DNA from: Penicillus capitatus
Taxonomy: Eukaryota; Plantae; Chlorophyta
Length of the DNA stretch: 64,000 nt
Direction of reading: 5' to 3'
Assembly: GCA_965649825.1 (NCBI GenBank)
Contig: OZ287700.1
Coordinates: 992,001-1,056,000 of the forward strand
Shown: piece by piece, positions 1 to 64,000 of the stretch
How the letters are laid out: each line of letters opens with the position of its first letter
Position numbering within the stretch: position 1 is the stretch's first letter
Notes under the pieces: model-generated
Told to the model about the DNA's origin: nothing
Databases searched by the model: none
The model's input: only the letters and a program-made list of their open reading frames with translations
Position numbers and translations under genes: made by a program

Positions 1-3000
1 GGCGTGTGGCGGCTGGTGTCTGTGTCTTTGGTTTCTGATGTTGTTCTTCATGTGTTGCATCCTTGTTCTGGGAAGGATGGATGGATTTTGAAATGCAATC
101 AACGATTGCGGCGACAGTGGTTGGTGAGACGCCTGGATTTGCCGGAAAGGCTGGTTGTTGTTTGGATCGTTCATGGAAGCAATGAATGCAGCGGGTTCAG
201 GATCTGAGAGGAAGTGGCAGTCAGTCGTATTCGATCATTCCTGGAAGCGAGGCTTGTGTGATGTCCGGTTCTTGTGATGGGGAGGAAGATGTGCTGGATC
301 GGACTCAGAGTAGGTAGAGGACACCGAGATGTACGGTACCACTGGTTTGGTGGCTGTCATACTGGATGGCTCGGAGCGGAGGATGAGGCGGAGCTGGATC
401 TGTGATGTGGCGGACAACGTGCTGGACTGTTGAGTCGGTAGTGGACAGCGAGGTGTCCGGATTCGTGTGAGGTGGATGGAGTGCTGGATTGGTATCTTTT
501 CCTGGTGCAGAGGGCGAGGAGGTATCTTTCTGGTCTGCGAGGAGGTGGATTGATTGATGGACTGGTTTTCTGGAACATGAGGCGACATGCCAGATTCGCT
601 TACAGAGCACACACTACGACGCAGAAGAATTGTTGCAGTACTCGTTGATGAAATGAAAGCCAGCTTGACCGACGCAATGAGCAACAACAAGGTACAGAAA
701 GATGTATGCTTCTTTGCTCGTACCACATCTGCGTTTCAGAACAGACTACATGAAGAAGGCAGAGCATGTCGATCCGGTCACACCGGATCCTGTGGACAGG
801 TGGACTGAGTGATGGCCTGGTCCTTGGAGCAGAGGATGAAGTGGCTGGTGATCTGCAAGAAGTGGATTGTGTGTTGGATATGCCCATGCCCCAGAGCAGA
901 GGATGAAATCCTCTGTTATCTCCGACCGGGTAGATGAGGCAAGAATGAGCTTGACAGTCGTCATGTGCATCGGTAAGGTACAGCCGTACTTCCAACGCTG
1001 TCTAATGCCTGCATTTCAAGGACAGCTACTAAGAGGAGATCGAAGCATGTTCATCCACTCCGATGAGGTGATTTCATGGAATGTTCAGTAAAACAGCATC
1101 GCTATCTGACACGGTAAGGAGACACCCAGACGCAGTGAATACGTGACAGTGACAGCGATTTTTGTGCTGGAAGACTCGACTGCTGGCAGAGAGATCTGCT
1201 GAAGAAAAAAGACGCATCTCTGATGTACCGGACAAGAGATGCAGCTCGACTATCCGTTCTGCAAGGCTTATTGGCATCCTTTTTGATATTTCCTATCCGT
1301 CAGAGAATGTGTAAGGTCCCCGGAGCACGCCTTTCACTATGACATATCATGCTGAGAGCGTTCTTTTCTGCAGGAGGACTTTGTGAAGCGAGCCTGCAGC
1401 ACATACCGCAGTTTCCATCCTGTTGGACCCATTTGAACCAGTCCCGAACTTCAGTTGGATTGTGGATTCATCTTCGACATATGAGCATGTCCTTGACCAA
1501 ACGGCCCTTCGACATGAACAACAATGTAGAATCAACTCCCTCGAAATCCAAACTCGAATGGTAACCTGCAGGCTCCTGGTCTCCTATAGAATCGATGTGG
1601 GAGGCATGGCATTCTAGATGAGTGATTCTGAAGAAGGGAGGAATCATCCACAGCAGTCTGGCTGCATCTAGAAAGGATCTCTGGTCGAAAGTATTGTCAG
1701 AATCATGTCCTTTCCTGGAGATTCAGTCCATCTACTCATACGATGGTGGATTTGCAAACATGCGGTGATCATGACGGCAGAAGAGATGCAACGGAACAGA
1801 AACTCTGGATTCGACGACATCGTTGGGTCTTGATCATCACAGACCTTGACAGACAAGAAACCTGAACAATGACATCGAGTGGCAACATCCTCTATGTTGG
1901 AGAGGGAGAGATCTGGAACAGAATAATGAGAATGCTTGCATGACAGCAGTATCAGACAATGATGCATTCGTCAGTTGTTATTGGCTCTGAAGAAGACAGG
2001 ATTGCAATGGAGGAAGATCGGAGTTTGCCCTTTTGTTATCGGTCTACAGAATACCACGCTTGACGAGATGACAAGGGATCAGGTCGCATGCATTTCTTAT
2101 GCCTTTCACATGGAAAGAAGCTCTTGTTGGATGCAGACCAGCAGGGAGATCTAGAAGAAGTTTTGGTGCCTCGAGGGAACGTTAAACGTTCTTTGGGGCC
2201 ATTCAATGATGGCTTATGCATGAAATTGGAGCAGGGATCAGAGGGACCTGTTTGCTTTGACGAATAGTAAATCAATTGATTCCAGGTATGTTTGCTCTCT
2301 CCTCAGCGCAAAATGAGTCTACATTTCACAGGATCAATGCTGCATTGAAGAAGGATGAGCATGGAGTGAATGTTCGTCCGCAAGACCGAGTCTGAGTCGA
2401 ATAAACATCGACTATCTAAAGCATTTCACTTGCACAGAGGTACATCCTGTCAAAGGAAGATAAAAGCAGTTGGTAAAGGAGATTGCGTCCAGGCCTGACG
2501 AAAGAGGACATGTCAGGAGCGAGGAGTTAAAGGCAACATTTTGATGAGCCTTCGAGACACACTCTTGCAGGCAGTTCATCGAGTGGTTTTGGGGCCAGTT
2601 TCACTGACAACGGCATGATTTAGTCGAGAGAGCATTTCTGGCCTGCTGCATCAGCTTCCTCCAGAGCTCCACTGTTAGAATGGTGCGAAGACTGTGCTCC
2701 TGGAAGATGGACAAGCCGGACTTCTGAGGGTCAGCTTGGAAGCAGTTCATCCGAATCGTCCAGCGACTGACACTTGTGGATTCTCTTCTGGGATCCGACT
2801 CGGGCAACAGGAAGATTGTAAGAGTGAGAGTCACTCTTTCAGAAAGGAGTAGAAGCGACAATGATCTCTTCGGTAGGCCATAACGCACAAAAGGAATAAA
2901 ACTGACGTCATGGGGGACTCAGTGTCTTGACAGGCGGAAGAGGAACGGAGCACTCGGAAAGCACTCATTAAACAAAGAGATCTGGTCCATAAACCTGGAT

Positions 3001-4446
3001 GGACGCATTATCAGACGACGATGGTACATCTACAGGCAGCCAGTGGTTTTGCAGAAGACAAGGTGCGACATAGAGTAATGAGGGGTCCACCTTCTGCCAC
3101 GGCTACTGAATCTCCCTGGATCGGATTCAAAGACATCAGAGACTCTGCGTTTTGGCAGCTGCACTCTAGAGACACGAATAACAAGCCGGGTGGCAGGACT
3201 TCCAGGAACATGAAATCCCCGATGCTGGAATGGACATCAAATCCCTTCGACAGTCGATCCGTCCGAGTTACTACAGTTTAGCCATGATCCGGAAACCTCT
3301 TCGGCTTCGACAAAGTGGGCATGCACGCATCTCAGGTGTGTCTACAGTCCCCTTGGCACTGAGTGAGGATGCACCTGACAGAATCGGAGCGGCGCTGGAA
3401 AGGACGATCACGGCATGAACACTCCTTGACGCCAGACTAGACTTTGGATGAAACTGTGCTGTCTCTCTCCATCTCTTTCTCGGAAGAAGGACAGTCTACT
3501 CGTATCAACAAATGAATCAGTCGACAGAAAACGATGCTGAATCCAGTCTGACAGAGGACGACACATGGATGGAGATGGAAGACGATTTCCAGACGCGACA
3601 GTAAGGCACACTCCTGCAGACCAATCGCCGAATCAAAGCCCTGATGTTACAGGTCCGTCTCGACTGGCAGCTGCAGCACAGTCGTGGATCGTGATTTCTG
3701 AAAATGCTCCATCCACTTCTTCCGGAGCTTTGCATTATGGGTTTGCATCGTGTGCTTTTCGAATATGGACTGGACGAATCCTCAAGCTGCAGCTCGGAAG
3801 CAACCCCTCCATCCGAATGCTCGGCGGACATTCCAGATGTGCCTTTAACGCACAAATCTGGCCTCAATAGGTCGAGCAGGATGATGGACACTCTTCCACG
3901 GAGCAATAGAAGGGCCGATGCTCTCCTTTTCGCCCATGGTAAAGGAGGAAAGGCAGAATAGAATAGCTACGTGTCCGCCTCATCACCAACCTTCGTCAGT
4001 TAAAGAACTCTGCAAACTCGTCCATGCTCAAGGTCGTTTAATCAGGAGAGATGAGAAAGTTGAAAAGTGGCGGGTCCAGAAAGACAGCAGTCTACAGGAG
4101 CCTTTGTCGTAAAGAGGTTCTCTTCCTTAATTCTCTGAGCGCAGGAGTCGGACTGGATCGGGAACAGACACAACAGAGGTCCGATAACCTTTCAGCCATT
4201 GAACATTGTGGAGAACGCATTCGTCAGCTGCCGAAGACAGAGGGAAAGGCTTTCTTGGAGAATTTCGCGTCCTTCTCGTACTTCGAGACCAGCTCAATCT
4301 AGGATCACAGTTTCATTGCAATCGATGATCCACTCCACCCACACCCCCGGCAGCGGCAGCCGCTATCGTCAGGGAGGATGGCTGGGCGACAGGGAGAGCA
4401 GAGACCGTGACATTGGGCAGCCGCGTGATTCGGTCGATGACCTGAG
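1..4446 (+). pseudogene. Degenerate, probably once-coding or transcribed region of unknown family (duplicated at 35302-39782)
   Basis: Only short, broken, protein-like + strand ORFs (587-808, 867-1091, 3021-3281, 3565-3870). Frames and stops differ between the two copies. I recognised no domain, RT or transposase motif. Confidence 0.3.
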
Positions 4447-5044
4447 GTAAGAGTCCTTTGGATCGGCATCCAGGGCCGTCTCTTCTGTCCCCTTTTCTCT
4501 CTCTTCCCCCCTGGATGCCCGTCTTCTTCGATCTGGGCAACGGAATCGGTGCTTCCTTTGCTTGTGATTCTTTCTGCTTCCTTTGCTTCCAGTTTTGTTT
4601 GATTCTCCATCTTTTTGAGTTCGCGTTGTGTGATAAGCTAAACTTCCTCCCAGCGATGCTTGCCTTCTATCTTTAAAATTTTTTACCTTGCTTGACCTCC
4701 TTCTTGTGTTTTCCTGTCTGATTTGCGCATGCCTGGCGGTCTGTCATTGTTTCATTTTTGGTCTATTCTACTTTGTGTGATCTTTCAATCTTTTTTATAT
4801 TGGCCACCGATTCTGTTGCCCCCTGACTGCATGTTTTTTCTCTGTTCTGTACGCCTTTTTCTTTCTCTTCGTACTGTATAACCTGACATTTACTGTGAAA
4901 CGTTCACGTGTCTGTTCTCGTGTCTTTCTTATCCATGTTTCCTCTCTCTCTGTTTGTTGTTCGTTCATTGTGTGTACTTGGTCCCTTTTTGGACCTCCTG
5001 CCTGCATGTCCGCGCAGCGCGTCGGATCCAGAGGACGGTTCCAG
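4447..5044 (+). other. Structured intron-like element, unit 1 (598 nt; GT...AG, closed by a 12-bp stem)
   Basis: GTAAGA at 4447. Left arm GTCCTTTGGATC (4453-4464) pairs with GATCCAGAGGAC (5025-5036), with one G.U. Hairpin GGCATCCAGGG/CCCTGGATGCC (4465-4475/4508-4518). Pyrimidine-rich interior. Hairpin GGTCC/GGACC (4980-4995). Conserved 28-mer at 5002-5029. TTCCAG ends at 5044. Confidence 0.6.
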
Positions 5045-5406
5045 GGATGATTCGCCGATCACACTGGGGAATTCTTACTCTTCCCAGGGCCGCATTTCGG
5101 GAGAGGTCACTGGTGCTCTGCCAGGTTTCAATGTGCGGCGCCGCTAGCCAGAGGTATGCTCCGATATCACAAATGTCACACATACCTCACTTTAATCTTT
5201 CTTGCAGATGGGGGTCTGATGATGAATCCAGACGAGAGGCCTACAGAAAACGATCTCTGGCAACATTCACCATAGAGGTAACCCAATCCAGATATCTTTG
5301 TTTGCATTCGGCTGCAGCGATATCCTTAGGAGGATTGCCGGGCACGCAAGAACTGGATAGCAGATGATCTGCTTGGACGTCCACAGTGGAGTGGCAAAGA
5401 CTCGGA

Positions 5407-5951
5407 GTGCGGCTGTGTTCCGGCGATGGCTTTCGGATCGGCATCCAGGCCGTCTTTTTTCTATGTTTCTTTTTTTTCTCTCTTTCCCCTGGATGCCTGT
5501 TTTCCTCGTTATGTCACGGAGCCTCTCTTTTGTTTTTCATGTGTGATATGTGCCCGTCTCTTTGTTTGCTGTGTTTTTTCTTTGAGCTCATTTCCCGAGC
5601 TTGCATCATTATGTTTTCCTCTGAACGCCTGTCTGAGTTTCTTGCACCCGTTTCTGCGAGTTTTTGTTACCTTGCGGCTCTTTCTGAGTCTGCTTTCTTG
5701 TCCGAATGAATCTCATTCTATTCCTATTCTCTGTCTTCTGTCTGAACCTGCGCTGTCTCTTATTGAATTTGTGAGAAATCTTTCATTTTTTCTGTCTGTG
5801 TCTCTCTGTTTTACGTCTTATGTGTTTCTGCTTCTTGTAAGTTTTCTCGTTTTGCATTCTGTTTTTCAATTACTGGTCCCTTCTTGGACCATCCCCAACT
5901 GCATGTCCGCGCAGCGCGTCGGATCCGAAAGCCGCACTGGACACAATTTAG
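5407..5951 (+). other. Structured intron-like element, unit 2 (545 nt)
   Basis: GTGCGG at 5407. Arm GGCTTTCGGATC (5428-5439) pairs perfectly with GATCCGAAAGCC (5922-5933), and AGTGCGGCT/AGCCGCACT extends the stem. Same GGCATCCAGG/CCTGGATGCC hairpin (5440-5449/5488-5497). Identical 28-mer at 5899-5926. TTTAG ends at 5951. Confidence 0.55.
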
Positions 5952-7114
5952 CCCACTCACCCTCTCAAAACTCTCCCACACTCCCTGTGCGGATGTCACG
6001 TTGACGTGCCACTGGCACAGGCCTCCTTTGTTGCAGCGAGCTCTTCACTATCCATCGAGTAAGTTTACTTCCTACCAATCGATGGTTCTCAATTCTCGTA
6101 TGCAGGAGAGACTACTAAAGGCACCAGTGGAGATGCACTGGACGACGATTTGGAGTTCTTTACATCAGCGATTCCGTGGCCTGTTTTTTGCTTTTCGATT
6201 TTCCTGAGGACTTCGTGGACACTGTGCGCTGTACCATCTATTTCTGTGCACTTTGGTAGAGATACAGCATGGGCTTTGATCTAAGAAGAACCTTAATAAG
6301 TCTGCGCCCTCCCAGGATCTATTTACTCAGAGGATTTTGTCCATGCCAATGTTTGGTCGTGTCTGTGTAGTTTCCACTTTGTTGTGATGATTATGTACTA
6401 GACGCGCTGTGGAAGAGCAGTGAATAGAATGATGACTTCGACTGTGGCGAACGCCAATGAGGATCACTGTGAAGACCTTGTGAACTCTTCTATGCTATGT
6501 TCATGGCACCTGCACACATCTCTGTTCCGGGAACAATTCCGCTTGTCAAAGAATGAGGACAGTGGCTCTTCCGAACACTGAATGAGGATGGAGCTTTTTA
6601 TGCATGAATGTTAACAGATCCGCCGTTTAACTTACTACTTATTGCTCATTGCAAATGCGAGTACCAAAGCTGTTTTCGAGGCTACAGTAGACGGCGGGGT
6701 ATCGAGATGATTGAATCGCCATGGGAGAAATAACCACATCTTACATGCCAATGCGGAAGAGACAATCTAGCGCCTGTGGCCACAAAAAGGCGGAACGAGG
6801 CAAGGGACGTTCGAATTGGTTTCTAGGTGTAGCCGAGGTGTGATGCGACCAGCCATCACTGTCGCAGGTCAAGATGCTTGCTTGCAAATGCTCACCATAC
6901 TCTCGCCAGTGATGGCAATCTCGACAATCGTCTTGTTCATCTCCATCTTTGCCGAAACACGGCTTGACATTAGGATACTAGGACTGTTGTGCATTGACAG
7001 AATGCTGAAGCATGTTTACGCACTCTTCACAGCTCTCAGTCTACTACAACCAATTTCAATCACTCATGTTATATCCAACGTCTCTTAGTCGTACCCTCAA
7101 TTGGTAACACCTCT

Positions 7115-8541
7115 TCAGACTTTTGCGTTTTGTAAGGTCGGGCGTATAAGATTCTTTGAAGGCGCTTTCCCTGACCCACGGTGACCTGAACGGAGGGCCA
7201 GTGGAGTCGACGTGCCAAAGATCGCGTCAGTTGCCCCAGTCGGAGTTCTTCTCATCCCGACATTTCTTCCTACTTTCGCCATCAGCGTACGCGCCGTGTA
7301 TTTCTTCGACAGCGTAGGCAACGTTCTCTTTGGCAGAGTCCGACTGGCCGTCAAGCGTTGGACGCTGTCGCGTTCGTCCAGAGCACTCTTAACATCCCTC
7401 GTTCCATCGATTATTCTGGAAGGTGCATAGCTTGTGTCGGATGCCAGTTCTTTGCCCTTGGAGGCGAGATCTGCCTCCGGCTTTATCTTCTTCTTGTTTG
7501 TGAGAGGTCTGGTCTTGACTTCATCGCACTCCGATCCTGATTTCTTGATCTGCTTTCACAGCAGACAATAAAAGAAGCGGTCAATGGGAACGCGATGACC
7601 ACCTGTTGTTGTAGATCCTCCTGCTCCGTGCGCATGCCATCGTCCTGCGGTTCGAGTTCCTGCTTCTGCCAAGCCAGGAACTCCGCGTCTGCAACGGTGA
7701 CCTCCATCCGAAGGACTGCGTCTGCGACCTCCTTCTCCTACGCAAATTCCACTGTCGATCGGAGCCCATTTGGTAAGGCCGCGTACCGTCACTGCGAGTT
7801 CGGCCTTTCTCTTGGCCAGTTGCGCGTTGACGCCTACTAGCTCAGTCCTTGCCTCGGCGATCTGCTCGCGCAGGTCAGTGAGAACGTCCTTCGTTGCATC
7901 AAGGACATGTGCGGCTGCGAGCTCTCCGTACTTCACGATTCCCACACCGTCGATCACCTCCGCCAACGGACACGCTCAGTCAAGAACGCTTTGGCGGCGG
8001 ACCTACCCCTTCTGTCGAGTTGTTTCCCAGGTAACTTGTTTTCAGTGCCACACCATCCAGGGCCTGCGGCCACACGGATCTGTGTGGAAAACCGGATGGC
8101 AGGCGGTTGCTTTAGAAATCCAGATCGACATTGTGCGCAAGAAGTTGCAGAGTGACATCGCTTGCACAACTTCGTTCAGCTTGTCCATGATCTATCTCTT
8201 CGCGAAGAAGCGAGCGCAATAGCACAAGAACAAACCTCGATTGACGCATTCGAATGCGCTCGTCGGAATCTATCCTTACTCTCGATGTGACATTCTACGT
8301 AGACGTGAGTGACGTTTCTGGTGGTAGTACGCAAGTTCCGGCGCCGACAAGCCAGTGAAGGTTCCCCTTCTTGATTTGTCGAGAGATCGAAACAATCGCC
8401 CCCGTTTGAATCGAAAGCAGATCGCAGACGAGTATTGCCATCATCGTCTCGACTGTCGTGTCTACAGGTATGTTTTCTCCTGACGACGTTTCGCATCGCT
8501 GAGGAAGTTACCGAAAAAAATAGTAACACACCGCTGTCCAC
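7115..8541 (-). CDS. Multi-exon hypothetical protein with a coiled-coil segment (copy A); boundaries approximate
   Basis: Minus-strand ORFs 7556-7966 (LTDLREQIAEARTELVGVNAQLAKRKAEL, heptad-like), 7483-7707 and 7115-7354 are conserved as open frames in copy B. No family recognised. Confidence 0.5.
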
Positions 8542-9245
8542 CGATCTTCCCTCCCTTCAACGACGCGCCGATCAATTGTTTACACGTCAGCAGAAGTTAG
8601 ATTTCATCTTGCTCGATCGCGAGGAGCTACGCTGTGCAAGGTAAGCAGAGGTTTGTCGACCACGATAGCAGATCGATCTGCTCGATCTGCTCGATCAGAT
8701 GTCTGTAGACCATTTCAGGTTTCGGTGCACTCACTATTTACTGCTGACAAAGGTATGAAATGCTCTGCGATCTATCACTCAGATCATCGATCTTGAGATA
8801 CCATGTGTGTTCTGCTCCATATCTCCATGTCTATTACTTTCGCAGTCGGTTCTATTGAATGCCCTTCTCTCTAAGCTACGGCAGCTGATCGAGATTTCTA
8901 GGAAATGTGTGTCACGTCCACCACGACACCGAGGTAAGTGACGAAGGCAGCCACGTTTGCAACACCATCGTCGATGAGCAGCAAGACGAATGCAGTCATA
9001 TATAGCATTCAGTCAGTGCGTATCTGTCAGAGGCCCTGCCTCGAGACAACCGCTGTCAGTGAACTTTCCACCCGTCAAAACTCGCAAAGAGAGCGATCCA
9101 TTTCTACCAGAACATTTCTTCGTGCTCAGTAGAGCGATGTGCCCAACAGCGGTGAAGGTGATGTTCTGGGGCCCTTCTGTGCATCTTTCCTTGCCATCCG
9201 CCTTTTAGAGCAATATATGGTGGACAAGGGCTTCCGCCTGATAAC

Positions 9246-11012
9246 ATGTTGCTCTCACGTCATTTCACTGCCACGACCCTTCTCAAAGAATCCCTGCGAC
9301 GATCGCTAGTTGAACGCGTTCCGTTGTGTCCTTGGCGATCGAGTCAAACGACCCGACGCACTGCGCTGAGGGACGGCCACCTGTCCTCCCGTTTCGTCAA
9401 CGAAAGGTCTAGCCGTGACGAGGCAGCCATGTTTTACTCGGAGCTTCAGCTGGACCGAGCAAGTCATCTCAGGTATTCGAATCGCAGAGACACGCAATGT
9501 CTCAGATGGGGGATGCTTTTTAGGAAGCAACCGAAGGCCTTGGCTCAACTTGCGGCTGCATCGGATGCAAAACTCATTCCGTGGAAGAAGGCTCAGTGTC
9601 TCTTCGTCGAAGAATCGGAGCGTTATACACCCGTATTCCTCACTCCCTTCTCACACTACGAGAAATATCTCGACGCTGCGGTCGGACATCTCTTCGTAGG
9701 TTTCGAACCCGATTCTGAGACGCCCATCTTCGCGGGTACATCTACAGAAGACGTCCGTCAACTGACGAGCAGATCTGTGTGGTAGGTTGCATTGCGGATA
9801 GCGATGCGTTCGCCTCGCAGATTGAGAAGGGCGAGTGGCTTCCCTTAGTGTCCATTGGCTGCAGAATCGACAGACACTATGCAGCACTGCTGGCCACTGT
9901 GAATGGAATGATGGAGTGGCACATGCGCCATCTCTTCTGTGGCATCACAGGAACTGAAACCCTTTCGATTTCTGGTGGCTACGCGCGCCAGTCTCAAACA
10001 ACAGAGGACGTGATGTTCCCCCGCATCGATCCAGCCATCATCTGTCTGGTGACGCAGGGAGAGTACTGCCTGCTTGGCAAAAAACTGTCATGGAAGAATT
10101 CAAAGAGGTGGGTCCTCGCACTTCAGGTCCTGCCGCGATCCGTTCGAGGAACGGGTCAATAGGTACTCTATGCTTGCCGGATATCTGGAGGTGGGCGAGA
10201 CCTTGGAACAAGCTGCCGTTCGTGAAGTCTTTGAAGAATCAGGCGTCAAGGTTCGCCTCCCTCGCTGTCGGCCGCAGCTGCATTTTGCAACGGCGTAGAT
10301 CGATGTGGAGTCTTTGGAGTACATAAGCAGTCAGCCATGGCCCTTTCCCCAGTCTCTAATGGTCGGATATATTGCCTCCCTGCCGACGCGGACAGATGCA
10401 TCAGCGACCCTACAGGAAGAAGCCGAGCAAGCGGCATCGGAGTCGGGAATCAGAAAAGATGAACTAGATCATTACCTGGGTGCTACACTGCCCAAGCCTG
10501 TTCCGGAGCCAGAAGAGATGGCAGACGTCCGATGGTTTCATTATCGCTACATGAAGGAAGCCCTTTCAGACCCAGGCACCGGATTCCAGATGCCGGGCAG
10601 CAATGCTATCGCCAATCAGATCACCATGAAATGGATGGCCAGGATCGAGTCGGAGCACGTCGAGTGGCCGGGAGATCACTTCCAGGATGTCCAGATCGAC
10701 GAAGGGCGATTCAAGTATATTCTTGCACGCCTGGAACAGGGCGATCAGTCGAAAATCGTCGTCCGAGGAAAGAAAGACCGTTCCTATCACACAAATATCT
10801 TTGAGGAGCTCAAGTTCGAGGCAGACGCCGTTGGATTGGAGGTCACTCCTCTCGGAGGTGGACGGATCGAGCACGACATCGCAGCGGAAGATATTTCGAT
10901 CTACGGATACTCCTCGGCCTTCGGTGCGGCTGTCCATCACGTTGCAGCCGTTCTATGTCGGCGTAATTATCCTTTCTACAAGAGAATTCACATATCGTAC
11001 AAGGGATACTAG
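9246..11012 (+). CDS. NudC/NUDT12-19-type NADH pyrophosphatase fused to a C-terminal Janus/Ocnus (PHPT1-like phosphohistidine phosphatase) domain, with an N-terminal transit-peptide-like leader
   Basis: After splicing ~50-nt GT-AG introns (e.g. 9473-9523), the protein has [12 protein letters not shown], the Nudix box [23 protein letters not shown] and the NADH-PPase signature SQPWPFPQS. It then has [44 protein letters not shown]-stop, which matches PHPT1/Janus motif by motif. The leader is Arg/Ser-rich. Confidence 0.92.
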
Positions 11013-11140
11013 ATACTGGCTCCGTATGATTTCTTTGAAAGTGTAAACGTGTGCCATCGAAAGTTCAGACAGAGCGTTCTTTCTTCTTTTAAGATCAGAG
11101 CGTTCACATACGTATGAAGATCGAAACGATGATGCGAAGA

Positions 11141-11480
11141 TCATCGATCAACGGCGGTCATTGCAGAAGAGGGAGTCGAGAGGTTTGATCTGACGTTCGA
11201 TCGACATCGATCAACGGCGGTCGTCGTGCAAAAGATGGAATCGAGAGGTTTGATCTGACGTACATCGATCGACATCGATCAACGGCGGTCGTCGTGCAAA
11301 AGATGGAATCGAGAGGTTTGATCTGACGTACATCGATCGACATCGATCAACGGCGGTCGTCGTGTACAGAACAGATAGTAGTCGATAAGTAAGACATCGG
11401 AAAATCGATCGATCGATCGATCAATTGCAGCCGTCGTGCAGAAGAGGGAGTCGAGAAGTTTGACATGACAAACATCGATC
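11141..11480. repeat. Minisatellite, 63-68 bp unit, about 3.5 good copies plus one degenerate copy
   Basis: Unit ATCGATCAACGGCGGTCGTCGTGCAAAAGATGGAATCGAGAGGTTTGATCTGACGTACATCGATCGAC. The AACGGCGG anchors fall at 11150, 11213, 11281 and 11349. Confidence 0.9.
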
Positions 11481-11759
11481 AATCGTCGATGGATCTATTC
11501 GTTTCCTCATCCTATAGAAACAACCAGATCGGCAGAGTATATAAATGGTACTCGAAATTTTAGCCGAGTCCCATCGAAAACGTTCGCATAGACGCAACAA
11601 CGAAACGTTCTTTCTTTCACAGCAAGGTAATCATATATCGTAATATACGTCGGAGAAACACCAAACAAGCTGTTCGAAGACCTTAGAACATATTCTCAAT
11701 TTCCATCCCCTGCCTTTGCGGCTCAATCGGATAGGATGCTTCAAGAGGTGATCAACACA

Positions 11760-13985
11760 TGTCTTTTCCTGTGAACAAGACCTCAGCCCGTCTCTACCAT
11801 GTCGCCTTTTCGTGCTCGAGTCAGCAAGAATTCCCTGATGCGTTCCACCACACTGCAGATGTAGGAGTGGCCACACATCGGTCATCTCTTCTGTCTAAGT
11901 TTGTACAGATGAAGGTGCTGGATCCTGGTGAGAAGGTTCTTCTGTGCGATCTGACCGAGTGTCCTTGGCACATCGCCTGACAAAGGCGCTATACTGCTCA
12001 TGCTTGCATCACTTTGTAGCGATGCTCCATCAAACAACGCCTCTTCGATTTCAGTTCCGGACTCTGTTGCTCTATGTATTGACGGCTCCGGGGCGAAATC
12101 GACTTCTGTGTCTGCGACGTCGTCTACAGCATCCTCTGGTGGAGGGGACATCACAGGTTCGGTTGAAATCTCATCATCGGACGTTCGAGAAACGGCCTTT
12201 AGAGTTGCAGACGCGCTTTCGTCCATCATTTCTTCGTCGTCTTCGAAGGAAACGACTGAGGCAACGATCACACGATCTCCCGATTCGTCCGCTAGAGCAG
12301 CTGTTACCGCCGGTGGAGATATTTCCGATGGCTGTGCATCGATGAAGTCTTCTTCGACGCCGCTGTGTAGAACAACGTCCGAGAAATCGATATCCTCGCT
12401 TGGCGATTCCTCGATCGAAGGCCCTTCACCGTCCAACTCCGATTCGAGAGGGCTTCCTCGGACATCCGATTGAGTGTACGAGGGCTGAGCCGAAACTGAG
12501 AAATCGCTGTCCTCCTCTCCTGGGACGTATTCGTCGCTGACACTCGAACCGGAGGCGATGTCGATCTGCTCCAGAGGATAACGCCAATCGTCGTCTTGTG
12601 GTTCTGTCGCGACAGGGAATTCAATGTCATCGCTCAGTCGTAGCGTCTCTTCAGAAATTTCTTCCTGGCTCGACGAAAGAGCATACGCATCATCAGCCAT
12701 CGGAAAACTATCATCTTCGGTGCTAGGAAGAGCGTCGATCGGCTCTGCATCTCTCGGTATGTTGTCGACCTCTATCAAATCGGATGGGACTGGAGTAGGA
12801 GGATCAGCCACAGCGATAAGGCTGGTCTCTTTTTCCGTCACTGCCTTCGTTTCGCCGCCTCGCTGACCCGAAACACCAACATCGTCTGCTCACCACATCA
12901 ACTCAATGCGTTCGACGATAGGCTACGGGGACTCCGCTCACCGACATCTGTGGATTCTATTCCGCCGTCATCTTCGGCGATGGATCCGCGACTGGTGTCG
13001 AAACGCTCGTCGAAGATGCGCAGCTTTGGAGAGAAGGGCAAATCCAGAACGGCGATCAGCTTCATGTCGGTGGCAGCGCCGGACGGCACAAACATCGAGA
13101 AACGCGAGGCGGTGCCATCATAGCTTCTCTCGACGATCTCATACGTTCGAGCAATCAACAGCTTTCTTCCGACATCGAATGGCTGTGACTGTTCTTCATG
13201 AGTGAGCTTTATTTGCAACACCGTCGTGTTGGCATTCAAAACGTCAGAGAGCTCCACAGCGTCGATCTCTTCTTCGAATCGCACGTAGACGCTAAACTGG
13301 TAGCAGTGATTCTTCTGCAATGCATGACCGGTATCGAATGTGCCTCTGACGTCGGTGACGATCGTGACGCTGCTGAAGATTCGCCACGGATCGAGGACGG
13401 TAACTGTGGCGACTGGATGTGGATGACAATTGCTGTCGCGTCTTAGGATGGACGCTAAACGCATCATCGCTGCGTCGCGAACGGCAGGCGTTGCTGTGAG
13501 CTAATCGACATCGAATGAGGAAGACACGTGTGTTCTGTTCTCGAAGCGAACGGGCGTTCTTGATGTTCATGAACACGATTTTGATCGTACTTCGGATTCA
13601 TTAACATGAACCCATCCTACTTAGGCAAACGCGCTTGTCATCGAATCTAGACTTTTTTTCTGCTGTCTGGATGAATCTAACGATTTCCGGCGTCGCCAAA
13701 TTACCTCCCGTCGTTTCCTCTTGTCGACGCGCATCGATCGCCGTGATGAGATTCGCCGATCGCCTTCGAGTGTCGATCGCCGTCACATCAATCGCCTTGG
13801 ACGATGGAGAGAGAATAAAGTTGGTTCCTATGCTGTGATCATGCGTTCCCACAGACAGGACGAACAGAATGAATGACTAGCAAAATAACAGTCCAGCAGA
13901 CGAACTAGACGATCCATCTCCGGTGTGACTACAAACAAATAAACGATCGTTCCATACAGCAAAATGCGAATTGTATATAGCGAGC
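11760..13985 (-). pseudogene. Truncated pseudogene copy of the acidic-stalk membrane protein (intact paralog at 46776-50523)
   Basis: TAG at 13905-13907 replaces the TGG of copy B (49620-49622) in the first hydrophobic segment, and further indels follow. A 650-bp deletion at GTGG 11867-11870 removes the second TM helix. The 5' exons are absent because the duplication ends here. Confidence 0.8.
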
Positions 13986-14164
13986 ACGCTTGCTCGGCGT
14001 ACACCGAAGCTCGCAGACGTGGTAAAACAGGTAGATTTCGCTTTTCCGGCGACGCAGAAGACAGGTTATGTAGAGTGCGACAGCAAAGAAGCGGCTCGTT
14101 CTGAATTACGGTTCCGAGAAAAAAGTCGCGTTTTCGTCGGCTAAAGAGGTTAAAGGGGAAGTCG

Positions 14165-14380
14165 ACAAAAGTTTTTGTCCGGGTGGTGACCCTATCGTCG
14201 GCCCCCGAACTTAGCGCGACGTTGTCCTTTCCCCGCCGTAACCCATCCAACTCGGCGCGGGCTTGCCAGACTCAACCGGGTCAACTCTGATGGGACACCC
14301 TCCTCTGAGTCCGGCGCAGGAATCGAACCCCCGCGGTCGTACTTCTCGAACTGGTCCAACTGCACCATCCGCTTCGGGTC
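14165..14380 (-). ncRNA. tRNA-derived / Pol III type-2 promoter element (SINE-like or unknown small RNA)
   Basis: Minus strand: A box TGGTGCAGTTGG (14367-14356), then a perfect B box GGTTCGATTCC (14329-14319) 26 nt later. A GC-rich body follows, with the first T4 run at 14170-14167 inside the palindrome GACAAAAGTTTTTGTC. No acceptor stem and a shortened anticodon arm, so it is not a functional tRNA. Confidence 0.4.
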
Positions 14381-14427
14381 GATCCCCACAGTTGCGAAGA
14401 CGCCGTCGCCAACTTATGCGCACCCGT

Positions 14428-14582
14428 GACGACTTTCCCGAGCTATTCTTGACGACTTTCTCCACCGATCGCCCTACATCTATGACGACTTCGCCGACGA
14501 CTTTCCGACGACTTTGCCTCTCAGCTCCTCATCATCCACGACGTCTATGACGGCTGAACTTTATGCTTAGCAGACGACTTTG
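14428..14582. repeat. Cluster of six GACGACTT motifs
   Basis: Occurrences at 14428, 14451, 14484, 14496, 14507 and 14573, with irregular spacing that covers different frames. Confidence 0.75.
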
Positions 14583-15529
14583 CCGCTCGTCCGTCACGCT
14601 TGTGTGACGATCGTTTGATGACTCTGATAAGTATTGCACAAAATCATAAACTGTTTTGTACGATGGTTCTTTGCAATGAACTCTTTTTGGCGCCTGTTAA
14701 GATCGTAGCTTCATCAAATAAGCATAGCTTTGTGGAATTATCATTTGTCAAAACTGAATTTTGCCTCGCTGACGTCCGACATTAAGAAAGATAGCATGCC
14801 GATTTGAAGACCTGTGAATTTTCGCAATGAGATAGATACTCTGTGTAATAAACGAACGATGTTGTCAACCTGTTTTTGCGATGACAGTCGACTCCTGATT
14901 TCTAGATGGCTTGGATACACTTCGTCCAAGCCTTTTTATCGTGATTAACATGGAGACGTTCTCTAAGAAAGAACCCCTCTCTTAGATAGGCACTTACAAA
15001 TTCAGATCTGATATCTCCTTCTCTTCGGCATTCGGCGATCGACCGATCAGAATATTCTCTCAAAGCAAGGAGTGCTATTCGTTTTGCTTATTTCCCGAGA
15101 GCTTCTGATGTGACAAGGACAAAAGATTCACGCATCTGGCAACGCTTTTCACGCCGCAGACTCTGTGGAGGATGAAACGCTGACTAGATTGAAGGATACA
15201 AGCTCGAACGCGCAGGCAGACAGGAACACGACAGAATGATGAGTCGTTAAACCAAAGGAACAAACAGATCGAGCAACACAAAACGGAAGATGTGTAAGAT
15301 CGTGCAAATGTATCCTATCCAACCATCTCCCAGCCAAAATTCTGTTGTGCTACAATGCAACAGGGATGACGAATAGAAAAGAAAATGCGCAATTTGACTA
15401 CTGCCAAGTGAAATCACCTACAACGCTTTCTCAGGTGCAAATGGAAAGTTAAGGAACAATCGGGGCATTGTCCACCCTATAGGAGACAGCTTACAGCATC
15501 GTTTGAATGGGCAACTGCCGCACGGACCT

Positions 15530-17640
15530 TCAGAGCGAAAGAATGTTCTTTATAATTTCCAATACCTCCGTTGTTGTGTCTAACACTTTCTTAGCAATGG
15601 CGAGTTTGTCGCCGACACCAGATTCCTCGTCTACTGCGTTCTCGTCTGCTTTGATCGTCATGTTCATGGCGATCACAAAGAAACCGCTCTTCAGAAATCC
15701 GGAAGACGACTCTGTTAATCTCCTAACTGGGCAGAAGTCGTCTCCCCAGGCCCCATATTGGACAGGTACAGCTTCGTGATTCTCTGCAGAGACACAAAGA
15801 TCCGTTCATTGCGTAAACCGTTACAGAAATGCATTCCGAATACCAAAGTGGATGATGTTGTCTTCTTCGTTTTCAAAATTGGTCAGTGTGAAAGTGATGT
15901 CGAATTCGACAGCTGGCACATCCGTGGCATAGACATGAGACTCAAGAATACCATTCTCTTTGTGATTGACAGCAATGCTCCTGAACACATAAGCGTGCTT
16001 TCCGGTAACAATAGGAGCGATGCATTCGTACCACGCAACACCAAAAAGGGAGAAGAGCTTCATGGAGAATCGAGTTCCGCTCTTCTCTAGCATAGAACGG
16101 TGTAAACACAGCTGCGCAGTAACACAGGCAATCCATCGAAGATCACTGAGGAGATTGAAGGCGATCACCTCGCAGGTAAAATTCAATCCTTTTCTAGAGA
16201 TCAGGTAAGCATGTGCTACGGCACCTCTCTTACCAGAACCATACTTCGCTGAAAGACAAGAAGTGAGATAGATTTCGCGATGTGGCGTTTACTTTCGTCG
16301 TTCATTTTCGTTTCTGCGTCGATCCAGGAGGTGAGATCGATTCCTCGACCCCTCTTCTCACGCAGCACTTCGCACGCGGCGTGACGGTAGTTGCAACCAT
16401 TAAGTGTCACTGAAAGAGTCAAGCAGCCGTGATCGTCCACAAAGTCGGAGTCGTCGACAAGAAGGTTACGGCCATCCAAGACGCGCACGCTTCTTCCTTC
16501 AGCGGCGGCATCGAGTTCCTCCTCGATGTCTGCGAACGTAGCATTGATGAAGTGAATGTCACTTTTGAAAGCACCTTGAGTGAGGTTGTTGTTTGAGTAT
16601 CGATGATTCGTTATGCGAATCGAGCCATTCACCCAACACGGACGGCGACTCGTGCTTCGCAAATAGACCTTCAAACGGTCAAATGCCGCTAATGCATCAT
16701 CTCTGCGGATTTCCAATCTCCTGAGGAGATGCAGTTAGGAGCAAGGGACATTGCAAAGGGAGATGCTCACATCTTGCACCCCCCGACTCTGAAAACGTTA
16801 CTCTTGATGATCGATGGACTCATGTCGCGTATGTTCTTGAGCTTCCACTGAAACGACAACGGATGTTGGGCAATGAACATCCTCTACGATCCAGCCTTAC
16901 TTCGCAGGTTGTCGACTCGTCGACGACGGACGCCCGGAACGATTCATTGTCCGGCTGCTTGATTCTCAACTCCAAACGTAGCGAAAAATATTCGTCGTCC
17001 AAAAATCCTGCCGAAGGATCGTCGATATCTGCCGTCGCCGCCAGGACGGAAAGCTTTTTGTGACGCAGCCAGCCGAGATTTCCAGATTTCCCTGCGGGCG
17101 TGCGAACTGGAGGATCTAGAAACCGTCGCCTCAATTGACATACCTATCCTCACACTTTTCCCTGCGTCGAGATGATTAAGAAGTGTAAAGGTGTGATGCG
17201 CCGCGGCTCCATCTCTATTGAGCGATAATAGGCAGACGAACAACTTCCCCTTAGCATGCTTAACGCGGACGTACCTCAAGCACACATGAGGTTGTCAGAT
17301 AGCGACGGACTGGATGGCGTGCTTGCCACACCATTGCTGGCCGTCCACAGTGAACGCCTCCAGATCGCGCGTTTGTTTCTTGGCGTTAAAGAACGAACGA
17401 TGTATACGGCACTGTCGCACAGGAAACCGTTTCCGACGCGGAGAGTCTATTTCACTGACTTCTTACGTCATATGTTGCGTACCACTGGTACGTGTTCAAG
17501 GTGTAGGCGTATCGCACGCCATTGTCGGCGTGTTGTCCCTCTGCTGGTTGCACTCAGCAAAGAGAATAACGTTCGGAAGCCTCACCGATGGTTTGCATTT
17601 TGGCCGACAAAACGGAATCGACGGCGTAGGAATTTGACTT
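15530..17640 (-). CDS. Multi-exon protein with about three tandem MATH (TRAF-C-like) domains; 5' end approximate
   Basis: Spliced FTVDGQQW|YVRVKHAKGKLFVCLL...HHTFTLLNHLD...GWLRHKKL...AGFLDDEYFSLRLELRI. Second unit LKVYLRS...VNGSIRITNH...SDFVDDHGCLTLSVTL. Third unit VEFDITFTLTN...WGDDF...SGFLKSGFFVIAMNMTI. All match the MATH beta-sandwich pattern. TGA at 15530-15532. Confidence 0.7.
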
Positions 17641-18227
17641 GGAGGTTTGGAGTTTGGATGAAATGGATGCCGTCAGCCAACGACTGTCGCGCCGACGCAA
17701 CAAGGAACACGTTAAGAATTCAAGAAGGCGTTAGTCAGAAGCAACTCACCCGAACAAGAGTTGTCGTGTCGACAAGTGAAAGAACAGACGAATGCGGAAG
17801 CAAGTGACCAACGACGTAAGCAATGCGCGCTTGAGAATAGGTGGTGGTTTATCGCCCGACACGGTCAGCCACTCGAAATGTACCGACGGAACGCTAATCC
17901 GGTCGAGTTGGCCTGTCCGTCGGCACAGACGGCTAAATAGTCTAATGAAAATGACAGAAAAGTGTTTTCGTGATGATTTTCGTGGTTGTTTGCGTGACAA
18001 TCATGATGCATTACCACACTCCCACTTTCTCAACCTCATACACGCTTCTAGAATTCGACAGCTTCGCGCAGCTTCCGGCAGCTTCATCTCCGTCGTTTAT
18101 CTTTCTTCCTAGAATTTGTAACGCGCATTCCGAAAATGAAGTTCTTCTTCGTCTTTCTGCTTCTATGCTCAATCAACAGTCCTCTTTGTGGGCGACTCAA
18201 AGGCCTGGCATATCATCACTGCGCACG

Positions 18228-21200
18228 ATGTCGTACAACAACAGTGGCGACCGCGTCCTCACGTCCGCAGTGTTCCCTCTCGTCGCCGTCTTAAGCACGG
18301 ACGTGCGCAGTAGGTTCGGAACACACCTCTCGAGCGACTCCACTGGACAAAACTGTCGTTTTGTATTCTGCCAATCAAAAAAGAGATGCCGTGAGCTTCA
18401 ACAGAATTCGTAAGGACGCGTGCCTCGTATGATTCGCTTCTTGCCTTGTAGAAGTCAGAGAACCTTCGCACTCTCCTCCAGTCTGACGAGTCCACCCCAG
18501 CAGCAGTCTCCGGTAAGGTCCCGCTTCTCCGAATCCGGTCAAGTGTGTACGTTCGGCGACTATTAGAGTTTGTCTGTTCTCTGGCGAGAGAATCGGTTAA
18601 CCGTTACAGACAAGAGGACGAAGTGACGTGGCTCCTGGATGATGGCTTTATAAGCGATGACGAAGTACATCTGCAATCGATTATCAACTGCACGACAGAA
18701 GGAGACGCTATCGTGTTCGATACGACCCGTCACATCAAACTGACGTCGACCGTCATCATCCCGTGGAACCTCACCCTCAGCGGTGGCGTCAAACGACCAG
18801 AGCGCATCGATGGGATGATACGCAGATCAGCGCGAAAGGCGACATTCATATGTCCTAAGAAAAACTCGGGCAGCTTCCTCATACAGTAAGACAGTAGCTC
18901 GACAAGGCAACTGTTCGATCTCGTATATGCTCAGGGCCAGCACCGTCACCTTGGCCAACATCGCATTCAAGAACTGCAGATTCGACGCTGTGGACGAACC
19001 TCAGGCGATCGTCGAAGTGACAGGATGCCAGAAGAAGGAAGAGTCTGGCGTCGTTGCGCTGCACCACGTCACCTTTCGCAACAACACGCTCATTGGATCC
19101 ACAGCACTGCGTATGTCGACACCGTCGTGCCGCGAGCTGGAGATGTTTGACGTGGAAATCGCAAACAACGAGTGCTCGAGCGAAGCGTGCGGCGCCCTTC
19201 TCGCACAGAAGAATCAGATCACTAACTGCTCGGTCGTCAACAACACTGTCACTGGCGACATAGAACAGCATCCTTTTCTGCTGTCTGCTCCCGCATCGTC
19301 CGATACCGTCGTCGAAGGGCTCAAGGCACGCGGCAACAGTCTCACGGTTCTTCGCGTGCAACACGGAGGGCATCTTTCATTGTTGAATTCGTCCTTCACT
19401 CAGAACGCTGTCGGAGAAGAGACCTCTGAATTTCCAGACAGCTCTTGTGTGCATCTGTCGCTGGCTTCTGTGGAGATCGTTGGATGCGTCTTCGATGAGA
19501 ATAGAGGCGAGCGGGGTGCAACGATCGCTGCCACGAAATCAAACATCACTCTTTCCGACTCCAGTTTCGTGAGGAACAGTGCCAGCACGACGGGTGGCTG
19601 CATCCACGCAGCGGGGTCGATGGTGGATCTCAGAAAGACGACGGAGGTCAACAACAGCGCCGAAACTGGCGGCGTCCTGTACGCGTTGGATTCAACGGTA
19701 AAGCTCAAGGATGTGAATATGTCTCGCAACAGCGCTTTCCACGGCGGCTGCATCTATGCGATGGCCTCTACGGTTCGATGTGTGCTAATGGATGCCAGCG
19801 ACAACAAGGCGAGGATCGACGGCGGCTGTGTTTCGGTGCGGAACTCGGTTGTGGTACTCAACAAGACAACTGCGAGATGCAATGAGGCAGGCGTGGATGG
19901 TGGCTTTATGCGTGCCTGGAATTCGACAGTGACGATGCGCGAGACCAACGCAGTCAAGAACAGCGTCGAAGTCGACGGCGGGTTTTTTGCGGCACGAAAC
20001 TCGACGGTGGCGTTTATACAGACAAATGCAACAGGCAACAGAGCTGGGTTTGATGGCGGATTTATCCGAGCGTTGGAACTCGACAGTGACACTGAAGGCG
20101 GCGACGGTGGTGAACAACACGGCCGAAAGAGGAGGCTTTATCTACACCTGGTTCTTTTCGACCATTAAAGTGGACGAAACGCGTGCGACGGACAACAGTG
20201 CAGAGCTCGGCGGGTGTATCTACGCAAGGGACTCGAGGTTGAAGCTCGAGAGAATGAACGTGGAGAACAATATCGCGGAGGAAGACGGCGGTTTGGTCTA
20301 CGCCACGAATTCGACCGTCGAGGTGCAACAGACGAACGCCGCCGACAATCGTGCCGATCGGGGAGGCTGCATCTACGCACGAGACTCGACCGTCGAGCTC
20401 GACCGTGTGAACGCGACAAACCATTTCGCCAGAGAAGACGGCGGCGTCGTCTACGCCACGAACGCGACGGTCATCACCCGACAGACAAATGCATTGGACA
20501 ACAGCGCCGGTGTCGATGGCGGATTTCTCTACGCGACGAATGCCACGATCGAGATGCAACAGACAAGCGCGGTGGGGAATAGAGCGGACAGGGGCGGCTG
20601 CATCTACGTTGAGAATGCGACGATGCGGATTGCGTCCTCCAGTTTTTCCACCGGCGAATCAAACAGTTCTGGCGGCTTCATAGCAGCGGCGAAGAACACC
20701 TCCGTTTTCGTTCGTGACTCCTTGATGACTGATGGATGGTCTGCCAGAGGCGGAGCGGTGTCATTAGATGACAAGTCCTATCTCGAGGTGCGCCATTCTA
20801 ACATTACGCAGTGCAGCGCGGACAACAGCGGCGGTGGTGTCACGGGAAGCCGCGACTCGACGCTTCTGTGCGTGGACTGTCTCTTTTATAACAACACAGT
20901 GGGGAACGGGAATGGCGGCGCTCTGCACTTCGATGCCGAATCTGATCACGCACTGAAGCTTCAACTGGTCCGAAGCCGAGTGGAGAACAACGCGGCCGAA
21001 TTCGGAGGTGACTGGCGTCCTGTTGGACAGCAAATAACAGTTTGGGTTCTCTTTCAGGGGGAGTTTATTTCGTTTGCGGTCAGAAGAGTGAGGAGTGTCT
21101 GGCACAGAGTGTCGAGTGTCCGTTCATGGCCTTGATCAACACAACGTTCTCTGGAAACGCAGCTGGTGTTGCCGGGGGAGCAATTTTCGCAGGATATTCG

Positions 21201-23635
21201 GAAGCCATCCGTATTTACGACGCTCCCTTTTCAGAAGGCGAAGACATCGATTTCCTCGAAGAAGAAGAGTGGAAAGCGATGAGTGTTATTGAGGAGGTCA
21301 GCGATATCTGTCCTTCACCACAGAGCAATCGGGCAGGCGTCTATGGCCATGCTATTGGAACTTTTGCACTCAGGGCGGAGCTAACCGTCGAACAGACAAA
21401 CAAGACGTCGATCGAAACGCGCGGAGAGGAGTACGCCATTGATCGGTATCGCAGCGGCGAGGAGCTGCCGTCCATGATCGTGCGATTCGTGGATGGACTC
21501 GGTCAGGGACCTGCACGAAGCCATACAATCGTCAAGGCCGTTCTCTCGTCGGCTGACAACTTCCTTCATCGACCCATTGAACTCTCTATGGACGACGGCG
21601 TAGGAAACTTCTCCAAGATCGAAGGCTACGTTCCATCGGGCAGTTACTTAATGACCATGAGCTTCACGGGTACAGCATTGTTTGAGAGCCTCTCGATACG
21701 TGTCATCGTGAAAGCGTGCTCCATCGGAGAAGTTCTGTCGAAGACCAGATCACTCTGTGTGGATTGCAGCAGCACGAGCTACAACTTCCATCCGGAAAAG
21801 GATACGAGTTGTGCGCCCTGTCCTGAGCGCGGCAACTGTGAAAACCATGTCATCACGCCCGATGATGGATACTGGCACAAAACGCCATGCAGTCGTCATC
21901 TCCAGAGATGCTTAACATCCCACGCCTGCAAATTCAAAGGCCGCTCGGAAGAACTGCAGAAACGCACCGAAGACGTAGAAGACTGTGATCTGGAGGAAGG
22001 ATGGATTGCAGAATACACTCAGGCGCAGTGCGCTAAGGTATGACACTCTTTTCGGCGTCAAGGGGTGCATCATCGGTGTGGATCTGCTCAGGGTCACAAG
22101 GGACCGCTCTGTGGATCTTGTGAAGACGGATACAGTTCGGCACTGTCTTCGAAATGCCGGAAGTGTATGGGCGGTTTCGTCAATGTGGTCTCCATTCTGG
22201 CATCGGCTGTTCTTCTGGTGGCCATCATGGGCGTCACCATCGATGGCACACTGAACGTCCTATGCACAAATCTGACATGCATTCACAGCCAGAGATCGCT
22301 AGCAGCAAACCTAAACAATGGTCCAGCCACGCAAGATGTCAGCACAGAGTGACGTCTACCGAAGTCTGAAAGGGTGCACCGTAGGACTCGGAGCTCAATG
22401 GAGTCAACGCACCTGAACTCGTTCTTGCTAAGTGGAAAGCTGTCGAAATGTTCAAGGTCTACATCCCGTCAGCCTCCATCTTTGCTCGACCATTGTCTGC
22501 AGATAACCTTGAGCTACATCCAAGTGACGGTTCTGCTCGCCTCGCTGGAGGTTGGGTGGTCCATTCCTCTGATTGTCATGGCGGAAGCAGCAGGTACGAT
22601 CGTGCATCCCGTTTCGTTCTCGACATCGCCGTTGTCGCAGAGTACATGAGCGGTCTTGCCTCCGAAGGCAATCGACGGGCCATTGTCTGTCTCAACTCCG
22701 ATCCGTCATCGTTGCATCCAACGACCCTGGCCACGATCATCAACGTCTGTGTCATCCCTGTCGCCGCATTTCTTTTCTGGGCGGCGTTGTGGACCGTCAG
22801 ATCTCTCTGCCAACGCAAAGATGCTTCACGACACTACCTAGCAAAGAGATGCCTTCTCTCTTTGATGGTGCTCTGGTACATTACCTTCGTGCCGGTACTG
22901 AAAGTCGCTTTGAGTGTCGGCCTCTGTGTTGACGTACATGACTCGCCGTACATCGAGGATGAGAGCACGACTAAGTACTGGGCGGTGGACACGAGCATCG
23001 AGTGTCATCAAGGAGACCATGCTCAGCTGTTCGGTTTTCTCGTCCTTACTTTCGTGTGTCCTGTCTATGGCGGTCTGCTCGTCCTCTTCATTATCATCCT
23101 CAAGATCTGCGTTCGGGACCTCATGAACGTAAACGGTTGGGCTTATGAGACGACGGGCTTCCTCTATCGAAGCTATCGACTCGGACGACTGCGTTACTGG
23201 GAACTGGCGATCATTGTTAGAAAAGGAGTGATCGCGTTTCTCGTATTCTGTGCACACCTCTTTGACAGTGTGATACCGATCACTGGTGTCGCGCTTTTTA
23301 TCACAATCGCCATCGTCGCACAGATTTTGACGAATCCCTACCGCGAGAGTTTCAAGAACTTGAACACGTTCGAAGTTGCGTCGCTGTTCGTATCTCTGAT
23401 GACAACACTGATTGCGATCATGCTCAAAGAAGACGATTTTCCGGAAGATTACACCCGAGGTGTCGCCACTCTCGTTTGCCTGTTAATGAATCTTGGCGCT
23501 CTTCTCTTTTTTTCGTACTGGGCTTTGAAAAACTGGGTCGTCTATGCAAAACTCCGCCGCGATGCAAGGAAGAATCGCATTTTTGTAGGAGAGCTAGCGG
23601 TCTTGGATGCTGGTGTACTTGATATGCGAAATTAA
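18228..23635 (+). CDS. Pmp-repeat (GGxI / FxxN) right-handed beta-helix + Cys-rich region + multi-TM (TRP-C-like) receptor-like protein 1; carries a +1 frameshift; start approximate
   Basis: ORFs 18545-18889, 18927-20168, 19987-21135, 21042-22043 and 22448-23635 are joined by ~50-nt introns. About 19 GG(C/F/A/V)(I/V/L) turns. CSIGEVL..CVDC..C..CP..GYWHKTPCS. TM block with GFLYRSYR..YWELAIIVRK and PY..LNTFEVASL. Extra T at 20073-20074. Confidence 0.88.
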
Positions 23636-24447
23636 GGGACCGCCGTGTCTTTCTTTACACACGTTATGCATCCAGACAAAAAACGACAAGGGTATTCAAA
23701 CTCTAATGGAATGATCAAAACGAACACTACACAACGCCGATGTATTCAGAATCACAACTCCTATTAACTGTGGTATTATTTCCAAAGAGACGCGACTGTT
23801 CGTCACGTTCAGTCGCTTCACGAATGAAGCAGCTGTGTCTCTTTGTGATGACGAACAGAGAGAGCATCAGACACGACACGTTACATCCGTCGCGTCAGAC
23901 GAGTCAAGCGAGACGGCGTTTTGCATCTCTACGAAGTTTTGTTAGAGAATCGCGGTGGTAACGGGACAGTGTTTGAAGTGCGTTAGATCGCGGACACAAG
24001 AAAGGATCAGGGAATCATTGTTAGAGCGTACGACTGTTCTTCTGTCGTCGTTATTGTATCTGTTGCGCTCACCGAGCCTATAACAATGATACCGCGCCTT
24101 TTGCGATGTGTATGTCTTACTATTGTTCATCTTCGTATCTGTCTCTCGGTCTGTCGGCGCAACAGTTCCTTGTCTTTTCATACCGACGGCGTGGTCCATG
24201 TATCGTGACTCAACTACTGCCTTCAACTTCTTCTTGGTAAAAAAGTAAACGATGAATGTGGAACGAACGACGGACGCCACGCAAACGAGTGTCGGTCAGT
24301 TAGTCGTCAAGTAGATGACACACGAATAACCGCAAGATGCACAGAATAACGCCACCTGTTAAGCTGACATAACAGTCGAGGGAGTTGGTTCCACGGAGAA
24401 AGCTGAGTCACAAAGAACAAACCGGTTCGTGTTGTTTTCGACCGACC

Positions 24448-27400
24448 ATGGTCGCGATGTTCCGTTTGTTTCTTCTCCTGTGTTTCCTGCTTCGCTGCTC
24501 CGTTCTCCTCGTCGCAGCCACGGCGACAACGCCGCATGGCAAAACCGTGGCAACAAAGACTAAAAATAACCAAGTAAGGATGGATACCGATGTCGACTTC
24601 CTGTCTTAGGCGTTCGCGCAGGAACGCGTTCACACTTCGCTGTCTTCTAAACGATCCCAGACGCGGCGTCTAACGCAAAGAGAAGAAGACACTCAGGCGA
24701 CGGTTACAGCAGAACGCAACTCAGTGAATGTAGACGGTACAGAGAGCAGGACCATACAAGAAGAATGTCATTGTTCGCTGTCTAGATTACGAATGCTCCC
24801 TGACAAGAACACAGCGAAGGAGCTACCTCAATGCCGCCAATCGCACTTGGCATGTCGACGACCGTGTCCTCGATGCCATTGACAACGATCTGCAGACCAT
24901 CGTCAACTGCACCGATCCAGGAGACACGTTGCTCTTCGATCTCAGCAAGACACTTCGTCCCGCAGCCCCGATCACCATTCCGTGGCATCTCACAATCAGC
25001 ACGCAGACAGACAGCACTCGAACAATCGATGGTATCTACCCCAGCACTGCAAAGAAGACGTCCATCACCTGCCCCAGCAGAAGAGAAGGCGTCTTTCGCG
25101 TGAGGTGATCGCTTCGGAGAAATCTCTGCTGGCATCGGTCACACATATGTTCTCTACGTAGGTCCAAGAGCGTCCTCCTGGCAAACCTCCAATTCGAAGG
25201 CTGCTCTCTCAGATCATCTGCATCAACTGGGGCAGTCGTGGAAGTCGCTGAATGCTCGTCGTCTGAGCGCGTTCGAAAAACGATACAGCTGCATCATGTG
25301 AGCTTCAGGGGTAACTCCCTGTTCGGGACTGTCGGTCTCCGAATGCAATCTCCGTCCTGCTCGACTCTGGAAATCGTCGATTTCGAATTCGAGAACAACA
25401 CATGCAGCGATCGATGCGGCGTCATCCTGTCAACCCGAAATCGGCTTCGAGATATCCGTGTGCGGCGCGTTCGGTTGTCGGGCTCCATGAACGCTCGGCC
25501 GGCCGTGTTCTATGCCCACACCGGATCACAGACTTCTGTCAAACGCATGGCTGCGGTTGCTAGCGAGTGGCCGCTTCTGTACATCCGAGGCGGCGACTTG
25601 GAGGTGTCAAACGCCACGTTCACTCGAAACACGTTCTCGAGTGGCTTCCCATTCAGTTCGTGCGTTCATCTGGAGCACGCAACGGCCACCCTCAAGGAGT
25701 GCCGCTTTCGAAACAACGCAGCCGAAAACGGAGCTGCTGTTACTGGATCGCACTCGAATGTGACACTGGCGAACAGTCGCTTCGAAAAGAATAAAGCAAA
25801 ACGTGGAGGAGCAGTGAACATCCGCGACGGCAGTTCGATCACCATCCGATCGTGCACCTTCACCTCGAATGAAGCTGAGGAAAACGCAGGCGTCTTGTCG
25901 GCTTCGGCATCCCACGTGCACATCCAGCAGTCCGATTTCGCCGAGAACTCGGCGGACTTCTCATCTGGGTGTCTGTATCTGAACGAATCGAGCACTCTCG
26001 AACTGCTGGACTCGACGTTTGACCGGAATCACGCCATTTACGCTGGTGCCATTGAAATGGATGAGTCGTCTGGAAATCTAACGTCCTGCGATTTCAGAAG
26101 CAACGTCGCCTTTGTCAATGGAGGCTCCCTGTTTGTCCAGAATGGAAGTCTCTCCTTACAAAACTGCCATCTCTTCAATGGATCTGCAGCAAACGGAGGT
26201 GGTGGCATCTATGCCATCGCCTCCAGAGTATCTACACGAGGCAGTCGCTTTTCCAACAATACTTCCGGCGAGAACGGCGGCGGCGTTGCATGTACAGACC
26301 ATTGCAAACTAGAAGAAGTGAATGCTACGTACTTGAATAACACTTCCAGATATGGAGGTGCCCTCTACCTGAAGCCGAACTCCACAGCGAACTTCGAAGA
26401 CTGTCGTTTCCGCAAGAACGTCGCGTTCAGATCGGGTGGAGCTGCGTATGTCGAGAACTCGACCTTCAATGCCAATGACTGCCAGTTCTCGAAGGGCAAC
26501 GCCAGCTACGGCGGATTCATTTTTGTTATAGGCGGCGAAATTAATGTCTTCAACGTGATTTTCAATCAGGCGTGGGCTGATTATGGCGGCTGTGTTCGAT
26601 CGGAAGAATACTCTGGAGTCATCATCCGAGACGCCCAGATGACATTGTGTCGATCGAATTCGACTGGAGGTGCCGCGGATCTGACAGCAAGCACTTACGG
26701 AATCATCCGCAACGTTCGCTTCTCGAATAACTCTGCGCGTGCGACTGGAGGCTCCTTGCGAGTGTCTATGACGAATATCAGTGTAAACCAATGTGACTTT
26801 GCTGATGGAAGCGCAGGATCCGGAGGGTTTGTCTACTCTTGTTGCTCATCTCGGCTGTACTTGAATGACGTGATCATGAAGAACAGCAGTGCCGGAACCA
26901 GTGGCGGCGGTCTGTACGCAACATCAGGGACCGTCATTGCCAGAAATGTTTCTGTGCAAAACGCCACTGCTTCGTGGTCTGGAGGTGGTATCTATCTCTA
27001 CAGTACAGTGACGGAACTTGACACCGTCGAGATTCTTTCGAGTATTGCTAATAATGGCGGCGCAGTCTACATGAGCGACACCAATGTGACGGCACATCGA
27101 TGGACACTGAAGAATAATTTCGCAGCGAATTATGGAGGAGCTGTGAACATGGCGGAGTCCAACTTCACGGGACGAGAATTGGAGTTAGACGGAAACAACG
27201 CCATCCTTCGAGCGGGTGGCGTGTACGCGTCAGAATCCAGTCTGCACCTCGAAGACTCGATGATCAGAAACAGCGTGGCTGAGTTCGGAGGAGCGGTGAA
27301 CCTTCCAGTCAATAGCACTGGGGTCTTTGTCAACGTGACATTTGAAGACACATCTGCATCGTTCGGTGGTGGATCCGCGTATATCGCAGAGTCGAACACC

Positions 27401-30400
27401 ACTTTCGATGGATGCGTGTTCCGGAGAGGCGTTACGGCTCAGTACGGTGGACTCTTGTACTTCTGGAAAGCCGCATATGCCAACATCAGCAATTCGGTGA
27501 TGACAAACGGATCTGCAGAAACGGGTGGTTGTTTGTACAGTGTTGGCACGACACTCGCACTCCGGAACGCGACGATGCGTGGATGTCGAGCCAGAAACTC
27601 AGGGGGAGGCATTTTCACGGATCTTGCGTCCACAGCGGTGATCGCCAATTCAAGCTTCCTGTCAAACAGGGCAGACTTCGGTGGCGCTATGTACACAGTC
27701 AGATCAATGATCCATGGGGTTGAATCGGTCTGGAGGGGCAATGTCGCCAATGAATCGGGTGGCGGTATTTACACCGAGAAATCACCTACCGTGAACATAT
27801 CCGACTCCCTCTTCGAAAGCAATTCTGCTAGAAATGGAGGGGGCGTCCTGCAGTTTGAAGACATCTTGACGGGATACGTGAATGTTACCTTCAGGGCGAA
27901 TCAGGCATCGACCACCGGAGGATCTTTTTTCTCGACAAAATCCGTCACCCGACTGCGTCAGTGTATGTTTGTGGACGGCGTTGCCGAGAACGGAGGTCTT
28001 TTCAATTCCTGGAGAGACTTTCGCATGCAGGTCATTGACTCGGTCTTTGTCAACGGCACTGCACGGGAGGGAGGATGTGTGAGAGGCGACAGGGGTAACC
28101 TCACCATCTGGAATGCAACCATCCGAGGCTGCTCCGCTTCGAAGACGGGCGGAGCATTAACATTCGTAGACTCGGCAATGGGCGAGATGGCGGATTCGGA
28201 GATCGTGGGGAATCACGCGAGTGAGGATGGAGGTGCCATTCACGTATCTAACAGCAGCATCTTTATCCGTGGAATGACCCTTGAGAACAATACCGCCAGT
28301 GACAATGGAGGCGCCATCTCTTCCGTGGACGACGGCATCGTGAACATTGCCGATTCACAGTTTCGCAACAATGACGCCCAGTCTGGAGGGGCCATCGATT
28401 TGGTCAATTCTACCGCAGCGATCGCCAGTGTCACGTTCGCTGACAACTCTGCCTTACTGAAAGGCGGAGATTGTCGCCTTCAGTATTCGGTCTTGGACTT
28501 GGAGTCTGGTCGATTGCGCCGAAGTGCTGCGGAAGAAGGTGGTAGCTTCTTCGTTTCTGTGTCGAAGCTGAAGGTCGTGGATTCGGAGTTTAAGAATGGA
28601 AGGGCATTGGTGCAAGGCGGCTTCGTTTCCGCTCAGAGACAGAGCTCTGTCGTCATGAAACGGTCGTCGATGGTTGACGGCAGATCGAACGACGGAGGGG
28701 CCGTCGTGCTGTCCCACTCCGATCTCAAGGCCCAAGATGTCGAGATCGTGCAGTGTTCCGCAGACGGAGATGGGGGTGGCGTTCTGAGCGGCAACTCCTC
28801 GCGAGTTCTGTGCATCGACTGCGTGCTGGAGAGCAACGTGGCGACGCGTGGTGCTGGTCTCTTTGCCAGATACAACGATCCCCATGCGCTTGCCGTACAG
28901 CTGGAAGGTAGCACTGTACGCAACAACGAAGCCAAGTTTGGAGGCATGGTGCCAAAGACGCCGTTCGTCTGCTGCTGACATTGTGTGTTTGTGCAGGGGG
29001 ACTGCACGTCGCCCGTTTCACAGAGTCTGCGGCAGCCAACTGCTCGAGCAAGGAAGACGAGTGCGGTGCCGTGGCCTTGTCGAATGCGTCCTTCGTGGAG
29101 AACAACGCAGAAATCGCAGGAGGGGCTGTCTTCACCGACAGCCTCGCCATCGTTCGAAGCAGCTGCTCCCAGAAGCCGAGACAAGACCAGCTCGAGTTCC
29201 GTCCGAAGAACCAGTGGAGATCCATGGATGTCCTCACATCCCTCGACGACATCTGTTCGCCGTGGACGGGAAACAAAGCCAACAGATATGGACCAGATGT
29301 TGCGACGTACGCCACCGAAGTGAAAGGCAATGTGAATCGCGGCGAGAAGACGGACGCCGTCTCCGTAGAGGGACACCATTTCACCGTGCAGAACCACACG
29401 AGTGGGACGCCGCTGCCCACCATTTCCCTCACGGCCGTCGATCTTCTCGGCCAAGGACCAGCTGTAGGGAAGGGCAACAAAGACATCGTGGCTACCATGT
29501 CGTCTCCTGACGCATTCTTCGCCGGAAGCACAAGCATGCTCCTGAATGCCGATGACGTGAACGTCAGCGCCACGGGATTCGTCTCGCCTGGGACGTACAA
29601 GGTGGTTGTCGTCTTCGGAGATGAGGATTTGGAGAACCTGGAGATCGAAGTCGAAGTGAAAAAGTGTTCTGTCGGCGAAGTGCCTTCAGGAAACGGAACA
29701 TTCTGTGAAGCGTGCAGTGCGTCGACATTCAGTTTCCGTCCGGAAGACGACCTCCACTGCCATCCCTGTCCCGACAACGCCAACTGCGAGTCCAGAACGA
29801 TCCAGCCTCACAAGGGATACTGGCATCGGACTCCATGCTCTGAACACATCCAGAGATGCCTCACTTCCGAAGCCTGTGACTTCAAACATCGCGATCGTGA
29901 CTTGAACGAAGCCACTGTGGATGTCGAGACCTGCGACTTCGACGAGGACTACATCAGGGACTACACCGATGCCCAGTGCAGAGAGGTGATTGCCTGGATC
30001 GTTGTCGGTTCTTGGATCGATGAGGTAATCTGTTTGGCAGGGACACGAGGGACCGCTCTGTGGCACGTGCAAGGAATCGTATGGTCGATCGCATTCTCTC
30101 CTCTGCCAGGAGTGCTTTTCGGGCTTTGGAAACTTCGTCTTGGTCTTTCTTTCGTTTCTTGTTCTGATGGCGTTGTGCAGTATCACGATCCGTAGCAACC
30201 TAATCTCGACGACTTTGCAGCAGGGGAGGCAATTGGTGCCCAGAGAACAGCCGCCGCCAGAAATGGCTGCCTCCATCAGCAATCCTTCTGTCGTCGTCAA
30301 CGAACAGATGGTTGAGATGATGATCACGGGCCACGTTCCGAAAGAGATACTCCATCCAGGACAGAGAACGCCGACCCCTCTAGATCGGCCAGCTGAGGAC

Positions 30401-31647
30401 ACCGAGCTTGCAAAGTGGAAGGCCGTTGAGGTCTTCAAGGTAGAGAGATCTCAGACCTCCTGCTGTATCAGCGTCGGTGTCCTGCAGATCACCGTCAACT
30501 ATCTTCAAGTAACGGCTGTTGCCGTCGCCATCAATGCAAAATGGAGCCTGGCTCTGATTGCTCTGTTCGAGACGGCAGGTAAGACGCGAACAGCTTGGCG
30601 ACGACACGGACAATACCTGTGTGTGGTTTGCTAGAGTTCATTAGCGGCATCACATCTGAATCTGTGACGCGTTCAGTGGACTGTCTGGTTCCGTCGGGAT
30701 CTTCGGTGGAGCGATCTATCGCCAGCGTACTGATCGATGTCGGACAACCCCTCGCAGCCATTCTTGTTTTCGCCGTCATCTGGCTGGTGATCCAGATACA
30801 TCACAAGGAGACGTCGATATACCTCCTGAAGAAAGTCATCCTCAGCGCGCTTGTCGTTTTCTACATCAGCTACATCTCTCTGAGCAAGACCCTTGTCAAT
30901 ATCCTCAACTGCATCGAAGTCCACGATTCCACACTGGTCGAATTTGACACCGTGACAGACTACTGGGCCATGGATACCGGCATCGTCTGCTACGAAGGAT
31001 CTCATGCACTGCTGGTCGGTCTCTTGGGGTGGCCCTTCCTCATCTTCTTCACGTTTGGCTTTCCCTTAGCCGTGGCCTACCTCATCGTCAAGAACATCTC
31101 GGAGGATTTCAAGGAGGGCTGGATCTATGAGACATCGGGTTTTCTGTATCGCTCCTATCGTAAGAGGTATGTCTTCTGGGAATCTGTCATCATGCTTCGC
31201 AAAGCCGTCCTTGCCGTCGTCGTCGTTTTTTCTTACCCACTGGGCGCCAACCTGCAACAGGTTCTCAGTGTGCTTGTCTTGGTCCTCGCTCTCTACTCTC
31301 AGATGATCTGCCGTCCCTACCGTCCAGAATTCGATCGACTGAACGAAATGGAGAGCGTTTCTATTCTGATCTCCCTGTTGACATTTGTCTCGAGTATTTT
31401 CTACGACGACGAACGCGTTTCCTATTCTGCTCGTGTGCTCGTCACGATCGTCATCGCATTCTGCAACATTGCACTGTTTATGAGTCTCCTCATTGTCTTT
31501 TTCATTTTCCTTTCAAAGTACCTCAAAACTGTATTGAGCACAGAGGGCGTCTTTCCTGATCCTGAGACTAAGCCGTGCTCTGTGTTTTGGTTTTATTTTC
31601 TCCATCGTGTTGTTAGGCCGATCAAAGCTGCGATCTTTGGTTCCTAA
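24448..31647 (+). CDS. Pmp-repeat beta-helix + Cys-rich + about 9-TM receptor-like protein 2
   Basis: Signal peptide MVAMFRLFLLLCFLLRCSVLLVAATA. The N-domain (DNDLQTIVNCTDPGDTLLFD..TIPWHLTIS) is homologous to gene 1. A 1246-codon ORF (25238-28978) has about 40 GGx(I/V/L)/FxxN turns. CSVGEVP..CEAC..CP.NANC..GYWHRTPCS. TM region GFLYRSYRKRYVFWESVIMLRKA and PYRPEFDRLNEMESVS. TAA at 31645-31647. Confidence 0.92.
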
Positions 31648-32257
31648 CGTGGTCCGCATAAGACTGCTTTTGAACTTGTGAAACCTTAATAATGAACATT
31701 GCTGACGGACTCTCTAAGGTTACGAACTTTTGTTGGTGCCCATATGATCTTAATAATGCCTCCGTGGCTTGCATGTTTTATTGGTCCTTGTTTGTTTCCT
31801 TACGAAAAACGCCATTCAACAGAAGAATTAGTCTATGTTGCGACAGGAAATGTGATTCCTGTCTGATAACGAACAAATGACAGCTGTAAGGGTTTCCTTT
31901 GTTAAATCTTTGTTCTCGGACAACGAACGGAGAGACCACCTGACAGCTGACGGATCGCTGCACTTAGGGTAAGCGAGCAAAAAATGCGTGACTTGCATAG
32001 CATCCTTGTTTCTACCGTCATTCACTTTTCCTCTGCCGCCACCATACGGAGGGCTGCTTCGAAATCTGAAGCCGTTTTAGTATCCGATCACTCATGGCGT
32101 CTCATACTTTCATTTCCAGTGTCAGATGAGAATGGAGGAAGCATGGGATCTTCGAAAACGAGCTTCCCCTTTCTCTCTGATATCGAGATTGCTCTTCTCT
32201 TGTTGATCTACTAGAATGCTTGGCGACCATCAAGGTAAGTAGATCAATGAATGTTGT

Positions 32258-33007
32258 CTAAACATCAAGAATGAACAAGGGTCTGGGACAGAAGTCACTT
32301 TTCAGAACGGATGCAGACCTGACTCCGGTCTGTGACTCTATGCGGAAGTTGTGCCCTTTGTCTGTGTTACACAGCAAAGTACATTGGCTCCGTTTGCTCT
32401 GCGAATGCAATCTCTCATCCGTCTCTAAACTTCGGACAATGTCTCCTTGAGTAGTGAAGTCGACCTTCGCGCTGCGTATCTTCAAGTGTAACTCATGTTC
32501 GTCGTGGCCCTTGTCGTACGGGAGCGAGAGACAAATATATCAACGGTCTCTGGAATTCACGGTTCCATGTACCAATTCCGTACGCTTTGCCGTCAACGAC
32601 CTCTGAAGAGATGACGACCGACCCTTTCAGCGTACTCCCGTAAATCGCGCTCGCTGCTTCAGAGTCAGCGAACGCGGCGCTCCCTTCTCCCTTTTCGATT
32701 TCTCCTTGCGTGAACTCTCTTCAGCCAAATCTGACATCTATTCGCCTTACTTTGACCACAGCGACAATTCAGAGCGCGTATACTGCCTACAGCGTCCAAC
32801 GACAATTTCGCGAGTCTCAACGGTTCCATGTACTGTCGGTGCGATTGGCTTGCCTGTTTTAGTTTCCGGTCGGACACCGTGACAGGATTTCTCTTCATGT
32901 GTGCATCCATCACTAATCGATGTGCGAGAAGCTCTGCACTTTATCCAGTGAGGAAATGGTACTAGTATGAGACCACCCTCTAAACAAAATGTGTCCTGAA
33001 ATATCAC
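32258..33007 (-). CDS. Possible multi-exon hypothetical gene
   Basis: Protein-like minus frames (EFTQGEIEKGEGSAAFADSEAASAIYGSTLKGSVVISSEVVDGKAYG; HELHLKIRSAKVDFTTQGDIVRSLE). I could not build a consistent splice model. Confidence 0.3.
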
Positions 33008-34320
33008 TCACACGCGTGACACAGATGAACGTCAATGTCCTGTAAGATCTATTACATTCACACTTTCACTGTCCTCGTTTCTCTCCGTCGCAGCTACCGT
33101 GTCGAAATGAAGGCAGGTATCAGCCGCAACGATTCATTTAGGGTTGTCAACATTGCCATGCCACTTTCCTATTAAAGTGTTCTACTACAGCTTAACTCTT
33201 CTAGGATGTTAGATCTCGGATGAAAGGATATTCGGAGGTAATACTTCTATTTGCCGCGATCGCTGCGCAATGCTGAAACACAGTCTTCATCGGGCAAACA
33301 CCACGCCATCGACCCGAACCTTGAATGACAGAACACTGATCTGTAAACGATTACTCTCGTCCACGCGTCGCACATCTTCTATCGTGTACCGCGCACACGT
33401 CCGAGCAGCATGCTCGGCAGGCCACGTTCCAGATCACATCTGGAATCATCCGCAGTCCCGAGAACACACAGGCACCTTAGATGGCCAGAACCTGCCTCAC
33501 AAAGATGGATACTTCAAGGTTCTCATGCCCCTCACGGCAGACTTCTCTCGTCAGGAAAGCGGAACTTCTGGCCTCTGCGATGACGAGTGTGGCGCATGCC
33601 TTGCCGGTGCTGTCGTTGACACCTCCTAGTCGCCAAGGCATCTTCGGAATTCTCCTCCTGACTCCGAACTGTCAGCCAATTACTCTCTGGCGGCGGCATG
33701 CTCATCAAGGGCGACTCAGGGATGCGAACCTCGCAAGAGAGTTCTGCGGCCCGGATGCAAAACTCACTTGGCCTCCGCAGACGTTCGTCTGGATGCGCAG
33801 ACGACGTCAGCAGGACTGCTCCGTGTCGTGACGATTCGGCACACGGTTCCCCTGATCTGTCGGCCGATGCGTCCGTCATGCAACCGGTCAGGGACCCCAT
33901 CCCAGGCATCTGCAGACCGTTTAACGGCAACCGAGGCGGCTTCCAGTTGATCTGCCCATTGCGTTTATTCGCGTTCTCGTCTCCAGGTTCTCGTTTCCTT
34001 CAGCGACGAAGTTCAAGAAGATGGATTCCCGCTCCAACAACCAAGGCGGCGCTAACCCATGGGACAAGTAAGTCATTCTCCTCGTTGCCGCCGCCGACGC
34101 AACGCGCCACTGCGGTTTCGCAGCAACCCGTCGCGTTTCCGTGTTCTCGCGCGTTCTGTGCGAGTCGCTGGCCGTTCTGGCTGTCGCATGAACGAAAACG
34201 GAGCCGCCTTTCCTGTCGTTCTGCTTACGACATCTCTTTTCGTGCATCATTACCTACAGCCGCCGCCATATCTGCGAACAATTACTGAGTCTTCTGTGTT
34301 GTTTGCTTCTTCAAAACAGG

Positions 34321-34820
34321 ATGGAAGAAGCCCTCAATACATTTTACGGCTTCAAGAACATGTCGCCGTCGGAGAAGGAGGCATTCCACCGGGCACTGAG
34401 GACGAAGACGCCCGCACAGATGGCAGTGAGGGACGAAGAGTCCAGCGCCCGGTTTGGCAGTCCTGCCGGCCAAACCGGGCCGCAAACATCGAGCAGGTGC
34501 CCCCACGGCCCTTCCGAACGGGCAAGGCAGTCTTATACCGGGAATGGGGGCGCCGAGGTAAGACTCTCCTCTGTTGTTTGGCTCCCTTTACGACGTGTCT
34601 TCTTTGCAGGCCAATCCCTCGCCGCCATCTCAACAGCCGCCACAATCAGGAGCCGCCGCATCCGGGTGCTCGGAACCCGATGTTGATGAAGATGCAATGG
34701 AATGGGAGGAAGCTCCATCGCCCTTGACAGCGGGCTACGTTGGATGCGACTCCCTAATGTACTGTCAAACGTTACAATTCGTAAGTTTTTGCTTTGCTTT
34801 TCTCTTTTTGACCCTTTCAT
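34321..34820 (+). CDS. Small spliced low-complexity protein (MEEALNTFYGFKNMSPSEKEAFHRALRTK...), possibly TE-associated; may have upstream exons
   Basis: Acceptor AAACAG just before the ATG at 34321. A clear intron GTAAGAC...TTTGCAG lies at about 34558-34610. Downstream exon ANPSPPSQQPP..DVDEDAMEWEE. Confidence 0.4.
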
Positions 34821-34904
34821 CTGTTTGTTTAGTTCATTGGGTGGGAAATTCCGCCGGTTAACGCGCCCTCATCTCCTTTGTTTTATTAGTGTTTTCGCAT
34901 TGTT

Positions 34905-35105
34905 AGAAAAAATAAAAAATCAAAAAAAAAATAAAGGAAAAAAATAAAAAGAAGAAAAAAATAAAAAAAATCAAAAATCTCACACTTCGTAAAGTGTGAT
35001 GAATAGAATAAATAATCTTCTGTTTTGAAAGAATAAAAAATAAGAAGAATCGAAAATTCAAAAAAATATAAATCTCACACATTTTAAAGTGTGATGAATA
35101 GAACC
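34905..35105 (+). repeat. A-rich tract with two direct copies of a hairpin module (AAATCTCACAC-N5-AAAGTGTGATGAATAGAA)
   Basis: Hairpin TCACACTT-CGTA-AAGTGTGA at 34980-34999 and TCACAC..GTGTGA at 35075-35094 (95-bp period). Each is preceded by A-runs. Confidence 0.75.
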
Positions 35106-38100
35106 AGTAATCTGTCTTTTGACAATGTGCTGGTTTCTGTCGACTGTTTTTCCTTTTTCTGCTGTTTTTTGACTAGTCTGGAAAGTCATTGTCGATCTGA
35201 TTGTCTGCATAGTTCCACCATCTCTGGCATTCTTCGGGCTGAGGGCTTGTTTCTGGTGGCTTTTCTCTATGGAGTTTAGTTTGATCTGCAAGTTTCTATG
35301 TGGCGTGTGGCGGCTGGTGTTGGTGTCTTTGGTTTTGATGTTGTTCTTCATGTATTGCATCCTTGTTCTGGGAAGGATGGATGGATTTTGAAATGCAATC
35401 AACGATTGCGGCGACAGTGGTTGGCGAGACGCCTGGATTTGCCGGAAAGGCTGGTTGTTGTTTGGATTATTGATGGAGCAATGAATGCAATGGGTTCAGG
35501 ATCTGAGAGGAAGTGGCAGCCAGTCGTATTCGATCATGCCTGGAAGCGAGGCTTTTGTGATGTCCGGTTCTTGTGATGTGGCGGAAGATGTGCTGGATCG
35601 GACCCAGAGTAGGTAGAGGACACCGAGACGTACGGTACCATTGGTTTGGTGGCTGTCATACTGGATGGCTCGGAGCGGAGGATGAGGCGGAGCTGGATCT
35701 GTGATGTGGCGGACAACGTGCCGGACTGTTAGTTGGTAGAGGACAACGAGGTGTCCGGATTCGTGTGAGGTGGATTGAGTGTTGGATTGGTTTATTTTCC
35801 TGGTGCAGAGGATGAGGAGGTGTCTTTCTGGTCTGCGAGGAGGTGGATTGATTGATGGACTGGTTTTCTGGAACATGGGAAGATATGTCAGATTCGCTTA
35901 CAGAGCACACACTACGACGCAGAAGAATTGTTGCAGTACTCGTTGATGACATGAAAGCCAGCTTGACCGACACAATGAGCAACAACAAGGTACAGATAGA
36001 TGCATGCTCGTTTGCTCGTACCACATCTGCGTTTCAGAACAGACTACATGAAGAAGGCAGAGAATGTCTATCCGGTCACACCGGATTCTGTGGACAGGTG
36101 GACTGAGTGATGGCCTGGTCCTTGGAGCAGAGGATGAAGTGGCTGGTGATCTGCAAGAAGTGGATTGTGTGTTGGATATGCCCATGCCCCAGAGCAGAGG
36201 ATGAAATCCTCTGTTATCTCCGACCAGTTAGATGAGGCAAGAATGAGCTTGACAGTCGTCATGTGCATCAGTAAGGTACAGCCGTACTTCCAACGCTGTC
36301 TAATTCCTGCATTTCAAGGACAGACACTAAGAGGAGATCGAAGTATGTTCATCTATTCCGATGAGGTGATTTCATGGAATGTTCAGTAAAACAGCATCGC
36401 CATCTGACACGGTAAGGAGACACCCAGACGCAGTGAATACGTGACAGTGACAGCGATTTTTGTGCCAGAAGACTCGACTGCTGGCAGAGAGATCTGCTGA
36501 AGAAAAAGACACAGCTCTGATGCACCGGACAAAGGATCTAGCTCGACGATCCGTTCTGCAAGGCTTCTTGGCATCTTTCTTGATGTTCCCCGCCCATCAG
36601 CGAATGTGAATGGTATCCGGAGCACGCCTCTCACTCTGACATATCATGCTGAGAACGTTCTTTTCTGCTAGAAGACTATTGTCGAAGAGATGGAGACTTC
36701 GTGAAGTTAAGCTGCAGCACATACCGCAGTTTCCATCCTGCTGGACCCATTTGAACCAGTCCCGAACTTCAGTTTGGATTGTGGATTCAGTTTCTGCGTG
36801 TGAGCATGTCCTTGACCAAACGGCCCTTCGGCATGAGCATCAATAAGCAGCATCAACTCCCCCGAAAACAAAACTCGAATGGTAAGCTGCAGGCTCCTGA
36901 TCTCTTATAGAATCGATGTGGGAGGCATGGCATTCTAGATGAGTGATATTGAAGGAGGGATGAATCATCCACAGCATTCTGGCTGCATCTAGAAGGATCT
37001 CTGGTCGAAAGTCTTGTCAGAGTCGTGTCCTTTCCTGGAGATTTAGTCCATCTACTCGTACGATGGCGGATTTGCAAACAGGCTGTGATCACGACGGCAG
37101 AAGAGATGCATCGGAACAGAAATTCTGGATTCGACGACATCTCGGGATCATGACCACCCTAGACCTTGACAGACAAGAAACGACAGAAAACCTGACCACT
37201 GACACCGTATGGCAGCCTCCTCTTTGTTGGAGAGGGAGAGATCTAGAAGAGAATGAAGAGAATGAATGCATGACAGCAGTATCAGACACTGATGCATTCG
37301 TCAGTTGTTATTGGCTCTGAAGAAGACAGGATTGCAATGGAGGAAGATCGGAGTTTGCCCTTCTGTCTTCGGTCTACAGAATACCACCCTTGATGAGATG
37401 ACAAGGGATCAGGTCTCGTGCATTTCTCATGCCTCTGACATAGAAAGAAGCTCCTGTTGGATGCAGACCAACAGGGAGATCTAGAAGAAGTTTCTGAGCC
37501 TGAGGGGATGTCGAATGTTTTTGGAGCCATTCAATCGATGGCTAAACCATGAAACTCGTGCAGGGATCGGATGGACCTGTTTGCTTTGACGAAAAGTAAA
37601 CCCATACATACCAGGTATGCTTGCTCTCCCCTCTGCGCAAAATGAGTTTACATTTCACAGGATCAATGCTGCATTGAAGAAGGATGAGCATGGAGTGAAT
37701 GTTCATCCGCAAGACCGAGTCTGAGTCGAATAAACATCGACTATCTAAAGCATTTCACTTGCACGGAAGGTACATCCTGCCAAAGGAAGAAGAAAGCAGT
37801 TGGTAAAGGAGATTGCGTCCAGGCCTGACGAAAGAGGACATGTCAGGAGCGAGGAGTTAAAAGGCAACATTTTGATGAGCCTTCGAGACACACTCTTGCA
37901 GGCAGTTAGTTCACCGAGTCGAAGACTGACTTCTGGGGCCAAGTCCCACTGATAACGGCATCAGTAAATTGAGAGAGCATTTCCGGACTGCTGCATCGCG
38001 TTCTGCCAGAGCTCCACTGTTAGAACGGTGCGAAGGCCGGGCTCCTGGAAGATGGATAAGCCGGATTTTGTAGGTCAGCTTGGAAGCAGTTCATCCGAAT

Positions 38101-39782
38101 CGTCAAGCGACTGACACTTGTGGATTCTCTTCTGGGATCCGACTCGGGCAACAGGAAGATTGTAAGAGTGAGAGTCACTCTTCCAGAAAGGAGTAGAAGC
38201 GACAATGATCTCTTCGGTAGGCCATAACGCACAAAAGGAATTAAACTGACGTCATGGGGGACTCAGTGTCTTGACAGGCGGAAGAGGAACGGAGCACTTG
38301 GAAAGCACTCATCAAACAAAGAGATCTGGTCCATAAACCTGGATGGACGCATTATCAGACGACGACGGTACATCTACAGGCAGCCAGTGGTTTTGCAGAA
38401 GACAAAGTGCAACATAGAGTGATGAGGGGTCCACCTTCTGTCGCGGCTACTGAACCGCCCTGGATCGGATTCAAAGACATCGGAGACTCTGCGTTTTGGC
38501 AACTGCAATTCAGAGACACGAATAACAAGCCGGGTGGCAGGACTTCCAGGAACATGAAATCCCCGATGCTGGAATGGATATCAAATCTCTTCGGCAGTCG
38601 ATCCCTCTGAGTGACTACAGTTTAGCCGGGATCTGGAGACCTCTTCGGCTTCGACAAACAGCGGGCATGCACGCATCTCAGGTGTGTCTACAGTCCCCTT
38701 GGCACTGAGTGAGGATGCACCTGACAGAATCGGAACGGTGCTGGAAAGGACGAGCATGGCATGACACTCCTTGACGCCAGACTAGACTTTGATGAAACTG
38801 TGCTGTCTCTCTCCATCTCTTTCTCGGAAGAAGGACAGTCTACTCGTATTAACAAATGAATCAGTCGACAGAAAACGATGCTGAATCCAGTCTGACAGAG
38901 GACGACACGTGGATGGAGATGGAAGACGATTTCCAGACGCGACAGTAAGGCACACTCCTGCAGACGAGCCGCCGAATCAAAGCCCTGATGTTACAGGTCC
39001 GTCTCGACTGGCAGCTGCAGCACAGTCGTGGATCGTGATTTCTGAAAATGCTCCATCCACTTCTTCCGGAGCTTTGCATTATGTGTTTGCATCGTGTGCT
39101 TTTCGAATATGGACTGGACGAATCCTCAAGCTGCAGATCGGAAGCAACCCCTCCATCCGAATGCTCGGCGGACATTCCAGATGTGCCTATAACGCACAAA
39201 TCTGGCTTCGAGAGGTCGAGCAGAGTGACAGACACTCTTCCACGGAGCAATAAAAGGACCGATGCACTCATCGCCCACGGCAAAGAAGAAAAGACAGAAC
39301 AGAATGGTCAAGTGTCCGCCGCATCACCGACCCTCATCAGGTAGAGAACTCTGCAAACTCGTCCATGCTCAAGGTCGTGTGATCAGGATAGATAATAAAG
39401 TTGGAAAGCGTCGGGTCCAGAAAGACAGGAGTCTCCAGGAGCCTTTGTTCTAAAGAGGCTCTTCTTCAATTCTCTGAGGACGGGAGTCGACTGGCTTGGG
39501 GACAGACACCTCAGAAGCCGATAACCCTTCAGCCATTGAACATTGTGGAGAACGCATTCATCAGCTGCCGAAGACAGAGGGAAAGGCGTTCTTGGAGAAT
39601 TTCGCGTCCTTCTCGTGCTTCGAGACCAGCTCAATCTAAGATCACAGTTTCATTGCAATCAATGATCCACTCCACCCACACCCCCGGCAGCGGCAGCCGC
39701 TATCATTGGGAGGATGGCTGGGCGACAGGGAGAGCAGAGATCGTGACATTGGGCGGCCGCGTGATTCGGTCGATGACCTGAG

Positions 39783-40379
39783 GTAAGAGTCCTTTGGATC
39801 GGCATCCAGGGTCGTCTCTTCTGTTCCCTTTTCTCTCTCCTCTCCCCTGGATGCCTGTCTTCTTCGATCTGGGTAACGGAATCGGTGCTTACTTTGCTTG
39901 TGATTCTTTCTGCTTCCTTTGCTTCCAGTTCTTGTACGATCCTGTTTTCGAGCTCGTATTATGGATAAGACTCATCCTTCCCAATTTGCCTGTTTAATGT
40001 TTTCGAGTTTTCGCTCGTTGTATAACTGATTTTCTGCTTTTTCCTGCCTCGCCTTTTCAAGTGCCTGAGGTAGTCCTTCACCATCTTCGTTTTGCATGTT
40101 CTACTTTGTGTGATTCTTTATTCCTTCTGTGCTGGCCACCGATTCTGTTGCCCCCTGACTGCATGTTTTTTCTCTGTTCTGTACGCCTTTTTCTTTCTCT
40201 TCGTACTGTATAACCTGACATTTACTGTGAAACGTTCACGTGTCTGTTCTCATGTCTTTCTTATCCATGTTTCCTCTCTCTCTCTGTATGGTGTGCCTTC
40301 ATGTGTCTGTACTTGGTCCCTTTTTGGACCTCCTGCCTGCATGTCCGCGCAGCGCGTCGGATCCAGAGGACGGTTCCAG
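39783..40379 (+). other. Structured intron-like element, unit 1, copy B
   Basis: GT at 39783. Arms at 39789-39800 and 40360-40371 are unchanged from copy A, and AG ends at 40379. The interior has diverged, with indels. Confidence 0.6.
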
Positions 40380-40735
40380 GGATGATTCGCCGATCGCACT
40401 GGGAATTCTTACTCTTCCCAGGGCCGCATTTCGGGAGAGGTCACTGGTGCTCTGCCAGGTTTCAATGTGCGGCGCCGCTAGCCAGAGGTATGCTCCGATA
40501 TCACAAATGTCACACACACCTCACTTTTCCTTTGCAGATGGGGGTCTGATGATGAATCCAGACGAGAGGCCTACAGAAACGATCTCCTGCAACGTTCACC
40601 ATAGAGGTAACCGAATCCAGATGTTTTTGTCTGCATTCGGCTGCAGCGATGTCCTTAGGAGGATTGCCAGGCACGCAATAACTGGATAGCAGATGATCTG
40701 CTTGGACGTCCACAGTGGAGTGGCAAAGACTCGGA

Positions 40736-41269
40736 GTGCGGCTGTGTTCCGGCGATGGCTTTCGGATCGGCATCCAGGCCGTTTTTTTATGTTTCTCTTT
40801 TTCTCTCTTTCCCCTGGATGCCAGTCTTCCTCGTTATGTCACGGAGCCTCTCTTTTGTTCTTGATGTGTCTCCATCTCATTGTTTGCTGTTTCTTCTTTG
40901 TGATCGTTTCCCGAGTGTGCATCATTATAATTTCCTGTGAACGACTGTCTGAGTTTATTGCACTCGTGTCCCGTGTGTATTTGTTACTGTGTCTTTTTCT
41001 GCGTCTGCTGTCCCTTGTCTGAATGTCTCTCATTCTATTCTATTCTCTGTTTTCTGTCTGAACCTGTGCTGTTTCCTATTGAATTTGTGAGAGATCTTTT
41101 ATTTTTTTTCTGTCTGTGTCTCTCTGTTTTACGTCTTCTGTGTTTCTGCTTCTTGTTAGTTTCCTCGTTTTGCATTCTGTTTTTCAGTTACTGGTCCCTT
41201 TTTGGACCATCCCCAACTGCATGTCCGCGCAGCGCGTCGGGTCCGAAAGCCGCGCTGGACACAATTTAG
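40736..41269 (+). other. Structured intron-like element, unit 2, copy B
   Basis: GT at 40736. Arms at 40757-40768 and 41240-41251. Two A>G changes in the right arm become G.U pairs. AG ends at 41269. Confidence 0.55.
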
Positions 41270-42399
41270 CCCACTCACCCTCTCAAAACTCTCCCACACT
41301 CCCTGTGCGGATGTCACGTTGACGTGCCACTGGCACAGGCCTCCTTTGTTGCAGCGAGCTCTTCACTATCCATCGAGTAAGTTTACTTCCTCTCAATCGA
41401 TGGTTCTCAATTCTCGTATGCAGGAGAGACTACTAAAGGCACCAGTGGAGATGCGCTGGACGACGATTTGGAGTTCTTTACATCAGCGATTCCGTGGCCT
41501 GTTTTTTGCTTTTCGATTTTCCTGAGGACTTTGTGGACACTGTGCGCTGTACCATCTATTTCTGTGAATTTTAGTAGAGATACAGCATGGGCTTTGATCT
41601 AAAGAGAACCTTAATAAGTCTGCGCCCTCCCAGGGTCTATTTACGCTGAGGATTTTGTCCGCGCCAATTTGGTCGCTCTGTGTGGTTTCTACTTTGTTGT
41701 GATGATTGTGTACTAGACGCGCTGTGGAAGAGCAGTGAATAGAATGGTGACTTCGACTGTGGCGAACGCCAATGAGGATCACTGTGAAGACATTGCGAAC
41801 TCCTGTATGCTGTGTTCATGGCACCTGCACATATCTCTGTCCCGGGAACAATTTTTCTTGTCGAAGAATGAGGATGGAGCTTTCTACGCATGAATGTTGA
41901 GAGATCCACCGTTTAACTTACCACTTACTGCTCGTTGCAAATGCGAATACCAAAGCTGTTTTCGAGGCTACAGTAGACGATGGAGTATCGAGATGATAGA
42001 ATCGCTATGGGAGAAATAACCACATTTTACATGACAAACGCAGAAGGGACAACCTACCGTCTGTGACCACGAAAAGGAAAAACGAGGAAACGGACATTCG
42101 AATTGGTTTCTAGGTGTGCCGAGGTATGATGCGACCAGCTGTCGCCGTAGCAGGTCAAGATGCTTGCTTGCAAATGCTCACTATACTCTCGCCAGTGATG
42201 GCAATCTCGACAATCGTCTTGTTCATCTCCATCTTTTCCGAAACACGGCTTGACATTAGCATACTAGGACTGCTGTGCATTGACAGAATGCTGAAGCATG
42301 TATACCCACTCTGCCAGCTCTCAGTCTACTACAACCAATTTTAATCACTCATGTTATGTCTGACGTCTCTTAGTCGTACCCTCAATCGGTAACACCTCT

Positions 42400-43859
42400 T
42401 CAGACTTTTGCGTTTTGTAAGGTCGGACGTATTAGATTCTTTGAAGGCGCTTTCCCTGACCCACGGTGACCTGAACGGAGGGCCAGTGGAGTCGACGTGC
42501 CAAAGATCGCGTCAGTTGCCCCAGTCGGAGTTCTTCTCATCCCGACATTTCTTCCTACTTTCGCCATCAGCGTACGCGCCGTGTATTTCTTCGACAGCGT
42601 AGGCAACGTCCGCTTTGGCAGAGTCCGACTGGCCGTCAAGCGTTGGATGCTGTCGCGTTCATCCAGAGCACTCTTAACATCCCTCGTTCCATCGATTATT
42701 CTGGAAGGTGCATAGCTTGTGTCGGATGCCAGTTCTTTGCCTTTGGAGGCGAGATCTGCCTCCGGCTTCATCTTCTTTTTGTGTGTGAGGGGTCTGGTCT
42801 TGACTTCATCGCACTCCGATCCTGATTTCTTGATCTGCTTTCACAGCAGACAATAAAAGAAGCGGTCAATGGGAATGCGATGACCACCTGTTGTTGCAGA
42901 TCCTCCTGCTCCGTGCGCATGCCATCGTCCTGCGGTTCGAGTTCCTGCTTCTGCCAAGCCAGGAACTCCGCGTCTGCAACGGTGACCTGCATCCGAAGGA
43001 CTGCGTCTGCGACCTCCTTCTCCTACGCAAATTCCACTGTCACTCGGAGCCCATTTGGTAAGGCCGCGTACCGTCACTGCGAGTTCGGCCTTTCTCTTGG
43101 CCAGTTGCGCGTTGACGCCTACTAGCTCAGTCCTTGCCTCGGCGATCTGCTCGCGCAGGTCAGTGAGAACGTCCTTCGTTGCATCAAGGACATGTGCGGC
43201 TGCGAGCTCTCCGTACTTCACGATTCCCACACCGTCGATCACCTCCGCCAACGGACACGCTCAGTCAAGAACGCTTTGGCGGCGGACCTACCCCTTCTGT
43301 CAAGTTGTTTCCCAGGTAACTTGTTTTTCCTGCTACGCCATCCAGGGCCTGCGACCACACGGATCTGTGTGGAAAACCGGATGGCAGACGGTTGCTTTAG
43401 AAATCCAGATCGACATTGTGCGCAAGAAGTTGCAGAGTGACATCGCTTGCACAACTTCGTTCAGCCTGTCCATGATCTATCTCTTCGCGAAGAAGCGAGC
43501 GCAATAGCACAAGAACAAACCTCGAATGACGCATTCGAATGCGCTCGTCGGAATCTATCCTTACTCTCGATGTGACATTCTATGAAGACGTGAGTGACGT
43601 TTCTGGTGGTAGTACGCAAGTTCCGGCGCCGACAAGCCAGTGATGGTTCCCCTTCTTGATTTGTCGAGAGATCGAAACAATCGCCCCCGTTTGAATCGAA
43701 AGCAGATCGCAGACGAGTATTGCCATCATCGTCTCGACTGTCGTGTCTACAGGTATGTTTTCTCCTGACGACGTTTCGCATCGCTGAGGAAGTTACCGAA
43801 AAAATAGTAACACACCGCTGTCCACCGATCTTCCCTCCCTTCAACAACGCGCCGATCAA
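42400..43859 (-). CDS. Coiled-coil hypothetical protein, copy B
   Basis: ORFs 42400-42771, 42768-42992, 42841-43251 and 43461-43859 are paralogous to 7115-8541. Confidence 0.5.
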
Positions 43860-44700
43860 TTGTTTACACGTCAGCAGAAGTTAGATTTCATCTTGCTCGA
43901 TCGCGAGGAGCTACGCTGTGCAAGGTAAGCAGAGGTTTGTCGACCACGATGGCAGATCGATCTGCTCGATCAGATGTCTGTAGACCATTTCAGGTTTCGG
44001 TGCACTCACTATTTACTGCTGACAAAGGTATGAAATGCTCTGCGATCTATCTCTCAGATCATCGATCTTGAGATACCATATGTGTTCTGCTCCATATCTC
44101 CATGTCTATGACTTTCGCAGTCGGTTCTATTGAATGCCTTTCTCTCTAAGCTACGGCAGCTGATCGAGATTTCTAGGAAATGTGTGTCACGTCCACCACG
44201 ACACCGAGGTAAGTGATGAAGGCAGCCACGTTTGCAACACCATCGTCGATGAGCAGCAAGACGAATGCAGTCATAAATAGCATTCAGTCAGTGCGTATCT
44301 GTCAGAGGCCCTGCCTCGAGACAACCGCTGTCAGTGAACTTTCCATCCGTCAAAACTCGCCAAGGGAGTGGTCCATTTCTTCCAGCACATTTCTTCGTGC
44401 TCAGTCAGTAGAGCGATGCGCCCAACAGCGGTGAAGGTGCAGTTCTGAGGCCCGTCTGTGCATCGTTGCTTGTCATCCGTCCTTCAGGCAATATATGGTG
44501 GACAAGCGTCCACGTGACAACATGTGGATCTCACGTCTTTTCACCACTTGACACCTCAAAGAATCCCTACGTCGATCGCTATTCGAACGCATTCTTCCGT
44601 GTCCTTGGCGACCGAGTAAACGACCCGACGCACGGCGCTGCAGCACTGCAACCTGTCCGCGCGTCTAGTCGACGAAAGGTCTTGCCGCGTCGAGACTACC

Positions 44701-46283
44701 ATGTTTTACTCGAATCTGCAGCTGGACCGAGCAAGTCATCTCAGGTATTCGAATCGCAGAGACACGCAATGTCTCACACGGGGATGCGTTTTAGGAAGGA
44801 ACCGAAAGCCTTGGCTCAACTTGCGGCTGCATCGGATGCAAAACTCATTCCGTGGAAAGATGCTCAGTGCCTCTTCGTCAAAGAATCGGAGCGTTATACA
44901 CCCGTATTCCTCACTCCTTTCTCACGCTACGAGCAATATCTCGACGCTGCGGTCGGACATCTCTTCGTGGGACTCGAACCCGATTCTGAGACGCCCATCT
45001 TCGCGGGTACATCTACAGAAAACGTCCGTCAACTGACCAGCAGATCTATGTGGTAGGTTGCGTTGCGGATGGCGATGCGCTCGCCTCGCAGATTGAGAAG
45101 AGTGAGTGGCTTTCCTTAGTGTCCGTTGGTTACAAAATCGACAGACACTATGCAGCACTGCTGGCCACTGTGAATGGAATGATGGAGTGGCACGTGCGCC
45201 ATCTCTTCTGTGGCATCACAGGAAATGAAACCCTTTCGATTTCTGGTGGCTACGCGCGCCAGTCTCACACAACAGAGGACGTGGTGTTCCCTCGCATCGA
45301 TCCAACCGTCATCTGTCTGGTGACGCAAGGAGAACACTGCCTGCTTACCAGAAAACAGTCATCGAAGAATTCAAAGAGGTGGGTCACACTTCGGGTCCTG
45401 CCGCGATCTGTTGGACAAATGGATCTGTAGGTACTCTATGTTTACCGGATATTTGGAAGTGGGCGAGACCTTGGAACAAGCTGCCGTTCGTGAAGTCTTT
45501 GAAGAATCCGGCATTAAGGTTCGTCTCCCTGGCTCTCGTCTGCGAGTACATTTTGCTATGGTGTAGATCGATGCGGAATCTTTGGAGTACATGGGCAGTC
45601 AGCCATGGCCCTTTCCCCAGTCTCTGACGGTCGGATTCATCGCCTCCCTGTCGAAACAGGCAAAGGCATCAGCGACCTTACAGCAAGAAGCCAAAGCGGC
45701 GGCATCGGAGTCGGGAATTACAAAAGATGAACTGGATCATTACCTGGGTGCTACACTGCATAAGCTTGTTCCGGAGCCAGAAGAGACGGCAGACGTCCGT
45801 TGGTTTCATCATCGTAGCATGAAGAAATCAGCTCTTTTGGACCCAGAAACCGGATTCCAGATGCCGGACAGCAACACCATCGCTAGTCAGATCATCACGA
45901 AATGGATGGCCAGGATCGAGTCGAAACAGGGCGGGTGGCCTGGAGACAACTTCCAAGATGTCCAGATCGACAAAGGGCGATTCAAGTATATGCTTGTTCG
46001 ACTGAAAAAGGGCGATCGGTCGAAGATCATCGTCCGAGGAAAGAAGAAATTTTCCCGTCACCAGGAAATCTTAGAGGAGCTTAAAGTTGAAACAGACGCT
46101 GCTGGATTAGAGGCCACTCCTCTCGGAGGTGGACGCATGGAGCACGATGTCGCAGCGGAAGACATTTCTATTTACGGACACTCCGCTACCTTCGGTACGG
46201 CTGTCCATCACGTTACAGCCGTTCTCTGTCGGCGTAGCTTTCCTCACTACAAGAGAATCCACGTCTCGTACAAGATTATTTAG
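44701..46283 (+). CDS. NudC-Janus fusion, copy B, lacking a functional N-terminal leader
   Basis: [15 protein letters not shown]|KEPK... with intact exons, the Nudix box [32 protein letters not shown], and a Janus domain (GRFKYML, RHQEIL, LGGGRMEHD, GHSATFG). The upstream leader frame has TGA at 44549-44551 and a 1-nt deletion near 44618. Confidence 0.85.
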
Positions 46284-46775
46284 AAAACTGATTTCGTAAG
46301 AAGCTTTTTGGTGTGAACGTGTGTCGTCGAAAGTTCGCGCAGAGCCGTTTGTCTTCTTAGAAAAACCAGAGCGTCTATGTACATAGGATGATCGAATCGC
46401 TCGATCGATCGATCATCGACCGCAGTTTTCGTATACAGAGAGAGACGAGCGGTTTTGATCTGATGGATATCGATCGCCGATCGATCATCGATCTATTCGT
46501 TTCCTCATCCTATAGAAACAACCAGTTCGACAAACTCTGCAAACGTTACTCGAAATCTCAACCGAGTCCCATCGGTGACGTTCGCATAGACACAGCCAAC
46601 GAAAAGCTCTTTCCTTCACAGCAAGATGACCATATATCGTAATGTACGACGGCGAAACACCAAGCTAGTTCTTCGATGATCTGAGACGGTATTGTTAACA
46701 TCCATTCCCTGCAATTGTGCCTCAGCCCGATACGATCCGTCGAGAGAGGATCGATACAAGTCTTTTTCCTGCAAA

Positions 46776-49700
46776 CTAAGATTTCAGCCCGTCTCTGCCG
46801 TCATCTCTTTTACGTGCTCGAGTCAGCACGAATTCTCTGATGTGTTCCACCACACTGGAGATATAAGAAAGTGGACCGACGAGGATTTCTGAGCCCCTTA
46901 TGGCCTCGACAGATTTGAAGGAAAAACGAACTCCAGAGAATCGTAAACGTCTGGGCGATCGTGGACTTCTGCCAGATGCGCTGTCGAGATCTCGTCTTTC
47001 TGACGCCGTCTGTTGTCGTTTGTCGATGTCCTCCTCATCCAACAACTGATCGGTGTCCGTCCTGCCTGTTGGCAGATCCATATCTGGCACAATACTGTCG
47101 CCATCAGAGGATGACTCTTCGTCTGAGATCTGGACAACACATTGTGGTGTAACGTATTGTCTCTTCTTCCTTCGGCGGTATACGTAGAAAACGACAGAGA
47201 CTGCTGCCAGTAGGACTATGGAAAGGCAGACACCCCAGCCCACGTAAAACCAGGGAGACCGATGCAGGAAGCCTGACGGGTTTTCTTTGTTGGAAAGATC
47301 ATGGCGACCATCGCTCGTTGTTGTCATCCGTTGCGACCACCAGGATGAGGAATTGGCTCCCATTTCGGAGACGAGTGAAGTGTGTCGAAAATGTCGTCGT
47401 TTCTCATGGTGAGCCCTAGTGGATGCATCGGAGATTCTCTGAGAGGTGGATCCAGTTGGCGAGCTGCTCACAATCTCTGTTACAGGAGAATGCGACGTCG
47501 CATCTGACTCCTCGACTGTGGTGGCCACGACATCGGTCGTCTCTTCTGCATGGGTTTGTACAGATGAAGGCACTGGATCCTCGTAAGAAGGTTCTTCCGT
47601 GCGATCTGACCGAGTGTCCTCTGGCACTTCACCAGACAAAGGAGCTATACTGCTCATGCTTGCATCACTTGGTGGCGATGCGCCGTCGAACAACGCCTCT
47701 TCGATTTCAGTTCCGGACTCTGTTGCTCTATGTATTGACGGCTCCGGGGCGAAATCGACTTCTGTGTCTGCGACGTCGTCTACAGCATCCTCTGGTGGAG
47801 GGGACGTCACAGGTTCGGTTGAAATCTCATCATCGGACGTTCGAGAAACGGCCTTTAGAGTTGCAGACGCGCTTTCGTCCATCATTTCTTCGTCGTCTTC
47901 GAAGGAAACGACTGAGGCAACGATCACACGATCTCCCGATTCGTCCGCTAGAGCAGCTGTTACCGCCGGTGGAGATATTTCCGATGGCTGTGCATCGATG
48001 AAGTCTTCTTCGACGCCGCTGTGTAGAACAACGTCCGAGAAATCGATATCCTCGCTTGGCGATTCCTCGATCGAAGGCCCTTCACCGTCCAACTCCGATT
48101 CGAGAGGGCTTCCTCGGACATCCAATTGAGTGTACGAGGGCTGAGCCGAAACTGAGAAATCGCTGTCCTCCTTTCCCGGGACGTATTCGTCGCTGACACT
48201 CGAACCGGAGGCGATGTCGATCTGCTCCAGAGGATAACGCCAATCGTCGTCTTGTGGTTCTGTCGCGACAGGGAATTCAATGTCATCGCTCAGTCGTAGC
48301 GTCTCTTCAGAAATTTCTTCCTGGCTCGACGAAAGAGCATACGCATCATCAGCCATCGGAAAACTATCATCTTCGGTGCTAGGAAGAGCGTCGATCGGCT
48401 CTGCATCTCTCGGTATGTTGTCGACCTCTATCAAATCGGATGGGACTGGAGTAGGAGGATCAGCCACAGCGATAAGGCTGGTCTCTTTTTCCGTCACTGC
48501 CTTCGTTTCGCCGCCTCGCTGACCCGAAACACCAACATCGTCTGCTCACCACATCAACTCAATGCGTTCGACGATAGGCTACAAGGACTCCTCTCACCGA
48601 CATCGGTAGATTCTATTCCGCCGTCATCTTCGGCGATGGATCCGCGACTGGTGTCGAAACGCTCGTCGAAGATGCGCAGCTTTGGAGAGAAGGGCGAATC
48701 CAGAACGGCGATCAGCTTCATGTCGGTGGCAGCGCCGGACAGCACAAACATCGAGAAACGCGAGGCGGTGCCATCATAGCTTCTCTCGACGATCTCATAC
48801 GTTTGAGCAGTCAGCAGCTTTCTTCCGACATCGAATTGCTGTGACTGTTCTTCATAAGTTAGCTTGATTTGCAACACCGTCGTGTTGGCATTCAAAACGT
48901 CCGAGAGCTGCACAGCGTCGATTTCCTCTTCGGATCGCACGTAGACGCTAAACTGGTAACAGTGATTCTTCTGCAATGCATGACCGGCATCGAATGTTCC
49001 TCTGACGTCGGTGATGATCGTGACGCCACTGAAGATTCGCCACGAATCGAGGACGGTGACTGTGGCGTCTGCATGTGGATGACAATTGCTGTCGCGTCTT
49101 AGGATGGACGCTACACGCATCATCGCTGCGTCGCGAACGGCAGGCGTTGCCGTGCGCTGATCGACGTCGGATGAAGAAGACACGTGTGATCTGTTCTCGA
49201 AGCGAACGAGGCGTTCCTGACGTTCCTGAACACGATGTTGATAGTGCTACGGATTCATTGACATGTGCCAATCCTACTTCGACAAACGCACTCGTCATTG
49301 ATCCTGGACGTTTCTCTTCTCCTGCCGGGATGAACGTGGAGATTTTTGACGTCGCTAAACGATCTCCCGTCGTTTCCTCTTGTTGACGCGCATCGACGTC
49401 GTGATAAGAATCTGCCGATCGTCTTCGAGTATCGACATCATGATAAGGATCATCCGATCGCTTTCGAGCATCGATCGTCGCCGCCGCCGATGCGTTTGTC
49501 GCCACATCAATGGCTTTGGACGATTGAGGGAGAATGAAGTTGGATCCTGTGATGTGGTCGTGCGTTCCCAAAGACAGAACGATCAGGATGACCAGTAAAA
49601 GAATCGTCCAGCAGGCGAACCAGACGATCCATCGCCAGTGCTTCTACAAACAACCGATTGTTCGCAAATCGTAAGATGCGAACAAAAGAGTAAACGCACG

Positions 49701-50523
49701 AGCAAATAATGAATGATCACTGTCGGACGGACATTCCCCTCTGGAACCTCTTTTTCGGAACCTACCGATGGAAAAACACTCGATGCTTGTTATAATGAGA
49801 GATCGAGCGAATGCGTGATACCTCCTGATTTCGAAGGAGGTGCATCTGCCTTTGTGTCGTGAAGATCGATGACTTCTGTGATCTCGCACGATTGATGCGG
49901 TACAAAGAAGTCTCCTTTTTCTGAAGATAAATTCGCTAATGGAAGCGCCTGCGTTGTCGAAGCATTGGTTTTGATGAGAGATTGTCGACGGGAGAGCGCG
50001 TCATCGTCATCTGTCGCCACGTCGATTCGGACCGCGGACGACGCGATTTCGGTTGCGTCATCGGGGCAGTTCGCGCCAACGATCGAAGCTTCGGATCCTT
50101 CCAGAATTGTCTCCGCCGATTCCCGGCTCGATCCTAAAGAAACCTATTCGAAACATGGCCGGTTAGCCATCCTGTCGCCTATGCCAAACGCGAGAACGTT
50201 ACCGTTGACGCATCGTCAGCTCTTGAACTCAGATGCGTCATCGTCGAGGCCAGAACAATTTCTGGAAAGTTGTGGAGGACCTCTGTCTCCGCCATCACAT
50301 GAAACGTCGGAATACGCTCTTTGACAACGCCGTTGCTGTCGCTCTCTTCGCCGAGGGATTCTCTTAGCCGCGCCGCTAATGTTAAGTCGGTCTTGTTCAC
50401 GTTCTTCTGTTTCTCTTCCAAATTCGCTTCTCCGTCATTCGTCATGCGTGCAATGATCGAGTCAGGAGACGCCCATCGTCGTCGCAATCGCTCGGCATCC
50501 GTTTCCTCCTGCCAATCGCGCAC
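46776..50523 (-). CDS. Membrane protein: probable cytosolic N-terminus, hydrophobic helix, folded ectodomain, long D/E/S/P-rich stalk, TM helix and cytosolic tail; 5' end approximate
   Basis: 573-codon ORF 46776-48497 with TM WFYVGWGVCLSIVLLAAVSVVFYVY followed by RRRKKR. Ectodomain ORF 48554-49183. The hydrophobic segment WIVWFACWTILLLVILIVLSL (~49560-49630) follows a 56-nt intron. Upstream ORFs 49790-50020 and 50179-50523. Confidence 0.65.
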
Positions 50524-50829
50524 TTCGTTGCGCCTTAAGATTTTTTCAGATGGATCGAACGAACGCGATCGGGAAACGCCGACGGATGATCATTGGCCCT
50601 CGCCAAAGGCGTCGTTAACCATCGCTGCGATGACTTGGCGTGCGCCAGTCCATGCTTCTGCGAAACAATCGATCCGTCTTGTTGGCGATCCATCAAAACG
50701 GATCAATGCGATCGCGCTTATGATGAATGTCTCGGTCACATGACACAGTTACACCATGTCGATCCAGTTGAGCAGTATTTAACTCCACTCGTTTGGCTAA
50801 TGTTCATCACAGAAGAGACGAGCGGACGG

Positions 50830-51796
50830 TTATGAAGCCGCCTTAAATGAATAGAGACACAGACAGCGACAGATCACGGGTTCTTCGCAATGACATCCAG
50901 AGCGAAGACAATGGCCCATCCAGACTCGGCCACCCGGTCTCCGGGCTGCAGCAACATCCACAGAGTTACGCCCGAGAACATGAGATGCATCCTGCGTCGC
51001 AGTGCGACGTATCACTTCATCCTGACTGCATAAACTATCATCGCACTGAGTAAAGCCACAACTGTGAAGCAGTTTGCGTCGCGAAGTTACCAATCCTGTC
51101 GATCCACGATTCCGTGAACGCAACTCCATTGCGCCGTTAGTTAGTGTGGCCGATCTCCAAGAGACGGCGCGATCGAGAATGGAGTACTGCTCATCGTGGA
51201 GCATGAGCGAGGCTTCAAACTCTGACAGATTCCTGGTTTCATTCGATGCAGGTGAGCAGTAGCTTTGTCGCCCGGAGGACGATGCGGCATCGCATTCATC
51301 ATGGAATGACATTGTTTCTTGATCATTTTTGCGCGAGGTGCCACGATCTCTGCCCTCTCTTCGATCACTGCGCATCCGTCCACTGCATCTCTCCCTGTCT
51401 GCAGGGACATGCATGTCCGGTCGCTCCGATATGGCACTCAATGGGCTTTGATATCGTGCACACTTTTCCTCCCTGGCCCTTGCCTGGGGAAGCCAATCCA
51501 TCAGAGGACGGCCACTCAATAGTCCATGGATACCCTAAACATTCCTTTCACACCATCTCGCTCTACACAAGACGCAAAGATGCCCTTGCCTCTCTCTGCA
51601 GAATCTCTTCTCGCATGACGATCCACTGCGAGATCACTGATGGTAGTTGCTTGTGATATTTATTAAGAGATTCGACGATCATCATCTCTGCTATATGTCG
51701 TAATCCAAACACATGGATACGTGCCTCCCCTTCGACGGTCTGTCGACACGAATGGGCATCGATCGGTTCGATCATTAACCGTCCTCGGATATCCAC
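50830..51796 (-). CDS. Possible hypothetical protein exons
   Basis: ORFs of 229 aa (50830-51519) and 77 aa (51563-51796; VEGEARIHVFGLRHIAEMMIVESLNKY). No family recognised. Confidence 0.25.
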
Positions 51797-52909
51797 CTAG
51801 ACACACCCCATCCTTCGATCCACCCATCTTACCAATGCACACCGACGTACTTTGTCTTGGAAGATTGGAGGGATGCTACGGAACTCTATGGTATAAGAAG
51901 GACCTCTGACCGCGTCCTGGCCAAACACAACCGTCGATGGCATCCAGGAACATCTCATGGGATGACCTCATAGTACTCCAGTACGTCCTCAAATGCGAAA
52001 TCGACGAGATGGAATCGCTTCTTTAGCGCCGACGGTATGTATTTCCGCACACTTGGCCGAGTGACAACACGTACCGTATGCTTCGTTGCGTTTTCGCGCC
52101 AAGCGTCTCGAATTTCCAAGCCTCCCAATTTCAGGACCTACTCCATCGTCATGCACCACGCTATTCACACAGACCTTCGCAGTTGACGTCCACCTTTTCC
52201 TGAAGTCGCCGAAAGGCATCTGTATCTCTCTCGGTGAAATAAACATCGGCGGGGAGGGCAACGGTCGCCGTGCAGCGAAACAGAACCATCACGGCGAACC
52301 GATGATGACAGAACTGTCGTTGCCAGGCAATGTGTACGTCACGCCATCCGACGTCAGTCCATCAGTGTCAGATAAACTTCCGTCATCACCAGACACGCGC
52401 TGCATCGTTCAATTGAGCCGAGAGACGATACGCGTGGCGCTGCGACTTTCTGAGTGAGGCACTGGAGACCCAACGATAAGGACGGTTGGTGGTCGTGTTG
52501 GAGATAGGTACGCATGTAATGCGATTTTTCTTTTGCAGTACTCGGCAGTGGCATCTTTGTTGTCTTTCCGCGTCGATGGGGGTCAACGCATTACGATGCC
52601 GATGCGAAAAAAGCAAAACCGGATCGTACAGTACTCGTGCACGGACCGTTGACTGATCTTCTCCGGTACCGGGCTCATCATTATTTTAGCTATGGAAATG
52701 TCTAGTGATTAAACGACGTCTGTCGTGTTATGAGAGGCAACCCTTGCGTGAGGCCTTTTGCGTTCACCATCGGTTCAAGAAACGCGTCCCCGATCTCGGT
52801 ATAAAGGCACTTTCGTCTGTTCTTTTTGCAAAGCGTTTTTGACGACGGTTTTCGTGTTGCTATTGCGTGATCCACATTGCCTTCGTTTTATTTTTTTGCG
52901 CGTGTCTAG

Positions 52910-54109
52910 GATGGAAGAAATGGCAAGTGTCGTTGGCAGGTCCGTTGTCGAAGTGCGTCCTTTTTGCGTCGCCGCAGCGGAGAATGAAGAGGTCGAAATT
53001 CGCTTTACTCGCAGTTCCCCGCACTCGACAACATGTCGAGTGTACCTGTTGCACAGAGACATGATGCTGGAGGAACGAACTCTCGGCAAAACGGAACAGA
53101 CTATCAAGTTTGGCATCGATACGACAGATGCAGGTGTGCTTAGTGCGTGACTAGGTGGATGGCCAGAGGGTTAAGTCCTGGTATACTAAACGTCGTCACT
53201 GTGTACGAGTCTTCCGATCCTGGCGTCTACATATCTTCAGCGACTCCTGTCCCTATACTGCCAAAGGTTGCCGCTGAAGAGATGTGTGACATATTCAAGA
53301 AGACAATCGACCAGGAGACAAAATCCGACTTGTTACTGAGTAGGGATCGCGCTCTGAGTGAGATTCAGAAATCAGCTGTCCGCGAAGCCATCTGGCATGA
53401 CCATATTCGGTCTTTTGGCGTGGACCTGGATTATCTGCTCAATGACGTGGATGAAGGAAATGAGTCAGATGATGATGACGACAGTTCCTACGAAGCCATG
53501 TGCGAAAGATCGTTGATGGTATTCCGCAACCTGTTTGAATTTCTAAAGAAGTCAAGAGCACACCATACCATTCAATACCTCATTCAGGCATGCAAAGAGC
53601 ACGGAGTGATTTCATTCTACTCTCAGTACCAAAGCGAGGAAGGGACACTGAGAAACGATTCCGAGATTGCATTGTACGAATGTGCTCCCAAATGCACATC
53701 AGATTTGGTGCCCCCCAACAACGACGCCGATTCCAATGAAAACAATGATGACATGACAGAGTTCTATCGGAACTTTGGATTCCGCACCGGATTCTCATCA
53801 TCGTCATCAATTTGCCCAAACAACAACTGTCCTAGCAGTTTCGTAGAGAATGTTGATAAGAGCTCGCTGATAGAAGAAGAGACTGCATCACTATCGTCGT
53901 CATCCATGGAGCAGCTCTGCAGCTTCAACAGCTTTGATGCATTCTCTCGTGCGGGATCCTTTCGAGATAGGATCCAAACGGATGAACCCCCCGGTGGTCT
54001 CAACAACAATGCGACCAAGATACCGCCGCCCCAATCACCTTCGTCCCGCGAGCAGCATGAGGAAGGTGGGCTTCGTTTCTCTGCATCCGTCTGTGTGTCT
54101 CCCGACTGA
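52910..54109 (+). CDS. Hypothetical protein weakly resembling the Ig-like/helical C-terminal region of large SPL (SBP-box) proteins
   Basis: Two exons (intron ~53133-53154/53155 approx.). Pattern ILNVVTV..PVPILPKVAAEE..FGVDLDYLL..RNLFEFL..TIQYLIQAC. No SBP zinc domain seen nearby. Confidence refers to the gene; the family call is weaker. Confidence 0.55.
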
Positions 54110-54600
54110 ATGGTGGATCGGATGTGCTAGTGTGTTTGGCAACTCCCTGACGGACGGCTGGTCCATCCACAAGGCATTCGTTGCTGTTGCGGGGTGCACT
54201 GGTTTGATTCCAGGTGTGGCCATTCGCTCTGCGCTGTGGAATGGTTTTGAATGCCTTATATATTTCTCCGGTTTTTGGACTGATCTCTCCAATGTTGCTG
54301 TTCCCGCTGATCTTCCTGAATCAGGACCTTGTTTTGCATTATGCATGATTCATGTCCGTATGCACCTACTATCTATCGACTATTAGAGCAACTGGCAACA
54401 ATAATTGTTTTTGATTGACTGATACCAAGTCATCGAGGCGCAGATGTCACCCCTTCTTTTCAATGCCACGTTCGCATCGGCATTCTAGTCCAGTCCTGAA
54501 GCATATTTGCACTTCTTCCGTTCATTGTTTTAGTCGATATCTCAAATCCAAATGGGAAACGCTTTTATCTGTATTTAGCTGTTGGTTATTAGCATAAGCC

Positions 54601-54915
54601 AAACAACAACAACAACAATCCACCGTCAAGATGTCTGTTATAGTCTGGGCGTCTGCTAGATTTCATTGAAGACAGCCAGCCAGTCAGCCAGCCAGCCAGT
54701 CGTTCATGTTTCATTCTTTTCTTGTGGTTACTTATGCACGCTATCTCCGTTATTCAGTTCTTGTCTTTGTGTTATCGCAAACACCACCACCACCGCCGCC
54801 AGTACCGCCGCCACTAAGTTCATGAACAGCCACAGTACCAGCACTTTATGGGAATCTGTGTGTTATCGGCTGCTTGTCTGCTTGTCTGCTGCTTGTCTGT
54901 CTGTCTGTCTGTCTG
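54601..54915. repeat. Microsatellite cluster: (CAA)n, (CAGC)n, (ACC)n, (GTCT)n
   Basis: AAACAACAACAACAACAA at 54601, CAGCCAGCCAGTCAGCCAGCCAGCCAG near 54672, and GTCTGTCTGTCTGTCTGT near 54896. Confidence 0.7.
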
Positions 54916-56086
54916 TTGTCGACCCTGTTTACCTGTGTTTCGCTTTGCCAACGTCATTGTCGTCGTTGTTGCTGTTGTGCATGACCCTCTTGAATGATCC
55001 GTAGAGAAATGTAAGGGTGCAGAAATGAAAACGTCTGATGAGGTCTAACTGTCTTGCGGCCTGAGCTGCTGTTCAGTGATAATAATCCCCTGAAATAAGA
55101 ATGCCCCGCAGAGCACGGAAAGTGGAACGCGTGGTTTTCACAGACAGTGGAGCGATGTCAAAGAACGTTTTTCTGTCCCTCCCTTTTCGTTTTCTGTATA
55201 CTGTGGAAAATGGAATCTGTCCGGATTCAGTATCAAGCCATAACTGGGTTCGAGAATCACTGATCTGAAAGGAACTTTCAAGGACAACGATATGGCTGAT
55301 CGTCCGTTTTATATCCTTCAGTCAAACACCAATAAACTCCATCGACAGCTCCATTCAATAACTTGCATCTGAAGACATTCAGAGCCGTATTTAGGTTCTA
55401 TCTATCTTAAACATTGAGCATTTCTTGGTTCGATAATGCTGGGCGGGGTGAGAGTGAATTCTAAATACTGCTTGCTAAGGAAGGTGAAAGTGTGAATGCG
55501 GGATATGGTGGATGATTTTTGGTGTAACTTGAATTTTTTGTTCCTGATGGAGGTTCTCTTGACAGACCCAACTTACTACCTCACTCGCATCCGGCAATAT
55601 ATTTCTTGAGTCTGAAACTATACCATCAAAAAATAAGGCACACAAACATCTTATTGTTCATTCTGTGCACAAACAGCAACAGTAAGCAGCTTATCTATCT
55701 TTTAGCCAGTTCCCAAATGAGCTATCTTGTTGTTTGTTATCGTCATCGTTGTTTTCTATACTAGACTGTGACTATGGTTGCTCTCTGGATGAGCGTGCCC
55801 AGGTTAAGTCAAGCGCATTTCCAAATAACGATTGTGTGTGTCCGTCAAATTGAAGTGATCTAGCAATCGAGAGCTGTGTCTTCCATTTTTTATAAATGTT
55901 CTGTGTCTGCTATTTGTATGGGACAACCTCCCATCGGGCGGATTGAGGATGAGTGGGTGATCAAGAGGATGCAAATGGACCCTCGAGCGAAACAGACATG
56001 TGGATTGTTGTTGCGTCCATACTAAGCTGTGACACTGCAGGAGTCTATCTCTCTAAACCTGCATTCTTTAAATGATAATCTCGCAC

Positions 56087-56850
56087 TTAGACATGCCCCG
56101 ACACCACTTGCACACCGACCGTTCGAGAACGGGGACCATCTAACTCCACTAACAACACCGACTGCCACTGACCCAACATCAACTGACCCTTCGACACTGG
56201 AATCGTCTCAGAATTCCCCAATACCATCGACAGAAGATGCGAATGGGCATTCTCTGGTTCCTGCGCCGCCCATGCCTCCCATCCACCTGGCCAATCGACT
56301 GGGGCTTGACGCAGATGCAAGTCATTGTGCAGGTAGAAATCATTGGGTGGAGCGAGGCGCCTGTTCACAAGGACAGGATCGGTCTGTGTGCTTTCGATCG
56401 GACGTACAGCAAGAAACGACGAACATCGTCGAGCAGACGCGTCTCGTTTTCGTTGATCGTGATCGCCGTCGTTGTATGGCGTGACAGTACATGTACGGTG
56501 CCCTCCTGAACACCCAGAGCCTTGATTCTTCGACGAATCGCCGGTGTCACATCGAACAGCGAAATTCCTGGCTGCGTCTCCACCTGCACCTCGCTGTAAT
56601 CGAAAAGCGACGCCGTGCGTGCCTCGACACCATCGTCAGCCACTCCCAGTCTTTTTCCTCCGTCGATCGACCATCGATTATCCGATGTCCTCGATCGAGA
56701 TTTCTGCCGTCTCTTTTTCGATGCGATCGGATTGGCGTTCCGTTCGCATCGCTTAATCACAGAAGGTCGGATCGGCGTCGCTCGGATGACGATCGTCGAC
56801 ATCTCCGATCCTTCATTCACCACACGATCGATGCGTTTCATCATGACCGA
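56087..56850 (-). CDS. YjbQ/UPF0047 family protein with an N-terminal extension; start approximate
   Basis: EVQVETQPGISLFDVT..GTVHVLSRHTTTAITINENE|..LHND..EPENAHSHL..GNSETIPV..LMLGQWQSVLLVELDGPRSRTV. 47-nt intron at 56361-56407. Confidence 0.92.
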
Positions 56851-56924
56851 TATGATCATCATCGTTGTTTTCGTTGCCTCCGTTTCCACATCTTCTGCGC
56901 CGTCGCCATCAGCGTCTTAGATCG

Positions 56925-57933
56925 ATGGAGCGTCGTCGCACATCTTTCCTTCCCGAGAGCCTCTATACGGCATCCTCTCTAAAAATCGCATCCGCGGCTG
57001 AGGGCACGTCGGCGCTGTGGCGCGGCGTCAAGCCCTTTGCCAATGGCGGCATGAGTGGGATGATGGCGACATGCATCATTCAGCCCATCGATATGGTCAA
57101 AGTCCGCATTCAGCTCGGCGCCCAGGGGAATCCCTTCTCCGTCGGGTCTCAGATCGTCCGGTCGGATGGCGTTCTCGGACTCTACAGGGGTCTAAGTGCA
57201 GGACTCCTGCGCCAAGCAACCTACACCACGGCTAGACTGGGCATCTTCAACACCCTCAGCGCTCGACTCAGGGAATGGAATCAAGGAGCGAATCTGCCTC
57301 TGTGGGTCAAGGCATGCTGCGGATTGACATCAGGTGGATTGGCCGCCATCGTTGGGACGCCAGCCGATCTCACCCTCATCCGCATGCAAGCAGACAACAC
57401 ACTGCCGCCGGAGCAGAGACGCAATTACAAAGGCATTGGAGATGCCTTTGTGCGCATTGTGCGAGAAGATGGTGTGATCGGTCTTTTCAGAGGAGCTGGA
57501 CCGACGGTCGTCCGTGCCATGGCTCTGAACATGGGCATGTTGGCAGCAAACGATCAGGTATGGCCCGTCTTCTCCTTATGGGATGCTGATGGAGTGGATC
57601 AAGGCACGTGAGATGCTGGTCGATGCAGGATTTGAGAAAGGAGGCAATGTTGTGATTCTGGGAGGTTCTTGCATCTCTGGATTCTTTGCTGCATTCTGCA
57701 GCTTGCCGTTTGACTTCATTAAGACAGGAATGCAGAAGATGACACCCAATCCAGATGGCACGATGCCGTACAAAGGACCGCTCGACTTTGCAGGTCAGAC
57801 CATGCGAAATCACGGCCCTCTGAAATTCTACACGGGCTTTCCCACATACCTATTCCGTATTGCACCCCATGTCGTTTTCACTCTCATATTCTTGGACACA
57901 ATTCAGTACTTTCAAAAGAAAGCCGGATTCTGA
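56925..57933 (+). CDS. DTC: Mitochondrial dicarboxylate/tricarboxylate (2-oxoglutarate/malate-type) carrier
   Basis: Three carrier repeats with signature motifs PIDMVKVR, PADLTLIR and PFDFIKTG, plus RQATYTTARLG and RIAPH. 46-nt intron at 57558-57603. Confidence 0.93.
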
Positions 57934-58048
57934 TGACGACGATGGACGAAGGAAATGAGAATTCCTTTAAAGATGCCCAACGCAGATGCGTTGTTCATAA
58001 TCGGTGATGCAGATGATGATCTCATGTGATCCGTTTGATCTTCTTTCT

Positions 58049-59100
58049 CTACTCTTCGAGTGCGTCGATAAAATTCTGGACAATCTGTTTTCCGTAGTCT
58101 GTGAGAATGCTTTCCGGATGAAACTGCACGGCTTGCAAGTGTCGCCATTCCTTATGCCGAATGCCCATAATCGTACCATCGCTTGTCCACGCTGTCACCT
58201 CCAACTCTTCTGGACATGAAGACTTTTCGACGACGAGGCTGTGATAACGGGCCGCTTCGAAAGGACTACGTCACATCATATCTCTCATCTCCCGGGGCAA
58301 CGGAGATGGATCATCTACTTGGGGATGCCTTTCAGGAGGCCTTCATCTAAATGGTGCACAGCAGACGATCGCCCATGCATGACTCCGTAAGGAGATCGAA
58401 TGATCACACCTAACGTTAGAGATCGAGATCATCATCGGATCGATCACGATGACGGTACGATACCTCCAAACACTTGTGCCATGCATTGGAGTCCCATACA
58501 GACACCCATGATCGGAATGTCTGGTCCCAATTCTTTGATGACATCCATCGACACCCCTGAATCTTCGGGTCGACCTGATCACACAGATCGCGTGCTCTTA
58601 GGAGAAGCTGTCAGGAAGCTTTCGTTGAAACCAGGTCCGGGAGAGATGAGGATTCCACGCGGTTTCATTTTCTTGATCTCGCCTACAGACTTGGCATCGT
58701 TGTAGACGACGGTGTGATGGCAGCCCAATTCGCCCATGTACTGCATCAGCATCGCCGAATCGTATTTTTCGAGAAACGTCATCGAAGGTACCTGGGAAAG
58801 GTTGTAGGTAAAACTATCGTAGTTATCGATTACCACCACCGTCCCTAGATCGATCGACGAGCTTTCCGACGTCGCAGCCGACTCTATCGCCGCGCATTGT
58901 GTCGTCAATGCCGACTTTGAGCCGGCCTCCCGTCGATTGATTCCGACCCGAGGGCTTTCGATCGGAAAAACTCCGTTCCTGACACTCTCTGCCGGCGGTC
59001 GTCGACAGAGAGATGCGATTTGACGATGGGCAGCGGTACATCGTTCGGAGCGTCTTATCGGAGACGTGACGCGGAAAGACGTCCCACGAGACATGAACAT
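58049..59100 (-). CDS. trpG: Anthranilate synthase beta subunit (class I glutamine amidotransferase) with a plastid-transit-like leader
   Basis: Spliced [16 protein letters not shown]|[14 protein letters not shown]|[45 protein letters not shown]-stop. The catalytic Cys/His/Glu residues are present. Confidence 0.95.
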
Positions 59101-59313
59101 CGAGAATCTGCTGAGGTGTCTCTATTGTCGTACGGTATCGAATCGGCGCGTCGTCGATCATCGTCGTCGATCGTGCTTCTCCATCGATGAATCCCTCTGA
59201 GCGTGTTCTCTCTCCTTTTGTCGTTGTCTTCTGCAATCTGCCGACGAAAAAGGAAGACGGGAAGCTTGTCTGTTCATACTCCAATAAGGATCTTACGGCC
59301 TTGATTCGCGACT

Positions 59314-60840
59314 TTGCCGGAAATCTCAAAAACACGGGTACGGACGCAGCCATACGCAAAAGCGTATATACGAATCCTGAACGATATTTTAGTCAAAGTG
59401 GTGTACACCAAGAACGGGGTAGTCACATACAAAGGCGCTGCTTATGCTTACGCCGTTTTCAGAGAATACTATGACGCCTATGCCGTATGCGACGGTAAGG
59501 GAACAGATCGGAGAGTGTCATGCGTCAAGACGGGAATCATTCGTGTAGCTTTGGAGAGTAGAGAAATGGGTCGCCGTCAATACGATCAGTACATGAGCGA
59601 GCGCAATCTTTCGCTTCTTGCAGAGGAAGATAAAGTTTTTGGGTGGCTGGCGACGAGAGAGGATTTTAGACGGCTTGTGAGCCACGGCGTCAAAGATCTC
59701 AAAACCTTCAGAGAAACAACGATCGGTGCCATCATGGAAGAGAAGCAGAATCGAAAAGCACGCATCGATCAACAGTACAGCCAACAGCGCCCGGAATGCT
59801 GTCACATCATTGTCTGTGATTGGACAGGTCCGAAGTCTTGCGCAAAGAGATCAAGCGACTGGACTTACTGCTAGATGAACAGAGGAACGCCGTGGAGAAA
59901 GCGGCTCGAGATTTAGCAGGTGCTCAAGCAGACGACCTTGCCGCCAGGAGTTGCATCCAAGACGAGCGACGAGCGAAGGAGGAGCAGCTCGAACGCGAGA
60001 GACTGAAATGGGATGAAGAGATCAAGGAGGCGAATCGCCAGGTCTATTGAGGAGGGAGAAAACGATACCGACAGGCCCTGTGTGTAGATAGAGGAGATGC
60101 AGCGCTCGAAGGGGCATCAGAAATATGAATGGCAGCAGATTACGAAGCAAATGATTCGATTGAAGGCTCTGCAAGATCAACATCGCCGTGCAAAGGCAGA
60201 GAAGGAGAAGTTTGATCTACAATGCCGCTTGGAAGATACCGAATTCAAGAAGTCACATCACGCACTCATGTAAGGCCTTTGACAGGACGCTGTGTAGACT
60301 CGCTGAAATGGCACGAAAAGAACAGCAGCAACGTACGGCGGCTAAGAAAAAATTTGCCGAGATGTTGGAGAAGAAAAGGGTGTTTGACAATCAGATCCGG
60401 AAGCGAAAGGTAAACAGCTGTTCTTTATGGGGCGTGTTGGAGGGTCTGCTGATTTTGCTCAGACGGTGGCGGCGCTGAGGGCAGAGGGTGTCTATATGGA
60501 AGAGAGTGAATGTCCGGTGTGCATGTACACGTTTACGGAGATCATGAGTCACGAAAAACAGAGGGAAGCGGGTATCTCTATGGAGCAATTCCGAGAACTC
60601 AACAAGAAAGAGAGCGATGATCATCATTGCTGGCGAAACATAGTCATACCGTGTATGCATGCCAAAGTAGACATGTTCTCCATACTGAATAACGGTTAAG
60701 ATGGCTGGAATGCATGACAGGTATGTGGAGGCTGCCTGTATCAGCGTGAACTGCATGCCATAGAGAAGAAAAAGAAGCACACGTGCGTGCAATGCAGAGG
60801 CGATGTCGAACGATACATGCCAGCCCGTATCACAAGCTAA
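59314..60840 (+). CDS. Multi-exon coiled-coil protein with a C-terminal RING-like Cys/His cluster; start approximate
   Basis: Charged heptad ORFs 59314-59874, 59820-60050 and 60188-60478. CPVC..PCMH..ECM..CVQCRGDVERY-ending frame, with TAA near 60838-60840. Exact splicing of the RING is unresolved. Confidence 0.55.
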
Positions 60841-60997
60841 CCAATAAGGCTTGTCTATAAGGACAGCATCGAAGAGGGCTCTTTTACTGAGCGATGATAA
60901 ATGGGAAGAAAGATTTCTCCCTTTGAAAACCTCAAAATGTGTTAAGATCGTTTACAGAATCTCTCGTGCAATTTTGGCCGTCAAGGATCGCTGGTGA

Positions 60998-63713
60998 TCA
61001 AGGTTTTTTGGTTTCTGCCATGGCCATCGAAGTGGCTGAGGCGATGGCAGTTTCTGAGGCATTGGGAAGGTAATAGTATTTTCCGTTAGCTGCGTTCGCG
61101 ATCTCCTCTGCGAAACCGGTCGATACGAATTTGTTCTCGGTGTCGATGACTAACAGCTGTATTCCGGAGACGAAGATCTGCTTCGCCATGTCTTTGACTT
61201 CGGCCTGAAACCACTCCATTCAATAGCGCGTGCGCATCCAATACTCCTCATCTACTTTGAGTTCATCCTGTGTGGCCTTGGGTGCATCGGGATCCATTGC
61301 TTCGGGATCTTCATTCGATCTCGCAAGGCTGATATTCGCACGGCCATCCGTGATCAGTACCATCACGATGCGTCCGATGCTTCCCTGCTGCTGCTGATTG
61401 AGTGCCACCCGGATGGCAGTGGACAGTCCATGTGCCAATGGAGAACCGCCGCCACAAGGCAAAGCATCCAACCGGCTCCTAGCCATAGCAACAGACTTCG
61501 ACGGAGGCAACAGCACATCCGCTTTGTCACCGAAGAAAGGGATCAGACAGATCTATGATGTGACAGTCGCGAACATCAACGAGGCATGCGATCGGAGGCA
61601 TACATACCATGTCACGAGAAGTGTAGGATTCTGTCAGGATGCGCATGGCTGCTCCTTTTGCTGAGCTCATTCGGTTCAGTGCCATCGACCCTGATGCATC
61701 GACGACAAAGATGACCAGGGCACCTGCCTTCCTTGCAAGGCGTTTCGATCGCATGTCTGTCTTTTCAATATAGACCCGTTTCTCTCTTTTCTGTTCCTTC
61801 TTTGCCCGTTCGCGTCGCATCTTCTGATAAGGTGCTGCAGCTCGTAGTGTGGCATCCACTGCCAGGCGTCTCACGCGATCGCCTTTGGGGAACATAGGTT
61901 TGATGTAACGACCCCTCTCTTCGGAAAAGATCAGCATCTTGGATCGACCCGCCTTTCCTTGGGCACGTTGCTGCGACTGCGCAAACATCAACAGATTAGG
62001 ATCCAGTAAAACGCCCTCTGAATTGAACACAAATTCTTCAGGGATCTGCAGCGAATGCTGTCGATGGAAAGACGTCTATGGACGGATCGACCTGTTGTGG
62101 ACTCTCTTCTGGTTGATCTTCATCGTTATCCTCTGGCTCATCTTCCTTCTCTTCATCCTCCGGCTGTTCTGAACTTGGCGGCGGCGGCGGAGGCGGCGGA
62201 GGCGGTGGCTGGTTCTCATCTTGTGGCGGCTGGTCGAGTAGAATGGCTCGAGGCAAGATGACCAATCGGACTGCCAGTTCTAAATCTTCCTTACTCACGG
62301 TGTTTCGCGCCTCGAGTGCTGCAGCCGCCTTTGCCACCTGAAAGAAGCTCATTTGGATCCACGGATTGGATCAAAGCTCTGTCATAACACCCGAACAGCA
62401 AAGATTTCTGAACGGTGTCCTTCGACGAATCCCCTGGCAGCTTCTTCCACCAAATACCCCACCTGGTCTTCTGTGATGCTCACTTCGTTCAAAATTTCAC
62501 GGGCAATCAAAATCTGAACGACTGCCAGTATAGCAAAGAAGTGATAGCTGTTTGGTTGCTGGACCTGTGTTTTCGTGGCTTCGGTGACTTCTTTGGATTC
62601 ATCGATGAGTTCTAGGGGACGGTTCTGAAACAACGTGGCCGTATCGACGGCTTCGATCCTCTGCTCCATCGTCAGATTGACATCGGCACTGATGGTAACG
62701 GCAAATCTGTCCAGCAGATGCTCTCTCAATTTGCCTTCCTCTGGATTGTAAGTCGCAATCAGCAGCGGTCGACACCTGCAAACACCCTTTGCTTAGCACT
62801 CGATCCGTCTACCATATCCTCCAATCTGACGGATGGGACACAGACAGTCCTTCTCGTTCGACTCTGTTCACACCGTCTGACAGAGTACTGAGCAAAAGAT
62901 TGCAGATCCCATCGTCCAGGAGATTGATTTCGTCCACATAGAGGATCCCGCGATGTGCTTCGGCCAATAGCCCTGGCTGGAATACCGTTTTTCCTTGCTT
63001 CATAGACACACCTGCGATGGGACATGGTAAATGCACAGGCTCTCACTGACTTTGACCGATTCTTCGATATCGACGGTTCCTAGCAGGCGATCCTCTGTCA
63101 CGCCTAAGGGGACTTGGACAAAAGGGGCGTCCTTTATGATGGTCGGAATCTTCACTGTGTCTCTGTACTTCTCTCTAAGATCCTCCTGGTAATGGAAGCT
63201 GTGAAGAAGCTGGTGTCGGTGGAGAACGTACCTCCCATGAGCAAGGATCATTTGGATCGGCATTGCACCAACTGCCATTCACTATTTCAATCGGAGGCAG
63301 TAATGCATGTAGGCCTCGGGCCATGATCGATTTAGCCGTTCCCCTTCTTCCAGAGATCGAGATGCCGCCGAGACCGCGATCGACCGCCCCCAACAGCAAT
63401 GCCTGTTTTACCAGATTCTGTGCCACAACAGCAGCCAAGGGGAAAGCGCGTGACAAGTTGCCAGATCGATCTTCCGGTACATATCCGACCTCTTCCTCCT
63501 CCTCTGCTTCCGCCGCCATTTGAGCTACAGACAGAATCTCGAACAACGGCGATGCGGCGAATCCCGACCTCGTTTTCCAACATTCGAAATCGCAGAGGTC
63601 CGTTGACGTGATCGAATGCGTGTGGACAATGAAGGAGGCGCCCGAAGACAGAGCGACGTGCAACAAGGACTTCTGTGCTGGCCAATGAGACGACCGTATG
63701 AAACGCCTTGCAT
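60998..63713 (-). CDS. CHLD: Magnesium-chelatase subunit D, multi-exon
   Basis: [20 protein letters not shown]; [22 protein letters not shown]; REHLLDRF; Pro/acidic linker [23 protein letters not shown]; v[21 protein letters not shown]; [10 protein letters not shown]; ITDGRAN. TGA at 60998-61000. Confidence 0.98.
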
Positions 63714-64000
63714 CTTGCACGGGGCAGATCTGGGATACGATGAAGGGTGATGACATCTTTGATGTGACGTTTCTGCCATCACTGTACCGTCATGAAGAAA
63801 TACGAAAAAGGAGCAGTTCTCGGCGAGGGAACATTCGGAAAGGTCATTCGGGCTACCCACAAAGAGGTCTGTCCGTTTCTATCCATGATAACCGCCGAGA
63901 GCAGCACCCCAGACAAAAGAGGTGGTAGCGATCAAGACGTTCCGAGTGGGCGAGAGCAAAGAAGTGATGTGACAGCTGCTCGAAAGCCACAAGCCATGGT

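Follow-up and report, generated by a model that had tools for sequence, protein, structure and literature searches.

The 64-kb stretch of algal DNA analysed here, referred to as the window, carries on its + strand two neighbouring U-rich segments of 545-598 nt, units A and B, each of which begins with GT and ends with AG. The best named protein matches for the host come from Ostreobium quekettii, with carrier-protein matches at most 84% identical; as judged from these sequences, the host alga is Ostreobium-like. Those of its introns that protein homology verifies measure 30-56 nt; the original prediction put ordinary introns in this DNA at about 50 nt. Copy 1 of unit A (4447-5044, GTAAGA...CCAG, 598 nt) and copy 1 of unit B (5407-5951, GTGCGG...TTTAG, 545 nt), both putative long introns consisting of a U-rich pyrimidine tract, are separated by a spacer (5045-5406) in which exon-like, non-coding segments (5045-5153, 5208-5278 and 5320-5406) alternate with two mini-intron-like segments (5154-5207 and 5279-5319). 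Second copies of A (39783-40379) and of B (40736-41269) lie on the same strand, and all GT and AG limits proposed for these units are present in the sequence. The original prediction counted four copies in the window; all four exist but they are not independent, since positions 1-13970 and 35302-49682 form a segmental duplication of ~90% identity, its length put at ~17 kb, so that there are two paralogous units, each present twice. The same sample has a third A-B pair on a different contig (L004), and GT and AG are found at six of the six units in the window and L004. The sole array returned by Tandem Repeats Finder is one of 12 nt in 2.4 copies.

The donor of unit A, AG/GTAAGA (AGGTAAGA, 4445-4452, + strand; the slash marks the putative junction), is strong-looking and lies one base before the closing stem described below; an acceptor-like CAG/G stands eight bases past that stem. 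AGGTAAGA has four occurrences in the window, both strands included, two of which are those of A1 and A2 one base before the stems. The donor of unit B, GA/GTGCGG, is weak, yet not weaker than the verified local donors GTGGGT and GTTCGC. The GTGCG start of B also resembles a group II intron 5' end, and no match to a domain V/VI model was obtained. The polypyrimidine character extends over the whole unit, and inspection by eye of the last 70 nt of A and B recognised no yUnAy-type branch motif. The stretch of transcript around the units looks non-coding. An upstream + strand ORF stops at 4300-4302, 145 nt before A, with TAG, TAA and TAG as the respective stop codons of the three copies; indels that shift the frame between copies are spread over 1-7000, and Pfam gave nothing for 10 upstream ORFs or for most of the large ORFs. 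In silico removal of the units, with or without the mini-introns, restored no ORF and left stops in every frame in all three copies, which is uninformative rather than contrary because the context looks non-coding.

Both of the 12-bp closing stems that had been predicted near the splice sites were found. In A, the 5' arm GTCCTTTGGATC (4453-4464) pairs with the 3' arm GATCCAGAGGAC (5025-5036) through 11 Watson-Crick pairs and one U.G; in B, the cores GGCTTTCGGATC (5428-5439) and GATCCGAAAGCC (5922-5933) belong to a longer inverted repeat (5414-5439 and 5922-5948) whose bulged outer extension brings the stem to ~24 bp in all, beyond the 12 bp first described. In each unit the closing helix begins 6-7 nt past the donor GT and stops 6-8 nt short of the acceptor AG. 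The proposed 10-11-bp hairpin GGCATCCAGG(G)/(C)CCTGGATGCC, hereafter hairpin 1, is present in A at 4465-4475/4509-4519, where GGCATCCAGGG and CCCTGGATGCC enclose a 33-nt loop (4465-4519) and the hairpin is invariant across the six units, and in B at 5440-5449/5488-5497 (5440-5497), again with pairing in all six units. The GGTCC/GGACC hairpin likewise exists, at 4980-4995 in A with pairing in all six units and as TGGTCC/GGACCA at 5874-5891 in B. The conserved 28-mer CTGCATGTCCGCGCAGCGCGTCGGATCC lies at 5002-5029 in A1 and at 5899-5926 in B1, with four matches against zero expected; it had been described as identical throughout, but B2 has one mismatch, an A-to-G change shared by the 28-mer and the stem that yields a U.G pair. 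An A-specific long-range helix of 17 bp (4535-4551/4805-4821), missing from the original prediction, varies at three positions among A1-A3, all of which stay G.U or G-C on the + strand. Hairpin 1 and the 28-mer have the same sequence in A as in B, although the intervening linkers are barely alignable; 28/28 and 25/25 module bases agree between the units, amid surrounding sequence of ~50-70% identity.

The three helices common to A and B comprise 27 pairs, every one of which is formed in each of the six units (162 cells, 100% paired). Three of these pairs, in the closing stems, are changed on both sides between A and B, and two vary by wobble alone. The three compensated pairs claimed earlier are real; all three represent one phylogenetic contrast, A against B. 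The outer 7 bp of the stems differ at three of seven positions, only the inner GGATC/GATCC being common, and the two different unit-specific 7-bp extensions are both fully complementary, for which the chance is ~4^-7 each. Arm-to-arm gene conversion as the keeper of stem complementarity was rejected because the arms are just 12 bp long. The three non-Watson-Crick positions listed in the original prediction had all been given as G.U pairs on the + strand; the G.U of the A closing stem is real, and in the full tally seven of eight such positions are G.U on the + strand. Among the eight stem changes, none is a transversion mismatch and seven are + strand wobbles. Every one of the seven helix variants is more stable as + than as - strand RNA, by 2.9-9.2 kcal/mol. 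When the units were folded in isolation, the closing stem appeared in both the minimum-energy and the centroid structures (z -4.7 for A, versus -2.2 on the - strand, and -4.1 for B). In a partition-function fold of 1.6 kb, the A stem has probabilities of 0.13, 0.97 and 0.75 in the three copies and the B stem one of ~0, because competing pairings win.

Strongly pyrimidine-rich tracts occur in the 64 kb at units A and B alone (T 46-50%, A 11-13%), and they stop at the unit limits. The long, poorly conserved U/C-rich linker of the original prediction is present, with linkers 67-94% identical among the three copies. For comparison, the unit end modules are 89-97% identical, the exon-like flanks of the paralogous copies 93-100% (93-99% for the exon-like parts of the spacer), and the neighbouring mini-introns with GT and AG kept 63-96%; divergence is greater in the linkers, and in two of the three mini-introns nearby, than in the flanking segments. 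The predicted 54-nt intron between the units (5154-5207) looks like a mini-intron, keeping GT and AG at 63-85% identity with 11 indel columns. This exon/intron-like conservation mosaic supports splicing of a putative + strand transcript. Identity among the three copies is mosaic as well, which indicates frequent gene conversion.

The homology of A and B exceeds the units themselves: ~50 nt of upstream flank (4353-4402 for A, 5310-5364 for B) align with a local alignment z of 5.7, a score reached by 0 of 300 shuffles. A simple head-to-tail tandem repeat was rejected, as no counterpart exists for the spacer 5045-5309 or for the downstream flanks; the duplicated stretch comprises the ~50 nt of upstream flank and the unit, and nothing more. 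In a related species this locus holds a single degenerate unit, whose 5' flank is homologous. The unit retains the extreme pyrimidine-rich composition; neither its fold (z -1.05) nor its closing duplex is significant, and at the B donor it reads GAGGCGG, with GG at the position aligned to GT. When the stem arms of this species were aligned, stem position 2 seemed to show yet another type of pair, which was set aside since the alignment is too uncertain. Because the upstream flanks are homologous and the related species has a degenerate unit at the same locus, the A-B pair derives from local duplication of an old resident sequence.

We propose tentatively, and with slightly less than an even chance of being right, that A and B are long paralogous spliceosomal introns whose ends the closing helix bridges; their + strand host transcript would be non-coding in this stretch, a UTR or an lncRNA. 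The original prediction had offered three readings, namely a structured RNA hosted by introns, a structure that lets a spliceosome adapted to mini-introns handle a long intron, and an introner- or MITE-like element. The second fits best, given the 30-56-nt introns, the A donor, the + strand helices and the conservation mosaic, but the covariation behind it is a single paralogue contrast. The sequence itself shows the architecture, the compensated stems, the way conservation is distributed, the + strand bias and an origin by local duplication; we infer from it that the units are spliced and that the helix has a role in it. Formation of the closing helix would loop out ~500 nt of fast-evolving linker, with the invariant hairpin placed just inside the 5' side of the helix and the invariant 28-mer just inside its 3' side. 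This would bring donor and acceptor within mini-intron distance of one another and of the unpaired part of the 28-mer, the 28-mer being the likely branch-site region, and would allow a spliceosome suited to very short introns to act.

In Saccharomyces cerevisiae, zipper-stem helices of introns that are long for this yeast (e.g., in RPS17B and RPL7B) have been reported to enhance splicing (PMC2536676, PMC12350175, PMC12311795). Units A and B resemble them in that a helix in an unusually long putative intron joins donor-proximal and acceptor-proximal parts, drawing the donor region to the branch-site/acceptor region, and in that pairing is kept between homologues by compensatory change, here in the single contrast of A with B. 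In yeast, however, the stems connect the donor-proximal region with a position that precedes a clear UACUAAC branch site, whereas the A/B helix ends 6-8 nt from the acceptor with no branch consensus visible; moreover, A and B lie in the non-coding context of a green alga with 30-56-nt introns, their splicing is putative, and they carry additional invariant modules (the 28-mer and hairpin 1). If spliced, the units would illustrate cleanly, in nature, how a spliceosome that normally handles introns of 30-56 nt copes with a ~10-fold longer one by means of a helix, with two paralogues keeping the looping helix through different sequences; stem-dependent splicing and a branch region in the 28-mer are the predictions. 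The example would come from ulvophyte green algae, whose intron biology is, to our knowledge, almost unstudied. It could also capture a stage in which UTR sequence turns into a long intron, since the related species has a U-rich unit without strong stems or the same donor.

An alternative that we consider unlikely, though with an appreciable probability, is that the units are unspliced and form structured U-rich domains retained in a mature + strand RNA, which would be a long 3' UTR or an lncRNA and in which the helices, the 28-mer and the hairpin would serve as protein-binding, stability or localisation elements. The position of the unit in the related species is 3' UTR-like: it begins ~170-190 nt past the stop codon of the upstream gene and is directly followed by TGTAA (read from sequence). 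The ORF stop 145 nt before A, kept in the three copies of the window species, agrees with this, as does the failure of unit removal to restore an ORF; the 28-mer and the hairpin are conserved in sequence, beyond mere pairing, and the + strand RNA bias fits equally well. The label "UTR" is itself uncertain because no protein family can be recognised in the upstream ORFs and the copies are separated by frameshifts. What an unspliced RNA leaves unexplained is the placing of a rare, strong AG/GTAAGA before the A stem and of CAG/G eight bases past it, and also why the unit interiors evolve like mini-introns beside conserved flanks. Even if unspliced, the units would still be a conserved, strand-specific structured RNA module.

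The first of the three original readings, a structured RNA hosted by introns, gained neither support nor contrary evidence. That the units encode a lineage-specific RNA of this sort, such as a stable excised or circular intronic RNA, appears improbable to us. The closing stem, the hairpin and the 28-mer would then be the functional core and the U-rich linker a spacer, and the units would constitute a new RNA family in introns of a non-coding host gene, kept at this locus across Ostreobium-like species. An Rfam cmscan of 3500-7000 on both strands with E up to 1 gave zero matches (group I/II introns, ribozymes, snoRNA, snRNA and riboswitches included), and ARAGORN found zero tRNA-like genes.

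There is likewise only a small probability that the units are DNA-level insertions, whether of the MITE, foldback or introner type or inserted by a site-specific recombinase at a palindromic GGATCC-centred site, with the outer 7 bp of each stem being target halves rather than a selected RNA helix. The conserved core is flanked by a direct repeat of GGATC, and its removal leaves a (near-)perfect 20-bp palindrome, GGCTTTCGGATCCGAAAGCC in B and GTCCTTTGGATCCAGAGGAC in A (read from sequence); the two "targets" are similar. Precedents exist in the introners of Amoebophrya, in which an inverted repeat of 8-20 nt at the intron ends is predicted to form a hairpin joining the exon boundaries (PMC7789003), and in the proliferating internally symmetrical (stw)introns of Hypoxylaceae and fungal introner-like elements, which share with A and B a length far above the intron norm of the genome, terminal inverted repeats or a stable predicted structure, and no target site duplication (TSD) (PMC8469720). 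In A and B, as in the former, the two ends of a single putative intron carry an inverted repeat; however, Amoebophrya introners form dispersed families with boundary direct repeats of 3-5 nt and often non-canonical splice sites, whereas A and B are two locally duplicated GT-AG paralogues at one locus with no boundary direct repeat. The fungal elements have terminal repeats of 45-55 nt and scores of copies in unrelated genes, against stems of 12-24 bp and no detected proliferation here. A MITE or other TIR transposon would match A and B in size (~550 nt), inverted-repeat ends and lack of coding capacity. The outermost bases of true TIRs are their most conserved part. In A and B these terminal bases are the variable part, no family-specific terminal inverted repeat is common to the copies, and no TSD lies outside the stems, where the bases are AGA/GGT (A) and GAT/GCA (B). 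Neither a TSD nor a seamless insertion beside non-homologous flanks was seen, the upstream flanks of A and B being homologous and a unit with a homologous 5' flank occupying the same locus in the related species; the + strand wobble and energy bias is not expected of a DNA repeat either.

Searches for dispersed copies also disfavour the introner- or MITE-like reading of the original prediction. Apart from this one locus and its segmental copies, no unit turned up in the window, in the 9 kb beyond it or in L001, L002 and L004, nor in ~125 kb of related sequence or public collections, and there were no near-identical copies in unrelated genes of the sequence scanned. Empty GGATCC-centred palindromes are absent from the window and from L001-L004. 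A scan of the window for further long segments closed by a stem returned chance-level inverted repeats only; the 16415/16952 pair has no features in common with A and B. Exact 24-mer scans of JGI metagenomes, IMG/VR and GTDB genomes gave 0 matches. The pattern GGCATCCAGG-N20-50-CCTGGATGCC is matched on >120 JGI metagenome contigs, all of them regarded as chance palindromes because none has flanking GGATC or the post-hairpin motif. A spurious 192-aa ORF through B served as a protein-level probe for other copies: a word-indexed search of 5.8 billion proteins retrieved only the paralogous locus L004, and a full HMMER search against 1.84 billion representatives returned the query itself and two low-complexity matches only.

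It is very unlikely that the units are neutral, fast-evolving low-complexity DNA, locally duplicated, with incidental stems and splice-like ends and a likeness maintained by gene conversion: the mosaic identity among copies, the stems not always kept in long-context folds and the lack of significant structure in the related species would fit, but two different 7-bp extensions that are both fully complementary, identical module bases amid ~50-70% identical sequence, stem changes free of transversion mismatches and dominated by + strand wobbles, and an extreme composition kept at the same locus across species would not.

We propose that units A (4447-5044) and B (5407-5951) are structure-assisted putative long introns, which is the best supported of the readings offered in the original prediction and one that we advance tentatively. 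The observation behind it held at its coordinates and needed correction: among other points, the copies are not independent and the compensatory changes amount to one contrast. Its premise that ordinary introns here are about 50 nt long holds, as all introns verifiable by protein homology are very short (30-56 nt): the NUDIX-Ocnus gene has introns of 56 and 50 nt, the carrier gene of ~40 nt, and the gene that lies upstream of the second locus of ~30, 48 and 56 nt. The donors of these introns are weak (GTGGGT, GTTCGC and GTAGGT). The mitochondrial carrier ORF has its nearest named relatives in Ostreobium quekettii, a siphonous green alga (73% identity), and then in other Chlorophyta, and the window is eukaryotic, with a GC content (~50%) close to the 52.4% reported for the Ostreobium quekettii genome (bioRxiv 10.1101/2020.07.21.211367).

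All elements listed in the original prediction were found in the window sequence at the places named for them; the 28-mer has 4 matches (0 expected) and the motif GGATCGGCATCCAGG has 4 (0.14 expected). The four predicted copies are present (the second pair at 39783-40379 and 40736-41269) but non-independent, being carried on a segmental duplication of 1-13970 versus 35302-49682 (~90% identity) that extends ~3 kb left of the window (L125 5975-9098), ~17 kb in all, and adjoins a USP7-like gene at its left-hand end. A third A-B pair lies on L004 (27x coverage; 91.5% identity to window 30653-41454), another contig of the window's own sample (ENA metagenome assembly ERZ25074695). In a related species (contigs L001 and L002 from ERZ26696514; ~81-83% identity in flanking genes) there is one unit only, at the syntenic place (~L001 5551-5950), recognised by a 130-nt match to the region just after hairpin 1 (E ~1e-6), a weakened hairpin 1 and a degenerate 28-mer. 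The two window copies and the L004 copy form a strong mosaic of identity, in which some blocks match one copy at 52-62% and another at 97%, a pattern that suggests repeated gene conversion or patchy replacement.

When the end modules of the six units were aligned, 27 pairs in three common helices were paired in 162 of 162 cells (100%), and pairing fell to 20-59% when partners were slid by 1-3 columns. This alignment bears out the three compensated pairs predicted between A and B: three closing-stem pairs are altered on both sides (UA/GC, CG/UA and UA/CG), and two further pairs vary by wobble only. The covariation of the closing stem is real but thin, because all three compensations come from the single A-versus-B contrast. 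A alone has an extra 17-bp long-range helix, whose three variable positions in A1-A3 are all G.U or G-C, and the B closing stem reaches ~24 bp by a bulged outward extension. The original prediction named three non-Watson-Crick positions, all G.U on the + strand; over all helices there are eight, of which seven are G.U on that strand and one, the terminal pair of B3, is C.A, with no transversion mismatch among them. All seven helix variants (7/7) favour + strand over - strand RNA, by 2.9-9.2 kcal/mol. Folding of the isolated units gave + strand z scores between about -4 and -5, and both the minimum-energy structure and the centroid contained the closing stem; the - strand scores were -2.2 (A) and -4.2 (B). 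When the units were folded within 1.6 kb of sequence, the partition-function probability of the A stem was 0.13, 0.97 and 0.75 across the three copies, and that of the B stem was ~0 owing to competition from other pairings. Neither a significant fold nor a significant closing duplex was seen in the unit of the related species.

The closing helix (4453-4464/5025-5036 in A; core 5428-5439/5922-5933 in B) would loop out ~500 nt and bring the donor next to the acceptor. The 28-mer has 23 nt that would stay single-stranded and that adjoin the helix from within, on its 3' side; these would then lie ~28 nt from the acceptor, which is within mini-intron range, and could plausibly serve as the branch region. 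Yeast zipper stems work in the manner proposed here (PMC2536676, PMC12350175). Introns with inverted-repeat ends in Amoebophrya (PMC7789003) and symmetrical ones in Hypoxylaceae (PMC8469720) resemble the units but are proliferating repeat families, whereas proliferation of A and B was not detected in the sequences searched.

A starts with AG/GTAAGA, an 8-mer with only four occurrences over the two strands of the window, two of these at A1 and A2, where it lies one base before the closing stem; A ends with TTCCAG/G. In both A and B, 6-7 nt separate the GT from the helix and 6-8 nt separate the helix from the AG. The B donor is weak and not conserved in the related species, and no branch motif is visible in the last 70 nt of either unit. 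Removal of the units leaves no open frame in any frame, frameshifting indels between copies occur throughout, and the context appears to be non-coding. The + strand ORF upstream of A stops at 4300-4302, a stop kept in three copies, and none of 10 upstream ORFs matched a Pfam family. After A, 5047-5360 minus its mini-introns holds a short ORF (MIRRSHWG...) from the first ATG, common to copy 1 and L004 for ~49 residues and frameshifted in copy 2; it could be a small upstream ORF or have no meaning. That the units form an unspliced structured UTR or lncRNA domain is possible, if doubtful. The strongest indirect support for splicing of a + strand transcript, and for constrained unit ends, comes from the conservation mosaic together with the alignment: among the three paralogous copies, identity is 93-100% in exon-like flanks, 63-85% in the mini-intron at 5154-5207 (which retains its GT and AG and has 11 columns with indels), 71-96% in that at 6059-6106, 67-94% in the unit linkers and 89-97% in the unit end modules.

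A MITE or introner, as the original prediction had also offered, is disfavoured, and a mobile element of any kind seems improbable. The A-B pair arose when an old resident sequence was duplicated locally, and not by unit-exact transposition, because the upstream flanks are homologous (4353-4402 of A with 5310-5364 of B; z 5.7, a score reached by 0 of 300 shuffles) and the pre-unit sequence of the related species matches both; alignment gave no match between A and B for the downstream flanks or for the spacer (5045-5309). No target-site duplication was found at the units. In true transposon ends conservation would be highest at the outermost bases; here the outermost 7 bp of the closing stems are the part that differs between A and B. 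No further copies were found in the window, L001, L002, L004 or an extra 9 kb leftward, in three public DNA collections (JGI metagenomes, IMG/VR and GTDB; exact 24-mers), or by protein searches with the spurious ORFs called on the units by gene finders.

Within the 64 kb, only A and B reach at least 68% pyrimidine over 200 nt (T 46-50%, A 11-13%); the limits of the pyrimidine-rich tract match those of the unit, likewise in the single unit of the related species. Another pyrimidine-rich + strand stretch, L004 19651-19900, lies within an 1802-aa minus-strand ORF; it is probably low-complexity, purine-rich coding sequence rather than a third unit, and unit motifs were not found in it. The module sequence itself is constrained beyond pairing, because A and B are identical over the 28-mer and over GGATC and hairpin 1 (25 bases together) while their linkers are barely alignable. 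It is unlikely that the units are a source of stand-alone intronic RNA, and very unlikely that they are neutral DNA.

Several other features of the locus were observed. A ~7.5-kb sequence without recognisable protein (32186-39650, and 1-4320) is present in the window and L004 and absent from the related species, where the corresponding point (L001 5362) precedes the upstream gene's stop codon by ~20 nt; exactly from there on, the C-terminal residues of this gene differ between the species. In both window copies (6130-7443 and 41454-42728), a convergent, coiled-coil-like gene on the minus strand has unrelated sequence in place of its 3' half, a part that is present in L001 (5943-7369) and partly in L004 (11002-11944); the 5' exons remain in the window at 7443-8294. 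Two paralogues (9246-11012 and ~45150-46283) with 74% identity in their C-terminal part are fusions of NUDIX (NudC-like) and Ocnus/Janus (phosphohistidine phosphatase-like, PF05005), an arrangement that also occurs in a few proteins from algae and fern assemblies. Immediately downstream of the NUDIX-Ocnus gene, a short array of ~68-nt tandem repeats (11142-11490) includes a (GATC)n palindromic microsatellite (11403-11426). A 1246-aa ORF without introns (25238-28978) carries Chlamydia polymorphic-membrane-protein repeats (PF02415, E 2e-12) and is ~72% conserved in the related species, and akin repeat ORFs lie at 18927-23635.
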